Shown here one piece after another: positions 1 to 64,000 of a DNA stretch of 64,000 nucleotides. The stretch comes from Lepidodermella squamata (lineage: Eukaryota > Animalia > Gastrotricha), in NCBI GenBank assembly GCA_047495785.1, contig JBLDXI010000024.1, positions 2,728,001 to 2,792,000 of the forward strand, read 5' to 3'. Under the pieces are notes generated by a model that was not told the DNA's origin, made no database searches, and saw only the letters and a list, made by a program, of their open reading frames with translations. The stretch's first letter is position 1, and each line of letters starts with the position of its first letter. Both the position numbers and the translations under genes were made by a program.

Positions 1-9
1 TCCCATGGA

Positions 10-333
10 ACGCCTCACACCTCGGGTAAAAAGTAACATAAAATCCTGGGAAGTATTGAGTGACAAAGGTACTAGGCCTCGCTTGAAGTGAAGATAAACA
101 ACTATTAACATGAAAGGTGCGTTCGTAGAGGTTTTGGAGGAGTAAAAGACAGCATACAATATTCTTGTATAAACTTCCATCCCAGCAGAACTCGCGTATT
201 CAGGGATAAATCGAACGCAAGGTGTCGCGTAATTCTATCGCACAATGAAAACAAAAAAGAGAATAGGTACTCATAGAACGAGAACTTGTTCACGGCGATC
301 TGCTACAATAAAATAACTTCGAAGCTGGAATAA
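10..333 (+). repeat. Duplicated 5'-flanking block of the PAN/CTL/kringle genes (other copies at about 638-957, 5805-5960 partial, 11797-12149)
   Basis: Shared blocks such as gcctcacac..ggtaa, tcgagtga, gtgaagataaacaac, atcgaacgca.ggtgtcgcg and aacttcgaagctg precede each ATG. Confidence 0.8.
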
Positions 334-472
334 ATGATATCTCTGATTAATTTTCTCCTTAATCTAATATTTTAACCAGGATTGGGTTGCCAGCCCACAA
401 TTTGCGAACTTGATGCCATTAACAATGAGTCCGATTTAAGAAGTAGAGGTCAAAATTTCCGGGAAATGATTC
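334..472 (+). pseudogene. Truncated exon-1 relic of the PAN/CTL/kringle gene
   Basis: After ATG 334 the sequence reads ..DWVASPQFANLMPLTMSPI*EVEVKISGK*F, matching DWVARPEFANMLPSTLSPIFEVEAKISGECF of the intact copies but with stops. Homology is lost after about 472. Confidence 0.85.
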
Positions 473-957
473 ATCCACAAGAACACGTAACTTACTGAAA
501 GATCATTTCCTTGCTGTGTTGATTGTTCTGTTATTCTAGAATCGATAAGAATAATTATCTGAGAGTTCGTTCTTTCATGTTTTCCGTAATAATTTATTCC
601 GCATGGAAAAGTGCCGAATCGTTTCCAAGGAGCCCCTCACGCCTCAGGTAAAATTGCAACAACAACTCCAGGGAAATATCGAGTGATAAGTATACTGGGC
701 CTTGCTTCGTGTGAAGGTAAACATCTTGTAACATGGAGTTGTAAACATAGAATTAGACGAGGTGAAAAAATTGACTGCAATTTTCTTGGAGAAATTACCA
801 TCCCCGCCCGTAACTCGCACATTCTGGAAAAAATCGAACGCAGGGTGTCGCGCAATTGTTTCGCGCTATAAAAACAATTAAAGGAACAGGATACTAAAAG
901 AACCAGAACTTGTTTGCTACGACTTGCTACAATAAAAGTTCTTCGACGCTGGAGTAC

Positions 958-3873
958 ATGTTAGCCTTAATTACTATCCTGATTCATCTACCAAGTCTGG
1001 CCGCAAGGCCAAATGAAGATTGGGTTGCGCGGCCGGAATTTGCGAACATGCTGCCATCAACATTGAGCCCCATTTTCGAAGTTGAGGCTAAAATATCTGG
1101 CGAGTGCTTTGTCTACTGCCAGATGAAAGACTGCGACAGCGTGGCTTACAGCATTTCATTCAAATCATGCAAACTGTATCAGCATCCGCCTAATGTAACG
1201 ACGCCCCTTCCTCCTCTAATACCAGACCCGCAATTCCAGCACCAAATGTACCACAAACGACAGTTTTGCCCACCCGACTGGGTAATGGACCCAGATAGCA
1301 ATATCTGCTATTACATGAATGGAATGAACACCATGCTCGACCGCAATTCGGCATGGAAGTATTGCGAAGAGGCCCATGGCTCAGTTCTGGTAACGTTTGA
1401 AACACCCTCACAGCGATCCTTTCTTTATTCGGTTAAGAATGAACTAATATAGTTTCTAAATCCTAAAATAACGAGGCTACTGTAATGCTCACAGGTTCTG
1501 AGAAACAGCTATAGCACTATTTCGAAGTGGTGGACTGGCTACGCTTTGTTCGATTCAAATCTTTGGAGCCGCCCTGTGGAAGAAATCAACGGTTACGTAA
1601 AACGGCGAGGCGATTGCATGGGGAATGATATAACAACGCCAGCGTGCCAATTAGTCTCAGGCCCTCAACAGTGCGCTGATCGCTGCAATCGAATATATGG
1701 CAGTCAATGTGTTGCGTTCACCTACTTGAAATTAACCAAAATGTGCTGCCTGAAGTACAGCTCTTGTGAGAACCCTGCAGCGGATCTGACATCTGAGATC
1801 TGGGTTTACGAAAAGGTTAACGCTGACCGCCCGCCAAGTTACTCTACCACCGTCCAGTGTGGCAATATTGACATGAAATCAATACCAAACACTACTTTTA
1901 AGCAGTGCAGGGATGCTTGCCAGGCAACTATGAGCTGCATTTCATTTACGTTCTACTTGGGCACTTGCTATCTGAAGTACAAGTCATGCTTCGACGTTGA
2001 CAAGACCGCAGCTGCGAATATGGTCTTCTACGAATACGGCATCACCAACCCGGGCGTCTGTCCATTCGGTCAGCGTTACAGGGACGTCTGCCTCTCCCTC
2101 CATAAAGGCTATACAACTTTTTCTGCAGCTGCTACAAGCTGCCGTAAGATGGGTGGTAAACTGATGACCCCGACAGGCACTATCAAGCACTCCCTAGTTT
2201 GGAATTACTTGAGTAGACGACTTTCGGCAAAGCGAGATGGCTGGATTGATTGGGTGGATGATGGTCACGAGGGTAACTGGACGACGATGGATGGCAGCTT
2301 GACGTTGCTCGATCCACTATACGATCGATGGCGCTGGTTGTCGGGGTGAGTTGATTAAACTTCAATCTCTAGAATCCTGAAGTATATTAACCCAGAGAGC
2401 CTAATGGCGGGACCAGTGAAAACTTCGGCATTGTATCTTATTACTATACCAATACTGTTAACGGCTATTCGATTCCTCCCATGATCGATGTCAATCCAAA
2501 CGGCGCTAGATGGCCACTTTGCGAAACGCGTAATAAGATCTATTTGCAGCTTATTATTATTATGTCACATGACAAATGCTTTTTTAAGCAATATCCATGT
2601 CTTGGCCTGATTCTTGCCGTTTCACGCCGAATGGCCGTGAATACTATGGAACTGTGTCACAAACTGTCAGTGGTGTCACTTGTCGGACTTGGGATCACGT
2701 CAACAACACCTACAGAGCTAACTGGCAAGCCTATTCAGACTGGTACTTGAGCCATTCGTACTGCCGCAATCCAGACCCGAGCCTATTCAACAACAGCGTG
2801 TGGTGTTATCGAAGCGACAATGGCCAACCTGAGGCCTGCGACGTACCCATGTGCCGTAAGTTTTCAATCTCAAGTTAGCGCGTCCCAAATAGCAAATTAG
2901 GAAGGTTGGAGTAATAGACGGTTTGGTGGAATTTGATGTCAACCATTTCCTTATTCCCCATAGTATTCTAGAGGTGAAATTTGCAGCGACTTTCTGCAAT
3001 TTTCTGCCCGCAGAGGGCTTTTATGTTAATAAAACTGCGACATGACATATTAAGTTTTTTCTAATTTAGCGCATTTTAATTTCTGAATTTTCAATACATC
3101 AATGTAAAGGACATCAGATTAGGCGGTGGGCAAGTTTAAAATGCAAGAAGGAGAATGTCGCATATAAATTCACACCATTCCCAAAATGTCAGTCCTAAAA
3201 TTCACTCGCAACCTCTGCAGCCAAACAACAATATTAACACACATCACAATCTCTTTCTCATTCTTAGCCGAGTCTGACTGGGCTAACGGGCAGATATTCA
3301 ACAGTGTCTGGTATCCTCATGCAGCCATATCGAGTTCGCCTACAGCTTCAGAAGGTTACGACTGGACCACGGAGCCGCTGACTGGGACTGCTAATGCGTT
3401 ATGCGAAATGAAGGCTGTGGACTGGTGCCCGTACTACTTCAAAGGTAGTTGCTACAAGCTGTACAGCATACCGGCGACTTATGATGAGGCAAATGCTATC
3501 TGCAAGAAAAACATGTGGCACCTGGTTTCGATCACCACCTACGACGAGCAGCAGTTTATTCAGAGTTTCACGATGAACGCTGGAAGTACGCTCAAAATCA
3601 TCAAGAGATTAGATAAGATCTCATGTTCCGAATATTTTTCTAGGAATGTATTTCGGCACGGGATTTCTGTGGATCGGACTGCGAAACTATGGGAGTATCC
3701 CATCGGCAACATGGGAGAATGGCGAGCCTGTGACTTCTCTTTACTACAACCCTGGAGAGCCGAACGGCGGTAACTCATGCACTGGTATTTGGCAGGACAA
3801 AGCTGGGCTCTGGGACGATACGCCGTGTTCTAGCAGGTGCTTTTTCATTTGCGAGACTGAACTTGGCAAATGA
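958..3873 (+). CDS. Secreted mosaic lectin copy 1: signal peptide-PAN-CTL(N-half)-PAN-PAN-CTL-kringle-CTL(C-half)-CTL. Exons 958-1431, 1495-2345, 2396-2529, 2589-2855, 3268-3585, 3644-3873
   Basis: GT-AG introns keep the frame. PAN C-x3-C..C..F/Y..C.L pattern, kringle (EYYGTVSQT.SG..C..W, YCRNPD, WCY, CDVPMC), terminal CTL with WIGL/EPN/WDD/FICE. Confidence 0.9.
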
Positions 3874-5960
3874 GATTGACAAAAGCGAAGAATCATTCTT
3901 CACTGGACAATCATGAGCTATAACGTTATAGATGAATGACATTTTCGTCCAGATTTCTGAAGGAATTCGACTAGGTAATTCCTTGCAGCAAAAAATGAAA
4001 TGAAAACAGGGGTATACAGATTACGTGCAGATGTATTAGGTAGAAGCCGAATATATGTTGATCAGTAGCATTCGCAGTCGACTTTGATCGCGCACAAGCA
4101 TACTTGATATACTCCAGTAATTTGTGCACGCTTTTAATCACGTAAAAAAGGCCGGGGACGACCTCCAGTTTTTTCCAAGGCAGACCTGACCTTCTCCTCT
4201 CTGTCGACGGACCGGAGCAAAGGCTAGTTCAAGTAGACTAAAATTAAGTGTGATTCTTTTCGGATTAAACTAAATTTTTCAATGATCTGCCTTAAAATAA
4301 TAATGCAATCGCGGTGTGGAAATTCAAAATGAACTCTACCCATGCTTCATCTAATAAGAGCTCTCAATTTTTGTAAAACTTTCCTTTAAACAACACCCAA
4401 AGAACTGATATCCCGATAATTTAGCATATCAATTTTTCGCCTTTACTTTTATTGACAGGAATAAGGCACAATCCGATTAGAGACAATTGGTAAAGATAAG
4501 GATGACGGCCTTTCTAAAGTCGACCATCCATGTGATAGGACAGAAAGTTTGAGAAACGGATCAGAGCTTGTCTAACAGTCATTAGTAGCCATCAGGACGC
4601 AAAGGACGGGGGTTATGAAGGACATCGTACCTCGTACCCCACAGTTCGGAAGGTCAAGGTGGAAAACACCTAACAGACCTCAGACCACAGCAGAGCCCAG
4701 AGGGGCCCTTTTGGTCATATAATTTAGGCCCAAAAATACCTCAGCTCGAGCATCCTACTTCGCGCACTGTTCGATTTTCGCTTCGACAAAGTATCATTGC
4801 GGTCTCCTTGCTGGTTGTTGAAAAGTTGAGCCAGTCGACTCAGAGGGGCTTAAGCAACACGTGAATCACAGCTGGTGAATCGCAACTGCGGTAATACATC
4901 TACGGCGAAGCCTCGAAGACGCTAACCACTCGCGGATCCCATCCATCGCCCATGAGATGAATGAAAATAATGAGGCGACCACCAGGATACGTTACCGATT
5001 TTGTCTTACCGGAGCCATGCAATGGAAAGGGCGTCCCTTGCGAGGCGATACAACCACATGAAACGCAAAAGAGGGTTCCTTTGGTACGTCGGCACTGCGC
5101 TTTTTACGCACGCGCTCGAGTGCTCTTTGAACGGGCCGAAAGTTGAGACGTGGTCACGCTGAGCGGGACGACAATTGTAGATAGCATATAGCATCTTGAC
5201 GAATGTCGCATGGGTGGTTGCCTCTCCAGTGCTGTATTAATCAATGAAATCCTCACATATACGCAACACTGTAAATTGTCATGTGGCATAGCTCACGGGT
5301 CAGACTCGTTGTTAGGGTCTCGCCGCGACTCGAAATCAATAGAAGGTACAGCGCGTTTGGGACATAAGAATGAGTCATTATTCCTATTGTGAATTGATTG
5401 CGCGCACTTCGGGATTCTTGCTGCGTAGTTAGGAATTGTTACTGCGCACGGAGGTGAGCCGATACCGATTTGACGTTTGTGCGTTGATCAATTCGCGACT
5501 GGTGTCGAAAATATGAATAAACAATTTGATCTTATTAGTGTTGAGTGTTTAATCCGACGACACTTCAACGGGCGGCTCCAAAGGTTTGAATCAGACAATG
5601 CGTTCACAACTTCGGCTAAATCGATGAATGATTTCCGCTTTGCTTATAAACGTGCAGCCATCATGGCCCGGCAAAGAAAATACTAATTTAATTATTAACC
5701 GGTTAACCATGCACGCGTTATGTTGAATGTTAAAGGACTAAACCATCTTTCTTGTTTTTTTGGCACATCCCTTCCTAAGTGGAAAGATCACACCCCTAAT
5801 TGCTATCGTATATTCAGCGATAAATCGATCACAAGGTGTCGATTAGTTCGGCGCAGTTGTTGCAGCACTATCCAAAAAAAGTAGGAGAAAATCCTAAGTA
5901 ACGACTTGATTACGGGAATTAGCATCAGCTTAACTGCGTATAACTTCGAAGCTGCAAAAA

Positions 5961-8900
5961 ATGTGGAAAATTTTTGCGCTTCTCTCATATCTGCCGATTC
6001 TGGCCGCTAAGCCAAATGAGGATTGGGTTGCCAGGCCAGAATTTGCGAACATGTTGCCATCAACATTGAGCCCGATTTTCGAAGTGGAGGCAAAAATATC
6101 TGGCGAGTGCTTTGTCTACTGCCAGATAAAAGACTGCGACAGCGTGGCTTACAGCATTTCATTCAAATCATGCAAACTGTATCAACATCCACCAAATGTA
6201 ACGACACCTCTACCACCACTGAGACCTGACCTCAATTATCAGCACCAAATGTACCACAAACGACAGTTTTGCCCGCCTGATTGGGTAATGGACCCAGATA
6301 GCAACATTTGCTATTACATGAATGGAATGAACACCATGGTTGATCGCAACTCGGCATGGAAGTTTTGTGAAGAGGCACATGGGTCGACATTAATCACATT
6401 CGAGACCCCGCAACAGCGAAATTTTCTATACACGGTAAAGTTCTTCCGTCCTATTCTGTTGGTGCCCGAGCCCGCGGTCCTTAAGATGTCGATAAACCAT
6501 TCCGCGGCTTTACCATTCCGCGATCGGGCCCCTCTATAACGCGCCCGTATGCGGACGTTTCCTGAAAATTAAATTCAACTAATTTAAAGTTGGTTGAATA
6601 TGATTCTAATCTTCTTGTCGATAAGGCATTATGTAATGTTTACGAAGCATTTTTATCAATCTCTGCAGCTGTGGCAATTGAAAAGGTTTTAGGGCTAGAT
6701 TTTGGCAAGTCGTTGTATAACTGGATTTAGGCTCGTTTACATCCATTTCAAGTTCACGGGTGACTAGTAAAAAGCGGCTTTTTTAACGCGAATGAAGAAG
6801 CAGATACAAATGACTTTTTAATGGCCATTTATCTCCTTGAAATGGATAAAAATGAGCCTAAATCCGAGTTATTCAACGACGCTTTTTAATAGCTAATCGA
6901 CGTCATAATATCGCCTAGTTTCACGTTTCTAACACATTGCAACCCGAAATTTTGAAACCAACATCGAACCAACATGTTTTTAATCGTAATTATTTCAGGT
7001 ACTCCAAAGCAGCTACAGCACTATTTCGAAGTGGTGGACTGGTTATGCTTTGTTTGACTCGAACCTTTGGAGCCGCCCTGTTGAAGAGATCAACGGGTAC
7101 GTCAAGCGACGAGGCGATTGTCCGGGAAATGACATAACAACTCCAGGGTGTCAAGCAGTCTCAGGCGCTCAACAGTGCGCTGATCGCTGCAATCGAATAT
7201 ATGGCAGTCAATGCGTGGCGTTCGTTTACGTGAAATTGACCAAAATGTGCTGCATGAAGTACAGTTCTTGCGAGAACCCTGCAGCTGATCTGACATCTGA
7301 AATCTGGGTCTATGAAAAAGTTAACGCTGACCGCCCGCCAAGTTACACCACAACCCAGTGCTACGGCGGTGACCTGAAATCAATACCAGGCGTTACTTTG
7401 AAGCAGTGCATCGATGCTTGTAAGGGCATTATGAACTGTATTGCCTTTTCATACCAGTCACCGACTTGCTATTTGAAGTACAAGTCATGCTATGACATAG
7501 CTAAGACGGCAGCAACGAATGTATTCTACTATGAATTCGGCATAACTAACCCGGGTGTTTGTCCATTCGGTCAGCGTTACAGGGACGTCTGCCTCGCCCT
7601 CCATAAAGGCTATACAACTTTTTCAGCGGCAGCAACCAACTGCCGCAAAATGGGCGGAAAACTGATAACCCCAGCTGGTTTGATAAAACAATCTCTGGTT
7701 TACCAATATATCAATCGGCTGCCGACATTGAGAGATGGCTGGTGTGATTACCTGGATGATGGTCACGAGGGTAACTGGACGACGATTGATGGCAGTTTGA
7801 CGCTGCTCAACCCGCTCTACGATCGATGGCGATGGGGAAATGGGTAGCAATATTGAACTTTTGAAATTCCAAATACAGAAACCATATTGATATTAATTTA
7901 GAGAGCCTAATGGCGGGACCAATGAAAATTTTGGTGGAATTAGCTATGGATCTACTACTGTTAACGGCTATCAGATTGATCCCATTTTCGACGTCAATCC
8001 AAACGGCGCTAGATGGCCACTTTGCGAAACGCGTAATTTGACCTATTTACATCAGGTTATCATGTCATTTGACAAAATTGTTTTTCAAGCAATATCCATG
8101 TCGTGGCCTGATTCTTGCCGTTTCACCCCGAATGGCCGTGAATACTATGGAACTGTGTCGCAAACTGTTAGCGGGATGACATGTCGCACATGGGATCACG
8201 TTAACAACACCTACAGAGCTAACTGGCAAGCCTATCCAGACTGGTACCTGAGCCATTCTTACTGCCGGAACCCAGACCCGAACCTGTTCAATAACAGCGT
8301 GTGGTGTTATCGAAGCGACAACGGCCAACCAGAAGCCTGCGATGTACCCATGTGCCGTAAGTTGTCAACCATGAGTTCTAGTTATTATTTAAATAAAGAA
8401 GATAGGAAGAAACATAATTGAGGGCTTGGCAGAATTTGATGCCCACGCAGTTCAGACATTAACGTCTTACACATTTTATGCCATACGTGTATCATATGTT
8501 TAGTAGAAACTGGAGCAGACATTCTTCTGCCCAAAAAGGGGTGATGAGGGGTGAGGAACACAATAACGAAACTGTTCGAAGTTTTTCGTGTTTATGTAGT
8601 TTTTCCTTCAAATTGAAGCAAAGTTTCCATCCATTCTGAATTTACGTCTGTAGTACACAGGGTCGCCCCTTGATCGATACCATTATCAAAGATAAATCTC
8701 CCAGCTCAGCATCGCTTTCTTAACGGAAATAAGCTAATTGATATACCGATATTCATTCATAAATGACTTTCTTCACTTTCACAGCCGAGTCTGACTGGGC
8801 AAATGGTCAGATTTTCAACAGCGTCTTTTACCCACATGCTGCCATATCGAGTTCGCCAACGGCTTCAGACGGCTACGAGTGGACCACAGAGCCATTGGCT

Positions 8901-9395
8901 GGTTCTGCAAATGCCTTGTGTAAAATGAAGGCTGACGATTGGTGCCCGTACTACTTTAAAGGCAGCTGTTACAAGATATACAACGTTCTGGCAACTTACG
9001 ATGAGGCCAGCGCAATATGCAAGAAAAACAAGTGGCACCTTGTTTCGATCACCACCTACGACGAGCAGCAGTTTATTCGGAGTTTCACAATGTCAGCAGG
9101 AAGTGAGTTATTATGTCTGTAAACCGACATCAGCATAGTTTTATGTAAAAATTCGCCGACAGGAACTTATTTCAATCCGGATGTTTTTTGGATTGGAATG
9201 CGAAATTCAGCAAGCGTTCCATATTCAACTTGGGACAACGGCGAGGCAACAACGGTTGTTTACTATGAACCAGGCGAGCCTAATGACGGTGGCACTTCTT
9301 GCGCTGGCATTTGGCAGAGCAGAACCGGCTATTGGATCGATCTTTCTTGTGCAACGAGGTACTTCTTCATTTGTGAAACTGAGATCGGCAAATGA
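5961..9395 (+). CDS. Secreted mosaic lectin copy 2. Exons 5961-6434, 6999-7843, 7902-8032, 8090-8356, 8785-9102, 9163-9395
   Basis: Same exon phases and domains as copy 1, open frame throughout. Intron 1 is expanded to 564 bp. Confidence 0.9.
6709..6880. mobile_element. MITE-like inverted-repeat element in intron 1 of lectin copy 2
   Basis: About 44-bp imperfect IR: gtcgttgtataactggatttaggctcgtttacatccatttcaag / cttgaaatggataaaaatgagcctaaatccgagttattcaacgac. Absent from the short intron 1 of copies 1 and 3. Confidence 0.6.
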
Positions 9396-9640
9396 GATCT
9401 CGTTACAAGCAAAGGAAACTTTTACTTATTCACGACTTATGTTAGCTAAACTTGCTGAAAAATATGAGCTGGAAGTATCTCTTTCTGTTGCTTTTATGAA
9501 GGAATGAGCCAACCAATGAAATTAATTCCTGATCAATAATTCAAATCTCAAAAATAAAGTGATGAGATAAATACCCGATTAGGGTGAATATTAAGTAAAA
9601 AAGAGAGCGACCGTAGGTTGCTTCTAACAACAACTTTATT

Positions 9641-9805
9641 ACCACTGTCGGCCTTCCGCCTTTGACAGTTGACGGAGAACACCCCGTTTTTTAAGCGGGG
9701 ACTCATATCCTCCTTGATGCATTTTTTAAGCGGGCACTCATATCCTCCTTGACGTACGGACACACGTAACGAAGACGACCCACGACAACGGGGTGTTCCC
9801 CGTCA
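9641..9805. mobile_element. 165-bp non-autonomous Helentron/HINE-like element inserted in the left pLTR
   Basis: Absent from the right pLTR (empty site caactttatttttaatttt). Asymmetric IR tgacggagaacaccccgtt (9670-9688) / aacggggtgttccccgtca (9787-9805), terminal hairpin actgtc..gacagt, inserted in a T-run, internal 31-bp direct repeat. Confidence 0.65.
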
Positions 9806-9817
9806 TTTTTAATTTTA

Positions 9818-9855
9818 AGCGACGTTCCGGCCCTTGCGCGGACCATCATCAGGCT
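9818..9855 (-). ncRNA. Minimal type-I hammerhead ribozyme motif in the left pLTR
   Basis: Reverse complement reads agc CTGATGA t ggtcc-gcgcaa-gggcc GGAA cGTC gct. Confidence 0.7.
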
Positions 9856-11106
9856 ATAACAAAGAAAAAGCATAACAAGAATTAGTACAGTAAAAGGACG
9901 AAATCACAACAAAGAATCAGGATAAAATATCAAAATAGTTTCAATTTTATGGAGTCGGACTGCACGTTGAGGCTCACAGCAATCTTCGTTTTCTTAATGA
10001 GTAAGCTCTCGTGCACCAAGCTGTCCCATCTGTTACGACACTTGCGTAACACCCTTAAATGGGCATGAATATTGAAGCTATTCGGCAGTTTGTGAGTGGC
10101 CAGATGTTTGCCAATTGAGCTTGACAAAAGTTTATGTTCCTCGACCCGTTGATGCAGGTGCCGTGAAGTCATACCGACGTAGCCAGCGTCGCACTGGCCA
10201 CATGAGAATTTGTACACGACACACTGGCGGTTGACGAGTTCAGGCTTGGTTTCCTTAGCTCCAAAATGCTCGGCGATCTTTCGGCTAGTGAACATGGCTT
10301 GAACAGCCACCTGGAGTTTTCCGGAGAGGTCATTCAATCTTGATGTGACCTGTCGCGCACATTTCTCGTCCTTGTATGGTATGACGAAGCGTACTGGCTC
10401 TGATTTCGCAACCTCAGTCGGAATCCCACGAGGGTAGACCTTGTCGACGAACGAAGCCAACAGTCTTTCGAACATCACCGAAGGGTATTGTAGATTTAGG
10501 AAGATTTTTCGCAGATGATCAACTTCCTTGTTGAATCCAAGCCAGTCACTGTTGAGTCGGTAGGCACGGTACAGCATGGTTTTGATTAGGCATTTTTGTA
10601 CTTCATGTCAGTGTGGCTGTGGGAGTGGAGAAGGAGCCCAGTATCGGTGGGCTTGTGGTATACTTCGGTCTTCAAGACTAATCCGGACGTTTTTACGAGG
10701 GCACCGCAGAAGGCAATCTGATTATTCTGCTCGATCTCCATGGTGAACTGCACTGACGGATGGAGCCCATTGAGTACATCAAGGAATTGGTTCGCAGCCG
10801 CGATGCCAGGCATGATTGTAAGAGTATCATCGACAAAGCGACGGTAAACCTGGGCAGCTTCTTGCTCCTGGTCCAGCATGCACATGAGAAGGCATTGGCC
10901 ATCAGTGGCCCCAGCGGCGAGCCCATCGCAACCCCTTCGACCTGCATATACAGTGAACCGTTGTAAGTGAAAACGAAGATTGCTGTGAGCCTCAACGTGC
11001 AGTCCGACTCCATAAAATTGAAACTATTTTGATATTTTATCCTGATTCTTTGTTGTGATTTCGTCCTTTTACTGTACTAATTCTTGTTATGCTTTTTCTT
11101 TGTTAT

Positions 11107-11144
11107 AGCCTGATGATGGTCCGCGCAAGGGCCGGAACGTCGCT
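11107..11144 (+). ncRNA. Minimal type-I hammerhead ribozyme motif in the inverted pLTR
   Basis: agc CTGATGA t ggtcc-gcgcaa-gggcc GGAA cGTC gct. Stem I agc/gct, 5-bp stem II, palindromic ACGT stem III. PLE pLTRs are known to carry such motifs. Confidence 0.7.
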
Positions 11145-12149
11145 CAAAATTAAAAATAAAGTTGTTGTTAGAAGCAACCTGCGGTCGCTCTCTTTTTTAC
11201 TTATTATGCTACTAAATTATACTTCAATTTGGCTAGCTATGAGTAATTCCTGCATGCGCTCGACCCCTTAAGGGTCCCTAAAAATGCAAAAAAGTACATC
11301 AGGGTGAATTAATGATGCGTAAGCATTTCCAGAAAGACGCGGGTCCTCCGTCTAAGGAATGTGATATCGTGGAAAAATTCCACAAATTGAGTGAATGTCT
11401 GCTAACAAATTTCGGTCAAAACGTCTTGCACATACTTTACTTCTTCATTTGTTAGAATGAGATTGGCAGATGAAATATTAGATTGGGAAGATCAGCAAGC
11501 GGGAACATGCTAAGAATTGATGAAGCCCCTTTAACAGACCAAAAGACACGTGGCATTACTTATTAGGTATTGTTGCAAAAAATTGGTTAACAGAAATACT
11601 GGCAGCTTCCGTATACGACCTTTTCCGTATTCGATAATAGGAATAATAATATGTTGTTTCAATTTAGCATTTCATGTCAATTTGAATAAAGCTTTTTTAT
11701 CAGGCACGCCAAATATTAAGATTCATGTATGTCTTATAAATTTCACTGGAATTATAATAGCTCATTCTAACGATCTAGTTCTGTCGTTTTCTAGCGGCGC
11801 CTCACACCTTAGGTAAGAAGAAACATAGATCTCCCGGGAGATATCGAGTGATATGTGTACTTCATGTGAAGATAAACAACATGTAACGTAAAAAACTAGC
11901 TAGTCTTAGGTGGAAAAGTAGAAACATTCTGCAAACTGATTGGATTGTATTTATAGGTTGAGAATCTTGAGGACAGTGATATAATATTCCAGAGAAACGT
12001 TGATCCCTGTCTAACTCTCTTATCCAGCGAAAAATCGAACGTGAAGTGTCGGGTAATTTAGCGCGAATTCGATCGCACTACACAAACAATAAAAAAGAGA
12101 ACAGGGATCTAAAAGACGTGGAATTTCTCTTGCAATAAAGCTGCAATAA

Positions 12150-14892
12150 ATGATAAAACTGATAGCTATTTTTCTACATCTACCAATTCTGGCCGCTAAG
12201 CCGAATGAGGATTGGGTTGCCAGGCCAGAATTTGCGAACATGTTGCCATCAACATTGAGTCCAATATTCGAAGTGGAGGCAAAAATTTCCGGGGAATGCT
12301 TCGTCTACTGCCAGATGAAGGACTGTGACAGCGTAGCGTACAGTAACTCATTCAAGACATGCAAGCTGTATCAACATCCACCTAACGTGACAACGCCTCT
12401 TCCACCCCTGAGACCCGATCTCAATTTTCAGCACCAGATGTACCACAAGCGACAGTTTTGTCCACCTGATTGGGTTATTGACCCTGATAGCAATATCTGC
12501 TATTACATGAATGGAATGAACACCATGGTTGATCGCAACTCGGCATGGAAGATTTGTGAAGAAGCGCATGGTTCAGTTCTCGTGACGTTTGAAACACCTG
12601 AGCAGCGATCCTTTCTATACTCGGTTGGTTTGAAAATCACCATTCCCATTTGTTCCAAGAACCTATCTAACGAATTTGTCTAGGTACTCAAAAACAGCTA
12701 CAGCACTATTTCGAAGTGGTGGACTGGCTACGCTTTGTTTGACTAGAATCTTTGGAGCCGCCCTGTTGAGGAAATCAGTGGCTACGTCAAACGGAGAGGT
12801 GATTGTATGGGGAATGATATAACAACGCCAGCGTGCCAATTAGTTTCAGGCCCTCAACAGTGCGCAGATCGCTGCAATCGAATATATGGCAGCCAATGTG
12901 TTGCGTTCACTTACCTAAAATTAACCAAAATGTGCTGCCTGAAGTACAGTTCTTGTGAGAATCCTACAGCGGATCCGACATGGGAGTTCTGGATTTACGA
13001 TAAAGTTAACTCTGACCGCCCGCCAAGTTACTCCACCACCGTCCAGTGTGGCAATATTGACATCAAATCAATACCAAACACTACTTTTAAGCAGTGCAGG
13101 GATGCTTGCCAGGCAACCATGGGCTGCATTTCATTTACGTTCTACTTGGGTACTTGCTATCCGAAGTACAAGTCATGCTATGACATTGCTAAGACCGCAG
13201 CTGCGAATATGGTCTTCTACGAATACGGCATCACCAACCCGGGCGTCTGTCCATTCGGTCAGCGTTACAGGGACGTCTGCCTCGCCCTCCATAAATCGTT
13301 TACCTCTTTTTACGCGGCAGCTACGAATTGCCGCAAAATGGGTGGGAAATTGATTACCCCGATCGGATTAACGAAGCAAGCACTTGTTTGGCATTACATG
13401 AAAAGACTTCCAACAGCAAGACATGGATGGATTGATTGGCTGGATGATGGCCACGAGGGCAATTGGACTACTATCGATGCCAGCTTAACGCTGATAGATT
13501 CATTCTACGATCGATGGCGTTGGTATTCAGGGTGAACTTGTTCCACTGAAATTTGAATTTGAAAACAATTTAAATACTTTGAACACAGAGAACCCAATGG
13601 CGGTACAAATGAAAACATGGGTGCGTTATACTACGACAGAACGGATACATATTATGGTTATTCAGTCAATTCGGTCATTGACTATGGTGGAAGTATTGCA
13701 CAGCTATGGCCCATTTGCGAAACGCGTAATACAACTTGCCGCCCTTGAGAAATTTGTCATGTCTGAGGTGTTTGTTTTAAGCTATTTCAATGTCATGGCC
13801 TGATTCTTGCCGTTTCACACCGAATGGCCGCGAATATTACGGAACTGTATCTCAAACTGTTAGCGGGGTGACTTGCAGGACTTGGGACCATGCTAACAAT
13901 ACATACAGGGCGAAGTGGCAAGCCTACCCAGACTGGTACGTCACCCAGTCGTACTGCCGCAATCCGGATCCGGGCCTATTCAACAACAGCGTTTGGTGTT
14001 ATAGGAGCGACAACGGCCAACCAGAGGCCTGCGACGTACCCATGTGCCGTAAGGAATATTTCGTTTCATAAGGGAACAAGCGAGCTTTCAAGATTCGCGC
14101 TACTGAATCGTATAGAGAGTATGAAGTGATGCGAATTGAACCACCTAGCTCGAGAGGATAATCCGAAAAGACCGCAAAGGGGGTTCTTTTACCTAAACAT
14201 GACATTGGTGATAAAAGCACCTGGTCTGGCGCCAGATTCCCTTTGGTGCCTTTATCGAAGGAGTATCGCGAACATTTTCTATTTTATAGCTGAATCTGAC
14301 TGGGCTAATGGGCAGATTTTCAACAGCGTCTTTTACCCGCATGCTGCCATTTCGAGTTCGCCCACAGCTTCAGATGGCTACGACTGGACCACGGAACCTT
14401 TGACTGGCTCAGCTAACGCTTTGTGCAAAATGAAAGCTGAAGATTGGTGCCCGTACTACTTTAAAGGCAGTTGTTACAAGATCTACACCATCTTAGCAAC
14501 TTACGATGAGGCCAGCGCAATTTGCAAGAAAAACAACTGGCACCTGGTTTCGATTACCACCTACGACGAACAGAAGTTCGTTCAGAGTTTTACAATGTCA
14601 GCAGGAAGTGAGTTATAATAATGAAATCCATTATTGTATAAAACTGTCTACGATCGCAGGAATGTATTTCAACCCAGACTTTTTTTGGATCGGAATGCGA
14701 AATTCAGGGAATGTTCCGTATTCAACTTAAGACAACGGCGAGGCGGCAACGGTTGTTTACTATGAACCAGGCGAGCCTAATGACGGTGGCATTTCTTGTG
14801 CTGGCATTTGGCAGGGCAGAACTGGCTTGTGGGTTGATACTACTTGTTCCGCCAAGAGCTTTTTCATCTGCGAAACTGAGATCGGCAAATGA
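12150..14892 (+). pseudogene. Mosaic lectin copy 3, disabled
   Basis: Same six-exon layout, with in-frame TAG at 12744-12746 (TCA/TCG Ser in the paralogues) and TAA at 14728-14730 (TGG Trp in the paralogues). Confidence 0.85.
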
Positions 14893-15217
14893 CATATTTT
14901 CCATGACATTATCAAGACTTTGAAACGCATTCTGCAGCCATTTTGTATGGAATATGTAGCTTCAGAGTTATTCCCGATTTTATTTTCAATTTTTGAGTGG
15001 TCTGCTCTAGTGCCAGTTACCATGCAACCTTAGTGATTGAAACTCACATACCACCTATGTAGTGAGAAATCCAAGAGTTTAGTTTGTATCCTATTACTCT
15101 CTTATACGATGGTACAAGTTGTACAAGATTATAGTTATTCAATAAAGATCCACTAGAATCTCGACAATTCTTCCTCTACTGGTTACAAATCTATTGCAAT
15201 CTTCAGATCAATTTTGT

Positions 15218-16588
15218 TCATTTACTTCTCAAATATATAGGCCGATAGTCACAATAACAAAGGTAATCGATTAACGGTTTAGGAATTTCAAGGCTATTAA
15301 CTTTTTCCGCGATATTAGGCGGGTTTACATTCATAATTATCGCACGCCTCGCTAGGCTTTGAAGACTCGGCAAATTTCTGGAAAAATAGTTACCCAGAAC
15401 AGTCAGCCAAGATGCAATAATTTGCGGCCGTCGCGATGCAAACTGGTATAAACCACGGCCGTCAGTCCTGGATAGATAACTCGGCTTTGAAAGCGATTCG
15501 ACGATTAATTCTAAGAAAAACGTCGGGCTACCCCAGATTTCACGGCAAATTTCCTCCTGATCCAAGTTCCAAACAGTCGAGGATTGGGCTAGCAGCCCTA
15601 AAACATCGGTAATCTCCGGAATTCTCGCCCCGTTCCGAAGAAGTGGTAAAATTCCATTTTGAACAAGTTGACCTAGTTTCCGGGACAGGTCAGTTGAAGT
15701 AAGCGTAACTTGCCAATTAATCGCATTAGCCATGACCTTTGTCAATAGAAAATTCATTTCAAATCCGAAACTTTCGACTTCAAGGATAGATTCAGCTTTA
15801 GCGAGAAGAAAATCAGCAGCTTCAGAACTCACAATCGCAACTTGGCTGAACCAATTTTCCAATAAAGCTGGGAAAGAAACCGATTCGGCGTTGAAATTCG
15901 TTGCCGAATAAATTTCTCTGAAAATCGACAACAAATTCTGAACTTCAGGTGAAGATTCTGGAACAAATCGGCGTGAAGCGAATCGGGTGAATTGGTCCAA
16001 TAAAACCAGGCAGGGCCGTGTCCTAGTTACAGGACAAAGGCCTTCAATTGGACTAACGCCATAATTCAAACATATTTCGACGCCTTCTCGAAATTGGAGG
16101 CATATAGTATGAAGTAATAGATGAGTCGTCAAGCAACTGGGTAATTCCTTTCCCGATAGGATTGATTTCAATAAATCGGGACTCTTCGTGAAAATCGCCA
16201 AATAAAGAAGTGCAAAAATTCTGTGATCGAAATTGTTCGCTGAAGGCAGGAAATTCTCGAAATTTTCGAATTCGACGCTCAATTCGGCTATTGTTAGGCC
16301 ACAAGTGCTTAGAATCGAGTCGAGTTGAGCTGATTCCAGTTGAGTTTGATTCGGGAGCTTCATATCACATCTCAGCCACGAATCGACCAAATCGGCAAGG
16401 TCATTGTTACTGCTCAGAATATTTCCTTGAATTTTAAATAAAATGTCCTCAATAGCTTCGATGACTTTTTCTTGGAAATTCGGTTCGTTTTTGACGAATT
16501 CGACTGTTTTGCATAGGCCATGGCATCGAAGCGAGCCGTGACCCTTCGCAAAATTTATAGGCCGTTCGCTTAATTCGAAAAGGGACAT
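15218..16588 (-). CDS. Intronless ankyrin-like repeat + C-terminal SOCS-box protein (ASB-like E3 adaptor)
   Basis: 456-aa ORF. SOCS box LPSLQSLARRAI..KVNSLEIPKPLIDYL, degenerate ankyrin segment LLLHTICLQFREGVEICLNYGVSP. Confidence 0.75.
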   Translation of the reverse strand: MSLFELSERPINFAKGHGSLRCHGLCKTVEFVKNEPNFQEKVIEAIEDILFKIQGNILSSNNDLADLVDSWLRCDMKLPNQTQLESAQLDSILSTCGLTIAELSVEFENFENFLPSANNFDHRIFALLYLAIFTKSPDLLKSILSGKELPSCLTTHLLLHTICLQFREGVEICLNYGVSPIEGLCPVTRTRPCLVLLDQFTRFASRRFVPESSPEVQNLLSIFREIYSATNFNAESVSFPALLENWFSQVAIVSSEAADFLLAKAESILEVESFGFEMNFLLTKVMANAINWQVTLTSTDLSRKLGQLVQNGILPLLRNGARIPEITDVLGLLAQSSTVWNLDQEEICREIWGSPTFFLELIVESLSKPSYLSRTDGRGLYQFASRRPQIIASWLTVLGNYFSRNLPSLQSLARRAIIMNVNPPNIAEKVNSLEIPKPLIDYLCYCDYRPIYLRSK

Positions 16589-16633
16589 TTAATTTCCAAA
16601 TTTTGAAAAATCTATAATTAAAAATACATGCGA

Positions 16634-17953
16634 TCAAATGTCAAGTTTAAACTCTTGAAAATTCAAATAATCACTGAGAAGTAAAGGTAGGCCTAAATCT
16701 TCAATAGCCTTCATTCTTTGATTGAGACCAATCGGCAATCGATTCACAATTATCGATCGAGCGATGTTTTGAAGCCGGCCATCAATAAACCGCCGCCGGG
16801 TCAAAATAGTACCGATCTCCGGGCCAGCCATATTAACCAGCTCGAACCCGGTCAAACCCGGACTAACCCGATGAACCCGGCTTGAAAAATCCAGCAACGC
16901 CTCGCTTAGGAAAACGATTAAAAACCCGGATTTCGGAGAAAAATCTGCGTGAAATTTTGAAATTGCCATAAATTCGCAACCAGGGCACGATTTCAAGCCG
17001 TCAATCCTTACGCCAGATTGAAGTAAGGGCAGGGTTAAGCTCGACATTAATTTAGCAGTTTCGGAGCCTGCTGATCGTTGAGGCAATCCAGTTGCTGTAA
17101 ATAGAAGCTTAAACATGGCCCATATTGCTTGCCATAACATTTTCCCAACGCGGCTTGGTTTCCGAAAATCGATCGATTGAAAGCGAATCGAGGCTGATTT
17201 TATCAAAAGCAGGCACGTTTCATTGCTAGCTTTCAGGGCAAAATTTCTCAATCGAGGGAAATCTACGAATAACTCCTCGAATTTAAATTTTTCCGCATCG
17301 ATTTTACCCAAAATTAGCCGAAAAATTGCCTCGGAATATTCATCATTTTCGCTCGAAGCCAGAATATCGAGACTGTGGGCCAAGGGCGTGAAAGAAAATT
17401 CGTTCGAGTACAGCGGATCGCATAACGGGGCTCCATTTTCCAGTAGAATTTCAACGCCTTGCAAAAATCGATTTTTTATCGATTGATACAATAAATGAGC
17501 CAGCATACAGCTTGGAATTTGACTTTTAACTTCTTTTAATGCCAGAATTTTCTTTAAAATTTCGTAATTACGACAAACAATGCAGAGATTGAGGCAAATC
17601 ATTGCTTCAGCGTCGTAATTTTCGACATTTTCCCGTGAAATTTCTAATAATTCTTGGGAAATTTCTTTAATCAGCGAGGCTGGCACTCTTCCCTTTGGAT
17701 AGTAGCCAATTAACAAGCCATTAGCTCCATTTGAAGAAATCACTTGCCGGTAAATTTCCGTAAAATTCGCGTGTAAAATGTCGCTGCCAACCAGATAAGA
17801 CCATTTAACGATATAGATTTGCCGATTGCTGTGCCGTTTTGTCAATTCGTGGGTCAAGTTGTCGGCCGATGTAATAAATTGGTCGTATAATTGCGGCGAG
17901 GTCGTGGTGTTGAAGGCGCATTTGCCCTGACATATCATATCAGCGTGAGCCAT
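16634..17953 (-). CDS. Intronless ankyrin-like repeat + SOCS-box protein, paralogue of the neighbour
   Basis: 439-aa ORF. SOCS box RLQNIARSII..IEDLGLPLLLSDYL. PSC..HLL..I..F.GVEI.L.G.P motif shared with 15218-16588. Confidence 0.75.
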   Translation of the reverse strand: MAHADMICQGKCAFNTTTSPQLYDQFITSADNLTHELTKRHSNRQIYIVKWSYLVGSDILHANFTEIYRQVISSNGANGLLIGYYPKGRVPASLIKEISQELLEISRENVENYDAEAMICLNLCIVCRNYEILKKILALKEVKSQIPSCMLAHLLYQSIKNRFLQGVEILLENGAPLCDPLYSNEFSFTPLAHSLDILASSENDEYSEAIFRLILGKIDAEKFKFEELFVDFPRLRNFALKASNETCLLLIKSASIRFQSIDFRKPSRVGKMLWQAIWAMFKLLFTATGLPQRSAGSETAKLMSSLTLPLLQSGVRIDGLKSCPGCEFMAISKFHADFSPKSGFLIVFLSEALLDFSSRVHRVSPGLTGFELVNMAGPEIGTILTRRRFIDGRLQNIARSIIVNRLPIGLNQRMKAIEDLGLPLLLSDYLNFQEFKLDI

Positions 17954-18872
17954 AGTAATAAAAGTGGAATGATAAAATCAGAGATGCACTACGTTGAAAT
18001 TAATGAATGAAATATTTGAGTACAAACTTTGAGTCACGTGATCTTATTTCGAGCCAACTCGTGGATAATTAAAAGAGACAAAGATCATTTTTCGGGGACA
18101 ACTTGTCATAGCCATGGAATAGTTCAAAACGCCTGATACCAAAAAATGTGCCGTGAAATGCTGCAAATTCTTGAGCCATTCACGTCCGAAATTTACCTTT
18201 TCGTATGACGGAGTTATTAATTTCTGGCAGACAGGTGTGATTATTTGAGAGGTACCAAATTGAATTTATTGATTCTTACGATGAAAGAAACAAAAGGAAC
18301 AGATTGTGTGTGTGCGTGTGTTTACTTTTGCGCAAAGCCCCTTTTTTATTTGACCACTCTTAAAAATAATCAAAATTGTTTTCAATCACCAAAAATCAGG
18401 TAAAATTCCTAAAATCACCGAAATTTGCAGATAAATCGGAAATAAACTTTCACACCTTTGCCTCAATTATCGTAAATTTCTGAATGAAGACTGATTTTAA
18501 TCCTCGAAAAACATGACCTTACAAAATACACGGTGCTTTTTTTTAAATAAAGCATTACTTATTGCACTTGGCACCTAAGTCAGATTATTTTGCTATTTGC
18601 GCGTTTTGAAAATTTTAGCTCTGAGTGCAAGCCCAAACTCGCTGCACAGTTTTATATAAACTTTTAAAATTTCAAAAGCTTGCATTTTCGGGTAAAGGTT
18701 TCCAGGGCATCTGCTCGATTTTCAGGTATCTTCGATAAGGACAAGGAACAAATCGAATAGCTACTTCTTATTTTCTATGCTTTGTCTTTAAAGAAATATA
18801 AAAGCAAGGTAATTTCTTATAACAACAAACAGCAGCATCTAACTGAGCACAACGTGTCTTTATAAATGGCTA

Positions 18873-18920
18873 TAGAACAGTCTAGAACATGGAAGGTTCT
18901 CGAATATTCTCGAATGTTCT
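18873..18920. promoter_or_regulatory. Heat-shock element array
   Basis: 18891-18920 = gGAAg gTTCt cGAAt aTTCt cGAAt gTTCt, six perfect alternating nGAAn units. Extra units at 18873-18890 and about 18950-18965. tttataaa at 18859-18866. Confidence 0.8.
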
Positions 18921-19701
18921 GGACCTGGAATTTTCAGGCATTCGTAGTCTAGAAACTTCCGAATTCTGAATTCTCCGTCAACAACTGTCCTAATTTGTTA
19001 TGACATGAAAATCAGCCGGCCTTAACTTCGACTCCAAGGGCGAATCTTCATGGCTCGAATTAAGCAAATTGTTCAAGGTTCCACATATACCCCTACGTTT
19101 AATGTTAAATTATTGCTTAAAAAAATCAAGGGAAAATATTAAAATTTTCAAATTTTCAGGAAAATCAGGAATCTTTCTTTGTCTAATTTCGGCATTTTTT
19201 AGCTCACCGGACACCACTGCGATCGAAAAGTCTGATCAGAAGTCGAAGAATGTTTTCTTTTAATTTGAAAAAAAATATTAAAAAAGTGTAAAAAATCATG
19301 ATACACATGATACACATCAAGTGTAAAAAAGATCAATAATTTTATTTCAGATTTATTGATTGAATAATAATTTTTTCATAACGATAGCGCGATCGGGTTA
19401 CTTCAACTCCAGGACAAAGAATTCCAATTTTTTTCTCTAGCCCTTTTCTCTTTTTCTGTGCGCGATGAATCTTTGAAATGAATGAAAAAAATGAAATCTA
19501 GCTATTACGCAATAGCAGAGGCTCATTACGATTGTTGAGTGAGCTTGGCTGGTCGTCATGAAATCGATGACAATCGACGCGACTCGTAACAGCAACCCAT
19601 CAAATAGTGACCTCTGTAATTCTGGAAACAATTCGCTTCATTCATCATTTTTCACACAACAATTTTACTCACATTTGTTTTAGCCTCTCATCGATACAAG
19701 C

Positions 19702-22700
19702 ATGGAAAAGGTAAATTTATCGGCGATTCTGCCAGCCTGAATTTGTGTGTAAATTTCAGTTGTTTCAAAAGGTTTTTCATCATCAAAAGTCGTCGTCCAA
19801 GAAGAAACACGATAAGCAACAGCACGAAAAGTTGGAAGAACAGCGACCCGAAAAGGCCGAACAAGAAACAACTGAAGTGCCGGTCGAGCAGAAAGAACAC
19901 GCCGTGCCGAGCGAAATTCCGATCGTCACCCAGACGACTGAGCCCGTTGTCCTGCCATTCGAAGTCCCGATTGCGATTCCGCCCCATCAGGTCAGTGGTA
20001 CTCAGCAAATCGAGCTCAATATGGGCCAGGTCTTGCAAGGCGCCTTAGCTGGTCAACCGATCGACCTTACGGCGCAAGGTCAAGCTCAAGAGGTGCCTGT
20101 CCACGTTGTAGAAGGTCGAACTGAAGGTGAAGCTGAGGGCGAGGTTCAGCTTGAAGGTCAAGAAGGTCGAATGGGCGGTCAAACCCAGCTTGAAGGTCGA
20201 GATCTCGAAGGTCAAGCTCAGGATGTGCCTGTCAACGTTGAAGAAGGTCAAATCGAAGGTCAAGGTCAAAGCGAGGCCGAGGTTCACCTTGAAGGTCAAG
20301 AAGGCCGAATGGGTGGTCAAATTCAGCTTGAAGGTCGAGATCTCGAAGGTCAAGCTCAGGATGTGCCTGTCAACGTTGAAGAAGGTCAAATCGAAGGTCA
20401 AGGTCAAAGCGAGGCCGAGGTCCACCTTGAAGGTCAAGAAGGCCGAATGGGTGGTCAAATTCAGCTTGAAGGTCGAGATCTCGAAGGTCAAGCTCAGGAT
20501 GTGCCTGTCAACGTTGAAGAAGGTCAAATCGAAGGTCAAGGTCAAAGCGAGGCCGAGGTCCACCTTGAAGGTCAAGAAGGCCGAATGGGCGGTCAAATTC
20601 AGCTTGAAGGTCAAGGTCTCGAAGGTCAAGGCCAAATTGGTGGAGAAAGCCGCCTAGAAGGTCAAGAAGGCCAATTGGCCGGCGAAGTCAAGCTTGAAGG
20701 TGAAGATCGGGTCACGGAGAAGCAAGAGCAGGAGGTGTGGGAGAAGCCGATGTCCTACGCTGAGGCCGTGACAAAGCCTGAAAAGCTGACGGAGGAAGGT
20801 CGCGGAATTGGGTTCGTAGGTGGCGAAAGGTCGCGAGGCCCGGGCGGTGATTTGACCGGCGGTCCGATGGAAGCCCAGCCGTCACTCATTGCGCAGCTGG
20901 AACCCGATGAGGAGGCGCCGTCAAGTTCGGGCGCGGTTAACCTGCCCCCGTCACCCCCAGCTGAGGAAGAGCGCGGTGGTCGCGGCGAGCTGATGGAGCA
21001 GCAACCAATGGCTGGCCCTGCGATCGAAATAGCTGGTCAAGAGGGTGAAGAAAGCGGCGTCGAAATGGGTGAAGAAGCCGGAGCTGAGCTGGACCAGCCT
21101 AGTGGCGGCATCGAGGCCGAAGAATTGGCGCCCCTTCAAGCCCTGTCGGCGGAGGACATGAAGCCGGGTCTCGAGTTCACGAAGGCGCCGGAAAATATCC
21201 CGGAGTACCATTCTACTCAGGAAGAACAACATAAATCGGAGCAGGGTGAGACAAAAGCCGGCCTCGATTTCTCCGAAGCACCCGAGCGTGACCAGGGTGT
21301 CCGAGCGGAGCAGCCCAAGCCTGAGGAACACCGCGAAGTCGAGGAGCAGCAGCAGCCGAAGACCGAGGAGTTGAAGCCTGACGATTTGCTGTTGACACAG
21401 AAGAAGGAAGAAGAACAGCCGAAGAAAGAGGAGCTGAAGCCTGAAGATTGGCTGTTGAAGCCGCAGAATGAAGGAGAGCAGCCGAAATCTGAAGAGCCGC
21501 AGCCTATGGAGATTGGCGGTGAGGAGCAGGTTGAGCTACAGCGCCAGCCCGCCTACGATGAAAGCAAGCTGGTTCCGCAGCTTCGACTCTTAGGCATGGC
21601 TGGAGCTAAGCGCGAAAGGTCCGAGGTCAAGTCCGATATTCCGGAGTCGAAGCCCGAAGGTTTGTGAATTTTTTGAATTTTTTTGAATTTTCTGAAATTT
21701 TCTATTTTTTGTAGAACACCGAGCTGAGAGGCGGGACATTACTTCACAGACTGAAATTGAAGGTGGCGAGCAACAGAAGTCAGGTTAGATTTGGTTTTAG
21801 CCAGTTTTATCATGTTTACTATTTTATTTTTTCAGAGGAAAATGTTACCTACGGCTACACTGAAGGCGTTGTTCCGCAGCTGCGGCTTGAAGGCGTTGGC
21901 GAAGAAAAAGGCGAGCAGAAAGGTTCGAAATTTCGAAGTTTTTTTTTATCAATTTCTCACATTGTTTTTTTTCAGAATCTCGCGGCCTGGAACATGGCAC
22001 TGAGGAGAGCAAGGTGCACATCGAATACAGCAAAGGTCGGCTTGGTCAAATAAATTTTAATCATTTTTTTTTAAATTTTGCTGTTGGCAGCTGAACAACC
22101 GTCTCGTGAGCAACAGAAAACGTATGGCTACGAAGAAGGTGTTGTTCCTCAATTGCGAGCTGAAGGCCACCTTGAATCTCACAGAGGTAACATTTAATTC
22201 AAATTTTTTTTCGTGATTTTTCGATTTTGTTATTTTATAATTTTGCTAAAAAATTGTGAATTTAAAATTGATGGGATTTTAAAGAATTCGTAATTATAAT
22301 TCAGAACTACCCCCGGGACCCACGGCTGAAGAACGAATGCGCCTGCAACGCGCTGCCTTTCTCATCGAATTCCCACTAGCTGGCAAGTTATTCAAATAAT
22401 TTCTGAAAATTAAGAAAAATTAGTAAAATCTCAAATTTTCGGTTTTTGTTAGTTTTTTATTTTTCAAAATATATTCTGAATTTTTCCTATTTTTTAGCCG
22501 AAGGTCTTGGCGAGGAGAAGCCCGAAGAACGCCATCGCGAAGAGAAGAAGAAGCCCGAAGAACGCCACCGTAAAGAGAAGAAGCCCGAGGAACATCGAGA
22601 AGAGCGAAAGCTTGAAGAGCATCGCGAGGAGAAAGAAGAAAAGCCGGCAGAACATCGCGAAGTCAGACCTCAAGGCGAGGCGAAAGCCGAAGAACCGCCA

Positions 22701-24162
22701 GCTGCTCACCGCGAACAAGTCCCGATTCACAGCGAAGAGCCTGAACGGCCGAGCATTCAACAGGTGATCGAACACCTAGCCGAAGCTAGTGGTCAAAAGC
22801 CGGAGGACATGACGAAACAAATTCACGAACGCGTTGTGACCGAACTCACCGAAGGCCTGCGCGAAATGCAGGTCACGCAAAGTGAGCAGGACGTCAAAAA
22901 GCTGACGCAGGTCACCCAAGAGGTCACCCAGGGCGCTGAGAAGAAAAAGGGTGACAAAATTTGCGTGGTCACGGGCGCTGCTTCTGGCCTCGGCTACTCA
23001 TGCGTCAAGTCGATTTTGAAGCTCCACAACGACTGGATTGTCTACCTGTGCGATCGTGATGAAAGGTCTGGGCAGGATGCGATTCGTAAGCTGAACGATG
23101 AGTCGCAACTCACGGCGCGTTTCCACCCGCTTGACCCAGATTCAATGGTGTCGCTGCGCAACCTGCGTGACACGCTGAAGCAAGAACACGGCAACGACTG
23201 CATCCAGGTTCTGATCAACAACGTCGGCAAGTTTATCGACGTCCGCGCTGAAGGCTCTGGCTCGAATGATTTCCGCTTCGATCAGGCGCGTTTTGAAGAA
23301 ACGATCCGGTCGAATTATTTCAGCACCCTGGCCGTTTGCCTGGAGCTTTTCCCGCTGTTAAGCGATGACGCCAAGGTCATTTTCATCTCGAGCCGCTTCG
23401 CCCAGGTCGCCTTCATGCACACCAACGAAGTCATGCAGCAACGCTTGCGATCTTGCTATCGGGTAAAATTTCTACAATTTTCTGAAAAAATTCAAAATTC
23501 CTAAAAATTCGGGTTTTTTTGGAATTTTTGAAAATTTGAACATGAATGAAAATTTTTTGAAATTTTTTAAAAATTTTAAAAATTTAATTAAAATTTGACT
23601 TTTATGAAATTTTGTCCATTTTATCCTAATTTTTGAAATGTTTTCAGATTTAATTAAGAATTTGCAATTGTTCCGAAATTTTTCAACATTATCGAAATTT
23701 AATTTTTTGATATTTTTCTGAATTTTTCTGAATTTGTTTAATTATTCCCGACATTTTTCTCAGGTCGAGCAAGTCAGTGAGTTGATGGAGCTGTTTGTCT
23801 CAAGCGATTTGAGCGCGATTCAAAGCGGCGCCGGTTGGCTCGCCGTTTCGCCAATGATGCAAATCTACAACCAGTACACGCTCGGCTCAATTTACCCATT
23901 CGGCATTGCTAAACTCGGCGTCAACCTGCTCGCCAATTGCTACCAGCACCAGTTCGACGACGAGAAGTCCTGCAAGCAGGTGCAGGTCAACGCGTGCTGC
24001 CCGGGCATGGAAAGCGGCAAATCCGCCGATGAAGCCGTTGATACGGTCATGTGGCTTGTCGAACAGCCGCCCGAGTCGTCGATCCGAGGCAAATTCGGAG
24101 CTGACCGTAAAATTCTCGACAATTTGGTCATTGACACCAGCGGCCATCAAAGCTTGTTCTGA
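19702..24162 (+). CDS. Long acidic/disordered repeat protein with C-terminal carbonyl-reductase-type SDR domain. Exons about 19702-19710, 19760-21659, 21715-21783, 21836-21922, 21977-22034, 22091-22186, 22305-22382, 22498-23462, 23764-24162
   Basis: Phase-compatible splice sites link the E/Q/G-rich ORF to an SDR with VVTGAASGLG, LINNVG, NYFST..C..LFPLL, ISS and VNACCPG (CBR1-like). Confidence 0.75.
20078..20630 (+). repeat. 138-bp (46-aa) coding tandem repeat, about 4 copies
   Basis: gatctcgaagg recurs at 20201, 20339 and 20477. Unit GQAQDVPVNVEEGQIEGQGQSEAEVHLEGQEGRMGGQIQLEGRDLE, built from gaaggtcaa subrepeats. Confidence 0.95.
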
Positions 24163-24315
24163 GCGCTGAAATTTCAACAACGACGGACAATTTTAATCCC
24201 AGCTTTTTCCATCTTTTCACCTTTTTTATAGGCCCTGTAAAACATAACGTCTTGTAACAATAAAACAGGCAACTTGAAAAAAATCCGCATTTTTTTATTA
24301 AGGGGGAAGTTTTTA

Positions 24316-26174
24316 TTATTTTCCCACATTTTCGTAAATTTCGTGAATTTCTGATTTAATTTCGGAATTTTCCAAATTAGCGCAAATCCATTTCGGAAGA
24401 TTTTTCGAGTCAATAGTTGAGCTTTGGCTCGAGGTTAGGAAAACGTAGCTAACACTGCTGGATATTTGATTTTTGTCGGTAAAATTATCTTCAGGAACGC
24501 AAGTAGAGTCACCGCCATAGGTAAAGGAATTTTCAGAATACATGCCATTATCCGGAGTTTTTCTTGCAATAGTATAGGAAATTACTACAAAAAGAATGAT
24601 TATAGGATAGGTGATGAAGAATTCTAGGCCGATGTAGATGAAGAACGAGGCCAGCCAATGTAGGGACATTTCTTTTGACCAATTAATCGATAACGAATGG
24701 GTGACAATAGCGGAGCTAATTATCGTAATTGTTATAGCTGAAAGAAAAATTATAAAATTTCGAAAAAATTTGAAATTCGAAACTTACTTCCCCATATTAC
24801 AATAAGGCAAGCGATTCGATTATTTTTCCTCGGTGATCGATTCAGCCCATTTTTCGGTAAATTTCGATTAATTAATTTGAATATTGAGCTCTGAGTGCGG
24901 GAAATGGCCGCAACTAGGCCGCTGGCAATAAGTGGGTCAAGTAATAAAATATCGATGTCTAGATGTGGCGATGACTCATCATCGTCCGATGTCGAGTGCC
25001 CACTCGTGAGGAGACCCAAAATTAGGGCGGCTAGGAAAAAACTGACACCAACGCAGCCAAATCGTTCGAGTCGACTTTGAAAAGTTGGAAAAGGCTTCTG
25101 GAAAAATATTCAAGACATAATTGAATTATTCTCCAAAATAAAATAATTTCGAAATTTTTATGAACTTTTGAGAAATTTTCTAAACTAAGCATAACGTAAT
25201 ACTTACGAAAAGAATCGATATCCAAGGTAGCAAGTCCAGAATTCGATGTTTGAAATGATTGATGAGTAGGAATCGAACACTTTTCAACTTTTCCCTCTGG
25301 GCTACAACAGCTTGGACGGTAGAATTATCGAACAAAAATGCCTCAATTAGGAAGGGGTATATACAGCCTTTATCGAGGTCCATTATCAAAACCCGATCGA
25401 TGTAGAAAGAAACGAAATCGGATTCGATAGCCGGATCTAAGGTGAGTTCGATTTCGATGGCTTGAAGCTCGCCAATCGAAGTCGAGTTTGATATTAAAAT
25501 ATTTTCCAACCTTCTCGACGGGTGAAAATTCTATATTTTTTTCGATCAAATTCACCGAAATGTTGTTTCGAAGATGAAATTTTACCTTTCTAACACAATC
25601 ATCAAGCGATTTTCCCGGCGTAGATCCTCGGCTTCCTTTAAGCCTTATTTTCACTTTGATGAGGTTTCGATCGCTTTTTGCCACAATTTTCTCGTTTGAA
25701 AGCTTTGTTCGATAGTAGACAGATACGGCGAATTGAAATGCATCCGATTCTTCGTTTTCAAAGGCTGGTAGGAAGCGCCACTAAAATAAAAAAATTCATT
25801 TCAGCCCAAAGGTAATTGAAAACAAATTCAAAGAATTTTCGAACTTTTTCAGTGTCCCTGGCGTCGAAAAAAGCGCCGATTCGCATGCCCATAATGACGA
25901 AAACGAGCAAGCCGCCCAGAAACGTCAACACCAGCGTATTTTCAGTGTGAACGTGCGGCTCGATGAGGCCTTGATCGTCCGGCAATTGCGCTCGCTGCTC
26001 CTTATTGCCGTAAATGAGCATTGTCTCAAAATCAATGGCTAGCCGGTTCGATTTCGCAAAGTATACCGTGCTGTTGAGTACTACCATTTTCTCCTTAGTT
26101 CTCGACTCGTCATCATCAACCGCCATTGCTAATGTAATTGTCGAAATAAAGGTGAGAACCAAAAAATTGTTCAT
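24316..26174 (-). CDS. Truncated polycystin-1-like protein A: signal peptide-short stalk-TM1-PLAT-TM2 to TM5, multi-exon
   Basis: ENTLV-TM1-FDARD, then WRFLPAFEN..F.VSV, PLAT (IRLKGSRG..IGELQAIEI..FYIDRVLI.D..YPF), PWISI..SRLERFGC, and W...WL.S..I..P in TM4/5. These are PKD1-family landmarks. Confidence 0.7.
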
Positions 26175-26542
26175 GGCTTTTAGATTTCCAAAAAAATCAT
26201 AAAAGAGGCTCATAAAAACCAATACCAGGGGCGATTTTTTTCAAAGGAATTCGATACTTGGATTTATATTGCGAATTTATGATAATCGAATAAAAAAGAC
26301 ATTCAAGTAGCACTAATTCCGACCGGACTTCCGCATTTTGTTGTAGTGTACTACGATATTATAGGCAAAAAATATACGCACTGCCTTGGTAATTTTTTTT
26401 TATTTCAATCCTATATAATATTATCGGATTTCAAATATTTTTTATGCGTTCAATAATTGACCTAATTACTGTTATTAATCATAGAGGCCTCAATATAATT
26501 GAAAATCGTTCTACCAAATTTGGCCAGTGTCAAATAATTTTT

Positions 26543-28648
26543 CTAGCAGTAATCATCACAAGGTAGTTCGAGGCCACCACTTATGCTGTTCGAGCCGCTG
26601 ATATTATGCTCATCGCTATCAACAGGCGAATCGAGGCCCATTTCAGGTATCCTGAACAACAGCCGCGGTTGCGAGATGATCGGAATGCGGCTTTTTTGCA
26701 TGTATTTCAGCAGCTCATCCTCGCTCGCGTTGTAATCGTCCGGGTCGTAGGAGCCGTAAGCCATTTGACAGTTCGCGTTCATTCCGTCGTCCGGGCTATG
26801 GCGTGTGAAAGTCAGTATTAGGACTTGAGCTAGGATTAGGATTGGGTAAGTGATCGTAATATCGGCCAACAGGTAGACTAGCATTGATATCATCCAGTAA
26901 ATTGAAATATCGCGAGGCCATTCGATGGATATTAAATGAGCGGTAAAGCCGCATATCAAAACAGCCGACATGATGCCTAAAAATAATTGAAAAAAATTAA
27001 CTAACATTTCTAAAAAATTTAAAAATTTACTGAAGCTTCAACAAAAATTCACCAGCTATACAGGAATTTTGCAAAAATTACTAAAAAATTCAGGAATAAT
27101 TCTGGAATTTTTCAAAAATTTACAAAAATATTCAATAAAAATTCTGGAATTTTTCAAAAATTCAAAAAATCAAATTTACCTGTCCAAATACAACCAAGAA
27201 TGATTTTTCGCAGCTTCATATTGACATCCATTTTTTCGGTCGGAAATTTGCGATTTACGGCCTTGAAAGCGTAACTAAGAAGGCGGTTCAGAATTGCAGC
27301 CATAACGCTGGAAATGCTAGCTCCTTTCGCGAGCCAAATGCCAATTTCTAGCGCAGTGAAATCACTATCGCTCGAGAACGTATGTTCTTCAGTTTCGTCC
27401 ACTTCTTCCGCCTGTTCACCTTCTACAACTAGGACGTTGCAGAACAGTGATAGGATCAAGCTAGCAGCGAATAAGCTCAATCCTAGACAGGCCATTCGCT
27501 CCAATCTCGTCTGATAACTGGGATAAGGTTTCTAAAAATTGGAAAAATCAGAGAAAATCTTGAAAAAATAATAACTGCATTTTACGTGAATTATTGAGAT
27601 CCAAGGATACGAGTCGAGAATTTCGTTTTTCAAATGCCTTCGGAATAGTCCCGATATGGGCTTTAGCTGTTTCCTTAAGGCAAGACCTTTCACCATCTTG
27701 TGACATTCATGTAGCTGGGAATCAACCAAGAAAACCGACCTGCAAAATTAAAGATAAAAAACGAACAAAATCTTTACTCGCGAAACTTACACGCTCTCAT
27801 ATTTATTGTCCCTAATTAGGATGCGATCGATGTAGAGTGACACAAATTCCTGGAGCTGGCCTGATTTCGACACGGCGTGACTTTCATCAATTTTCAACAT
27901 AATTTCAATCGATTCCAAAGTCCCAATAGAATCACTGCAAGTCAGCAAAACATTTTCCAAGCGTCGACTCGGACCGAAATTCTGATAAAATATTTTTAAA
28001 TAAATTTTCAAAAATTCTAAAAAAATTACCTTTCGAACACAATCGTCCAGCAATCGCAGTTCTGTTTGCTTTAAAGTTCCAATGAGTCTGATGAATACTT
28101 TTATCAAATTCCCATCAGCGTCATTTTGCCAGTTTTTAACAACAGATTTGTAGTAAAAAGATACGTTATACCGGTAAGGATCGTCGTCGCAATTTTCCAA
28201 AACCGGCAAAAATTTCCACTGAAATTAATTAAATTGAAAAACGTTACTAAATTCATTTCAAAATTTAAAATTAAAATTTCAAAATTTTTAAAATTCATTA
28301 AAAATTTAAGTGCATTTTTTAAATATTTTTTAATACCTTGAGTTCATCTTCCGAGTCGAAAAATGCCGCAATTCGAGATCCGATGACAATGAATAAAAAC
28401 ATGCCGGATAAAGCTGCTAGTACAATGCTGTTTTCGTTGTGTTCGTGCGGCTCGAAGACCATTGTTTCAGCCGGCAATAAAGCTCGCTGTTCCCGCCTCG
28501 CATAGATCAGCATTGTCTCAAAATCAATCGCCAATCGCTGCGATTTCGCGAAATACATCGAGTTATTCAGCAGAATTGTCTTCTCGCCGTGGCTTTCAGT
28601 TGGACACGAGAAGAAAATCGAGAATATCACCGCGGCTAAAACTGCCAT
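26543..28648 (-). CDS. Truncated polycystin-1-like protein B, tandem paralogue
   Basis: Same order of motifs: YFAKSQRLAIDFETML, ENSIV-TM, WKFLPVLENCDDDPYRYNV, PLAT, PWISII, ERMACL, YWMISM..ITITYP. Confidence 0.7.
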
Positions 28649-29903
28649 TTCACTGTGAAATTTTAGAAAATATGCATTTTTTGTAAATATTTTTTGCGAT
28701 GAGAGGATAAAACAGACAATTTAGCAGCCAAATCTGCACTGGAACTTGCGAGTAATCGCGGCATATTAGGCGAATCGTAGCCGAGTCAATGAGGCGTAAA
28801 ATTCCGGGTATTATTTCACTAGTGAGAAAAAATACTATAATCTGCCCACAATTTTTCAAGGGTTTGGTCTAGATGAGACAATTTAATGGCAATATCGCAG
28901 AGTTTTTACAAGGGCTTTATAGATAAGTGATAGCAAATAAAATCGCTAAATAAATAATGCCATCGCACCGCATTAACCTTTCAGTTCAACATCGATTTTT
29001 TCGGGGGAAAAATATTTTAAGGGGGATTAAAAAATATTGCAGACAAAAAAATTCCTGAAGTAAGGGCCGAACGCCAGAAGTAAACAATGCACTAATGAAA
29101 AATCAGGCGAAACTAATTCGAATTATACTCGCCTGATTTTGCCTCTCGTTGGCTCTGAAAAATGCATCATAGCTCTCTGGTAAGAATATAGATTGTCTCC
29201 GCTTCAATTAATGACGTATAAAAATACTTTCCATCTCGGCATCGCAAATATTTTGATTTTTCATGCTGATCACGGACTCGTCACTGCTTGCCTTTTATGG
29301 AGAGGGCAAAATTATACTTTTTTTGTATCGGGAATTTATTTAAAAAAACTGGGACATAAATAAGACGTCCTAGATCGATCGATAATTTAATAAACTCAAT
29401 TCTAATTTTTTTATTGTAAAAGTACTTTTAGTCGTCCCCTGGCGCCAGTCGATAGTCAATTCCCTCGTGTTGTTGAAAATTTGATAAAAAGTTCGTTTTT
29501 TCATCATTCTTAATTGCATTACAGGATTCAATCTATACTTTTATTGTGCAACTAAGGTTAAAAACCGGAAGAAGAATCTGGGATAAGGGATATGTCAATG
29601 TTGTTCGATGACGAGAAACAGACTTGAAAATAATTAGTTCACAATTATCGTCAGCCATCATCGACTGAGGGACGACACATAGCAAGTATCAAAATGTGGG
29701 CGATATTCGATGAAAAGCACTATATTTGTATTCAGTAACCATAACATAGTATGTCTATCCTATTCAATCAGCCTAATTCAAACCAACGTTTCGATCTTTC
29801 AATTCCTTTAATCTAATGATGAAACCTATATCGGCGGGTTAAAAGTCAGGAAAATTTCAGGCGTAAGGATAAGTCGCGTAAAGCTTGTATATCGTCCTGA
29901 AAG

Positions 29904-32900
29904 ATGAGGACGACGGCTTTATACTACTTAATAGCGGCGTTTATTTCGCTAAATGGCTCATCAGCTCTGATTTCGAAGGTGAAAACTCTTAAAATATTAG
30001 CCCTGGTTACCAAAACTGGCGCCGAGCCAAAAGATGGCACATCATGCTTTGCAGGGATACAGGTAAAAATATTGTCCAAAACTAGGTCAACTCAGCCAAT
30101 ACGCTTTTTAAGGTCGCCGTTGATGAGGCGAACTCAAGACAGGATATTCTAGCTGATTACAGAGTCGAGGTGGTACCGGCTGATGAAGGCTTCAACGCAG
30201 TTTTGGCCCCAAAATCAGTGTTAGATTTCATGTTTGAGTCGAAATTCGATAACTCGACTTTCATCGCGCCTATTGTTCTCGGCAGTCAATTCCAGTGCCA
30301 AACTTCGGCACGAATTATTCGCGAATTCGGAATGTCCCAAATCTCGATCGGATGTAACGGCCGAGCTTTGGTCAATCGGGCAAATTACCCGAATTTATTC
30401 AGAACAATGGCAGTGGCTGATCAGTTCGCAATGATGGGCATTTTAATGGCTAAATCTATTGGGAAATGGCGGCAGTTTGGCATTCTGTCCTACTCAGGCA
30501 ATCCTATAGTAGCCGCGTCGGCGTTTCAGATGTATGAACTGGCGACTAGGGAAGGTATTGAGGTTCGATGGTTTTCAAATGTGCCCGAAATCGATGATAA
30601 TGTGGTTCTATCGATGAAGAACAGCGATGTTCGAATATTTTACAACGCCATGTCAGAAGTCGCGAATGTTGTGAAATTTCTATGCTTGGCTCATAAGCAT
30701 TCACTCACAATCCCAAGGTAAAAAATTCAAATAAGGAGTTGGATAAAATAAACATAAAATTAAGCTTAAACTAAACAAAATATTTTGTAGAGAACCAAAT
30801 TTGGCACCTAATAAAAATAGAATATTAGAATTTTCTAAAACTCCTTATAACAAATTGGGACGGTCCGCAAGAAAAGCAATAAAACCCAATAAAACAATGG
30901 TGCATCGATTCACAATTGAAAAACCATTGTTTGGGGCCTCCTTAAAAAAATCGTACAAATAATTTTATTGCTTATTTTCTTGCGGGCGGTCTGAAATGTA
31001 TAAAGCCGCAATTTGAAAGTGATCATGCGGCGCCCTAATAGTGAAAATTTGTCATTTAAAATTGTAAGCTTAATATCGATAAGTCACTGATAACGCATTT
31101 ATACCTATTGTGTGGACTCATCTCCGCCCCCGCTCCCCCAACTCGATTTCCACTCGACTGCGTCCCCGATTTCCCAATTTTCGATTTCATTCCGAGAAGC
31201 AGTAACTTCTGTAATCGTAAAATAATCGAATTGATCCTCTGTAAAATTGACATTTTTCATGCCAAAATCTGACTTAACCTAAATATCGATTAATTAGGCT
31301 CGGGGTTCTGATCATAATTCCGCTTAGATTGTAAAATTAACGAGTGAAATTCATAATTTCGGATAGAGCCAATATATAGGCCCATTTAGCTTTCAATTTA
31401 ATTTGCACATATACTTTTTGTTGTGTGTGTATCACCATTCACCATCATTAAATTTTCTCCAATTTTGCAGGTATCTCCACATCATCAATCGAGCGACCCA
31501 TGTTGACCCGGAAACACAACAGCTGAATCTACCTTTTGGCTGTACTAAAGAAATGATTCGCGAGATGCAAATGTCTATAATTTGGGTTGGCTTCTTTTCG
31601 CCCATCGAAAACTACGGCGCGTCAACTTTCGGCTACGACATGACCGAATTCGATAGACGATTTCTGAATCTTACTAATGGGAAAATTCCTCCGGATTTCG
31701 AACTTCGATATTTCTGCCACGATATGGCTATGCAGGCTCTTCTAGCTATGAACAACACTGAACGCGAAATTCGAGCGCAAAACTTGACCTTGAGTGATTT
31801 TACCGATAATCGAAAATCGATCGGTCACGTGATCACGCAATCGATCGCAGAATCGAATTTCACCGGTCTCCGGCTGGGGAGATTCACCTATTCCAAACGA
31901 TTGGAAATGGATTCGGAGCCAATGTATGCCCTTCAATGGACCCCTGAAGCCGGTCTAAGGCCATTCGCTGCCTTCACCTGGACAGGCCAAAGTGAAGCTG
32001 AACTGTTCAATTCCAGCTTTCATAGGATGACAATCATTCGGCCAGCTATTTGGTATTCGAGGGTCGGCAACAACCCGCCGAAAGATCTGTCGGATCTACT
32101 TCAAATTGAAGCGAAATTTCCGAAATTCCTTTTTCCAATTATCACAAGTCTTTCTGGTTTATTATCGATTGTGCAGTTCACGCTTGCTCTTTACAAGATC
32201 AGTCTCAGAGAAACGAAGATTGACTTGATATTTGACCTGATATTTGCCATGGGCAGCATTATGTTCAATGGCTCATCAGTTTTATGGATCCACCCGGATT
32301 TCGGAGGTCCAAGCAGCATTTTATGCACACTTCGCCAATTTTGGTTCGTAATAGGGGTCACAAGCTTCAATTCAGTCCTAATAAGTAAATCTTACCTCCA
32401 GTTTTGTATCTACAAAAACTTAAGGCGGATCTCGAAAACGCGCGAGAGACGGCGCAGGAGATTGACTAGAAATTCCTCGAATTATATGGCACCTCCATTT
32501 TTCGTTATACGGAAAGCTCTTTTAGTCACCCTAGGCCTTATATTAGGTCACGTGGGGATTTGGACGATTTTTCGCTTGATTGACCCAGTTACCGTGGATA
32601 AGTCCAGGTCAGCCGTTCTCTACGACGAAGCTCTGGATAATTACTACCAAGTTACAACTGAATTTTGCCGATCCAACCAGTTGTCATGGCTCGCAATCTT
32701 GGCTCTCGGCCAAGTGTTGCTGCTTTTCACAGCGTCTTGCTTCTGCCTGCAAACTCGGCACGCCAGGTTTCGGCGCAAAAATCGGCTGATTTCAGCCAAA
32801 TGGCGGGCTGTTCATCTAGCGACCTGGAACTCGACGCCGTGCTTATTGCTAACAGCTTTTGTCATTTTCGTCATGCCGTTGAGGCTGTTGGTCGCTCGCG

Positions 32901-32983
32901 GTGTTGTACTTGCGTTATCACAACTTATTTACTCGTTAGCTTCATCAATTTTGTATAATTCTTGGAAATTCACCAAGATATGA
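29904..32983 (+). CDS. Class C GPCR, GABA-B-like (Venus flytrap + 7TM), copy 1. Exons 29904-30062, 30113-30717, 31471-32983
   Basis: Signal peptide, VFT (AVDEAN, QISIG, R.NYPNLFRT), seven hydrophobic helices with C..R.FW..G..SK in TM3, DP, EFC.S and WL.IL..LLL..QTR. No cysteine-rich domain. Confidence 0.85.
30858..30991. repeat. Short imperfect inverted-repeat element in GPCR copy 1 intron 2
   Basis: gacggtccgcaagaaaagcaataaaa / ttttattgcttattttcttgcgggcggtc. Confidence 0.5.
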
Positions 32984-33394
32984 TCGATTATTAAGTTGAG
33001 CTTGGAAGAAAATCTGAACAGGATAACAGTTTACCTGAGAAGAAACCGGACATGGGCCAAGGTCTAATTAGTGGTGTCTTTCAATAGGTCGGGGAAAAAT
33101 AAAGCGAATATTTATCCGCAGACTGTTTTGTTTTTGACAAATATTGGATTGAACAAGGGCGGGCCTCTTTGTCTTGACTAATGAACCCAGACATGTAAGC
33201 GCTCAATCCAAGACGTGACAAAAATTGAGCACGTCAACTTAATTGCCTCAAACTTTGAACGACACGCGTTTGCTGCAACCTGCGTTTTATGCTTACGGAC
33301 GCCGACATTCTAAGGCTAGCCTCATCGCTTCGCATACCATCATCATTGCGCTACCGAAGGAAAATTCAAATCATTATCTTTGCGTGAATAAGTA

Positions 33395-34494
33395 CAGTGC
33401 TCCCTCGATATAAGCAACCCCGATAAGAGCAATCCCTCGCTACTAGCAACTTTTTTTGGATCCCGTTGATTTTATTTGTTAAAAAATTATTTTTCGACAA
33501 ATTAAAATTGTTTACATGATAATTTTTAATTTACATGAAGAATTTGTTTACGTTAGCAACAGAATTGTAACTCTGCTCCTGGCGTTTTCGATTTTTCAGT
33601 TGGACGGCGGCGCCTCGTGATCTCTTGATCTCCATCTTTACAGATCGATGTTTTTTATCTCAGCACTGGCTTCAATTTTGAGATCGTGCGCGCGCGTTTG
33701 CTCTCTCGTATTTTTTCATTCACAAACACTACTACTAGCCATTGATGAGATTTTTTAAAGAATGATAGTGATTACGCTACGGGTCAGAAAAAATGATTTA
33801 AAAAGCGATAAAAAGCAAACCGCAGATTATCTACTGTTTGACCGAAGTGTTGAGAACAGATAAAGGTGGCATTCAAGCATGTTGTATTCTATCAAAGCAC
33901 ATCACGAGGAATTGCCGTGAATCTGTTTTAATTCAATAGAATTCTGAAAAAATAAAGTTAGGATGCAGCTTCGACTCAAGATTCAAGCAAACTTCCAACA
34001 AGATTTCCAAGCAAGGTTCGCCCCGAGTCCTTCAGTTTTGGTCACGGATTTATGAGAAAAGATGCGTTTCAACCTTGCATAGGTTTTAGGCATCACAGGC
34101 TCCTAGCCGAATTTTACCTAACATTGTTCGCTTATCCGCTAGTGTATCCATGGTTTGTATTCGAACCAAATGGAATTGCTACATTTAATTCTAATGAAGG
34201 CTTTCAAGCTTTGCTAACCTTCCAATTTCCAAATGTGGATCAATTAATCATATCAAATTGGATCATACTTTGCATATCAAATACTATCTACCACATCGAA
34301 AATCATTACATGAACACCAGATTATCTTGGATATGGCTAACCAGTAAAATCAACGTCGCCCTGGCAACTGAGAAAAAAACCTGGCGACGCATTTATGATT
34401 CATCGCTAGCTCTTTAACAGCCCTCTATAAGAGCAACCCTCGATAAGAGCAATCGCGTGGATCCCGCCCCCTTGCTTATATCGAGGGAGCACTG
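33395..34494. mobile_element. Non-autonomous Tc1/mariner-pogo (Tigger-like) DNA transposon, 1100 bp
   Basis: Perfect 23-bp TIR cagtgctccctcgatataagcaa, TA flanking both ends, subterminal cgataagagcaa repeats, no intact transposase ORF. Confidence 0.9.
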
Positions 34495-35254
34495 TAATTG
34501 TGGAAGTTCATTTGCATATTCATCGTGCGCGCGGAAAAAAGTGTCATGTCCGCAAAACGACTTCGAGATAATTCTGACTTTGAAAATTGCTCCATATTGG
34601 AATTAGGTACCAGTAAACGTTGTCTTTGTTGCTCTTTCGAGTGGCGCTATCCGTTTCTGCGTAGCATTTTTAGTTTTTGCGCTACAGTAAAAAATAGGCA
34701 TAGCACACTTTTTGCGAGAAGACATGGTTTGCGGGCGGCTCCGGTTCGATTCCCCGAGGCCACCTTATTTTCGCTGCTCGTATTTATATTTTTTATTTTT
34801 TATTTTTTATTTTCTCATTTTGGAGATTGGTTAGCCGATTTGCATAGTTTTAGCTTTTAGCTCATTTGTTAAGTTCCAAGTCTGTTCACGAATAAAGGGT
34901 CATTGCAAAATATGGTCGCCGATAATAATGCGTTTATTTCTTTATATGGACTTCGTTCGATAAAACAACGTCCCCAGTAGAAATAGCCCTTTTCATACCT
35001 GAGGAATTATGGAACCGGGATTTCAGCTAATTATTGTAGATGAGTAGATTGCGAATCCGTCGAAAGTCACTTTCGGCTGCTTAAGTAGCACTTTTTCCGC
35101 CCGCACGACGGTCCGATTTCAAGCTGATGACAGTTGATGCAGCTTTCGTCACTGTTTTCATCTAATTAGGTAAAGCGACTCAGTTTGCCGCCGTCGCGAG
35201 TTTCAGAGAGACATTAATTCATGAATGTGTATCTTTGAGATTGCATTTAAAAAA

Positions 35255-37722
35255 ATGAGTACGGGCTATTTCACCCTCGCGTTTTTTGTGATTATACATG
35301 CTATTGACGGCTCGAAACAGCTTAGCAAAGCGAAGACTATCAAAATGTTAGCCCTGGTAACAAAAACTGGCGCCGATCCTAAAGATGGTACGTCATGCAT
35401 TGCGGGAATACAGGTAAAACAATATTGTCCAAAACTAGGTCAACCGAACCGATATATTTTTGAAGGTTGCTATTGATGAGGCGAACTCTAGGCAGGAATT
35501 TCTAGCCGATTATAGAGTCGAAGTGGTGCCGGCTGATGAAGGCTTCAACGCAGCTTTGGCCCCGAAATCAGTCGTCGATTTTATTTTCGAGCCGAAATTC
35601 GATAACACGAGTTTCATCGCGCCTATTGTACTCGGCAGTCAATACCAGTGCCAAACTTCGGCACGAATTATCCGCGAATTCGGAATGTCCCAAATCTCGA
35701 TCGGGTGTAACGGCCGAGCTTTGGTCAACCGGGCAAATTACCCGAATTTATTTCGAACAGGCGCCGTTGCTGACCAAGTCGCAATGACGGGCGTTATGAT
35801 CGCTAAATTCATCGGAAATTGGCGGCAATTGGGCATTTTATCGTATTCTGGCAATCCTATTGCATCAGCTTCGGCATTCCAGTTGTACGAAACAGCGGCT
35901 AAGGAGGGCATCGCGGTTCGATGGTTCTCATACGCGCCCGAAATCGATGAACCATTGATTTTATCAATGAAGCAAAGCGATGCTCGCATTTTTATCATCG
36001 CTGTATCAGAAGTTCACAAAGTGGTTGAATTTCTATGCTTGGCTCATAAATTTTCGCTATCTCTACCCAGGTAAGAGGTGAAAACAGAAAAAATTTAAGA
36101 ATTCAAAATAAAAAACTCCTCCTTAAAGATTTTTTGAATTATTTTTCGCCCGCTGAATTTTGAAATTTTTAAGCTTAATTTCAAAATATTTGTGTAGGTA
36201 CCTTCATCTCATCCCTCGTGTAGCCTATGTTGATCCTGATACCCAGAAGCTTAACCTACCGCATGGCTGCAATCGTGTCATCTTACGAGAAATTCAAAAA
36301 TCGGTTATTTGGGGCGGCCCTTTTTCACCAGTTGAAAACTACGGCGCGTCAACTTTTGGCTACGACATGACCGAATTCGATAGGCGATTCCTTGATCAAA
36401 CTGGCGGAGAAATTCCTGCCGATTACGAACTTCGCTATGCCTGCCACGATATGGCTATGCAGGCTCTTCTAGCTATGGATAAAACTGAAGGCGAAATTCG
36501 AGCGCGAAACTTGACCTTGAGTGATTTTGCCGATAATCGAAAATCGATCGGTGGCGTGATCACGCAATCGATCGCGGGGTCGAATTTTAAATCTCTTCGA
36601 TTTGGCGATTTCTCATATTCTAGGCGATTACTAGAAATGGATTCAGAACCAATGTATGCCCTTCAATGGACGCCAGAGGATGGATTAAGGCCTTTTGCTG
36701 CCTTCACCTGGAAAGGCACAAATGAAGCTGACCTGTTCAATTCCACCCTTTACAACGTGACGATCATCAGACCACCCAAATGGTATTCCACTGTCGGCAA
36801 CCGCCCGCCGAAAGATCTATCAAATCTGCTTCAGATTCAAGTCGAATTTCCGACAATCACCTTTCCGGCAATAACCGCTCTAGCTGTGGCAATTTCGATT
36901 CTGCATGTAACACTTACGTTGCGCGGGGTCAAATTAGGGAGATCTAAGACTGACTTGGCCTTCGATGGAATTCTAACGATCGGCAGCATCTTGTTCAATG
37001 TTTCATCAGTTTTGTGGACCGATCCATTTTACAACGGTCCAAATGCCTTGGCCTGCACTATTCGCCAATTGTTAATTGTAACAGGCGTTACAGGTGTGAA
37101 CGCAGTTTTGATCAGCAAGTCCTATCTGCAACTTCAAAGTTACAATAAATTAAGCCCGAAATCGCGCCAGCGAGCTGGTAAAAAATCTCCAAAATTCTTG
37201 GCCCCATCTGATTCGGTGATGAGGAAAGCTCTCTTAGCCACGCTGAGCCTGATAATCGGCCACGTGGTGATTTGGGCGATTTTCCGCATGGTTGATCCGT
37301 TGACATTGGAAGTTTCAAGTTCACCGGTGATCTTCGACGAAGCTCTTGATAATTACTACAAATTAACGACAACAATTTGCCGATCAAATCATCAGCTAGC
37401 GTGGTTAGCAATTTTGGCTCTGGGCCAAGTTACTTTGCTATTCGCAGCGTCCTGCTTCGGGTTCAGGAGTCGGAATTATTCTAAAATTCGATTGCGTTGC
37501 GATAGAAATAACCTGATTTCAGCCGAATGGCGGGCAGTTCGATTAGCGACCTGGAACTCAACGGCTTGCTTTTTGCTGACGGCTTTTGTCATTTTCGTAA
37601 TGCCTCAAAGGCTACTTGTGGCTCGGCGTATTGTCATCGCGCTAGTGCAACTTATCTACTCTGTAACCTCGTCAATGTTGTACAATTCGTGGACATTTTT
37701 GGACATTTTTTCTTCTAAATAA
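35255..37722 (+). CDS. Class C GPCR, GABA-B-like, copy 2. Exons 35255-35413, 35466-36070, 36198-37722
   Basis: Paralogue of 29904-32983 with identical intron positions. Confidence 0.85.
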
Positions 37723-38319
37723 GTTTGGAAATAGAAAGTGTACAGGTACTGTATTTTCATTCTTGATTTTCTCGCAGCAGTGTAGGTGGTATGACCTTTC
37801 ACAAATGAAAGCCGTTCGCCAAAAATTTCATATCATATCTTGATGCTCCGCGTCATTATTAACATCAATGATATCAAATATCTAAACGAGACTATTATCC
37901 ATCATTATTAGGGTATTAGGGCTCATCGGCGAAAAATGTTAATTTGAAAAAATGTGTACTATAAAACATTGATTTCACAATTTCTGAGGTAATTTGAGGT
38001 AAAGAAATCTCGTTGAAAAGTTCGTAGAATGATGCTATTGCCTCCGAGTGAATGCCAGGACTTAAGTTCAGCAAGGATAGGATAGAAATTCGTGAAAAAA
38101 ATCAGAAAAAAGTCCACAAGTTACGCAAGACAATTCATCCACATTTCTGCAGTGTTCCATTCCAGGATACATAGATTCTCACCTAGCGAGAATAGTGAGT
38201 ATCCTATGAGCATACTGCCAAGCTGCTTCAACAAAAAACCAATAGGCGATCGATTGCCATCGACCACATTTTTGTCACAATGACAAAATATTCAGGGCTA
38301 TTCGTTCTCTATCCTTCTT

Positions 38320-41300
38320 TTATTCAGCAGGGATTTCAGTTTCTTCATCATCAGGTTTCTTATGGTTATCAGCCTCGGCGCTGGAAACAACAATAACAGC
38401 GCTCTCCTCGTTTCCGTCAAGAATAGCGCATAGCAATTTGCCGTAGTCACCCGAGTCCATTTGAAGGATGGCCTTATTGAGAGTCGGCGCACCTCCGGTC
38501 AAATCGCTATAGTAATCGATGACATTCTGCAAATCGCATTCGCTCCTTGAGATCAAAATATGATTAATCCCAGCTTTCTGCTTTGTCTTCAGCAGTGCGG
38601 AAAGTCTTGACGCTAAATACTTCCATTTGTCAATGATAGCCGAAACTATAGGAAGAAATATTAGTCACACTTAGGAGCTAGAAACTCAATTAAGCTGACC
38701 TGCAGTGATGAAAGCATTCTGAATCGCTGGCTTTTCAAATGCATCTTTCGCATTCGGCAACAGCTGGTTTGTCAAGTCTTCATCGGGGTATTCGACTTGG
38801 TATGTCGAGCAAATATGCCGGAAGTGGGTGTGGCCTCGAGTCTTGAACATTTCTAGCAATAAATCCTGCCCAGGTGTTCCATGCAGCCTGTCTGCGTCAA
38901 TTTTCAAATGATTCGCACTGAGCTGCTCCGGCGTTTGAGGTCTCAGTAGTTGAGAAACCAAAAGCTGGACAAAAGCTGGCTCATTCTTGTCCAGTACAGC
39001 TTTCAAGTTATCCTCGAGCGTTTCCTTGAAAACTGAAATGCAAAAATTAGAGGTCAAATGTAAACATTTATAAATTTACTGCGGCTGTATTCAGCCTCAA
39101 TCTCCTGCAGCCGTTCGTAAGACTCGGTGAAAAATATGTCGATATAGGCTTCATAGTCCAAATTTGGCTTCTTTTCCTCAAGTAACGCTTTAATTCTTCG
39201 AGCGGTAATTTCCTGATGAGGCTTCATTAACGTTTTCAGAACCAATTGGAAATCTCCAGAAGTATTTTTCTCCAGGTCTTTGTCGTAATCCTATAGAAAG
39301 AGATGAATAACATTCCTTCATTACAGTGAAAAAACTTGCCCGTTTCTTGTAAATGTCATTGTAGGCACTTCTAATGTCAGATCGCAACTTTTGAGATCTG
39401 GTAGAGAATAAACTGGTCAGAGCTGCTCGATTTGTCCTGAAACTCGTCAGGGCGCAGTTTATTGCCATAGCATCAGGTTTCGGGTCGTAGCTGCCCTGGT
39501 GGTGGAATATTGCTGGAACAGCTCGAATCGATCTGTCTGGAATAACGATATCCTGTAGACGCTTGTGTTCAGCCGCCGCAGCCTCGGCAATTTCTTTCCG
39601 TCTTTCCTTCTCCATTTTCTTCTTCTGCTCTTGCTTCTCGGCTCGTTTCATGAATTGCTTTATCGTAGTCACCTTCCTTGTCTTGTTGAGATCGACTAGA
39701 GTTATGAGTATGTTCAGGGTCATTTGATCATCGCTAAACTGACGTTGTAGGGCGTCGGATAGAGCGTCCTCCTCGTTACTGCCGACCATTTCCGCAAATT
39801 CTTCAACAATATTGCCGAAGTAGGCGGAGTCGCATTGCAAGGTGATTATTCGGATGATTGAGTCCTTGCGATTCAAGGCGAATCCTCTTTGCAGGGCGCG
39901 TGCAAAATGCTTTGGAGGGTCTTCTATAGCTTCAACTAAATACTTGTTAGGATCAGCTAAATTACAAGTTTCTGTGAACTTACTGACATCGAGCAGTGGT
40001 TTTTGAACGCCAGGATCTTCAAAATACTCCGCAACATTTTGTTTCGCTTCGACGGAAAATTCTCGTCTATAATAGTCAAAGACGTCCTTGAGATGCGGAT
40101 TATCTCGAACTTTGAATAGCGAACAAATGAAATGATCCTCTGGCTGAAGTTGTTTCTTTGTCCTCAGCTTTTTCCCGATTTCTTCGTTGGTCTTCAGTTC
40201 TTCGAACAATGCTCGGGCATCTAGTTTTGCTGCGTTTATTGATGATCCTTTTGGAGCCTTAGGTCTTGCAGATAATGAAGTGAGCAGATGACGTAGGAAT
40301 GGTTCGGTTTCCATCGCAACGGCTATGTTCTTCTCAAGAGAGAAATTGTTCCCTGCAAAATGATTCTGTAAACCAAATCGAAAAGATGGTTCCCCTTACA
40401 TTTTCTGTACAAATCTCTCGCCCGAAACAGCTCGTCATAAGGCTCTGTAACAATCACATCGAATAAGCATTCCGAGTCTACAGGAACCAGCTTCATGGCG
40501 TCATTTAAATCGTTGGCCAGATTGATCGACCTAGGTTTAGCCAGTCTAGCGAGGATTGTTCCAGCCAGATCAGGATACGCTTCATCAATAGCAGCGTGAA
40601 GCTCTCGTTTATGGTTGCGCTTGTAATCCTCAGCCATTTCCAACCTCTGTTGGTATCGTTTTCGAACTAGAACGCGGACGATTTTCGATAAATCAGCTTT
40701 GAGCTTAACAATTCTCTCAACTTCCATTTCCTCTGCAGTTAGAAAACGCTCATCTTGAGGGTCTTGAGTAGCTTCCATCATAGCTTCTTCATCGCCAGCA
40801 TCTGGTTCGTCCGATTCGGGATATGGAAAAGGAACCCTTGGTGCTTTAGGATATCCGTCTATTCATTGGAAATAGAAGATCATCGGTTAAAGGTGTTTGA
40901 GGTCAACGTTACATTCAGCGATTTCTGGGAAGAGTCGGCAATATAAGCGATGGCTGAGATCCGGGTAAACCATAGCATCGCCCGTCACAGTGAATCCCGC
41001 CACTCCACTTTCGTTCAGAGGTTCCAGAACAACATAGCCTTCTTGCCGATTTCGGCGAACCCAAAACTCGCTACGGCGCCCTCCATCGCCGGCACAATCC
41101 CAAACACCGTTGTCGACCTGCAGGAAGTAACCTGGGAACATCACGGATTCAAACTTTCTTATGTTTTGTTCGGCGACTTTGTGGACACGGAAAAAGCACC
41201 GAGGGCTAAAGCAGGAGATATTAGGATTTGAATTTAAATCAAAATTTGCAGCTCACTCGTCCCTTTTTCCAGCGGCGGAAATCGTAAATTCATTCTCGAC

Positions 41301-43285
41301 AATAAGCACCTGGCTCTGACTCGTGAAAAACTTGATTATTCCAAAATCTCGGAAGCAGCCCTATAGAAATTGTTAGAAGCATGGCATTTTTCATGAAAAT
41401 GTACCTTTTCGTAGCAAATAAAACAGAAGTCAACCGGTGGAGGTATAGTTGTGAGCTTTTGACTAAGGTAAATTTGGCCATTACTCGTGACAGCCAAGTA
41501 AGATCCCGGGAACTTGCTCGACTCCAGCATGACCATATTTCGATTTGAAAGACACCTTAAACGAATTTCGTTGCATCGATCCTCGAACATCCCATCTGGG
41601 TCCTCCGATACGATTGCAGTTTCTGTGAAGGCCAAACTGTAGTTTCCTGTTTCGCAGCTCGTCGTAAGTTGAATTACAGGGTCGTAAGGGTGCAACGGAA
41701 GTTGAAATACAGCGCTACCATCTTACACAGAAAAAGGCTCAATTCAAAAGATGAAACATATTTAATCCTTACCATGCACGTCACTTGCAACGCCTTTCGC
41801 GTCAATGAAACCGCCGGGTCGTATTCTGAGCGGTTTTTTAGAAGAGCAGGAAAAGAAAACCAATTCAGCATCTCTGTTGTACTTCCGACATTCGTATTGC
41901 CACTAGTTAACTCAAGAAGATATAAAGGTAAATCTGTGAATATACGAATTTCTTACCAGATCCTCGGTCTGAAGCCTCAAGAATTTCGTCATATCGATAG
42001 CTCGGATTTTCATACTCGGATTTCTCGAAGATTGCTTTTTCGGGCCCCGCTCAGACTCCAGCCATTGACCGACATAGAACAAGTACTTTTTTGAGTCTCC
42101 GTCAATTACCAAATCGTCATGCTCTGTAATGGAAATGAAGTCGATGAACCAGCCGTGGGCCAGGCGTTTCGACGAATGTTCCAATCGAATGTGTAACAGC
42201 TCGCCGACATATTTGGCATTCTCGGAATCGAGCTCAACGACAAAGGTGTCCACGGCGTTTTTGCGGAACAGTGCCTTACGCCTTGGTTTAGAAATATCAC
42301 TCGACAGCAGAATCGGGTCTGACTCTCCATGCTCGCCGTAAAGTCTCAGGGTAACTTTACCCTTTGTTCCAGCATTCCATAAATCGCCCGTTTTAACCGT
42401 GATCTCATACCTGACTTGCTTATGCCGGGTCATCTTGAACTTGAATGGTACATCGGGGTAAAGAACTACCCCACTTTGATCGTGGGTGAGAAGCCGATTG
42501 CACAGAAATCTAGTGATCTTCGGAGCGGGCTCAGCTGGCTCGATAATTTCGATGTAATCGCATAACCAGTCTGGGAAGAGCCCAGACGCGCTGATGCGGA
42601 TGGCTATACTCCAAATTCGATCGCCCAGCCAAGCTGGTATGCTTACGTCGAAGATCTCGACAGTTCTTGCGTAGAACGCGAGCCGGTTTGAGGATAAAGT
42701 GATCTTAGGACTCACCCCATCGTCCCCATGTATTACCAGAGCCACTTTTGATGTTGAAAGACCGTTTGGCATATCACCTGTAGCTAGTTTAACCTTGATC
42801 GGCCTTTCCTTTTTCATTTGATCTGTGCTAGGTAGGGGAACGACTAATTGAGTGGGGTGGGCCCGTCTCCTGAGCGGCAGTGTGTTCTTGCTATAGATAA
42901 TTGCGGTCTTCTTACTGAGTCTCACGTTGTTTGACAGGATTTTAGCTAGTTCAGCCTGGCGTTTCTCGTGCTCAGCCGCAATTTGATGCACCTCTTGTGG
43001 GAAAATGTACTCATCGCCTCGATAACCTGGCTTGATTTCAGTCATTTGAGGAAGGACAGGTAGGGTCATGGATTTCGACCGTTGCAATGTTGGCGGAATT
43101 CTCTGAAGAGCTGGTAGGTTGTTTTTTCTCGATCTTGGTGCTAGCTTTTTCCGCTTTTTCGGTTTCTTAAGTACCAGGTCTTGTTCGGGACGAAAATCAC
43201 TGCCGCTTGTGGAGTGGATCGGGGACCATGCCCTCAATCGGCCCATGTGATCAGGGCCAGAACTTCGAGATTCAGAATCACTCAT
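38320..43285 (-). CDS. Fusion protein: basic disordered N-terminus-PLAT-PLAT-two beta-trefoils-two annexin cores
   Basis: PLAT motifs (V.LATGD..G.SKV.L.IHG, YEITVKTGDLWNAGT.GKV.L.LYG.HG). Beta-trefoil motifs LESSKFPGSYL and FESVMFPGYFL. Annexin repeats (QR..A..YK, DA.AI..AL, TSGDF, SRSECDL..SGDYGKLL). Checked junctions are frame-consistent 48-55 bp introns, e.g. 41903-41956, 40859-40912, 39291-39339. Confidence 0.75.
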
Positions 43286-43912
43286 TCCTATAAGCTATAG
43301 CTCATTTATTATTATTAGTGTTAGGAATGCAGCTATAGGAATGGTTTTAACGCTTTTTCTATCGATTGAACACCGGGTTGTATAGCCGTTCTTCTAGCAT
43401 TAGTCAATAAATGCGCTGCTTGTCAACCATTTCAAGCCGTTTGACAAGTAATATCGGGCGATTAAGGAAAGGAAAGGAAAGGATTGTGAAGGTATTTCAT
43501 CTGTGCTTTGATTCCTATTCCACGGCATTTGGGACATTTTGCTTTTTATCTGAAATTTCCGCCCTGGGTCCACCCTCACCAGACATGCTGATCGGCAACA
43601 TGATTAACGACATTTTTGACATTTATCAGTGACCTATTTGTGGCTAGTAAAAAGTCAAACAAAATTAAGACTGGTTTGATCAAAATAAAAAAAGCTGTCA
43701 CTTGTTCACAAGCAATTAAAAGTCGCACATTTTTTTATTGCTGGACTTTTTAGGGAGATTATGTGTATGTTAGAATGGATTTCATCAATTGTATCGAATT
43801 CGAAATCGTGATTGTTACAAATCACAAATCAGGGATTTTTCTAATGTATCAGCAGAATTCGAAGCCATGTAATAATTTGAGCGTTTGAGTGGCTGAAATA
43901 GCAGGGTCATGA

Positions 43913-44091
43913 CGCGGGGTGGGCGACAGAACGACGTGACTAAAATAGAAACAAATGGCGTAATGCATTTGATGCACAGAAAAACTGGCGCTCAGTTTTT
44001 CCGGCACGCGACTGACTTGGCGGAGATGCAAGAAATAGTTTTCCGCCATTTGTTTCTATTTTAGTCAAGCCGTTCTTTCGCCCACCCCGCG
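43913..44091. mobile_element. MITE-like element with about 48-bp inverted repeats
   Basis: cgcggggtgggcgacagaacgacgtgactaaaatagaaacaaatggcg / cgccatttgtttctattttagtcaagccgttctttcgcccaccccgcg. Confidence 0.65.
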
Positions 44092-44693
44092 ATGTTATCG
44101 ATCAATATTTGAACATTTTGAAGCGCAGCAAATTTGAAAAATTATCTGAAATTCAATGCTGGAACCGAAATCTATCCAGTGGTAAAACAATTTATTCCCT
44201 CAATGAATAACAGCTCCAATTAACTTAAAATGGAGCAGCGCTCATTCGGGACTCATGGCCTCGGCCCATCCATTCAACGAATGGGACGTCTCAAACATAA
44301 CAAGGTATTCTCGACTTTTTTATCACTGGATATTATTTCAGCGAGAGCGGTATCAATTCGGACGCGTGGGTCAAGTTCAGGTTCACACTTTGAGCGAGAC
44401 CTATTATAATATGACCTACTTTGAGTACCACGCAGCAGTTACGTTCAATTAATTTGAGCGGATGAAAAAAGACGTTGGCGCATGTCATTCAAGCACAAAA
44501 GTTACGAATAATAAGGACACTCAGGACACGGTTTCCTGTTTTCTTCAATTAACTTCATTTCAAAGTTCAAACCAGCCTGGTTAATGGTTAATCATATATC
44601 TTAAGAGATTTATCTAATTAAATGTGCAAACTCGTTCGCCGGCTTGAAATACAGAAGATTTCAGTAGTTGTAGAACAACCTGAATATTAAAAA

Positions 44694-47246
44694 ATGCATG
44701 CATTTGTTTCAATCACCCTGATATTAACGCTAATTTTTCACACCGAATCATCAGCTCTGATTTCGAAGGCAAGAACACTAAAAATGTTAGCCTTGGTTAC
44801 AAATACCGAGCCAAAAGATGGCACCTCATGCCTTGCAGGAATACAGGTATGTTTTTGTCCGAAATTAGGTCAAAAACGCTAAAATATTCTCAAGGTCGCT
44901 GTTGATGAGGCGAATTCAAGACAGGACTTTCTAGCCGATTACGGAGTCGAGGTGGTACCGGCTGATGAAGGCTTCAACGCTGTTTTGGCCCCTAAATCAG
45001 TCGTCGATTTCATTTTCGAGCCGAATCTCGATAACACGAGTTTCACCGCGCCTATTGTACTCGGCAGTCAATTCCAGTGCCAAACTTCGGCCCGAATTAT
45101 TCGCGAATTCGGAATGTCCCAAATCTCGATCGGATGCAATGGTCGAGCCCTGGTCAATCGGGTTAATTACCCGAATTTATTCCGAACAGGTGCAGTAGCG
45201 GATCAAGTCGGGATTACAGGTATCCTGATCGCTAAGTTCATCGGAAAGTGGCGGCAAATGGGCATTCTATCGTATTCTGGCAACCCTGTCGCAGCCACCT
45301 CGGCTTTTCAACTTTACGAGTTGGCAACAAAAGAAGCTATTGAAATTCGATGGTTCACCAATGCGCCTGAAATTGATGAAAATGTGGTTCTATCGATGAG
45401 AAACAGCGACGCTCGAATTTTCACGATTGGACTATCGGAAGTGCCTAATGTCGTCAAATTTCTGTGCTTGGCTCACAAGTTTTCACTCGTTGTACCAAGG
45501 TTTGCATTTAAATTTCGAAAATAACGAAAAAAGTTTCATCCGAGACAATTTTATTAACCTTGACCTCGTTCAATTACTTGAATTAAATTAAATTTATTGA
45601 TACATTTTGGGGGCAATTTAATTCCTCGAAAACCTCAGAAAATATCAATTTAATTGATTATAAAGCATTATCTGGATTATTCTCGCAATTTTTGTGATTT
45701 CCTCAGGTATTTGCATCTAATCTCGCGTTCGACTTTTATCGACCCCGAAGCACCCGAGCTGAGTTTGCCTCATGGCTGTAGTCGAGATATGCTTCGAGAA
45801 ATTCAAAAATCCATAATCTGGGTCGGCCCGTTTTCGCCGATCGAAAACCATGGAGCTTCAACATTCGGCTACGACACGGCCGAATTCGATAGACGATTTT
45901 TGAATCTTACTAGTGGGAAAATTCCTCCAGATTTTGAACTTCGATATTTCTGCCACGATATGGCTATGCAGGCTCTTCTAGCTATGGATAAAACTGAACG
46001 CGAAATACGTCCGCGAAACTTGACCTTGAGTGATTTTGCCGATAATCGAAAATCGATCGGTCACGTGATCACCCAATCGATCGCTGAATCGAATTTCACC
46101 AGTCTCCGGCTAGGGAGATTCATCTATTCCAAACGATTGGAAATGGATTCGGAACCAATGTACGCCCTTCAATGGACCCCTGAAGACGGTCTTAGGCCAT
46201 TCGCTGCTTTCACCTGGACAGGCCAAAATGAAGCTGAACTGTTCAATTCCAGCTTTCATAGGATGAAAATAATAAGGCCAGCAATTTGGTATTCGAGGGT
46301 CGGCAACAACCCGCCGAAAGATCTCTCGGATCTACTTCAAATTGAAACGAAATTTCCGAATGCGGTTTTTCCTATCATCTCAAATCTTGCTATTTTTATA
46401 TCGTCTCTACAATTGGCCCTTGCCTTCTATAGGGTCAGTCTAAGAAAATCTAAGGTCGATTTGGCATTCGACGGAATATTCACATTCGGCATCATTTGTT
46501 TCGCAATTTCATCGAATTTTTGGACGCGGCCTGATTTCAGCAGTCCCAATATCAAAATATGCATAGTTCGGCAATTTTTGATCGTAATAGGGGTCACAAG
46601 TTTCAACTCGATTTTACTAGCCAAATCTTACCTTCAACTTGCTAGCTATAAAAAATTAAGGCGGCGAAAGCGGCGCTTGAATGAAATGACTAGGCTGAGA
46701 AATTTCGCCGCCTCGAATAATAACCGTTCAAATTATCCTGCCCTGACCCATTCAATTATAAGGAAAGCTCTTTGTGCCACTTTGGGACTAATAATTTGTC
46801 ACATGATAATCTGGGCAATTTTCCGCATGACTGACCCGCTGATTGTGGATAAAATCAAGTCACCGATTTTGTACGACGATGCCATTGATAATTACTATCA
46901 ATATACAACCGAATTTTGCCGATCTAACTATGAATATACGTATCTAGCGATTTTGGCTCTGAGCCAAATTTTCACCCTCTGCTCAGCTTCAAGTTTCTGC
47001 TACCAAACACGGAATGTCAGGCGACTGATGCGGGGCAATAAAAATCGGCTGATTTCAGCTGAATGGCGAGCTGTTAAACTGTCGTCTTGGAACTCGATGG
47101 CTTGCTTTTTGCTGACGGCCTTTGTCATAGCTGTCATGCCGCTGAGGATGCTAGTGGCCCGAGGCGTCGTAATCGCTTCATCTCAGCTCATTTACGCGTG
47201 CTCGTCGTCGATTTTGTATAATTCATGGAAATTTGGGAAAATTTGA
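44694..47246 (+). CDS. Class C GPCR, GABA-B-like, copy 3. Exons 44694-44846, 44895-45499, 45707-47246
   Basis: Paralogue of copies 1 and 2 with the same three-exon structure. Confidence 0.85.
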
Positions 47247-48061
47247 TTGAAATAAAAAATGACGTTTTGTAGAAACCCCTAGCTTCCTAGTTTGCTCCTT
47301 GTTTGCTCTAGTTTTCACTATTTTATTACCTGATTTAACCTCATTCTGTGTAACGCAGAGTGAGTGGGAACAGAGAACAGAATAAAGAGTGGATAATTTT
47401 TTATCGCACACAATTTTCCGCTTCATCGGCTTTCCCTGTCAAAGTGATCGGTGCTCAAATCAAGGAAGAAAATGCTAAAAAGACTTTGGTTAGTCATTGT
47501 TTTGAGAGATGGGTATTCTCTTAGCTTTTACCTTCACTTACTCAGAAATCGAAGGAAAAACGAACTTCTACTTATGACTTCAAAATTTAAAGGACATTTT
47601 TTGGGTGAAACTTCGAATTCACAAAGCTTTCGAGAATCAGCTTCAAAAATTACGGGCTTGTAGTCTAAAGTAGAAAAATCCTTTAAAATTGCCAAAAATC
47701 AGGTGAATATAAATTTTTTTCAAAATTTACAGGATTTCGGATCGCTATTTTTTACATACCTTAATTTTTCCCACAAAGTTGGACAAGATTGGGTAGCGAT
47801 AAGAGCTATTCCAACGCTTAATTAATAAATATTGTAAAAAATTTCGAAATCTTTTTAATTTTCAATAATGGACTTTGTCTTTCTCATGGGCACGTGTTAC
47901 GTTCTAACGAGGCCATTATTAGTGACTCGGCCATCTGGCGCCATGCGGCCTCGGCTATTTCGCAAAGCCTCAGATAACTAAACAATCAAATTGCCATTTT
48001 ACTTACTCTGCCCTAGTTAAAAATATAAAAATACCCCATTTTTTGCTGTATCAGTTGTAAA

Positions 48062-51000
48062 ATGACCTCGCCGCATTGGGCAATCAACTCGCTTAACCTA
48101 GATAGCGAACAGCATCGCCCACCAGGTGTTCGAATTCAATCGCAACAGGTATAAATTCGAATTTAGAAGCTTTATGATAAATTTCACTCGAATTTGTCCG
48201 AAATTAGTACAAAGTTTCAATTTCAAAAATTTCCTGATTTTTTATTATTATTTCAGAGTGTTATCATCACCGAAGGCCAGCATGTTGGTAAAGATGGCGC
48301 GGCAATATCAGCCGGTGATTTGCACACGATCGACGCGGCTTGGGAAAGCCTCGACTACGACGTGTGCGAGAATTCGCAGTACCGCCTCAGCGAAATGGCG
48401 CAGACGCATTTTAGCGTGTCGACGAAAGAAGCCATGCGATGGGCGGCGTTCGCTGGCATCGGCTTCTTTACAGCCTTGGTTGCAGTCACCCTGAATCTAT
48501 TCATCGAAAAGCTGACCGACTTGAAAATCGATTACCTTGATAGGCAACTCATCTCGCTAGGTAAATGAACAAAAAAAAATGAATTTTATTAATATGAAAA
48601 ATTCAATTTGAAGTCTAATCAATTTTTGGAATTTTGAAAAATTTGAAAAAAATTCAATTAAAATTTGAAAAATTCAATTTTTAAATTAATTTATTTCACA
48701 ATTTCTAACGAATTTTCTCGAATTAATAACAAAAAAAGATTAAAAAATTTTAACATTTTTGAATTGAAAATTTGAAACAAATTGAAAAATTGAAATTTTA
48801 AATTAATTTATTCTTAAATTTTTGAATTACAAGTAAATTTAAATTCCGGTTTTTTCTATAGGTAATGATACTTCGCAGCCAGATTTGGACGATCCTGGGG
48901 CTAAACCCACGCTTCTCCCTAGTTACCTGATATGGGTCGGCGTTGGGACACTCTACGTCTCAATTGCCGCTATGCTAACCGTTTTCTTCCAACCCGCAGC
49001 CGGTGGATCGGGCGTCCCACAGCTGAAAAGCTACCTTAACGGAATTCGAGTTCGAGCTTTTCTCGGCTTTGACGCTTTGATCATCAAATTAATCGGCACT
49101 GGGCTGTCAGTCGCCGGTGGTTTGGCAGTGGGCCAAGAGGGGCCGATGGTCCACTGTGGCGCCATTGTGGCGGCTGGGGTGGCTGATGGTACTATTAGAC
49201 TGGCGTGCTGCTCCAGGAAATCGGCTAAGAGGAGTTCGAATTATGGAGGTAGCAGTGGCGAAAAGCGGAGATGTTCCAATTGCTGTAATTTGAAATGCCA
49301 CGATTTCACGCTTTGCAGCTATTTCAAGAACGACCATGACAAAAGGTAAGCCTAAACTTATTTGATTAAATTTAAAAATTATAGGTGAACTATAAAAAAA
49401 CCTTGGAAAAACTCATTAACCAGAAAACGGGATGCTTTTGGCCAAAATAATATTTTTCAAGAATTAGAAAATCAGCTTCGATTCAGAAAATCCTGACATT
49501 TCAGCAGAATGTGTCTGAAGTTACTTATTATTTATCTGGAATTTCGGCGATTTCCCAATTTATTTTGCACCTTGAAACATTTTTTGTTTTAAAGTTGGCA
49601 AAGCGTCATTTATTCTAGCAGATAATGTTTAAAGGGGGGTTGTCCAGAATTGGGACATTTTACTTCAAAAGTTTCCTATTAAAAAGGGTTTAAAAATTCG
49701 AGAGATCGAATTCTGAGGGTTAATTAGGTCACAGTCGCGGCGCAATCAATAAAAAAACACGCGCTTTTCGTACTACGCGTTTGATTTTTTCAGAATTTCA
49801 ATTTTTTTTAATGATTCTAGGTTTTTTAATTTAATTTAATTTAAATTTTCTAATTTAATCGATTTCTTCAATTTTTTAGGGATTTTGTATCAGCTGGCGG
49901 GGCTGCCGGTTTAGCCGCCGCTTTCGGCACCCCAATCACGGGCGTCCTCTTCGCCCTAGAAGAGGGGGCCTCATTCTGGAACCATCGCCTCACCCTCGGC
50001 CTCCTCCTATCAAGCATGACCGCCACTTTCACCGTTTTTTTCATCAACACAATCGTCTCAGCCGTGCTGGACTCGAAAGACCAGCGAACGACGAACATGT
50101 TGAATGAAGGCGTGTTTTCGTTCGGCAATGTCACCGATATGAAATTCGACATTTTCGAAATCCCTTTCGTCGTCATCGTCGGCATTGTTGGCGGAGTTAT
50201 GGGCGCACTTTTCAACAAATTCAACAAAAAGCTGGCATCGTTTCGATTTCACTAGTAAAGATTTGCTGAAAAAGTTTCAATTTTTTCCAAATTTTATTTC
50301 GTTTTTTTCAGCCTTCATAACAAATTAACGCTTATCCTAGAGCCGATATTGGCCGTCGCAGCTATTTCGACTATTGCGTTCTGTTTTTCGCTAATTTTCG
50401 TCCCATCTTGCTCGAAAAGTCCCTTGGATGACGCCGATAAGCGGCTGATGTGGCACGGCAAATCGATGAATCATTATTGTGGCGAGGAGTCGGCGCGGGG
50501 TCGGCTTCACTGTCCAGAGGGTGAATACAGCACGACATCGCTCCTATTTTTACAGGTAAGATTTTTAAATATATTTGATTTTATTAATTTGGCCGAGTTT
50601 TGTTGACCCTAATTATTTCCTGGTACGGATCCAATTTCGAATATTAAGGAGGTCTAAAATTTTAAAATTTGAAATTCTCCAGATAAACTGATTGAGAAAT
50701 TCATCAATCGCTCCATTTCTGCGATTTTCTGGAAAATACAGAATATTTCTCGACTATCGATGACGCTTAAAAGAAGGCGATGGTTGACGCCAGAAGCGGT
50801 GTCAAAATTTCGGAAAAATATCGAGCGCAGTTTCTCATCGTTGGCGGGCTCGAGATGAATAATGTGCTGCCGGAAGTCGAAAGTGTCGTTTGATCGGCAT
50901 TTATTTCAGATATCGGGGAAGAGAATAGCTCGGTAGTTGTCGTAGCATTATCAGTAATGATCTCATTATCAGTAATGACATCATTAGCCGGGGTTGTAAA

Positions 51001-54000
51001 CGTTGTAGGCTGCGGCGACGAAATGGTTGCAGTAGTAGTAGTAGTCACTCTTGATGAGTCCAAGATCGTCAACTTCATCTTTTGAATCGCTAAATTGCCA
51101 TCAATTTTCGCCGATGTGCCGTAAATTCTCGCTGCTCCGGATGTGTTCACAATACCAGAAATAGTACATGAACCATTAACGATGCCTTTTGCGCGCAACT
51201 TGGCGACACCCGATGTAACGTGGATGGCTTGAGTGTAAATTTCGACGTATTCTGGCGATTCGAGCCTTAAGCCGTTGCGAATAACTGTCCCATTTGAGTA
51301 GACATCCAGATCTCCATATAATGAAAAACTGCCATTAATGGCTATTTCAGACTCGGCATTGATGAAAAGTCGCGAAGGGACGGTTAATTGCCCATCGAAC
51401 GCAACCGTGCCGTTTAGCGAAAATCTGTCGTTGGCCTCGATATCGACTTCACCAATGACAGTTGCGCTGCCAGCTATCAGTTGATTTTCAGCCGATTCCA
51501 GATTTGACAGGGTGAATAGCATCAGGGTCAAGGCCGCTATCTGCCCTGTTTTAATTCTAGAGCCGCTACCAAACATTAGGAAGACCTGATCTTGTACAGT
51601 TTTCAAATAATTGTGAATTGTACATAAAGCTGGATTTTTTTTCAATATTATTTATGGATAAACAAAAAAGAGATATCTAACACGGTGGAACTATAAAATG
51701 TGAGCCGAAATGATTCAGCAATAGCTTTTCGCTTTTCCCTTCTTGGTCGCGTGGCCAGTTTTTCACTGGTCAAGATTTCTTTATGAAGTACGGCTAAATC
51801 TTCGCAACGGATCGCGGAGTGGTTTTTCCCGCAAAATTGCCGGTGTTTTGCACTCGGCACCATAGCCATGAAATTTGTGGTTACATTTAGGACAGGTGCG
51901 CCAATTTTCTGCCTGCGTCTCTGAACTCCCTCCACGGCTTCTAATTATAAACCCCACGAACTAATTCTTGAAAAGCATCAACGATTCTGTCGTTCATCCA
52001 ACCTTTTTGATCTCGCAGAATCGCCAGTAGGTCACTGGAACAGCAAATCTTCGATCCGGAACTCATCAGACGATGATTGCGCAGCCGGGTCAGTTTCGGG
52101 GGTTGAACCCTCGTATGGCTCATATTTTGAGCCTGACTCGACGACGGGAACTTGAACGACTTCTTGTTACTCGAGGTCGCCGATAACAGCGATGTTGTAT
52201 TGGATAGCTCTGAGGTAGGCATCGATTTCGATATCGATATCGCCGTGTTGTAGACGGAGGCTACCATTGGGAAAGCTATAGCAAAAGGTTCAATAGGCGG
52301 AAAAGTTCTGAGCGAAAAAATGGCCAACTTAATAATCGGAAAAGTATTCATGCGAAAATTTGATGTGTCGAAATTTCAATTTCAAAATCGATTAAAATTA
52401 TTTAAATGTTTTTTTTTAATAATTTAAATAAATAATTTCGGAAAATTCAAAGAAACCTATTTATTTTTTATTTAAATTAAATTAAATTAATATTGAATCA
52501 ATTTTTTATTTATTTAACATTTTTCCTAATTTTTAGCTTCCTGAAAAAGCAGCAAAGACGCTATTCATGTGCGAAAATCCGGACCAGTTTGAATGGTACA
52601 CCCTGTTGATGTTCTCTGCGCTCTACTTCCTCTTCACGTGCTGGTGCTGCGGCATTTCAGTACCGTCCGGCATTTTCGTCCCGAATTTCCTCGTCGGAGC
52701 AGCGTGGGGCCGCCTTCTCGGCGTGTTCTTCTACCACTACCACCCTAGCATGATCGACAGCGAAATCCACCCAGGCAAGTACGCTGTGTTCGGGGCCGCC
52801 GCTCAAATGGCCGGCGTCTCGCGAATGACCTTGACCTTGACCTGCATGGTGGCTGAAGGAACGGGAAATGTCGCATTCGGCCTGCCAGTCATGATTGTTT
52901 GTGTGATTTCGAAGTTCATCGGCGAACTGCTGACCGAGGGCATCTACGAGCAGTATTTACAAATTTTAGCCGTGCCATTTTTGAGCTTCGACCCGCCAGC
53001 TCGAACGGCTAGCATACCGGTGGTGGATATTGCGAGTAGGCCTGTGGTCACCCTGCGAGGCGTCGAAACTGTGTCGAGGATCCTGCACATTCTACTCACT
53101 ACGGAACACTCGGGATTTCCGGTAAAAAAATTGAAAAAAATAAAGGATGATTAAAATTATTATTTTAAATTTAAAATCGCACAATTTGAATTTGACCTCA
53201 TTTTGGACATTTTATTTTTGCGATGATGATTCAATATTTTTGGAAAAATTTCATTTTTTTCATTTCAAAATAAAAAAAACGAAAATTGAGAGATTGCACA
53301 TTGATTTCCAGAAAATCGGGAGAAATACTTGAAAAATCAGTAAAAATCCCAAAAGATTCAGTAGACACCCCCAATTTTTTCTAAAATAAGACAATTTCTA
53401 TATTAAAGCTTATTTTAATGCTTGAAAATAGACAATTCAAAGTTTCCCCATGTAATAATAATTTTATGGGAAAATGAGATTAATTAATAATTCAAGCTTT
53501 TTGACCGAATTTTGGACATGACAAATTAGTGTGATGCTCAAAGAATAGTACTTGGATTTCCATATAATTTTTTTCATAAAAAGAATGAAAGGTGTCTAAA
53601 CCGAACTGAGGTCTCGCGCCGCGCTGAAGGTGGTCCGGTTTTGAGTGAGTCCGCGGTATTTTAAACGGACTTTAAACTTAATCCTTGGAAATACAACGTA
53701 CAATTTTGAATTTCACACATTTTAAGAGCAGGGATGAGTGTCCCTTGTCCCATTCAAAGCTTTTATAAAATTGGACTTTTTTCAAACCGGACTCCGACTC
53801 ACTATCGGTCCGTTTTAGACCCTTATACCGTTTAGTCCTTTATGGAGAGTCCGGATTAGACCCTTAAAATAAGGTGTAAAGTCCTAACTTTTGAAGTCCT
53901 AACGTCCTGTGAATAAAAATTGTACTGAATTTGAATTTTTTCTATGGCATTAAGGTTGTTGATGACGCAGCTGGTCCAGGACTTTCGGGTGGTTTGACCG

Positions 54001-54395
54001 GCCTACTACGACGCGATCAATTATTCGCAATATTAGCCCGCCGCCAGTTTGTCCGAACAATAGACGAAGAAGAACAAGAGCTGGACGAAGATGTTGCCGA
54101 GCGAATTCCGCTGAACGGCCGAAAACTCGATGTCTCAGACATCGTTCTACGGCCGAATGAACTCAGCCAGGCGATAGATTTACGGCCTTACATGAACCCG
54201 GCGCCTTACGCTGTGTTGGACAAGGCGAGTTTGGCCAAGGTTTTCCGGCTATTTCGCGGCCTGGGCTTGAGGCATTTGTGCGTGGTGAATCGGCGCAATG
54301 AAGTTGTTGGTATCGTGACGCGGAAGGACCTAGCTGTTTGGGACAACCCGAAAACCGAGGCGATACCGTTTTCACGCGGTCATGACTACGAATAA
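48062..54395 (+). CDS. CLC H+/Cl- antiporter of the ClC-6/7 branch. Exons 48062-48148, 48257-48560, 48862-49345, 49880-50254, 50312-50555, 52536-53121, 53955-54395
   Basis: ESLDYD, GSGVP, GQEGPMVH, GLAAAFGTPI.GVLF.LEEGASFW, GIFVP, SRMT, GIYE and two CBS domains (HSGFPV, LFRGLGLRHL.VV..VGIVTRKDL). Confidence 0.92.
50767..51576 (-). CDS. Nested intronless gene in CLC intron 5: signal peptide, Gly/beta-rich domain, Thr-rich stalk, hydrophobic C-terminus
   Basis: Open ORF of about 269 aa from ATG 51576. Signal IAALTLMLFTLSNLESA, TTTTT-rich linker, ends ILTPLLASTIAFF (GPI-signal-like). Confidence 0.7.
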   Translation of the reverse strand: MFGSGSRIKTGQIAALTLMLFTLSNLESAENQLIAGSATVIGEVDIEANDRFSLNGTVAFDGQLTVPSRLFINAESEIAINGSFSLYGDLDVYSNGTVIRNGLRLESPEYVEIYTQAIHVTSGVAKLRAKGIVNGSCTISGIVNTSGAARIYGTSAKIDGNLAIQKMKLTILDSSRVTTTTTATISSPQPTTFTTPANDVITDNEIITDNATTTTELFSSPISEINADQTTLSTSGSTLFISSPPTMRNCARYFSEILTPLLASTIAFF

Positions 54396-54671
54396 TAATG
54401 GGCATTTTAAAACTCTCTTTTACTCGTGAAAGAAATTTTGTATAGCGATTTTACAAAATAAATAAATGGTCCTCGTGCGAGAGCAATCAGCTGATCAGTT
54501 ATTAATTATCGATTATCGATTTTCAGCCTTGATTTTTTTATTTTGTCTACATGCTGCTCTAACGAATGTAGAAAAATTATCGATTTTGGGTACCAAGAAG
54601 GTTGATATCGGAAGAATCACTGCGTTTTGAAATCGATACTTGGAATCCGTAGATAAAAAATAATGAAGATA

Positions 54672-54886
54672 CAGGGTGGCCAAAAAGAGCCGCAAGGGGG
54701 CTAAGTTTATTGACTCGAGTGCGCATCAATTTAATAAGGAGTTTACGCCCATGAAACTCCTCAATTTCTCGAAAATCTTAATTAAATTGTTGCGCAGTTG
54801 AATTAAATTGAAGTTGAGATAAATTGATGCATTGATCAAGTCAATAAAAAAAACTTCGCCCCCTGCGGCTCTTTTTGGCCACCCTG
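54672..54886. mobile_element. Tc1/mariner-type MITE, 215 bp
   Basis: TIR cagggtggccaaaaagagccgca / tgcggctctttttggccaccctg, TA on both sides. Confidence 0.9.
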
Positions 54887-55106
54887 TATGACACTCGCGC
54901 GTGCTTTCGCTGTTATGCTTTTTTGCAGTCAATTACAAATTATTGCAATTATTTAAAAAATTATTTAAAATCATTCCCCAAAAATTACGGGAAAAATATA
55001 GCTTGAAAATTGATTTGCTTTGACACCCGCTGATATAATTTGCAGGCAGCGATTGCTCATTAACCTGGGGATATAATTTCGGGTTTTTTTTACAATTTTT
55101 AGCCCT

Positions 55107-55120
55107 GTTGCCATGGCAAC
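55107..55120. promoter_or_regulatory. X-box (RFX-binding) motif
   Basis: Perfect palindrome GTTGCCATGGCAAC. Confidence 0.6.
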
Positions 55121-55842
55121 TCTTCGTAATACGGCGTGCGACTATTCCTCAAATTAATTATTTTCTGATCAATCTTTCACCCTGGAACCTGGAACTATTG
55201 AAATGTTGTGTTTTACGATCTTTCGTCGCAACATGTTGATTCTGAATCGAAATGAATTCAGGCTACAAAACCTCGTTATAATAACGAGGCTTTGTGTATA
55301 AATTTGTATCATTGCTGGCTATATTTTTCAAGTTTAAAGGTGTTTGGAATGAACAGCGATGCCCAATACGGCGATAGGTAAGCTATTAGTATTGCGATGA
55401 AGCCGTGGATATTGAAATCTAGGTTTTTGACTTTGTTTTTGTTTTTAGTCTTTGGCAAACCAAACAAACAAAGCCAGCCCAATGACTTTCATATTGCTTC
55501 CGGACAAACTGTGATCATCTAGAATCTAAAAAATTATATGCTTGCTGCTTGCTTTATATAAAATTGAGGCAAAATCATTCCTCTAAGATCAGGCGACTAA
55601 AGATGTTACTTTATAACAAGCTTGTTTACGCCGAGTTGAAAAATATTTAAGAGATCGCACTATTTGGCACGTGCGCCTATGTGAAATCGTGCAATTAAAG
55701 CCGTAGTGTTGAGAAAACTGTGAATGAAAATTTCGTAATTACGGTTTTTCGACGACTAAAAATTCAAATTTCGGAACCGCGCCCTTGAATTTGATGATAA
55801 AATCATACGTAAAATTACGAATTTTCCATATTTTTTGTACCA

Positions 55843-57683
55843 CACTGGAAAAAAAATCATACTAGCTAGTGGGTTGCTTGCGCGATAGCTAGTACCCATT
55901 ATAGGGTGCTACCTAGTTTTAACCGGGTCTAGCTAGGGCCCCTATGTGCTCCTAGCTAGGACCCTAACGCTATATAACGAGGGTACTACTTATTAACACA
56001 TCGCTGTGTAGCTTGAGCTAACTAGAGTGTCAAGTGTCAGTGTTGTATAGATATTTAGGCCTGCGATTCATCGTTTGCCTAGCTAGGTAATTCACGTCAG
56101 TTTTCACCTATTTAGCGGAATTTCAAATCCTTTTCTAACTAGTATAGCGTCTCGCCGCTTGCTACCTAGTGCTTCCGTTTCCGACTGTCATCCTTCCATT
56201 GACCCGCCCCTTCTTTCAAAAAACAACAAAGTGAAATGAAATTAATTTTATTGAAATGACAGAGAATCCATGATTACATATGCATATAAGAGCAGTAAGC
56301 GTTAGTAGGAAACTTTCCTCTTATTTCAAGATAACCATCAGTCATAATCAATACATAACGAATAACATTAATCGTATCAAGTACAAGTCAGAACTGAATA
56401 GGTGAAATCGTCTGGCTGAGTCATTCAATAGAATCGCAGCTCACGGGGCGAAACTTCAGCCGTCCTGACAGCTCGCATTACTTGATCAACTTCGTCAGCC
56501 TCGCCAATGTAAGCGCGTGATTAAGTCAGAAAGGCGCGATCCAAATTTGGCCCTGGAAAAGTAAAAAGAATATTAAGGAAGGAAAGTAGGAATTCGAGTA
56601 GTTACCGTTAAGGCGGAACACAAGGATCTTCGTTTGAGACGAGAGACGAAGCATGTTTAGCGATCGGATAAGTAACTTTGCCACGCGAACGGTAGAGAAT
56701 GTATTCCAATTTATCAATTGATCTATAATCAATCTATCTAAAAAAGAGCAGTTGTTAGAAATCGTGCAACACTGAGCGAAATGCGGGGGGAAATAACGAA
56801 GTAACACACAGAGGCACTCAATTCAGAACTGCTGCGACTAACGACTAACTAAAATGTAAAACGCAAAATGCCAAGTGAACGGATTATGTCGACGTTATAT
56901 ACAAGAGAGCCCTAACTAGCACACTAAGGCGTTCCAAAAGCACTAGTTAGATAACATTTCAAAAATTTGAATTTCAGCTAACTAGCACAATGAATGCAAC
57001 CTAGGCTAGTTAGCGTAAAAGTACTTGAACCTGCAGCTATCTAGCGCACTAGTGCTGCAAAAGACCAACGCGGCGGTTTTGGTTAGAATTGTCTTTTCAT
57101 AATGATAATTGGATCAGAAAATTCCAGGTAATTGTCAAACAAATTTCGACAACTTTGGCTGAAAGATCATAATATATACCAATCAAATTAGCACTCTTTA
57201 GAATTACTCCCTCATCGGTAGTGCTAATCTACTACTCTCAAGCTAGAACCCCAAAATGTGAATAAATCCATATTTGAAGAATTCCAAAGGATCAATAATC
57301 TTGTACCTGTCTGCTCCTCTGAAATCTTTTCGAAGATATTGTGCCGAGTTAAATTTATCTGACTTTTATCTGAATAGAACGTTAGTGCTAGTTAGCGGCT
57401 AGCGGTCTGCACCCGCACTAACTAGCCATGAATAGTCTGGAAGGAGAAATAAACGCACGGCTATCTGCCTAAGACGCTACATAGTATGCACATCTGTAGC
57501 TAGTTAGAAAAATTAAGCTGAAAACCTAACTAGCAACATCTACCTAGCGCGAAGGCCCTAAATAGAAACATTTTTATTTAGCTCAAAATTGAAGCTAGCG
57601 CAGCAGCTAACTAGGGTATATTCTGTCTAATTAGGGTGACGGCTATTTAGCGCAAGCTAGCTAGTATGAAATTTTTTCCAGTG
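55843..57683. mobile_element. Non-autonomous CACTA/EnSpm-type (CACTG ends) DNA transposon, 1841 bp
   Basis: TIR cactggaaaaaa..tcatactagctag / ctagctagtatgaaattttttccagtg, 2-bp CA duplication on both sides, dense (ta)actagc/ctag subterminal repeats, no transposase ORF. Confidence 0.8.
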
Positions 57684-58247
57684 CAAAAATCGGGACGGGT
57701 GTTTTGGAGAATAAATTTGTTGAAGTTTTGGCGAGGGTCCAACGGTGGCGTGACTTTATTTTATAACGACAGGGCTAGATCGCGAGTGTAATATCTTACG
57801 TATTTTTTATTTATTTATGCTTTTAATCGATACCGCCCCCACATGTTAAAGTATAGTACGCGTGATAAGGATGAGGTCTATCGGTTTGATGAAACTCGAA
57901 GCATGGTACTATGTATTTTGAGGAAATCTAGAGCTGGAATCCCAATGAACATTTAATAATGAATAGAGAGTGCTGTGATCACTAATAATAAGCCATGTTC
58001 TCTTGGTTTTTGTATTTAATACTATCAGGCAGATTGTTTTTTCTCCTGCGTGTACTATACACAGTCATTTATGTAGTAAAAAAGTCGAAAAACCACTAAA
58101 CGACTTTGCTGCGTAAACTAATTTCGCAGACAATTATTTTCCTTTCAATTCAATCTTCCTCGATGTTTCATTTCCTAACATTTCCTTTGAGATTTTAGAG
58201 ATTACGATTCTGAGCTGAGTGAATTACACTGAAATCTGTTCAACATT

Positions 58248-59636
58248 ATGTCAATCTTTGACGCCGAAGTCCAAGCCGGCTATTGTGAGGTAATAGGATT
58301 TATTTATATTTATGGACTACCTAATTTCACCCTTTTGAAGCTTTGCAACGTCGCGAGTCCTCATTTCCAAACAAAACTAGGTGTTCGCCTTGACGAAAGA
58401 TGCGGAGTAAGTTAAATCTTGCCTTATCATTTCAAATGAAAAGCTTTTCATTAGTAGAGATTTGTTGATAGAGCCGAAGAAGAAAGGCTGTTTCGATTGG
58501 AACACATATTGACTATTACGTGTTCTGGACCTGGCGACTTCACTTGCAATCTCACAAGACACTTCCCCTGCAAACTTTGCCGATTAGTTAAATTCGCTTG
58601 TTTGAAAGTGAACGCTGACAAACGATTCAACATCGTACCTGCAGCTGACGATCCTTTCCTTCAAATCAGCAACTGGGCCCGTGAGAAGCTATCGAGAAGA
58701 ACCCGTCAAAGTGACCCAACACTTCGAGACAATCTGTTGAAAAATATTGTCCTGAGACTCGACAACGATTATAAGGTTGCCAAACCTTTCCTTCAAGCGG
58801 AACACTTGAAAGACCGCATACCAGATGACGTCAACGCATTTTGGCACCTCATCAGTTGGTGCGTCCAGGAGTTGAGTGAGTACAAGCTTCCATTGATGCA
58901 GCATTTAACGGATAGTCCAGAGATACCAATCGCTGAGATGTGCTACCTGGTCGAGTCAAGCTACGCCATCATGTTCTACGCTGAAACAGCACTACCGGGC
59001 CATAAGAATGTCATCGAGTCTTTCCAGGAGCTTATGATCACGAAAATGATCCACCAGTGGCCTGAAGTCTTTGTGAGTGAATTTCCATATATTTTAGATT
59101 TTTTCAATTAATTAATACTCCCAGGATATGATGGGAGCTACACATGAGATGATCAAATGCATCCGATCCCTTGAGCCGCCTCTCCAACCTGCCGAGAAGG
59201 CTATCTTCATGGCCATTATTTTCTGCAACGGAGCAGATCCATCAGCAGGTTTGGTAAAATTGTCCGATTATGATAATTAATTTCTCAAAGAAATTATTTA
59301 ATACGCTTAGTCAGCGAGCGAACCTGTGCAAAACTGAACGACTATAAAGAAGCTCTCAGTCGACTTGTTTCGAGGCACATCACTACGACTGTCAACTCAG
59401 AGATCGAGGCTGCCGCTCGAATTGCGCATTTCTGGGCTATTGTCGGCTACGTTGATCACTTGAGAGAGGTTCGCTGGAGATCAGTTCGTGCGTTATGCAG
59501 AAAGCACCCGCGCATCGCTGAGGTCATGATCCGGCCGGTTATCGACTCAGTCTACCGGCGCTGCAAAACTGATATCTATCAGCAGACTGAAGTTGATACT
59601 TTAACAAATAACTTGATGAGGACTCTGAGTCTCTAA
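58248..59636 (+). CDS. Highly divergent nuclear hormone receptor (DBD+LBD). Exons 58248-58289, 58341-58406, 58458-59072, 59125-59248, 59311-59636
   Basis: Spliced product CELC..GVRLDERCGRFVDR..CSGPGDFTC..CKLCRLVKFACLKV follows NR zinc-finger spacing. LBD-like LQPAEKAIFMAIIFC..D, RIAHF and PVIDSVY. AATAAA downstream. Confidence 0.7.
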
Positions 59637-61382
59637 ATTGATAATTTTCTAGTAAAAATTGGCAACTTACCAAAATAAAAATTCGAAGCACTGCTCTAAT
59701 AAAAATATCAATCACTTTCTATTAGCTATGTGAAACAGCTCGAAGATTATTTACTTTAGTTGAACCAGCGAATCTTACTATTTGGTTCCGAAGGTTTGAA
59801 ACCGGATTGGTTAGCTGGGGAAAGCTTGCGACAGGTGCCATTTTATTTTATTTTCCACGACTACATTTTTCAACATCAACCAATTTTGGATTTATTAGTT
59901 TTGAATTTTTGGCCTGAATGGGACATTGATCCATGACCCATAATCGCACTCGGAAATGGTTTCAATAAAATGTGTTGCAATTTGGCAATTTTAGCGACGC
60001 GGAAAAATCAAACCGAGCTGGAACATTGTTTATTTCAGCATTTATGCTTTATGTTGGTCGTGAAACATTTGAATCCAGGTTCGATCTCTCGCGTTCCAAG
60101 TGACGTGAAAGTGAAAAGTTGAAATCAATCTAAGATCCTAATCCACGTTGCGTTGCCGCGAGGAATTTTGTTCCGCAAGACAATAAAATTAAAAACCGTA
60201 CACGGAAACCATGAACATGGTGATTCAATAGATGGGACATACCCAAGCTACTCCTCCGCCGAAATAGAGTGACATTGATGCTGTTTCGCAATCTGAAACT
60301 TTAATTTTCATACATAGGTACATAGGCTCAACCACTATCACGGACAATCAGGAGGATTCGGGAGTGTTTCGATGGGCTCGAAAGTCGAAAGGTGTCAAAT
60401 TTCGAAATTTCAATTGTGAAAAAACCATGAGATTGCGCATGGGAATGGGAGAATGGGAATTGGGTCAGTCGATTAATTTCAAGAAAATAACACATTTTGG
60501 AGTTAACCTGGTGATTGCCTTGATAATTTCCAACTCGTGATGTTTGAAAGCAACTCAGGATAATTACCTAAGCAAGAATAACACATGTTCACATGTTGTT
60601 TACCTCTCGAATTTCGTGTTGTGTCGCATTGGCTATTCCACTGAGCAAACCAAGGATGAAAATCGCGCTGGTATGTGATTGCGGCAAAATTTATCCTGAT
60701 TAGGTGCGTTATTAGCCGACAACATTTCAAACGTGTGCGTCAACGAGTTAAGCGATTACTTCCAGTTCATCTTCGTCAGAATCGACTCTGCGCTCTGCGT
60801 CTGCAGCTAATGATAAACTGCTAGACGAAAGCCCCAGCCTTCATTGGACCAGCGACAAACGCGAACTGCGAGTTAATCGCCTCTTTGACGAAGTTGCTGG
60901 GATCTCCCAATATCGGTTGGGATGAAGGTCTACTTCGACTTTATCACCGATTTCACTGATGAAGCAGCTGAGAATTTGAAAAAGTCTGAGGTTAGGACCA
61001 TAATCTGAGTTCCTTGTTACAGATTATTAACCTAGTAAATTCTGTTAGCAAGAGGTGAAATGGAACCGGTAAGGATGCTTCCGCTTGACTCATTGTTGAC
61101 GAGAAGCTGAATCGCCAAAGGAAGCGGAAAGCCCTCCTCAACTTGGTTCGCTGCTCTAGCTAGTCGTTGTAGCATGTACAGGTCATTGTGATTCTAATCC
61201 TTGTAGTTTGCCTATGCGTCAACAACAACTGACATTTTTTTCCGAAAAAAAGTAGCCACCCACGTTAATACTAGTCACCCGCGCGTATTCTCGCTCATTG
61301 AAAAATACGAGAACTGGTCGCATCCGTTTATTCATCGTTTAATGTAAAGTGTTGGTTCTAGTGATAGAAATCGCGGTTTTGC

Positions 61383-62293
61383 ATGATTTGTGTGGCAACG
61401 GTTGCGTCTAAGCCGTGTTCAGTTCCTGGCCGAGCTTATGGAACCTTTTGGGTCGATTCTAAGCCAGTACTTGCCAATGATCCAATCGCTGTAGGGAAAA
61501 CGCTAACTTAGGAGTGTGCTGATCCGAACTTCCTTTCTTTAAAGGATGGTCCATCAGAGGTGATTGTCGATGAAATAATAATTAATTTTCAATTTCATAA
61601 TATTTACTAATTTAGGTAAGATGCCGTAGCTCAGGACTGTGGAGCCAAGAACTCGGTTTCTGTCGCGAAACCCCCAGAAGGCCGAGGCCATTACCCACAA
61701 AAACTATTACGACCACTGAGATGATTCCAGAGCCAGAGCCAGAGCAAGATACCACAACGCCGGCAAAACCCCCCGCTGGCAATTGCGGTTCGCCTCCCGA
61801 GGTAGAATTCGGCGAGCTCTTGGATAACACAACTGAGACTGGGTCGACCGCAACCCGTTCAGTTCGCTACGTCAAATGCATGGATGGATACGTTTTGACT
61901 GGAAATCCCAGGATCGTTTGCTTGGCTAGTGGTCGATGGACTAATGCAGCGAAATGAACGCCTGCGCCTGCTGACGAAGAGTAATTGATTGCTAATCCAT
62001 CCAACTATTCGCCTTATTTCTATTCGCTATTTCCCTTTGTTTGCTTTAGTACCGCAACTCCTTCAGAAGTAGAAACTCCGCCACCCGGCGAGACTCCTAC
62101 AACGGAAGCCGAGACCGATGAGACTTTCGCAACCAATTCGCAACGTCAAAGGACGACGACCCTTCCAACCCTTGCTACAATAGTAATTTCGACCACAAAA
62201 TTCATATTGCCAAATTGTTGCCGAGCAGTTGCAGTTAATGACCCAATGGCCCTCGTAGCCTTTGCTTATATCACAACTCGTTTGATGTGGTGA
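61383..62293 (+). pseudogene. Two-sushi (CCP) + T/P-rich stalk + GPI-like tail gene, disabled
   Basis: CSVP..G..LT*EC..VRC..SGLWS..FC and CGSPP..KCMDGYVLTGNPRIVCLASGRWT..K*. In-frame TAG at 61509-61511 and TGA at 61955-61957. Introns about 61560-61615 and 61981-62049. Confidence 0.7.
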
Positions 62294-64000
62294 AAGGCTT
62301 TCTTAATAAGTTTATTATTTCGAAATAAAAAGCCATTTGACCGTTGCAAAGTGAAAAGTGTACCTTGGCAAAGTGTTTCATCTTTCGAGATGAGTACTTT
62401 CGAGGCATAGAGAACGAAGTGATCAGAGGTGACACTTGCGGATTCGCAATGGAAACGAATTAATTTCAGTGGTTTTCCATTAAGGAGGGTTTTTTTTAAT
62501 ATTTTTCAACTTTTTAAAATGCTTTAATTTCAACGTTTTTAAGTCATCCTTAGGGAGAACGGGAATGACCCTGGGTTATTGGAAGTACAAGAAATATTAT
62601 CAGATGTCCTTGCTGTGTTTTCCGATTTTTTTGACAGTTGCGAACGTCGTCATAAAAAAGTTATAGCCTCTGGAAAAACCCCATATTTTCTTGCCCCATG
62701 ATCAGTAAGATTAGAGAGCATAGTTCACCGAGCAATTGTGAAATTTCATGTTCTCCAAAACGCGAATTTTTTTCATATTTCTTCAGCTAAAATCCATTCC
62801 TAGCAAAATAAAAAAAAATCAGGCCTTGGTCGGCATTTGCTTTGAAGCTATTAAGAGAGATCCATTTGCTAAATACTTGGCATTTTAAGAAATGATGCAT
62901 CGCTGAAATCGAAATGAAACGGAAGAATATCGCCCTGAATTTACCTGAAGAGACCCTTGGCTTATTCACACATTCGTCGATTTGTATTTTATAGCAATTT
63001 GATATATATCCAAATGATTGTCTTGGTCTCAAATTTGACATCAGTCTTGAAAAAATGATACTTATTTGGAGAAAACTCGGCTCTCGGCTAACTAGCGCAA
63101 ATCAAGCAATCGTCAATATTCGTCGCTTTATTCCCAGAAAGAACAGGGTAGCATCTTGATAAAACTCAATTTTCCAAGCTCGCATTTTTTCAAAATATAG
63201 TGAAGTGATTTTTTAGCCTGATGAACAGGGTGCGATCTCCGATCCCCGAGCTCCCAGGGATGACGAGTCATTTCGGCTAAAAACCGAGAGAAGCGAGAAA
63301 CTTATGGGGATTTTCCACTAAAACACGCCCCAGAACCTTCCACAATTAACAGTGTGATAAATTCTCATTTTGTTGTCTGGCCGGGCCGAGCTGGAAGTCG
63401 CACACTGCTGATGAATCATCAATGACCAAACAGAAATTTTACCCGGAATTTTGATGTTATCGTGTTCAGCGTTCAACAGTAGGCTGAAAGAACCTCATTC
63501 GGCAGTTTGGGACCTCAAGGTGGTCGCTTACCTTGTAGCCCGGTCAGCACTATCCTCCTTTTAGATAATCGATAGAATAGTTAGGCAAAAATTAGTCCTT
63601 TGTTGGAAATCCTCGTAAACATGTTAATTAACACATTGCATATCGCATGTTATTGCTATCGTAAAATAACCCGATACTTGTTGTTATTTTATATATCAAA
63701 CAACAGCGATAGAATAATTATGTACACTTATTGTGCATGCAGAATTACACTATAAATAGTGAAAGTCGTAACAATAAATTCAGCCATTTATGTCACATTT
63801 TGAGTAGACTTGTTGAGCGTAAATAACCGAGTTTCTACAGGTTATGGGCATCTAGTTGCGCTATTTTTTGATCGTTTTTACAAGAAACTCTTCCTCTTTT
63901 TTCATCTTACGCAGATTTTCTGCTGATCTTCTTTTTCCCAATCATCCATTTTTCTAACGCTCGATTTTCACCTTAATTATGACAAGCAGCGTTAGCTATA

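Follow-up and report, generated by a model that had tools for sequence, protein, structure and literature searches.

Two genes, hereafter A and B, lie in tandem on the minus strand of the window, that is, of the whole 64-kb stretch of DNA analyzed. Both are intact and paralogous, with complete open reading frames (ORFs) and canonical GT..AG borders at all introns, and gene B is spliced and expressed. The gene models are as follows.

26543..28648 (-): gene B, 543 aa in 6 exons, splice sites and reading frames being assigned from the letters; exons 28648-28337, 28218-28030, 27981-27791, 27739-27586, 27531-27180, and 26976-26543
24316..26174 (-): gene A, 526 aa in 5 exons, exon-wise paralogous to gene B; exons 26174-25845, 25780-25586, 25530-25207, 25097-24788, and 24737-24316

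Intron positions are common to the two genes, and with tblastn each gene A exon matched the corresponding gene B exon, at E values between 1e-13 and 1e-31, and nothing else within the window. A third gene copy in the window was rejected on this exon search, which matched only the A/B counterparts. A second possible ATG of gene A is found at 26213, and the 48-nt intron 2 of gene B (27982-28029) keeps the reading frame and contains no stops. The stop of gene B and the ATG of gene A are 369 bp apart, and 154 bp separate the stop of gene A from that of a convergent adh_short gene (short-chain dehydrogenase) on the plus strand; upstream of gene B, an ANF_receptor/7tm_3 gene (class-C GPCR), also on the plus strand, begins at ~29904. 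An initial reading made from the letters alone (hereafter, the sequence-only reading) had claimed that no space is left for channel exons, with the next gene 150-370 bp away; the measured gaps are 369 bp and 154 bp. Pfam matched PKD_channel neither in the A/B exons nor in the large ORFs across the window, so that channel exons downstream of the pair were rejected, and no channel, GPS, or REJ sequence lies near the pair.

Gene boundaries, transcription, and selection

Spliced contigs from run X1, the single RNA-like run, showed that gene B is transcribed and confirmed its introns 27532-27585 and 26977-27179. On the 5' side of gene B, RNA contigs extend unspliced from the ATG through 47 nt upstream, to 28695; an in-frame stop lies 25 codons upstream of the ATG, and no AG acceptor is present in 28696-28720, the last 25 nt up to this stop. 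Because of the in-frame stop, the RNA continuity to 28695, and the lack of an AG acceptor, the gene B ORF is not extendable upstream. No GPS-like motif (C-x-C-x-HL[TS]-like) occurs in the exons or in the upstream intergenic DNA, and an upstream GPS remnant was rejected on these grounds; the upstream 1.25 kb holds no stop-free stretch of >72 aa. The description of these genes as having neither ectodomain nor channel thus stands, with the 5' end of gene B closed and plus-strand genes on both sides.

These boundaries make it improbable that A and B are pieces of a larger unit, either joined by long-range or trans-splicing to distant ectodomain or channel exons or forming one B-A read-through. Gene B ends in a stop codon of its own, cover in X1 runs out near 26458-26654 and is absent over the B-A spacer, the 5' end of gene B is continuous genomic sequence beyond any usable acceptor, and one of the plus-strand flanking genes is expressed; the upstream DNA and the window ORFs, free of GPS-like motifs and of PKD_channel, respectively, point the same way. 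What a larger unit has in its favor is that gene A is without RNA evidence, that AG dinucleotides are present between the upstream stop of gene A and its ATG, and that only two of the five gene B introns are among the joints listed.

Divergence between A and B amounts to a pS of 0.82 (saturated) and a pN of 0.36, by which measure they are old paralogues; the saturation at synonymous sites precludes a dN/dS estimate for the pair. At the level of sequence variation, purifying selection acts on gene B, all 14 of the 14 strain or haplotype differences in its exons 2-3 being synonymous. In the signal-peptide stretch of gene A, we found four nonsynonymous and two synonymous haplotype differences, as expected for a signal peptide. 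The idea that A and B are functionless, decaying remnants of a partial PKD1-like gene duplication would agree with their truncated architecture and with the almost complete lack of RNA cover of gene A in run X1. It is nonetheless highly improbable in view of ORFs kept intact over 5 to 6 exons despite saturated synonymous divergence, of the exclusively synonymous polymorphisms in gene B exons 2-3, and of the splicing and expression of gene B.

Architecture of the predicted proteins

In both proteins, a putative signal peptide is followed by an N-x-S/T sequon, an 18-residue motif, TM1, a beta-rich loop of ~200 aa, four further TM, and a tail. The anatomy previously proposed (signal peptide, conserved motif, TM1, TM2-5, tail, stop) was recovered in place in the two genes, with the following features.

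28586..28648 (-): gene B, putative signal peptide, ~residues 1-21 (hydrophobic window 1-19, small residues at -3/-1)
28502..28555 (-): gene B, outer motif YFAKSQRLAIDFETMLIY, with an N-x-S sequon on its N-terminal side (alignment A1)
28358..28429 (-): gene B, TM1, ~residues 74-97 (Kyte-Doolittle 2.21), with a conserved EPHxHxEN just before it
27712..28176 (-): gene B, beta-rich PLAT-like putative cytosolic domain, exons 2-4 (strand pattern, low-confidence AF2 models)
27180..27531 (-): gene B, exon 5, KPYPSYQTRLER, then TM2 and TM3 with an acidic outer loop between them, and a basic inner loop
26543..26976 (-): gene B, exon 6, TM4 and TM5 (ITYPILIL) with a short outer loop between them, RHSPDDGM, acidic/Ser-rich tail of ~80 aa, stop
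26121..26174 (-): gene A, putative signal peptide, ~residues 1-18, ending in A-M-A (hydrophobicity)
26010..26063 (-): gene A, outer motif YFAKSNRLAIDFETMLIY, with an N-S-T sequon on its N-terminal side (alignment A1)
25866..25937 (-): gene A, TM1, ~residues 80-103 (Kyte-Doolittle 2.29)
25330..25738 (-): gene A, beta-rich PLAT-like putative cytosolic domain, exons 2-3 (ESM Atlas feature search, exon 3)
24788..25097 (-): gene A, exon 4, KPFPTFQSRLER, then TM2 and TM3 with an acidic outer loop between them, and a basic inner loop
24316..24737 (-): gene A, exon 5, TM4 and TM5 (ITYPIIIL) with a short outer loop between them, RKTPDNGM, tail of ~80 aa, stop

Kyte-Doolittle windows revealed TM1 and four more hydrophobic helices in both A and B, and the predicted topology is N-out/C-in with five helices, in keeping with outer loops that are acidic and inner loops that are basic. 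The motif YFAKSxRLAIDFETMLIY is common to the two proteins, with 17 of 18 positions invariant in the alignment of exon 1, and the sequon stands at the same alignment column in A and B, immediately N-terminal of it; the mature outer segment measures only ~50 aa. The tails are poorly conserved, and their description as short and acidic suits gene B (acidic, Ser-rich) and gene A only weakly.

Outside the PKD1 family, no other multipass protein is known to have a beta-rich domain of ~120 aa on its cytosolic side ~20 residues past the first TM. The N-terminal domain (NTD) of this family (PC1, PKD1L1-3, PKDREJ, LOV-1, and SpREJ3/4) likewise consists of an outer juxtamembrane segment, TM1, and then a cytosolic beta-rich domain, followed by two helical hairpins and a cytosolic C terminus, an order matching that of A/B (PMC8357825, PMC1934368). 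A basic-PD-acidic motif after TM5 is a further likeness: RKTPDNGM (A) and RHSPDDGM (B) resemble human PC1 3633-KRLHPDEDD (PMC3172256). Unlike members of the PKD1 family, A/B have no GAIN/GPS, REJ, or other ectodomain, no TM6-11/TOP half, and no C-tail, and they share no sequence similarity with the family detectable by the tools used. In the PC1 topology, this motif would likewise lie directly after TM5, and the likeness of A/B to PC1 near TM2 and TM5 is in part tentative.

Homology searches were run exon by exon and are weak by design. Pfam returned nothing at E<=10 for all 11 exon translations and the gene B read-through, and the exon profiles A1-A4 and A6 together with the read-through gave only chance rows against a PDB library that includes PC1 and PKD1L3 entries. 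With the exon-1 profile, HMMER was run exhaustively against 1.84 billion representatives and yielded 0 matches; word searches with the exon-3 profile, a canonical PLAT, and the neighbor's whole PLAT-PLAT ORF were all blank, as were metagenome locus scans with the exon-1 and TM2-3 profiles. The TM2-TM3 exon had no usable match in the ESM Atlas, and Foldseek and VIA-align on exon-level AF2 pieces produced noise. The homology to PKD1 assumed by the sequence-only reading had no support from any of these searches, and the exon-level folds were unusable.

As for the loop itself, PF01477 did not match at E<=10 (Pfam; single exons and read-through of gene B exon 2-intron 2-exon 3); the same model does match the canonical PLAT of a neighboring gene (9e-22). 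A PLAT-PLAT-annexin gene lies in the window at 38320-43285. With hhalign, the gene B exon 2 profile fell onto the first strands of canonical PLAT (P only 0.05-0.09), where it aligned in register with strand 2 and the G..G loop. Probabilities from hhalign were at most about 1%. Smith-Waterman scores against the window's own canonical PLAT domains were not above those of shuffles, and AF2 on two exon-level pieces gave a beta-strand pattern at low confidence (pLDDT 46-47). The A/B loop is like PLAT/LH2 (PF01477) in its size, its all-beta prediction, and the V-x-[IL]-R-L-x-G-x-x-G signature in register, and unlike it in being unmatched by the Pfam model. For gene A exon 3, the best ten ESM Atlas matches with a family were all PLAT clusters (scores of 0.87-0.89, 170-178 shared features). 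The label PLAT, on which the Pfam and PDB profile searches were silent, has its sole pointer in this language-model feature search.

Such results could also arise if A and B formed an orphan, lineage-specific family, i.e., membrane glycoproteins with five helices and, on the cytosolic side, a beta-rich loop, unrelated to polycystins and resembling them by coincidence or convergence. The uniformly blank homology searches, including the ESM search with the TM2-TM3 exon, and the likeness to canonical PLAT that does not exceed shuffles are what this explanation would predict. We nevertheless consider it rather unlikely, given a beta-rich domain right after TM1 that is otherwise known only from the PKD1 family, an independent ESM lead to PLAT, and the limited power of exon-wise searches. 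A/B may well be instead functional genes, duplicated in tandem long ago, each of which encodes a stand-alone module most likely derived from the PKD1-family NTD. Kinship to polycystin-1, so far unproven, is proposed because of the layout, the topology, the spacing, the language-model PLAT lead, and the two short motifs.

Outer segment and proposed role

The sequence-only reading saw in A/B a precleaved module with an exposed stalk. The PC1 stalk acts through contacts with the TOP domain, pore loop, and G-protein motif of the C-tail (PMC9171645), and A/B have none of these; the idea of a stalk agonist is unsupported because the TOP domain is the known partner of the stalk. In adhesion GPCRs and PC1, the tethered agonist is strand beta-13 of a GAIN domain; once exposed by cleavage, it binds a receptor core, which is the TOP domain in PC1 and otherwise the 7TM bundle. 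A/B lack GAIN, TOP, and 7TM alike. A GAIN/GPS directly before TM1 is absent, with no Pfam GPS match in the exons, and a large ectodomain of REJ, PKD repeats, or lectin modules is lacking. The supposed homology of the motif to a post-GPS stalk fared no better, the sequence searches being all blank, and the 18-mer bears no convincing similarity to the PC1 stalk TAFGASLFVPPSHVRFVFPEP (PMC12513491); the outer segment before TM1 has ~50 aa in A/B, and the PC1 stalk has 25 aa. The suggestion of one half of a split polycystin is likewise unsupported, as the window showed no gene for the other half.

Like the PC1 CTF constructs engineered for work on the tethered agonist, A/B have a predicted signal peptide that leads straight into a short juxtamembrane segment and TM1, and the CD5-SP-stalk-CTF construct is a laboratory analogue of their layout (bioRxiv 10.1101/2021.08.20.457171); unlike the PC1 CTF, they lack all three elements through which the stalk acts (PMC9171645). 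Sea urchin SpREJ1 and SpREJ2 (1-2 TM) indicate that loss of the channel half is tolerated in the PKD1 family (PMC1934368). These proteins retain their large ectodomain (REJ/GPS/lectin) at the expense of the membrane part, whereas A/B do the reverse. Moreover, PKD1L3-CTD alone with PKD2L1 retains channel function, the NTD module being separable from the channel half (PMC8357825).

We propose that the pair originated from partial duplication of a PKD1-like gene. The parts retained would be the outer segment next to the membrane, TM1, a PLAT-like beta-sandwich in the cytosol, and TM2-TM5, with a new signal peptide in place of the former GAIN/GPS ectodomain and a gene end before the TRP-like channel half. 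Since it has no S1-S6, the A/B protein would be unable to join a channel pore; its predicted role is most likely that of an accessory or regulatory membrane scaffold. The PLAT-like loop would bind lipid or protein partners at the cytosolic face, and the invariant, predicted glycosylated 18-residue segment would offer a surface to which short outer loops of the same protein bind. Alternatively, this segment may bind in trans to the outer domains of polycystin-type complexes. More doubtful is the fuller proposal of a natural NTD-only polycystin, kept for long as an expressed pair, in which the 18-mer would be the former stalk, permanently exposed and acting in trans.

The TM1-TM5/PLAT half of PC1 is poorly understood in its function and carries disease mutations. 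Channel activity persists without it (PMC8357825). Should the kinship fail, A/B would still represent an expressed, conserved orphan family of membrane glycoproteins from a poorly sampled animal lineage, of modest interest. If, on the other hand, A/B encode only the PC1-type NTD half and are kept under selection, the module works alone, and the N-terminal membrane domain of polycystin-1 would have an autonomous function. A/B would then provide a small, tractable protein of ~530 aa, versus >4000, to express, localize, and solve.

Gene models, paralogy and selection

Sequence reading combined with a scripted check of frames and splice sites resolved two co-oriented minus-strand genes, A and B, within 24316-28648 of this small-intron animal genome.

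Exons of the tandem genes
28648-28337, 28218-28030, 27981-27791, 27739-27586, 27531-27180, 26976-26543, minus strand: gene B, 1632 nt, 543 aa
26174-25845, 25780-25586, 25530-25207, 25097-24788, 24737-24316, minus strand: gene A, 1581 nt, 526 aa

Their introns (48 to 203 nt) are GT..AG without exception and occupy common positions, gene B having one additional intron. By tblastn within the window, each exon of gene A matched its gene B counterpart alone (E values of 1e-13 to 1e-31), with 34 to 61% amino acid identity per exon, and searches with the exons retrieved no third copy from the window. Gene B intron 2 (27982-28029; 48 nt) is in frame and has no stop codon; its retention would add 16 hydrophobic residues inside the PLAT-like domain lying between TM1 and TM2, and AF2 modelled these residues as a long helix in the exon 2-intron 2-exon 3 read-through.

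That the pair is a pseudogene fragment appears unlikely, even with gene A nearly silent in X1, an RNA-like run. In gene B exons 2-3, 13 haplotype or strain differences are synonymous taken singly and two differences in codon 160 jointly change Leu to Leu, so that 14/14 are silent. In gene A, the signal-peptide part shows 4 differences that are non-synonymous and 2 that are synonymous, a pattern frequent in such peptides. In the comparison of the paralogues suggested by the sequence-only reading, synonymous sites are saturated (pS 0.82), which precludes a dN/dS value, whereas pN is 0.36; the duplication is thus old, and each copy has been kept intact.

Expression and gene boundaries

Run X1 bears another organism label, and most of its contigs on this stretch show a likeness of 95-99% or of 99% and above. 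They cover gene B and skip the introns at 27532-27585 and 26977-27179 exactly (CT..AC on the plus strand). Upstream of the gene B ATG, an X1 contig agrees with the genome as far as 28695, an in-frame stop lies 25 codons 5' of the ATG, and the 25 nt between the contig end and this stop contain no AG; hence, no upstream coding exon can be joined to gene B. The 1.25 kb upstream, bounded by a plus-strand ANF_receptor/7tm_3 gene, contains no stop-free stretch above 72 aa and no GPS-like motif. On the 3' side of gene A lies a convergent adh_short gene, which is expressed and whose end is 154 bp away from the gene A stop, and the larger window ORFs scanned contained no PKD_channel domain. The proposed lack of an ectodomain (for gene B) and of channel exons is thereby upheld. 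X1 cover ends near 26458-26654 and the B-A spacer has none, and it is unlikely that A and B are parts of a larger hidden gene.

X2, a DNA run containing the stretch, holds a second haplotype ~10% different at 28255-28300, 28674-28695 and 26514-26530, with indels and unalignable stretches in gene B intron 1 and the 5' flank; the X1 RNA contigs match this form.

Neighbouring loci
15218-16588, minus strand: single-exon 456-aa ORF with a SOCS box at its end
16634-17953: 439-aa ORF adjoining the SOCS-box ORF, no Pfam family
19745-21667, plus strand: 640-aa ORF in the GC-rich block, no Pfam family
20001-22000: the window's only GC-rich block (GC 0.535, GC skew +0.19, AT skew +0.17)
22446-24162, plus strand: short-chain dehydrogenase gene (adh_short), expressed in X1; first exon with a long KE-rich, PEEHR-type repeat; 3' end reaching within ~35 nt of the gene A stop codon
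29904-32983, 35225-37722, 45654-47246, plus strand: tandem class-C GPCR-like genes (Pfam ANF_receptor and 7tm_3), two closely similar copies adjoining the 5' side of gene B on the opposite strand
38320-43285, minus strand: ORFs encoding annexin repeats and two copies of canonical PLAT (E 9e-22), without a relative in the protein collection by word searches

Protein layout and possible kinship to the PKD1 family

Both proteins begin with a hydrophobic N terminus resembling a cleaved signal peptide, followed by an N-x-S/T sequon in an identical alignment column and by the 18-mer YFAKS[QN]RLAIDFETMLIY, their best-conserved part (17/18 positions invariant). Some 25 less conserved residues ending in EPHxHxEN lead to TM1, after which come ~200 residues, beta-rich by prediction, and a linker ending in PWISI. 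KP[FY]P[ST][FY]Q[ST]RLER precedes TM2, which an acidic loop separates from TM3; a basic loop follows. TM4 and TM5 (ITYPI[IL]IL), joined by a loop of 12 residues, lead to [RK][KH][TS]PD[ND]GM and a tail of ~80 residues that are poorly conserved. The charges of the loops are consistent with a predicted topology of five helices, N-out/C-in, that places the beta-rich domain on the cytosolic side and would make the 18-mer extracellular.

This layout equals that published for the N-terminal domain (NTD) of PKD1-family proteins, which comprises TM1-TM5 (PMC8357825) with a PLAT domain after the first TM, intracellular in every case (PMC1934368). In a language-model feature search with gene A exon 3, the best matches with a family were all PLAT clusters (scores of 0.87-0.89, 170-178 shared features, recognition value under the tool's comfort line), hhalign aligned the profile of exon 2 in correct register with a canonical PLAT of the neighbouring gene, at its strand 2 and G..G loop (P only 0.05-0.09), and the motif after TM5 resembles human polycystin-1 (PC1) 3633-KRLHPDEDD (PMC3172256). 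These three weak leads agree with the NTD layout. Further leads only are PWISI...RLER..C before TM2, which we take to resemble polycystin W-x-S...R-x-Q-R-x-x-CC, and the TM1-domain-TM2 spacings, presumably matching those of PC1.

Direct similarity tests returned nulls. Pfam matched neither the exons nor, for PLAT, the gene B exons 2-3 read-through. The tandem genes, signal peptide, motif and five helices of the sequence-only reading stand, its PLAT label remaining putative. Exon profiles matched nothing in a PDB library that includes PC1 and PKD1L3 entries, the exon-1 profile had 0 matches among 1.84 billion representatives, and word searches and metagenome scans with exon-level or PLAT queries matched nothing. 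AlphaFold models of exon-level pieces reached pLDDT 46-47, their fold matches being noise, and comparison with the PLAT domains inside the window scored no higher than shuffles. These tests are weak by design, since queries were made exon by exon and the word search detects only proteins similar in length to the query. The main rival, that A and B are an unrelated orphan five-helix glycoprotein, is possible though doubtful; the most likely reading, which we hold with about even confidence, is that each gene encodes a free-standing N-terminal membrane module of PKD1 descent that works as an accessory or scaffold subunit.

The outer motif and the possible role of the module

The 18-mer had been read as an exposed stalk, a reading that finds no support here: it does not convincingly resemble the PC1 stalk TAFGASLFVPPSHVRFVFPEP (PMC12513491), and the motif-to-TM1 segment spans ~43 residues versus 25 in PC1. 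Moreover, the PC1 stalk works via the TOP domain, pore loop and C-tail (PMC9171645), all missing in A/B, which excludes a tethered agonist acting in cis in the known manner. The motif may instead be a binding surface, possibly in trans.

Channel-less PKD1-family members that retain the ectodomain have been described (PMC1934368), whereas A/B lack it; our literature search found no member lacking both ectodomain and channel.
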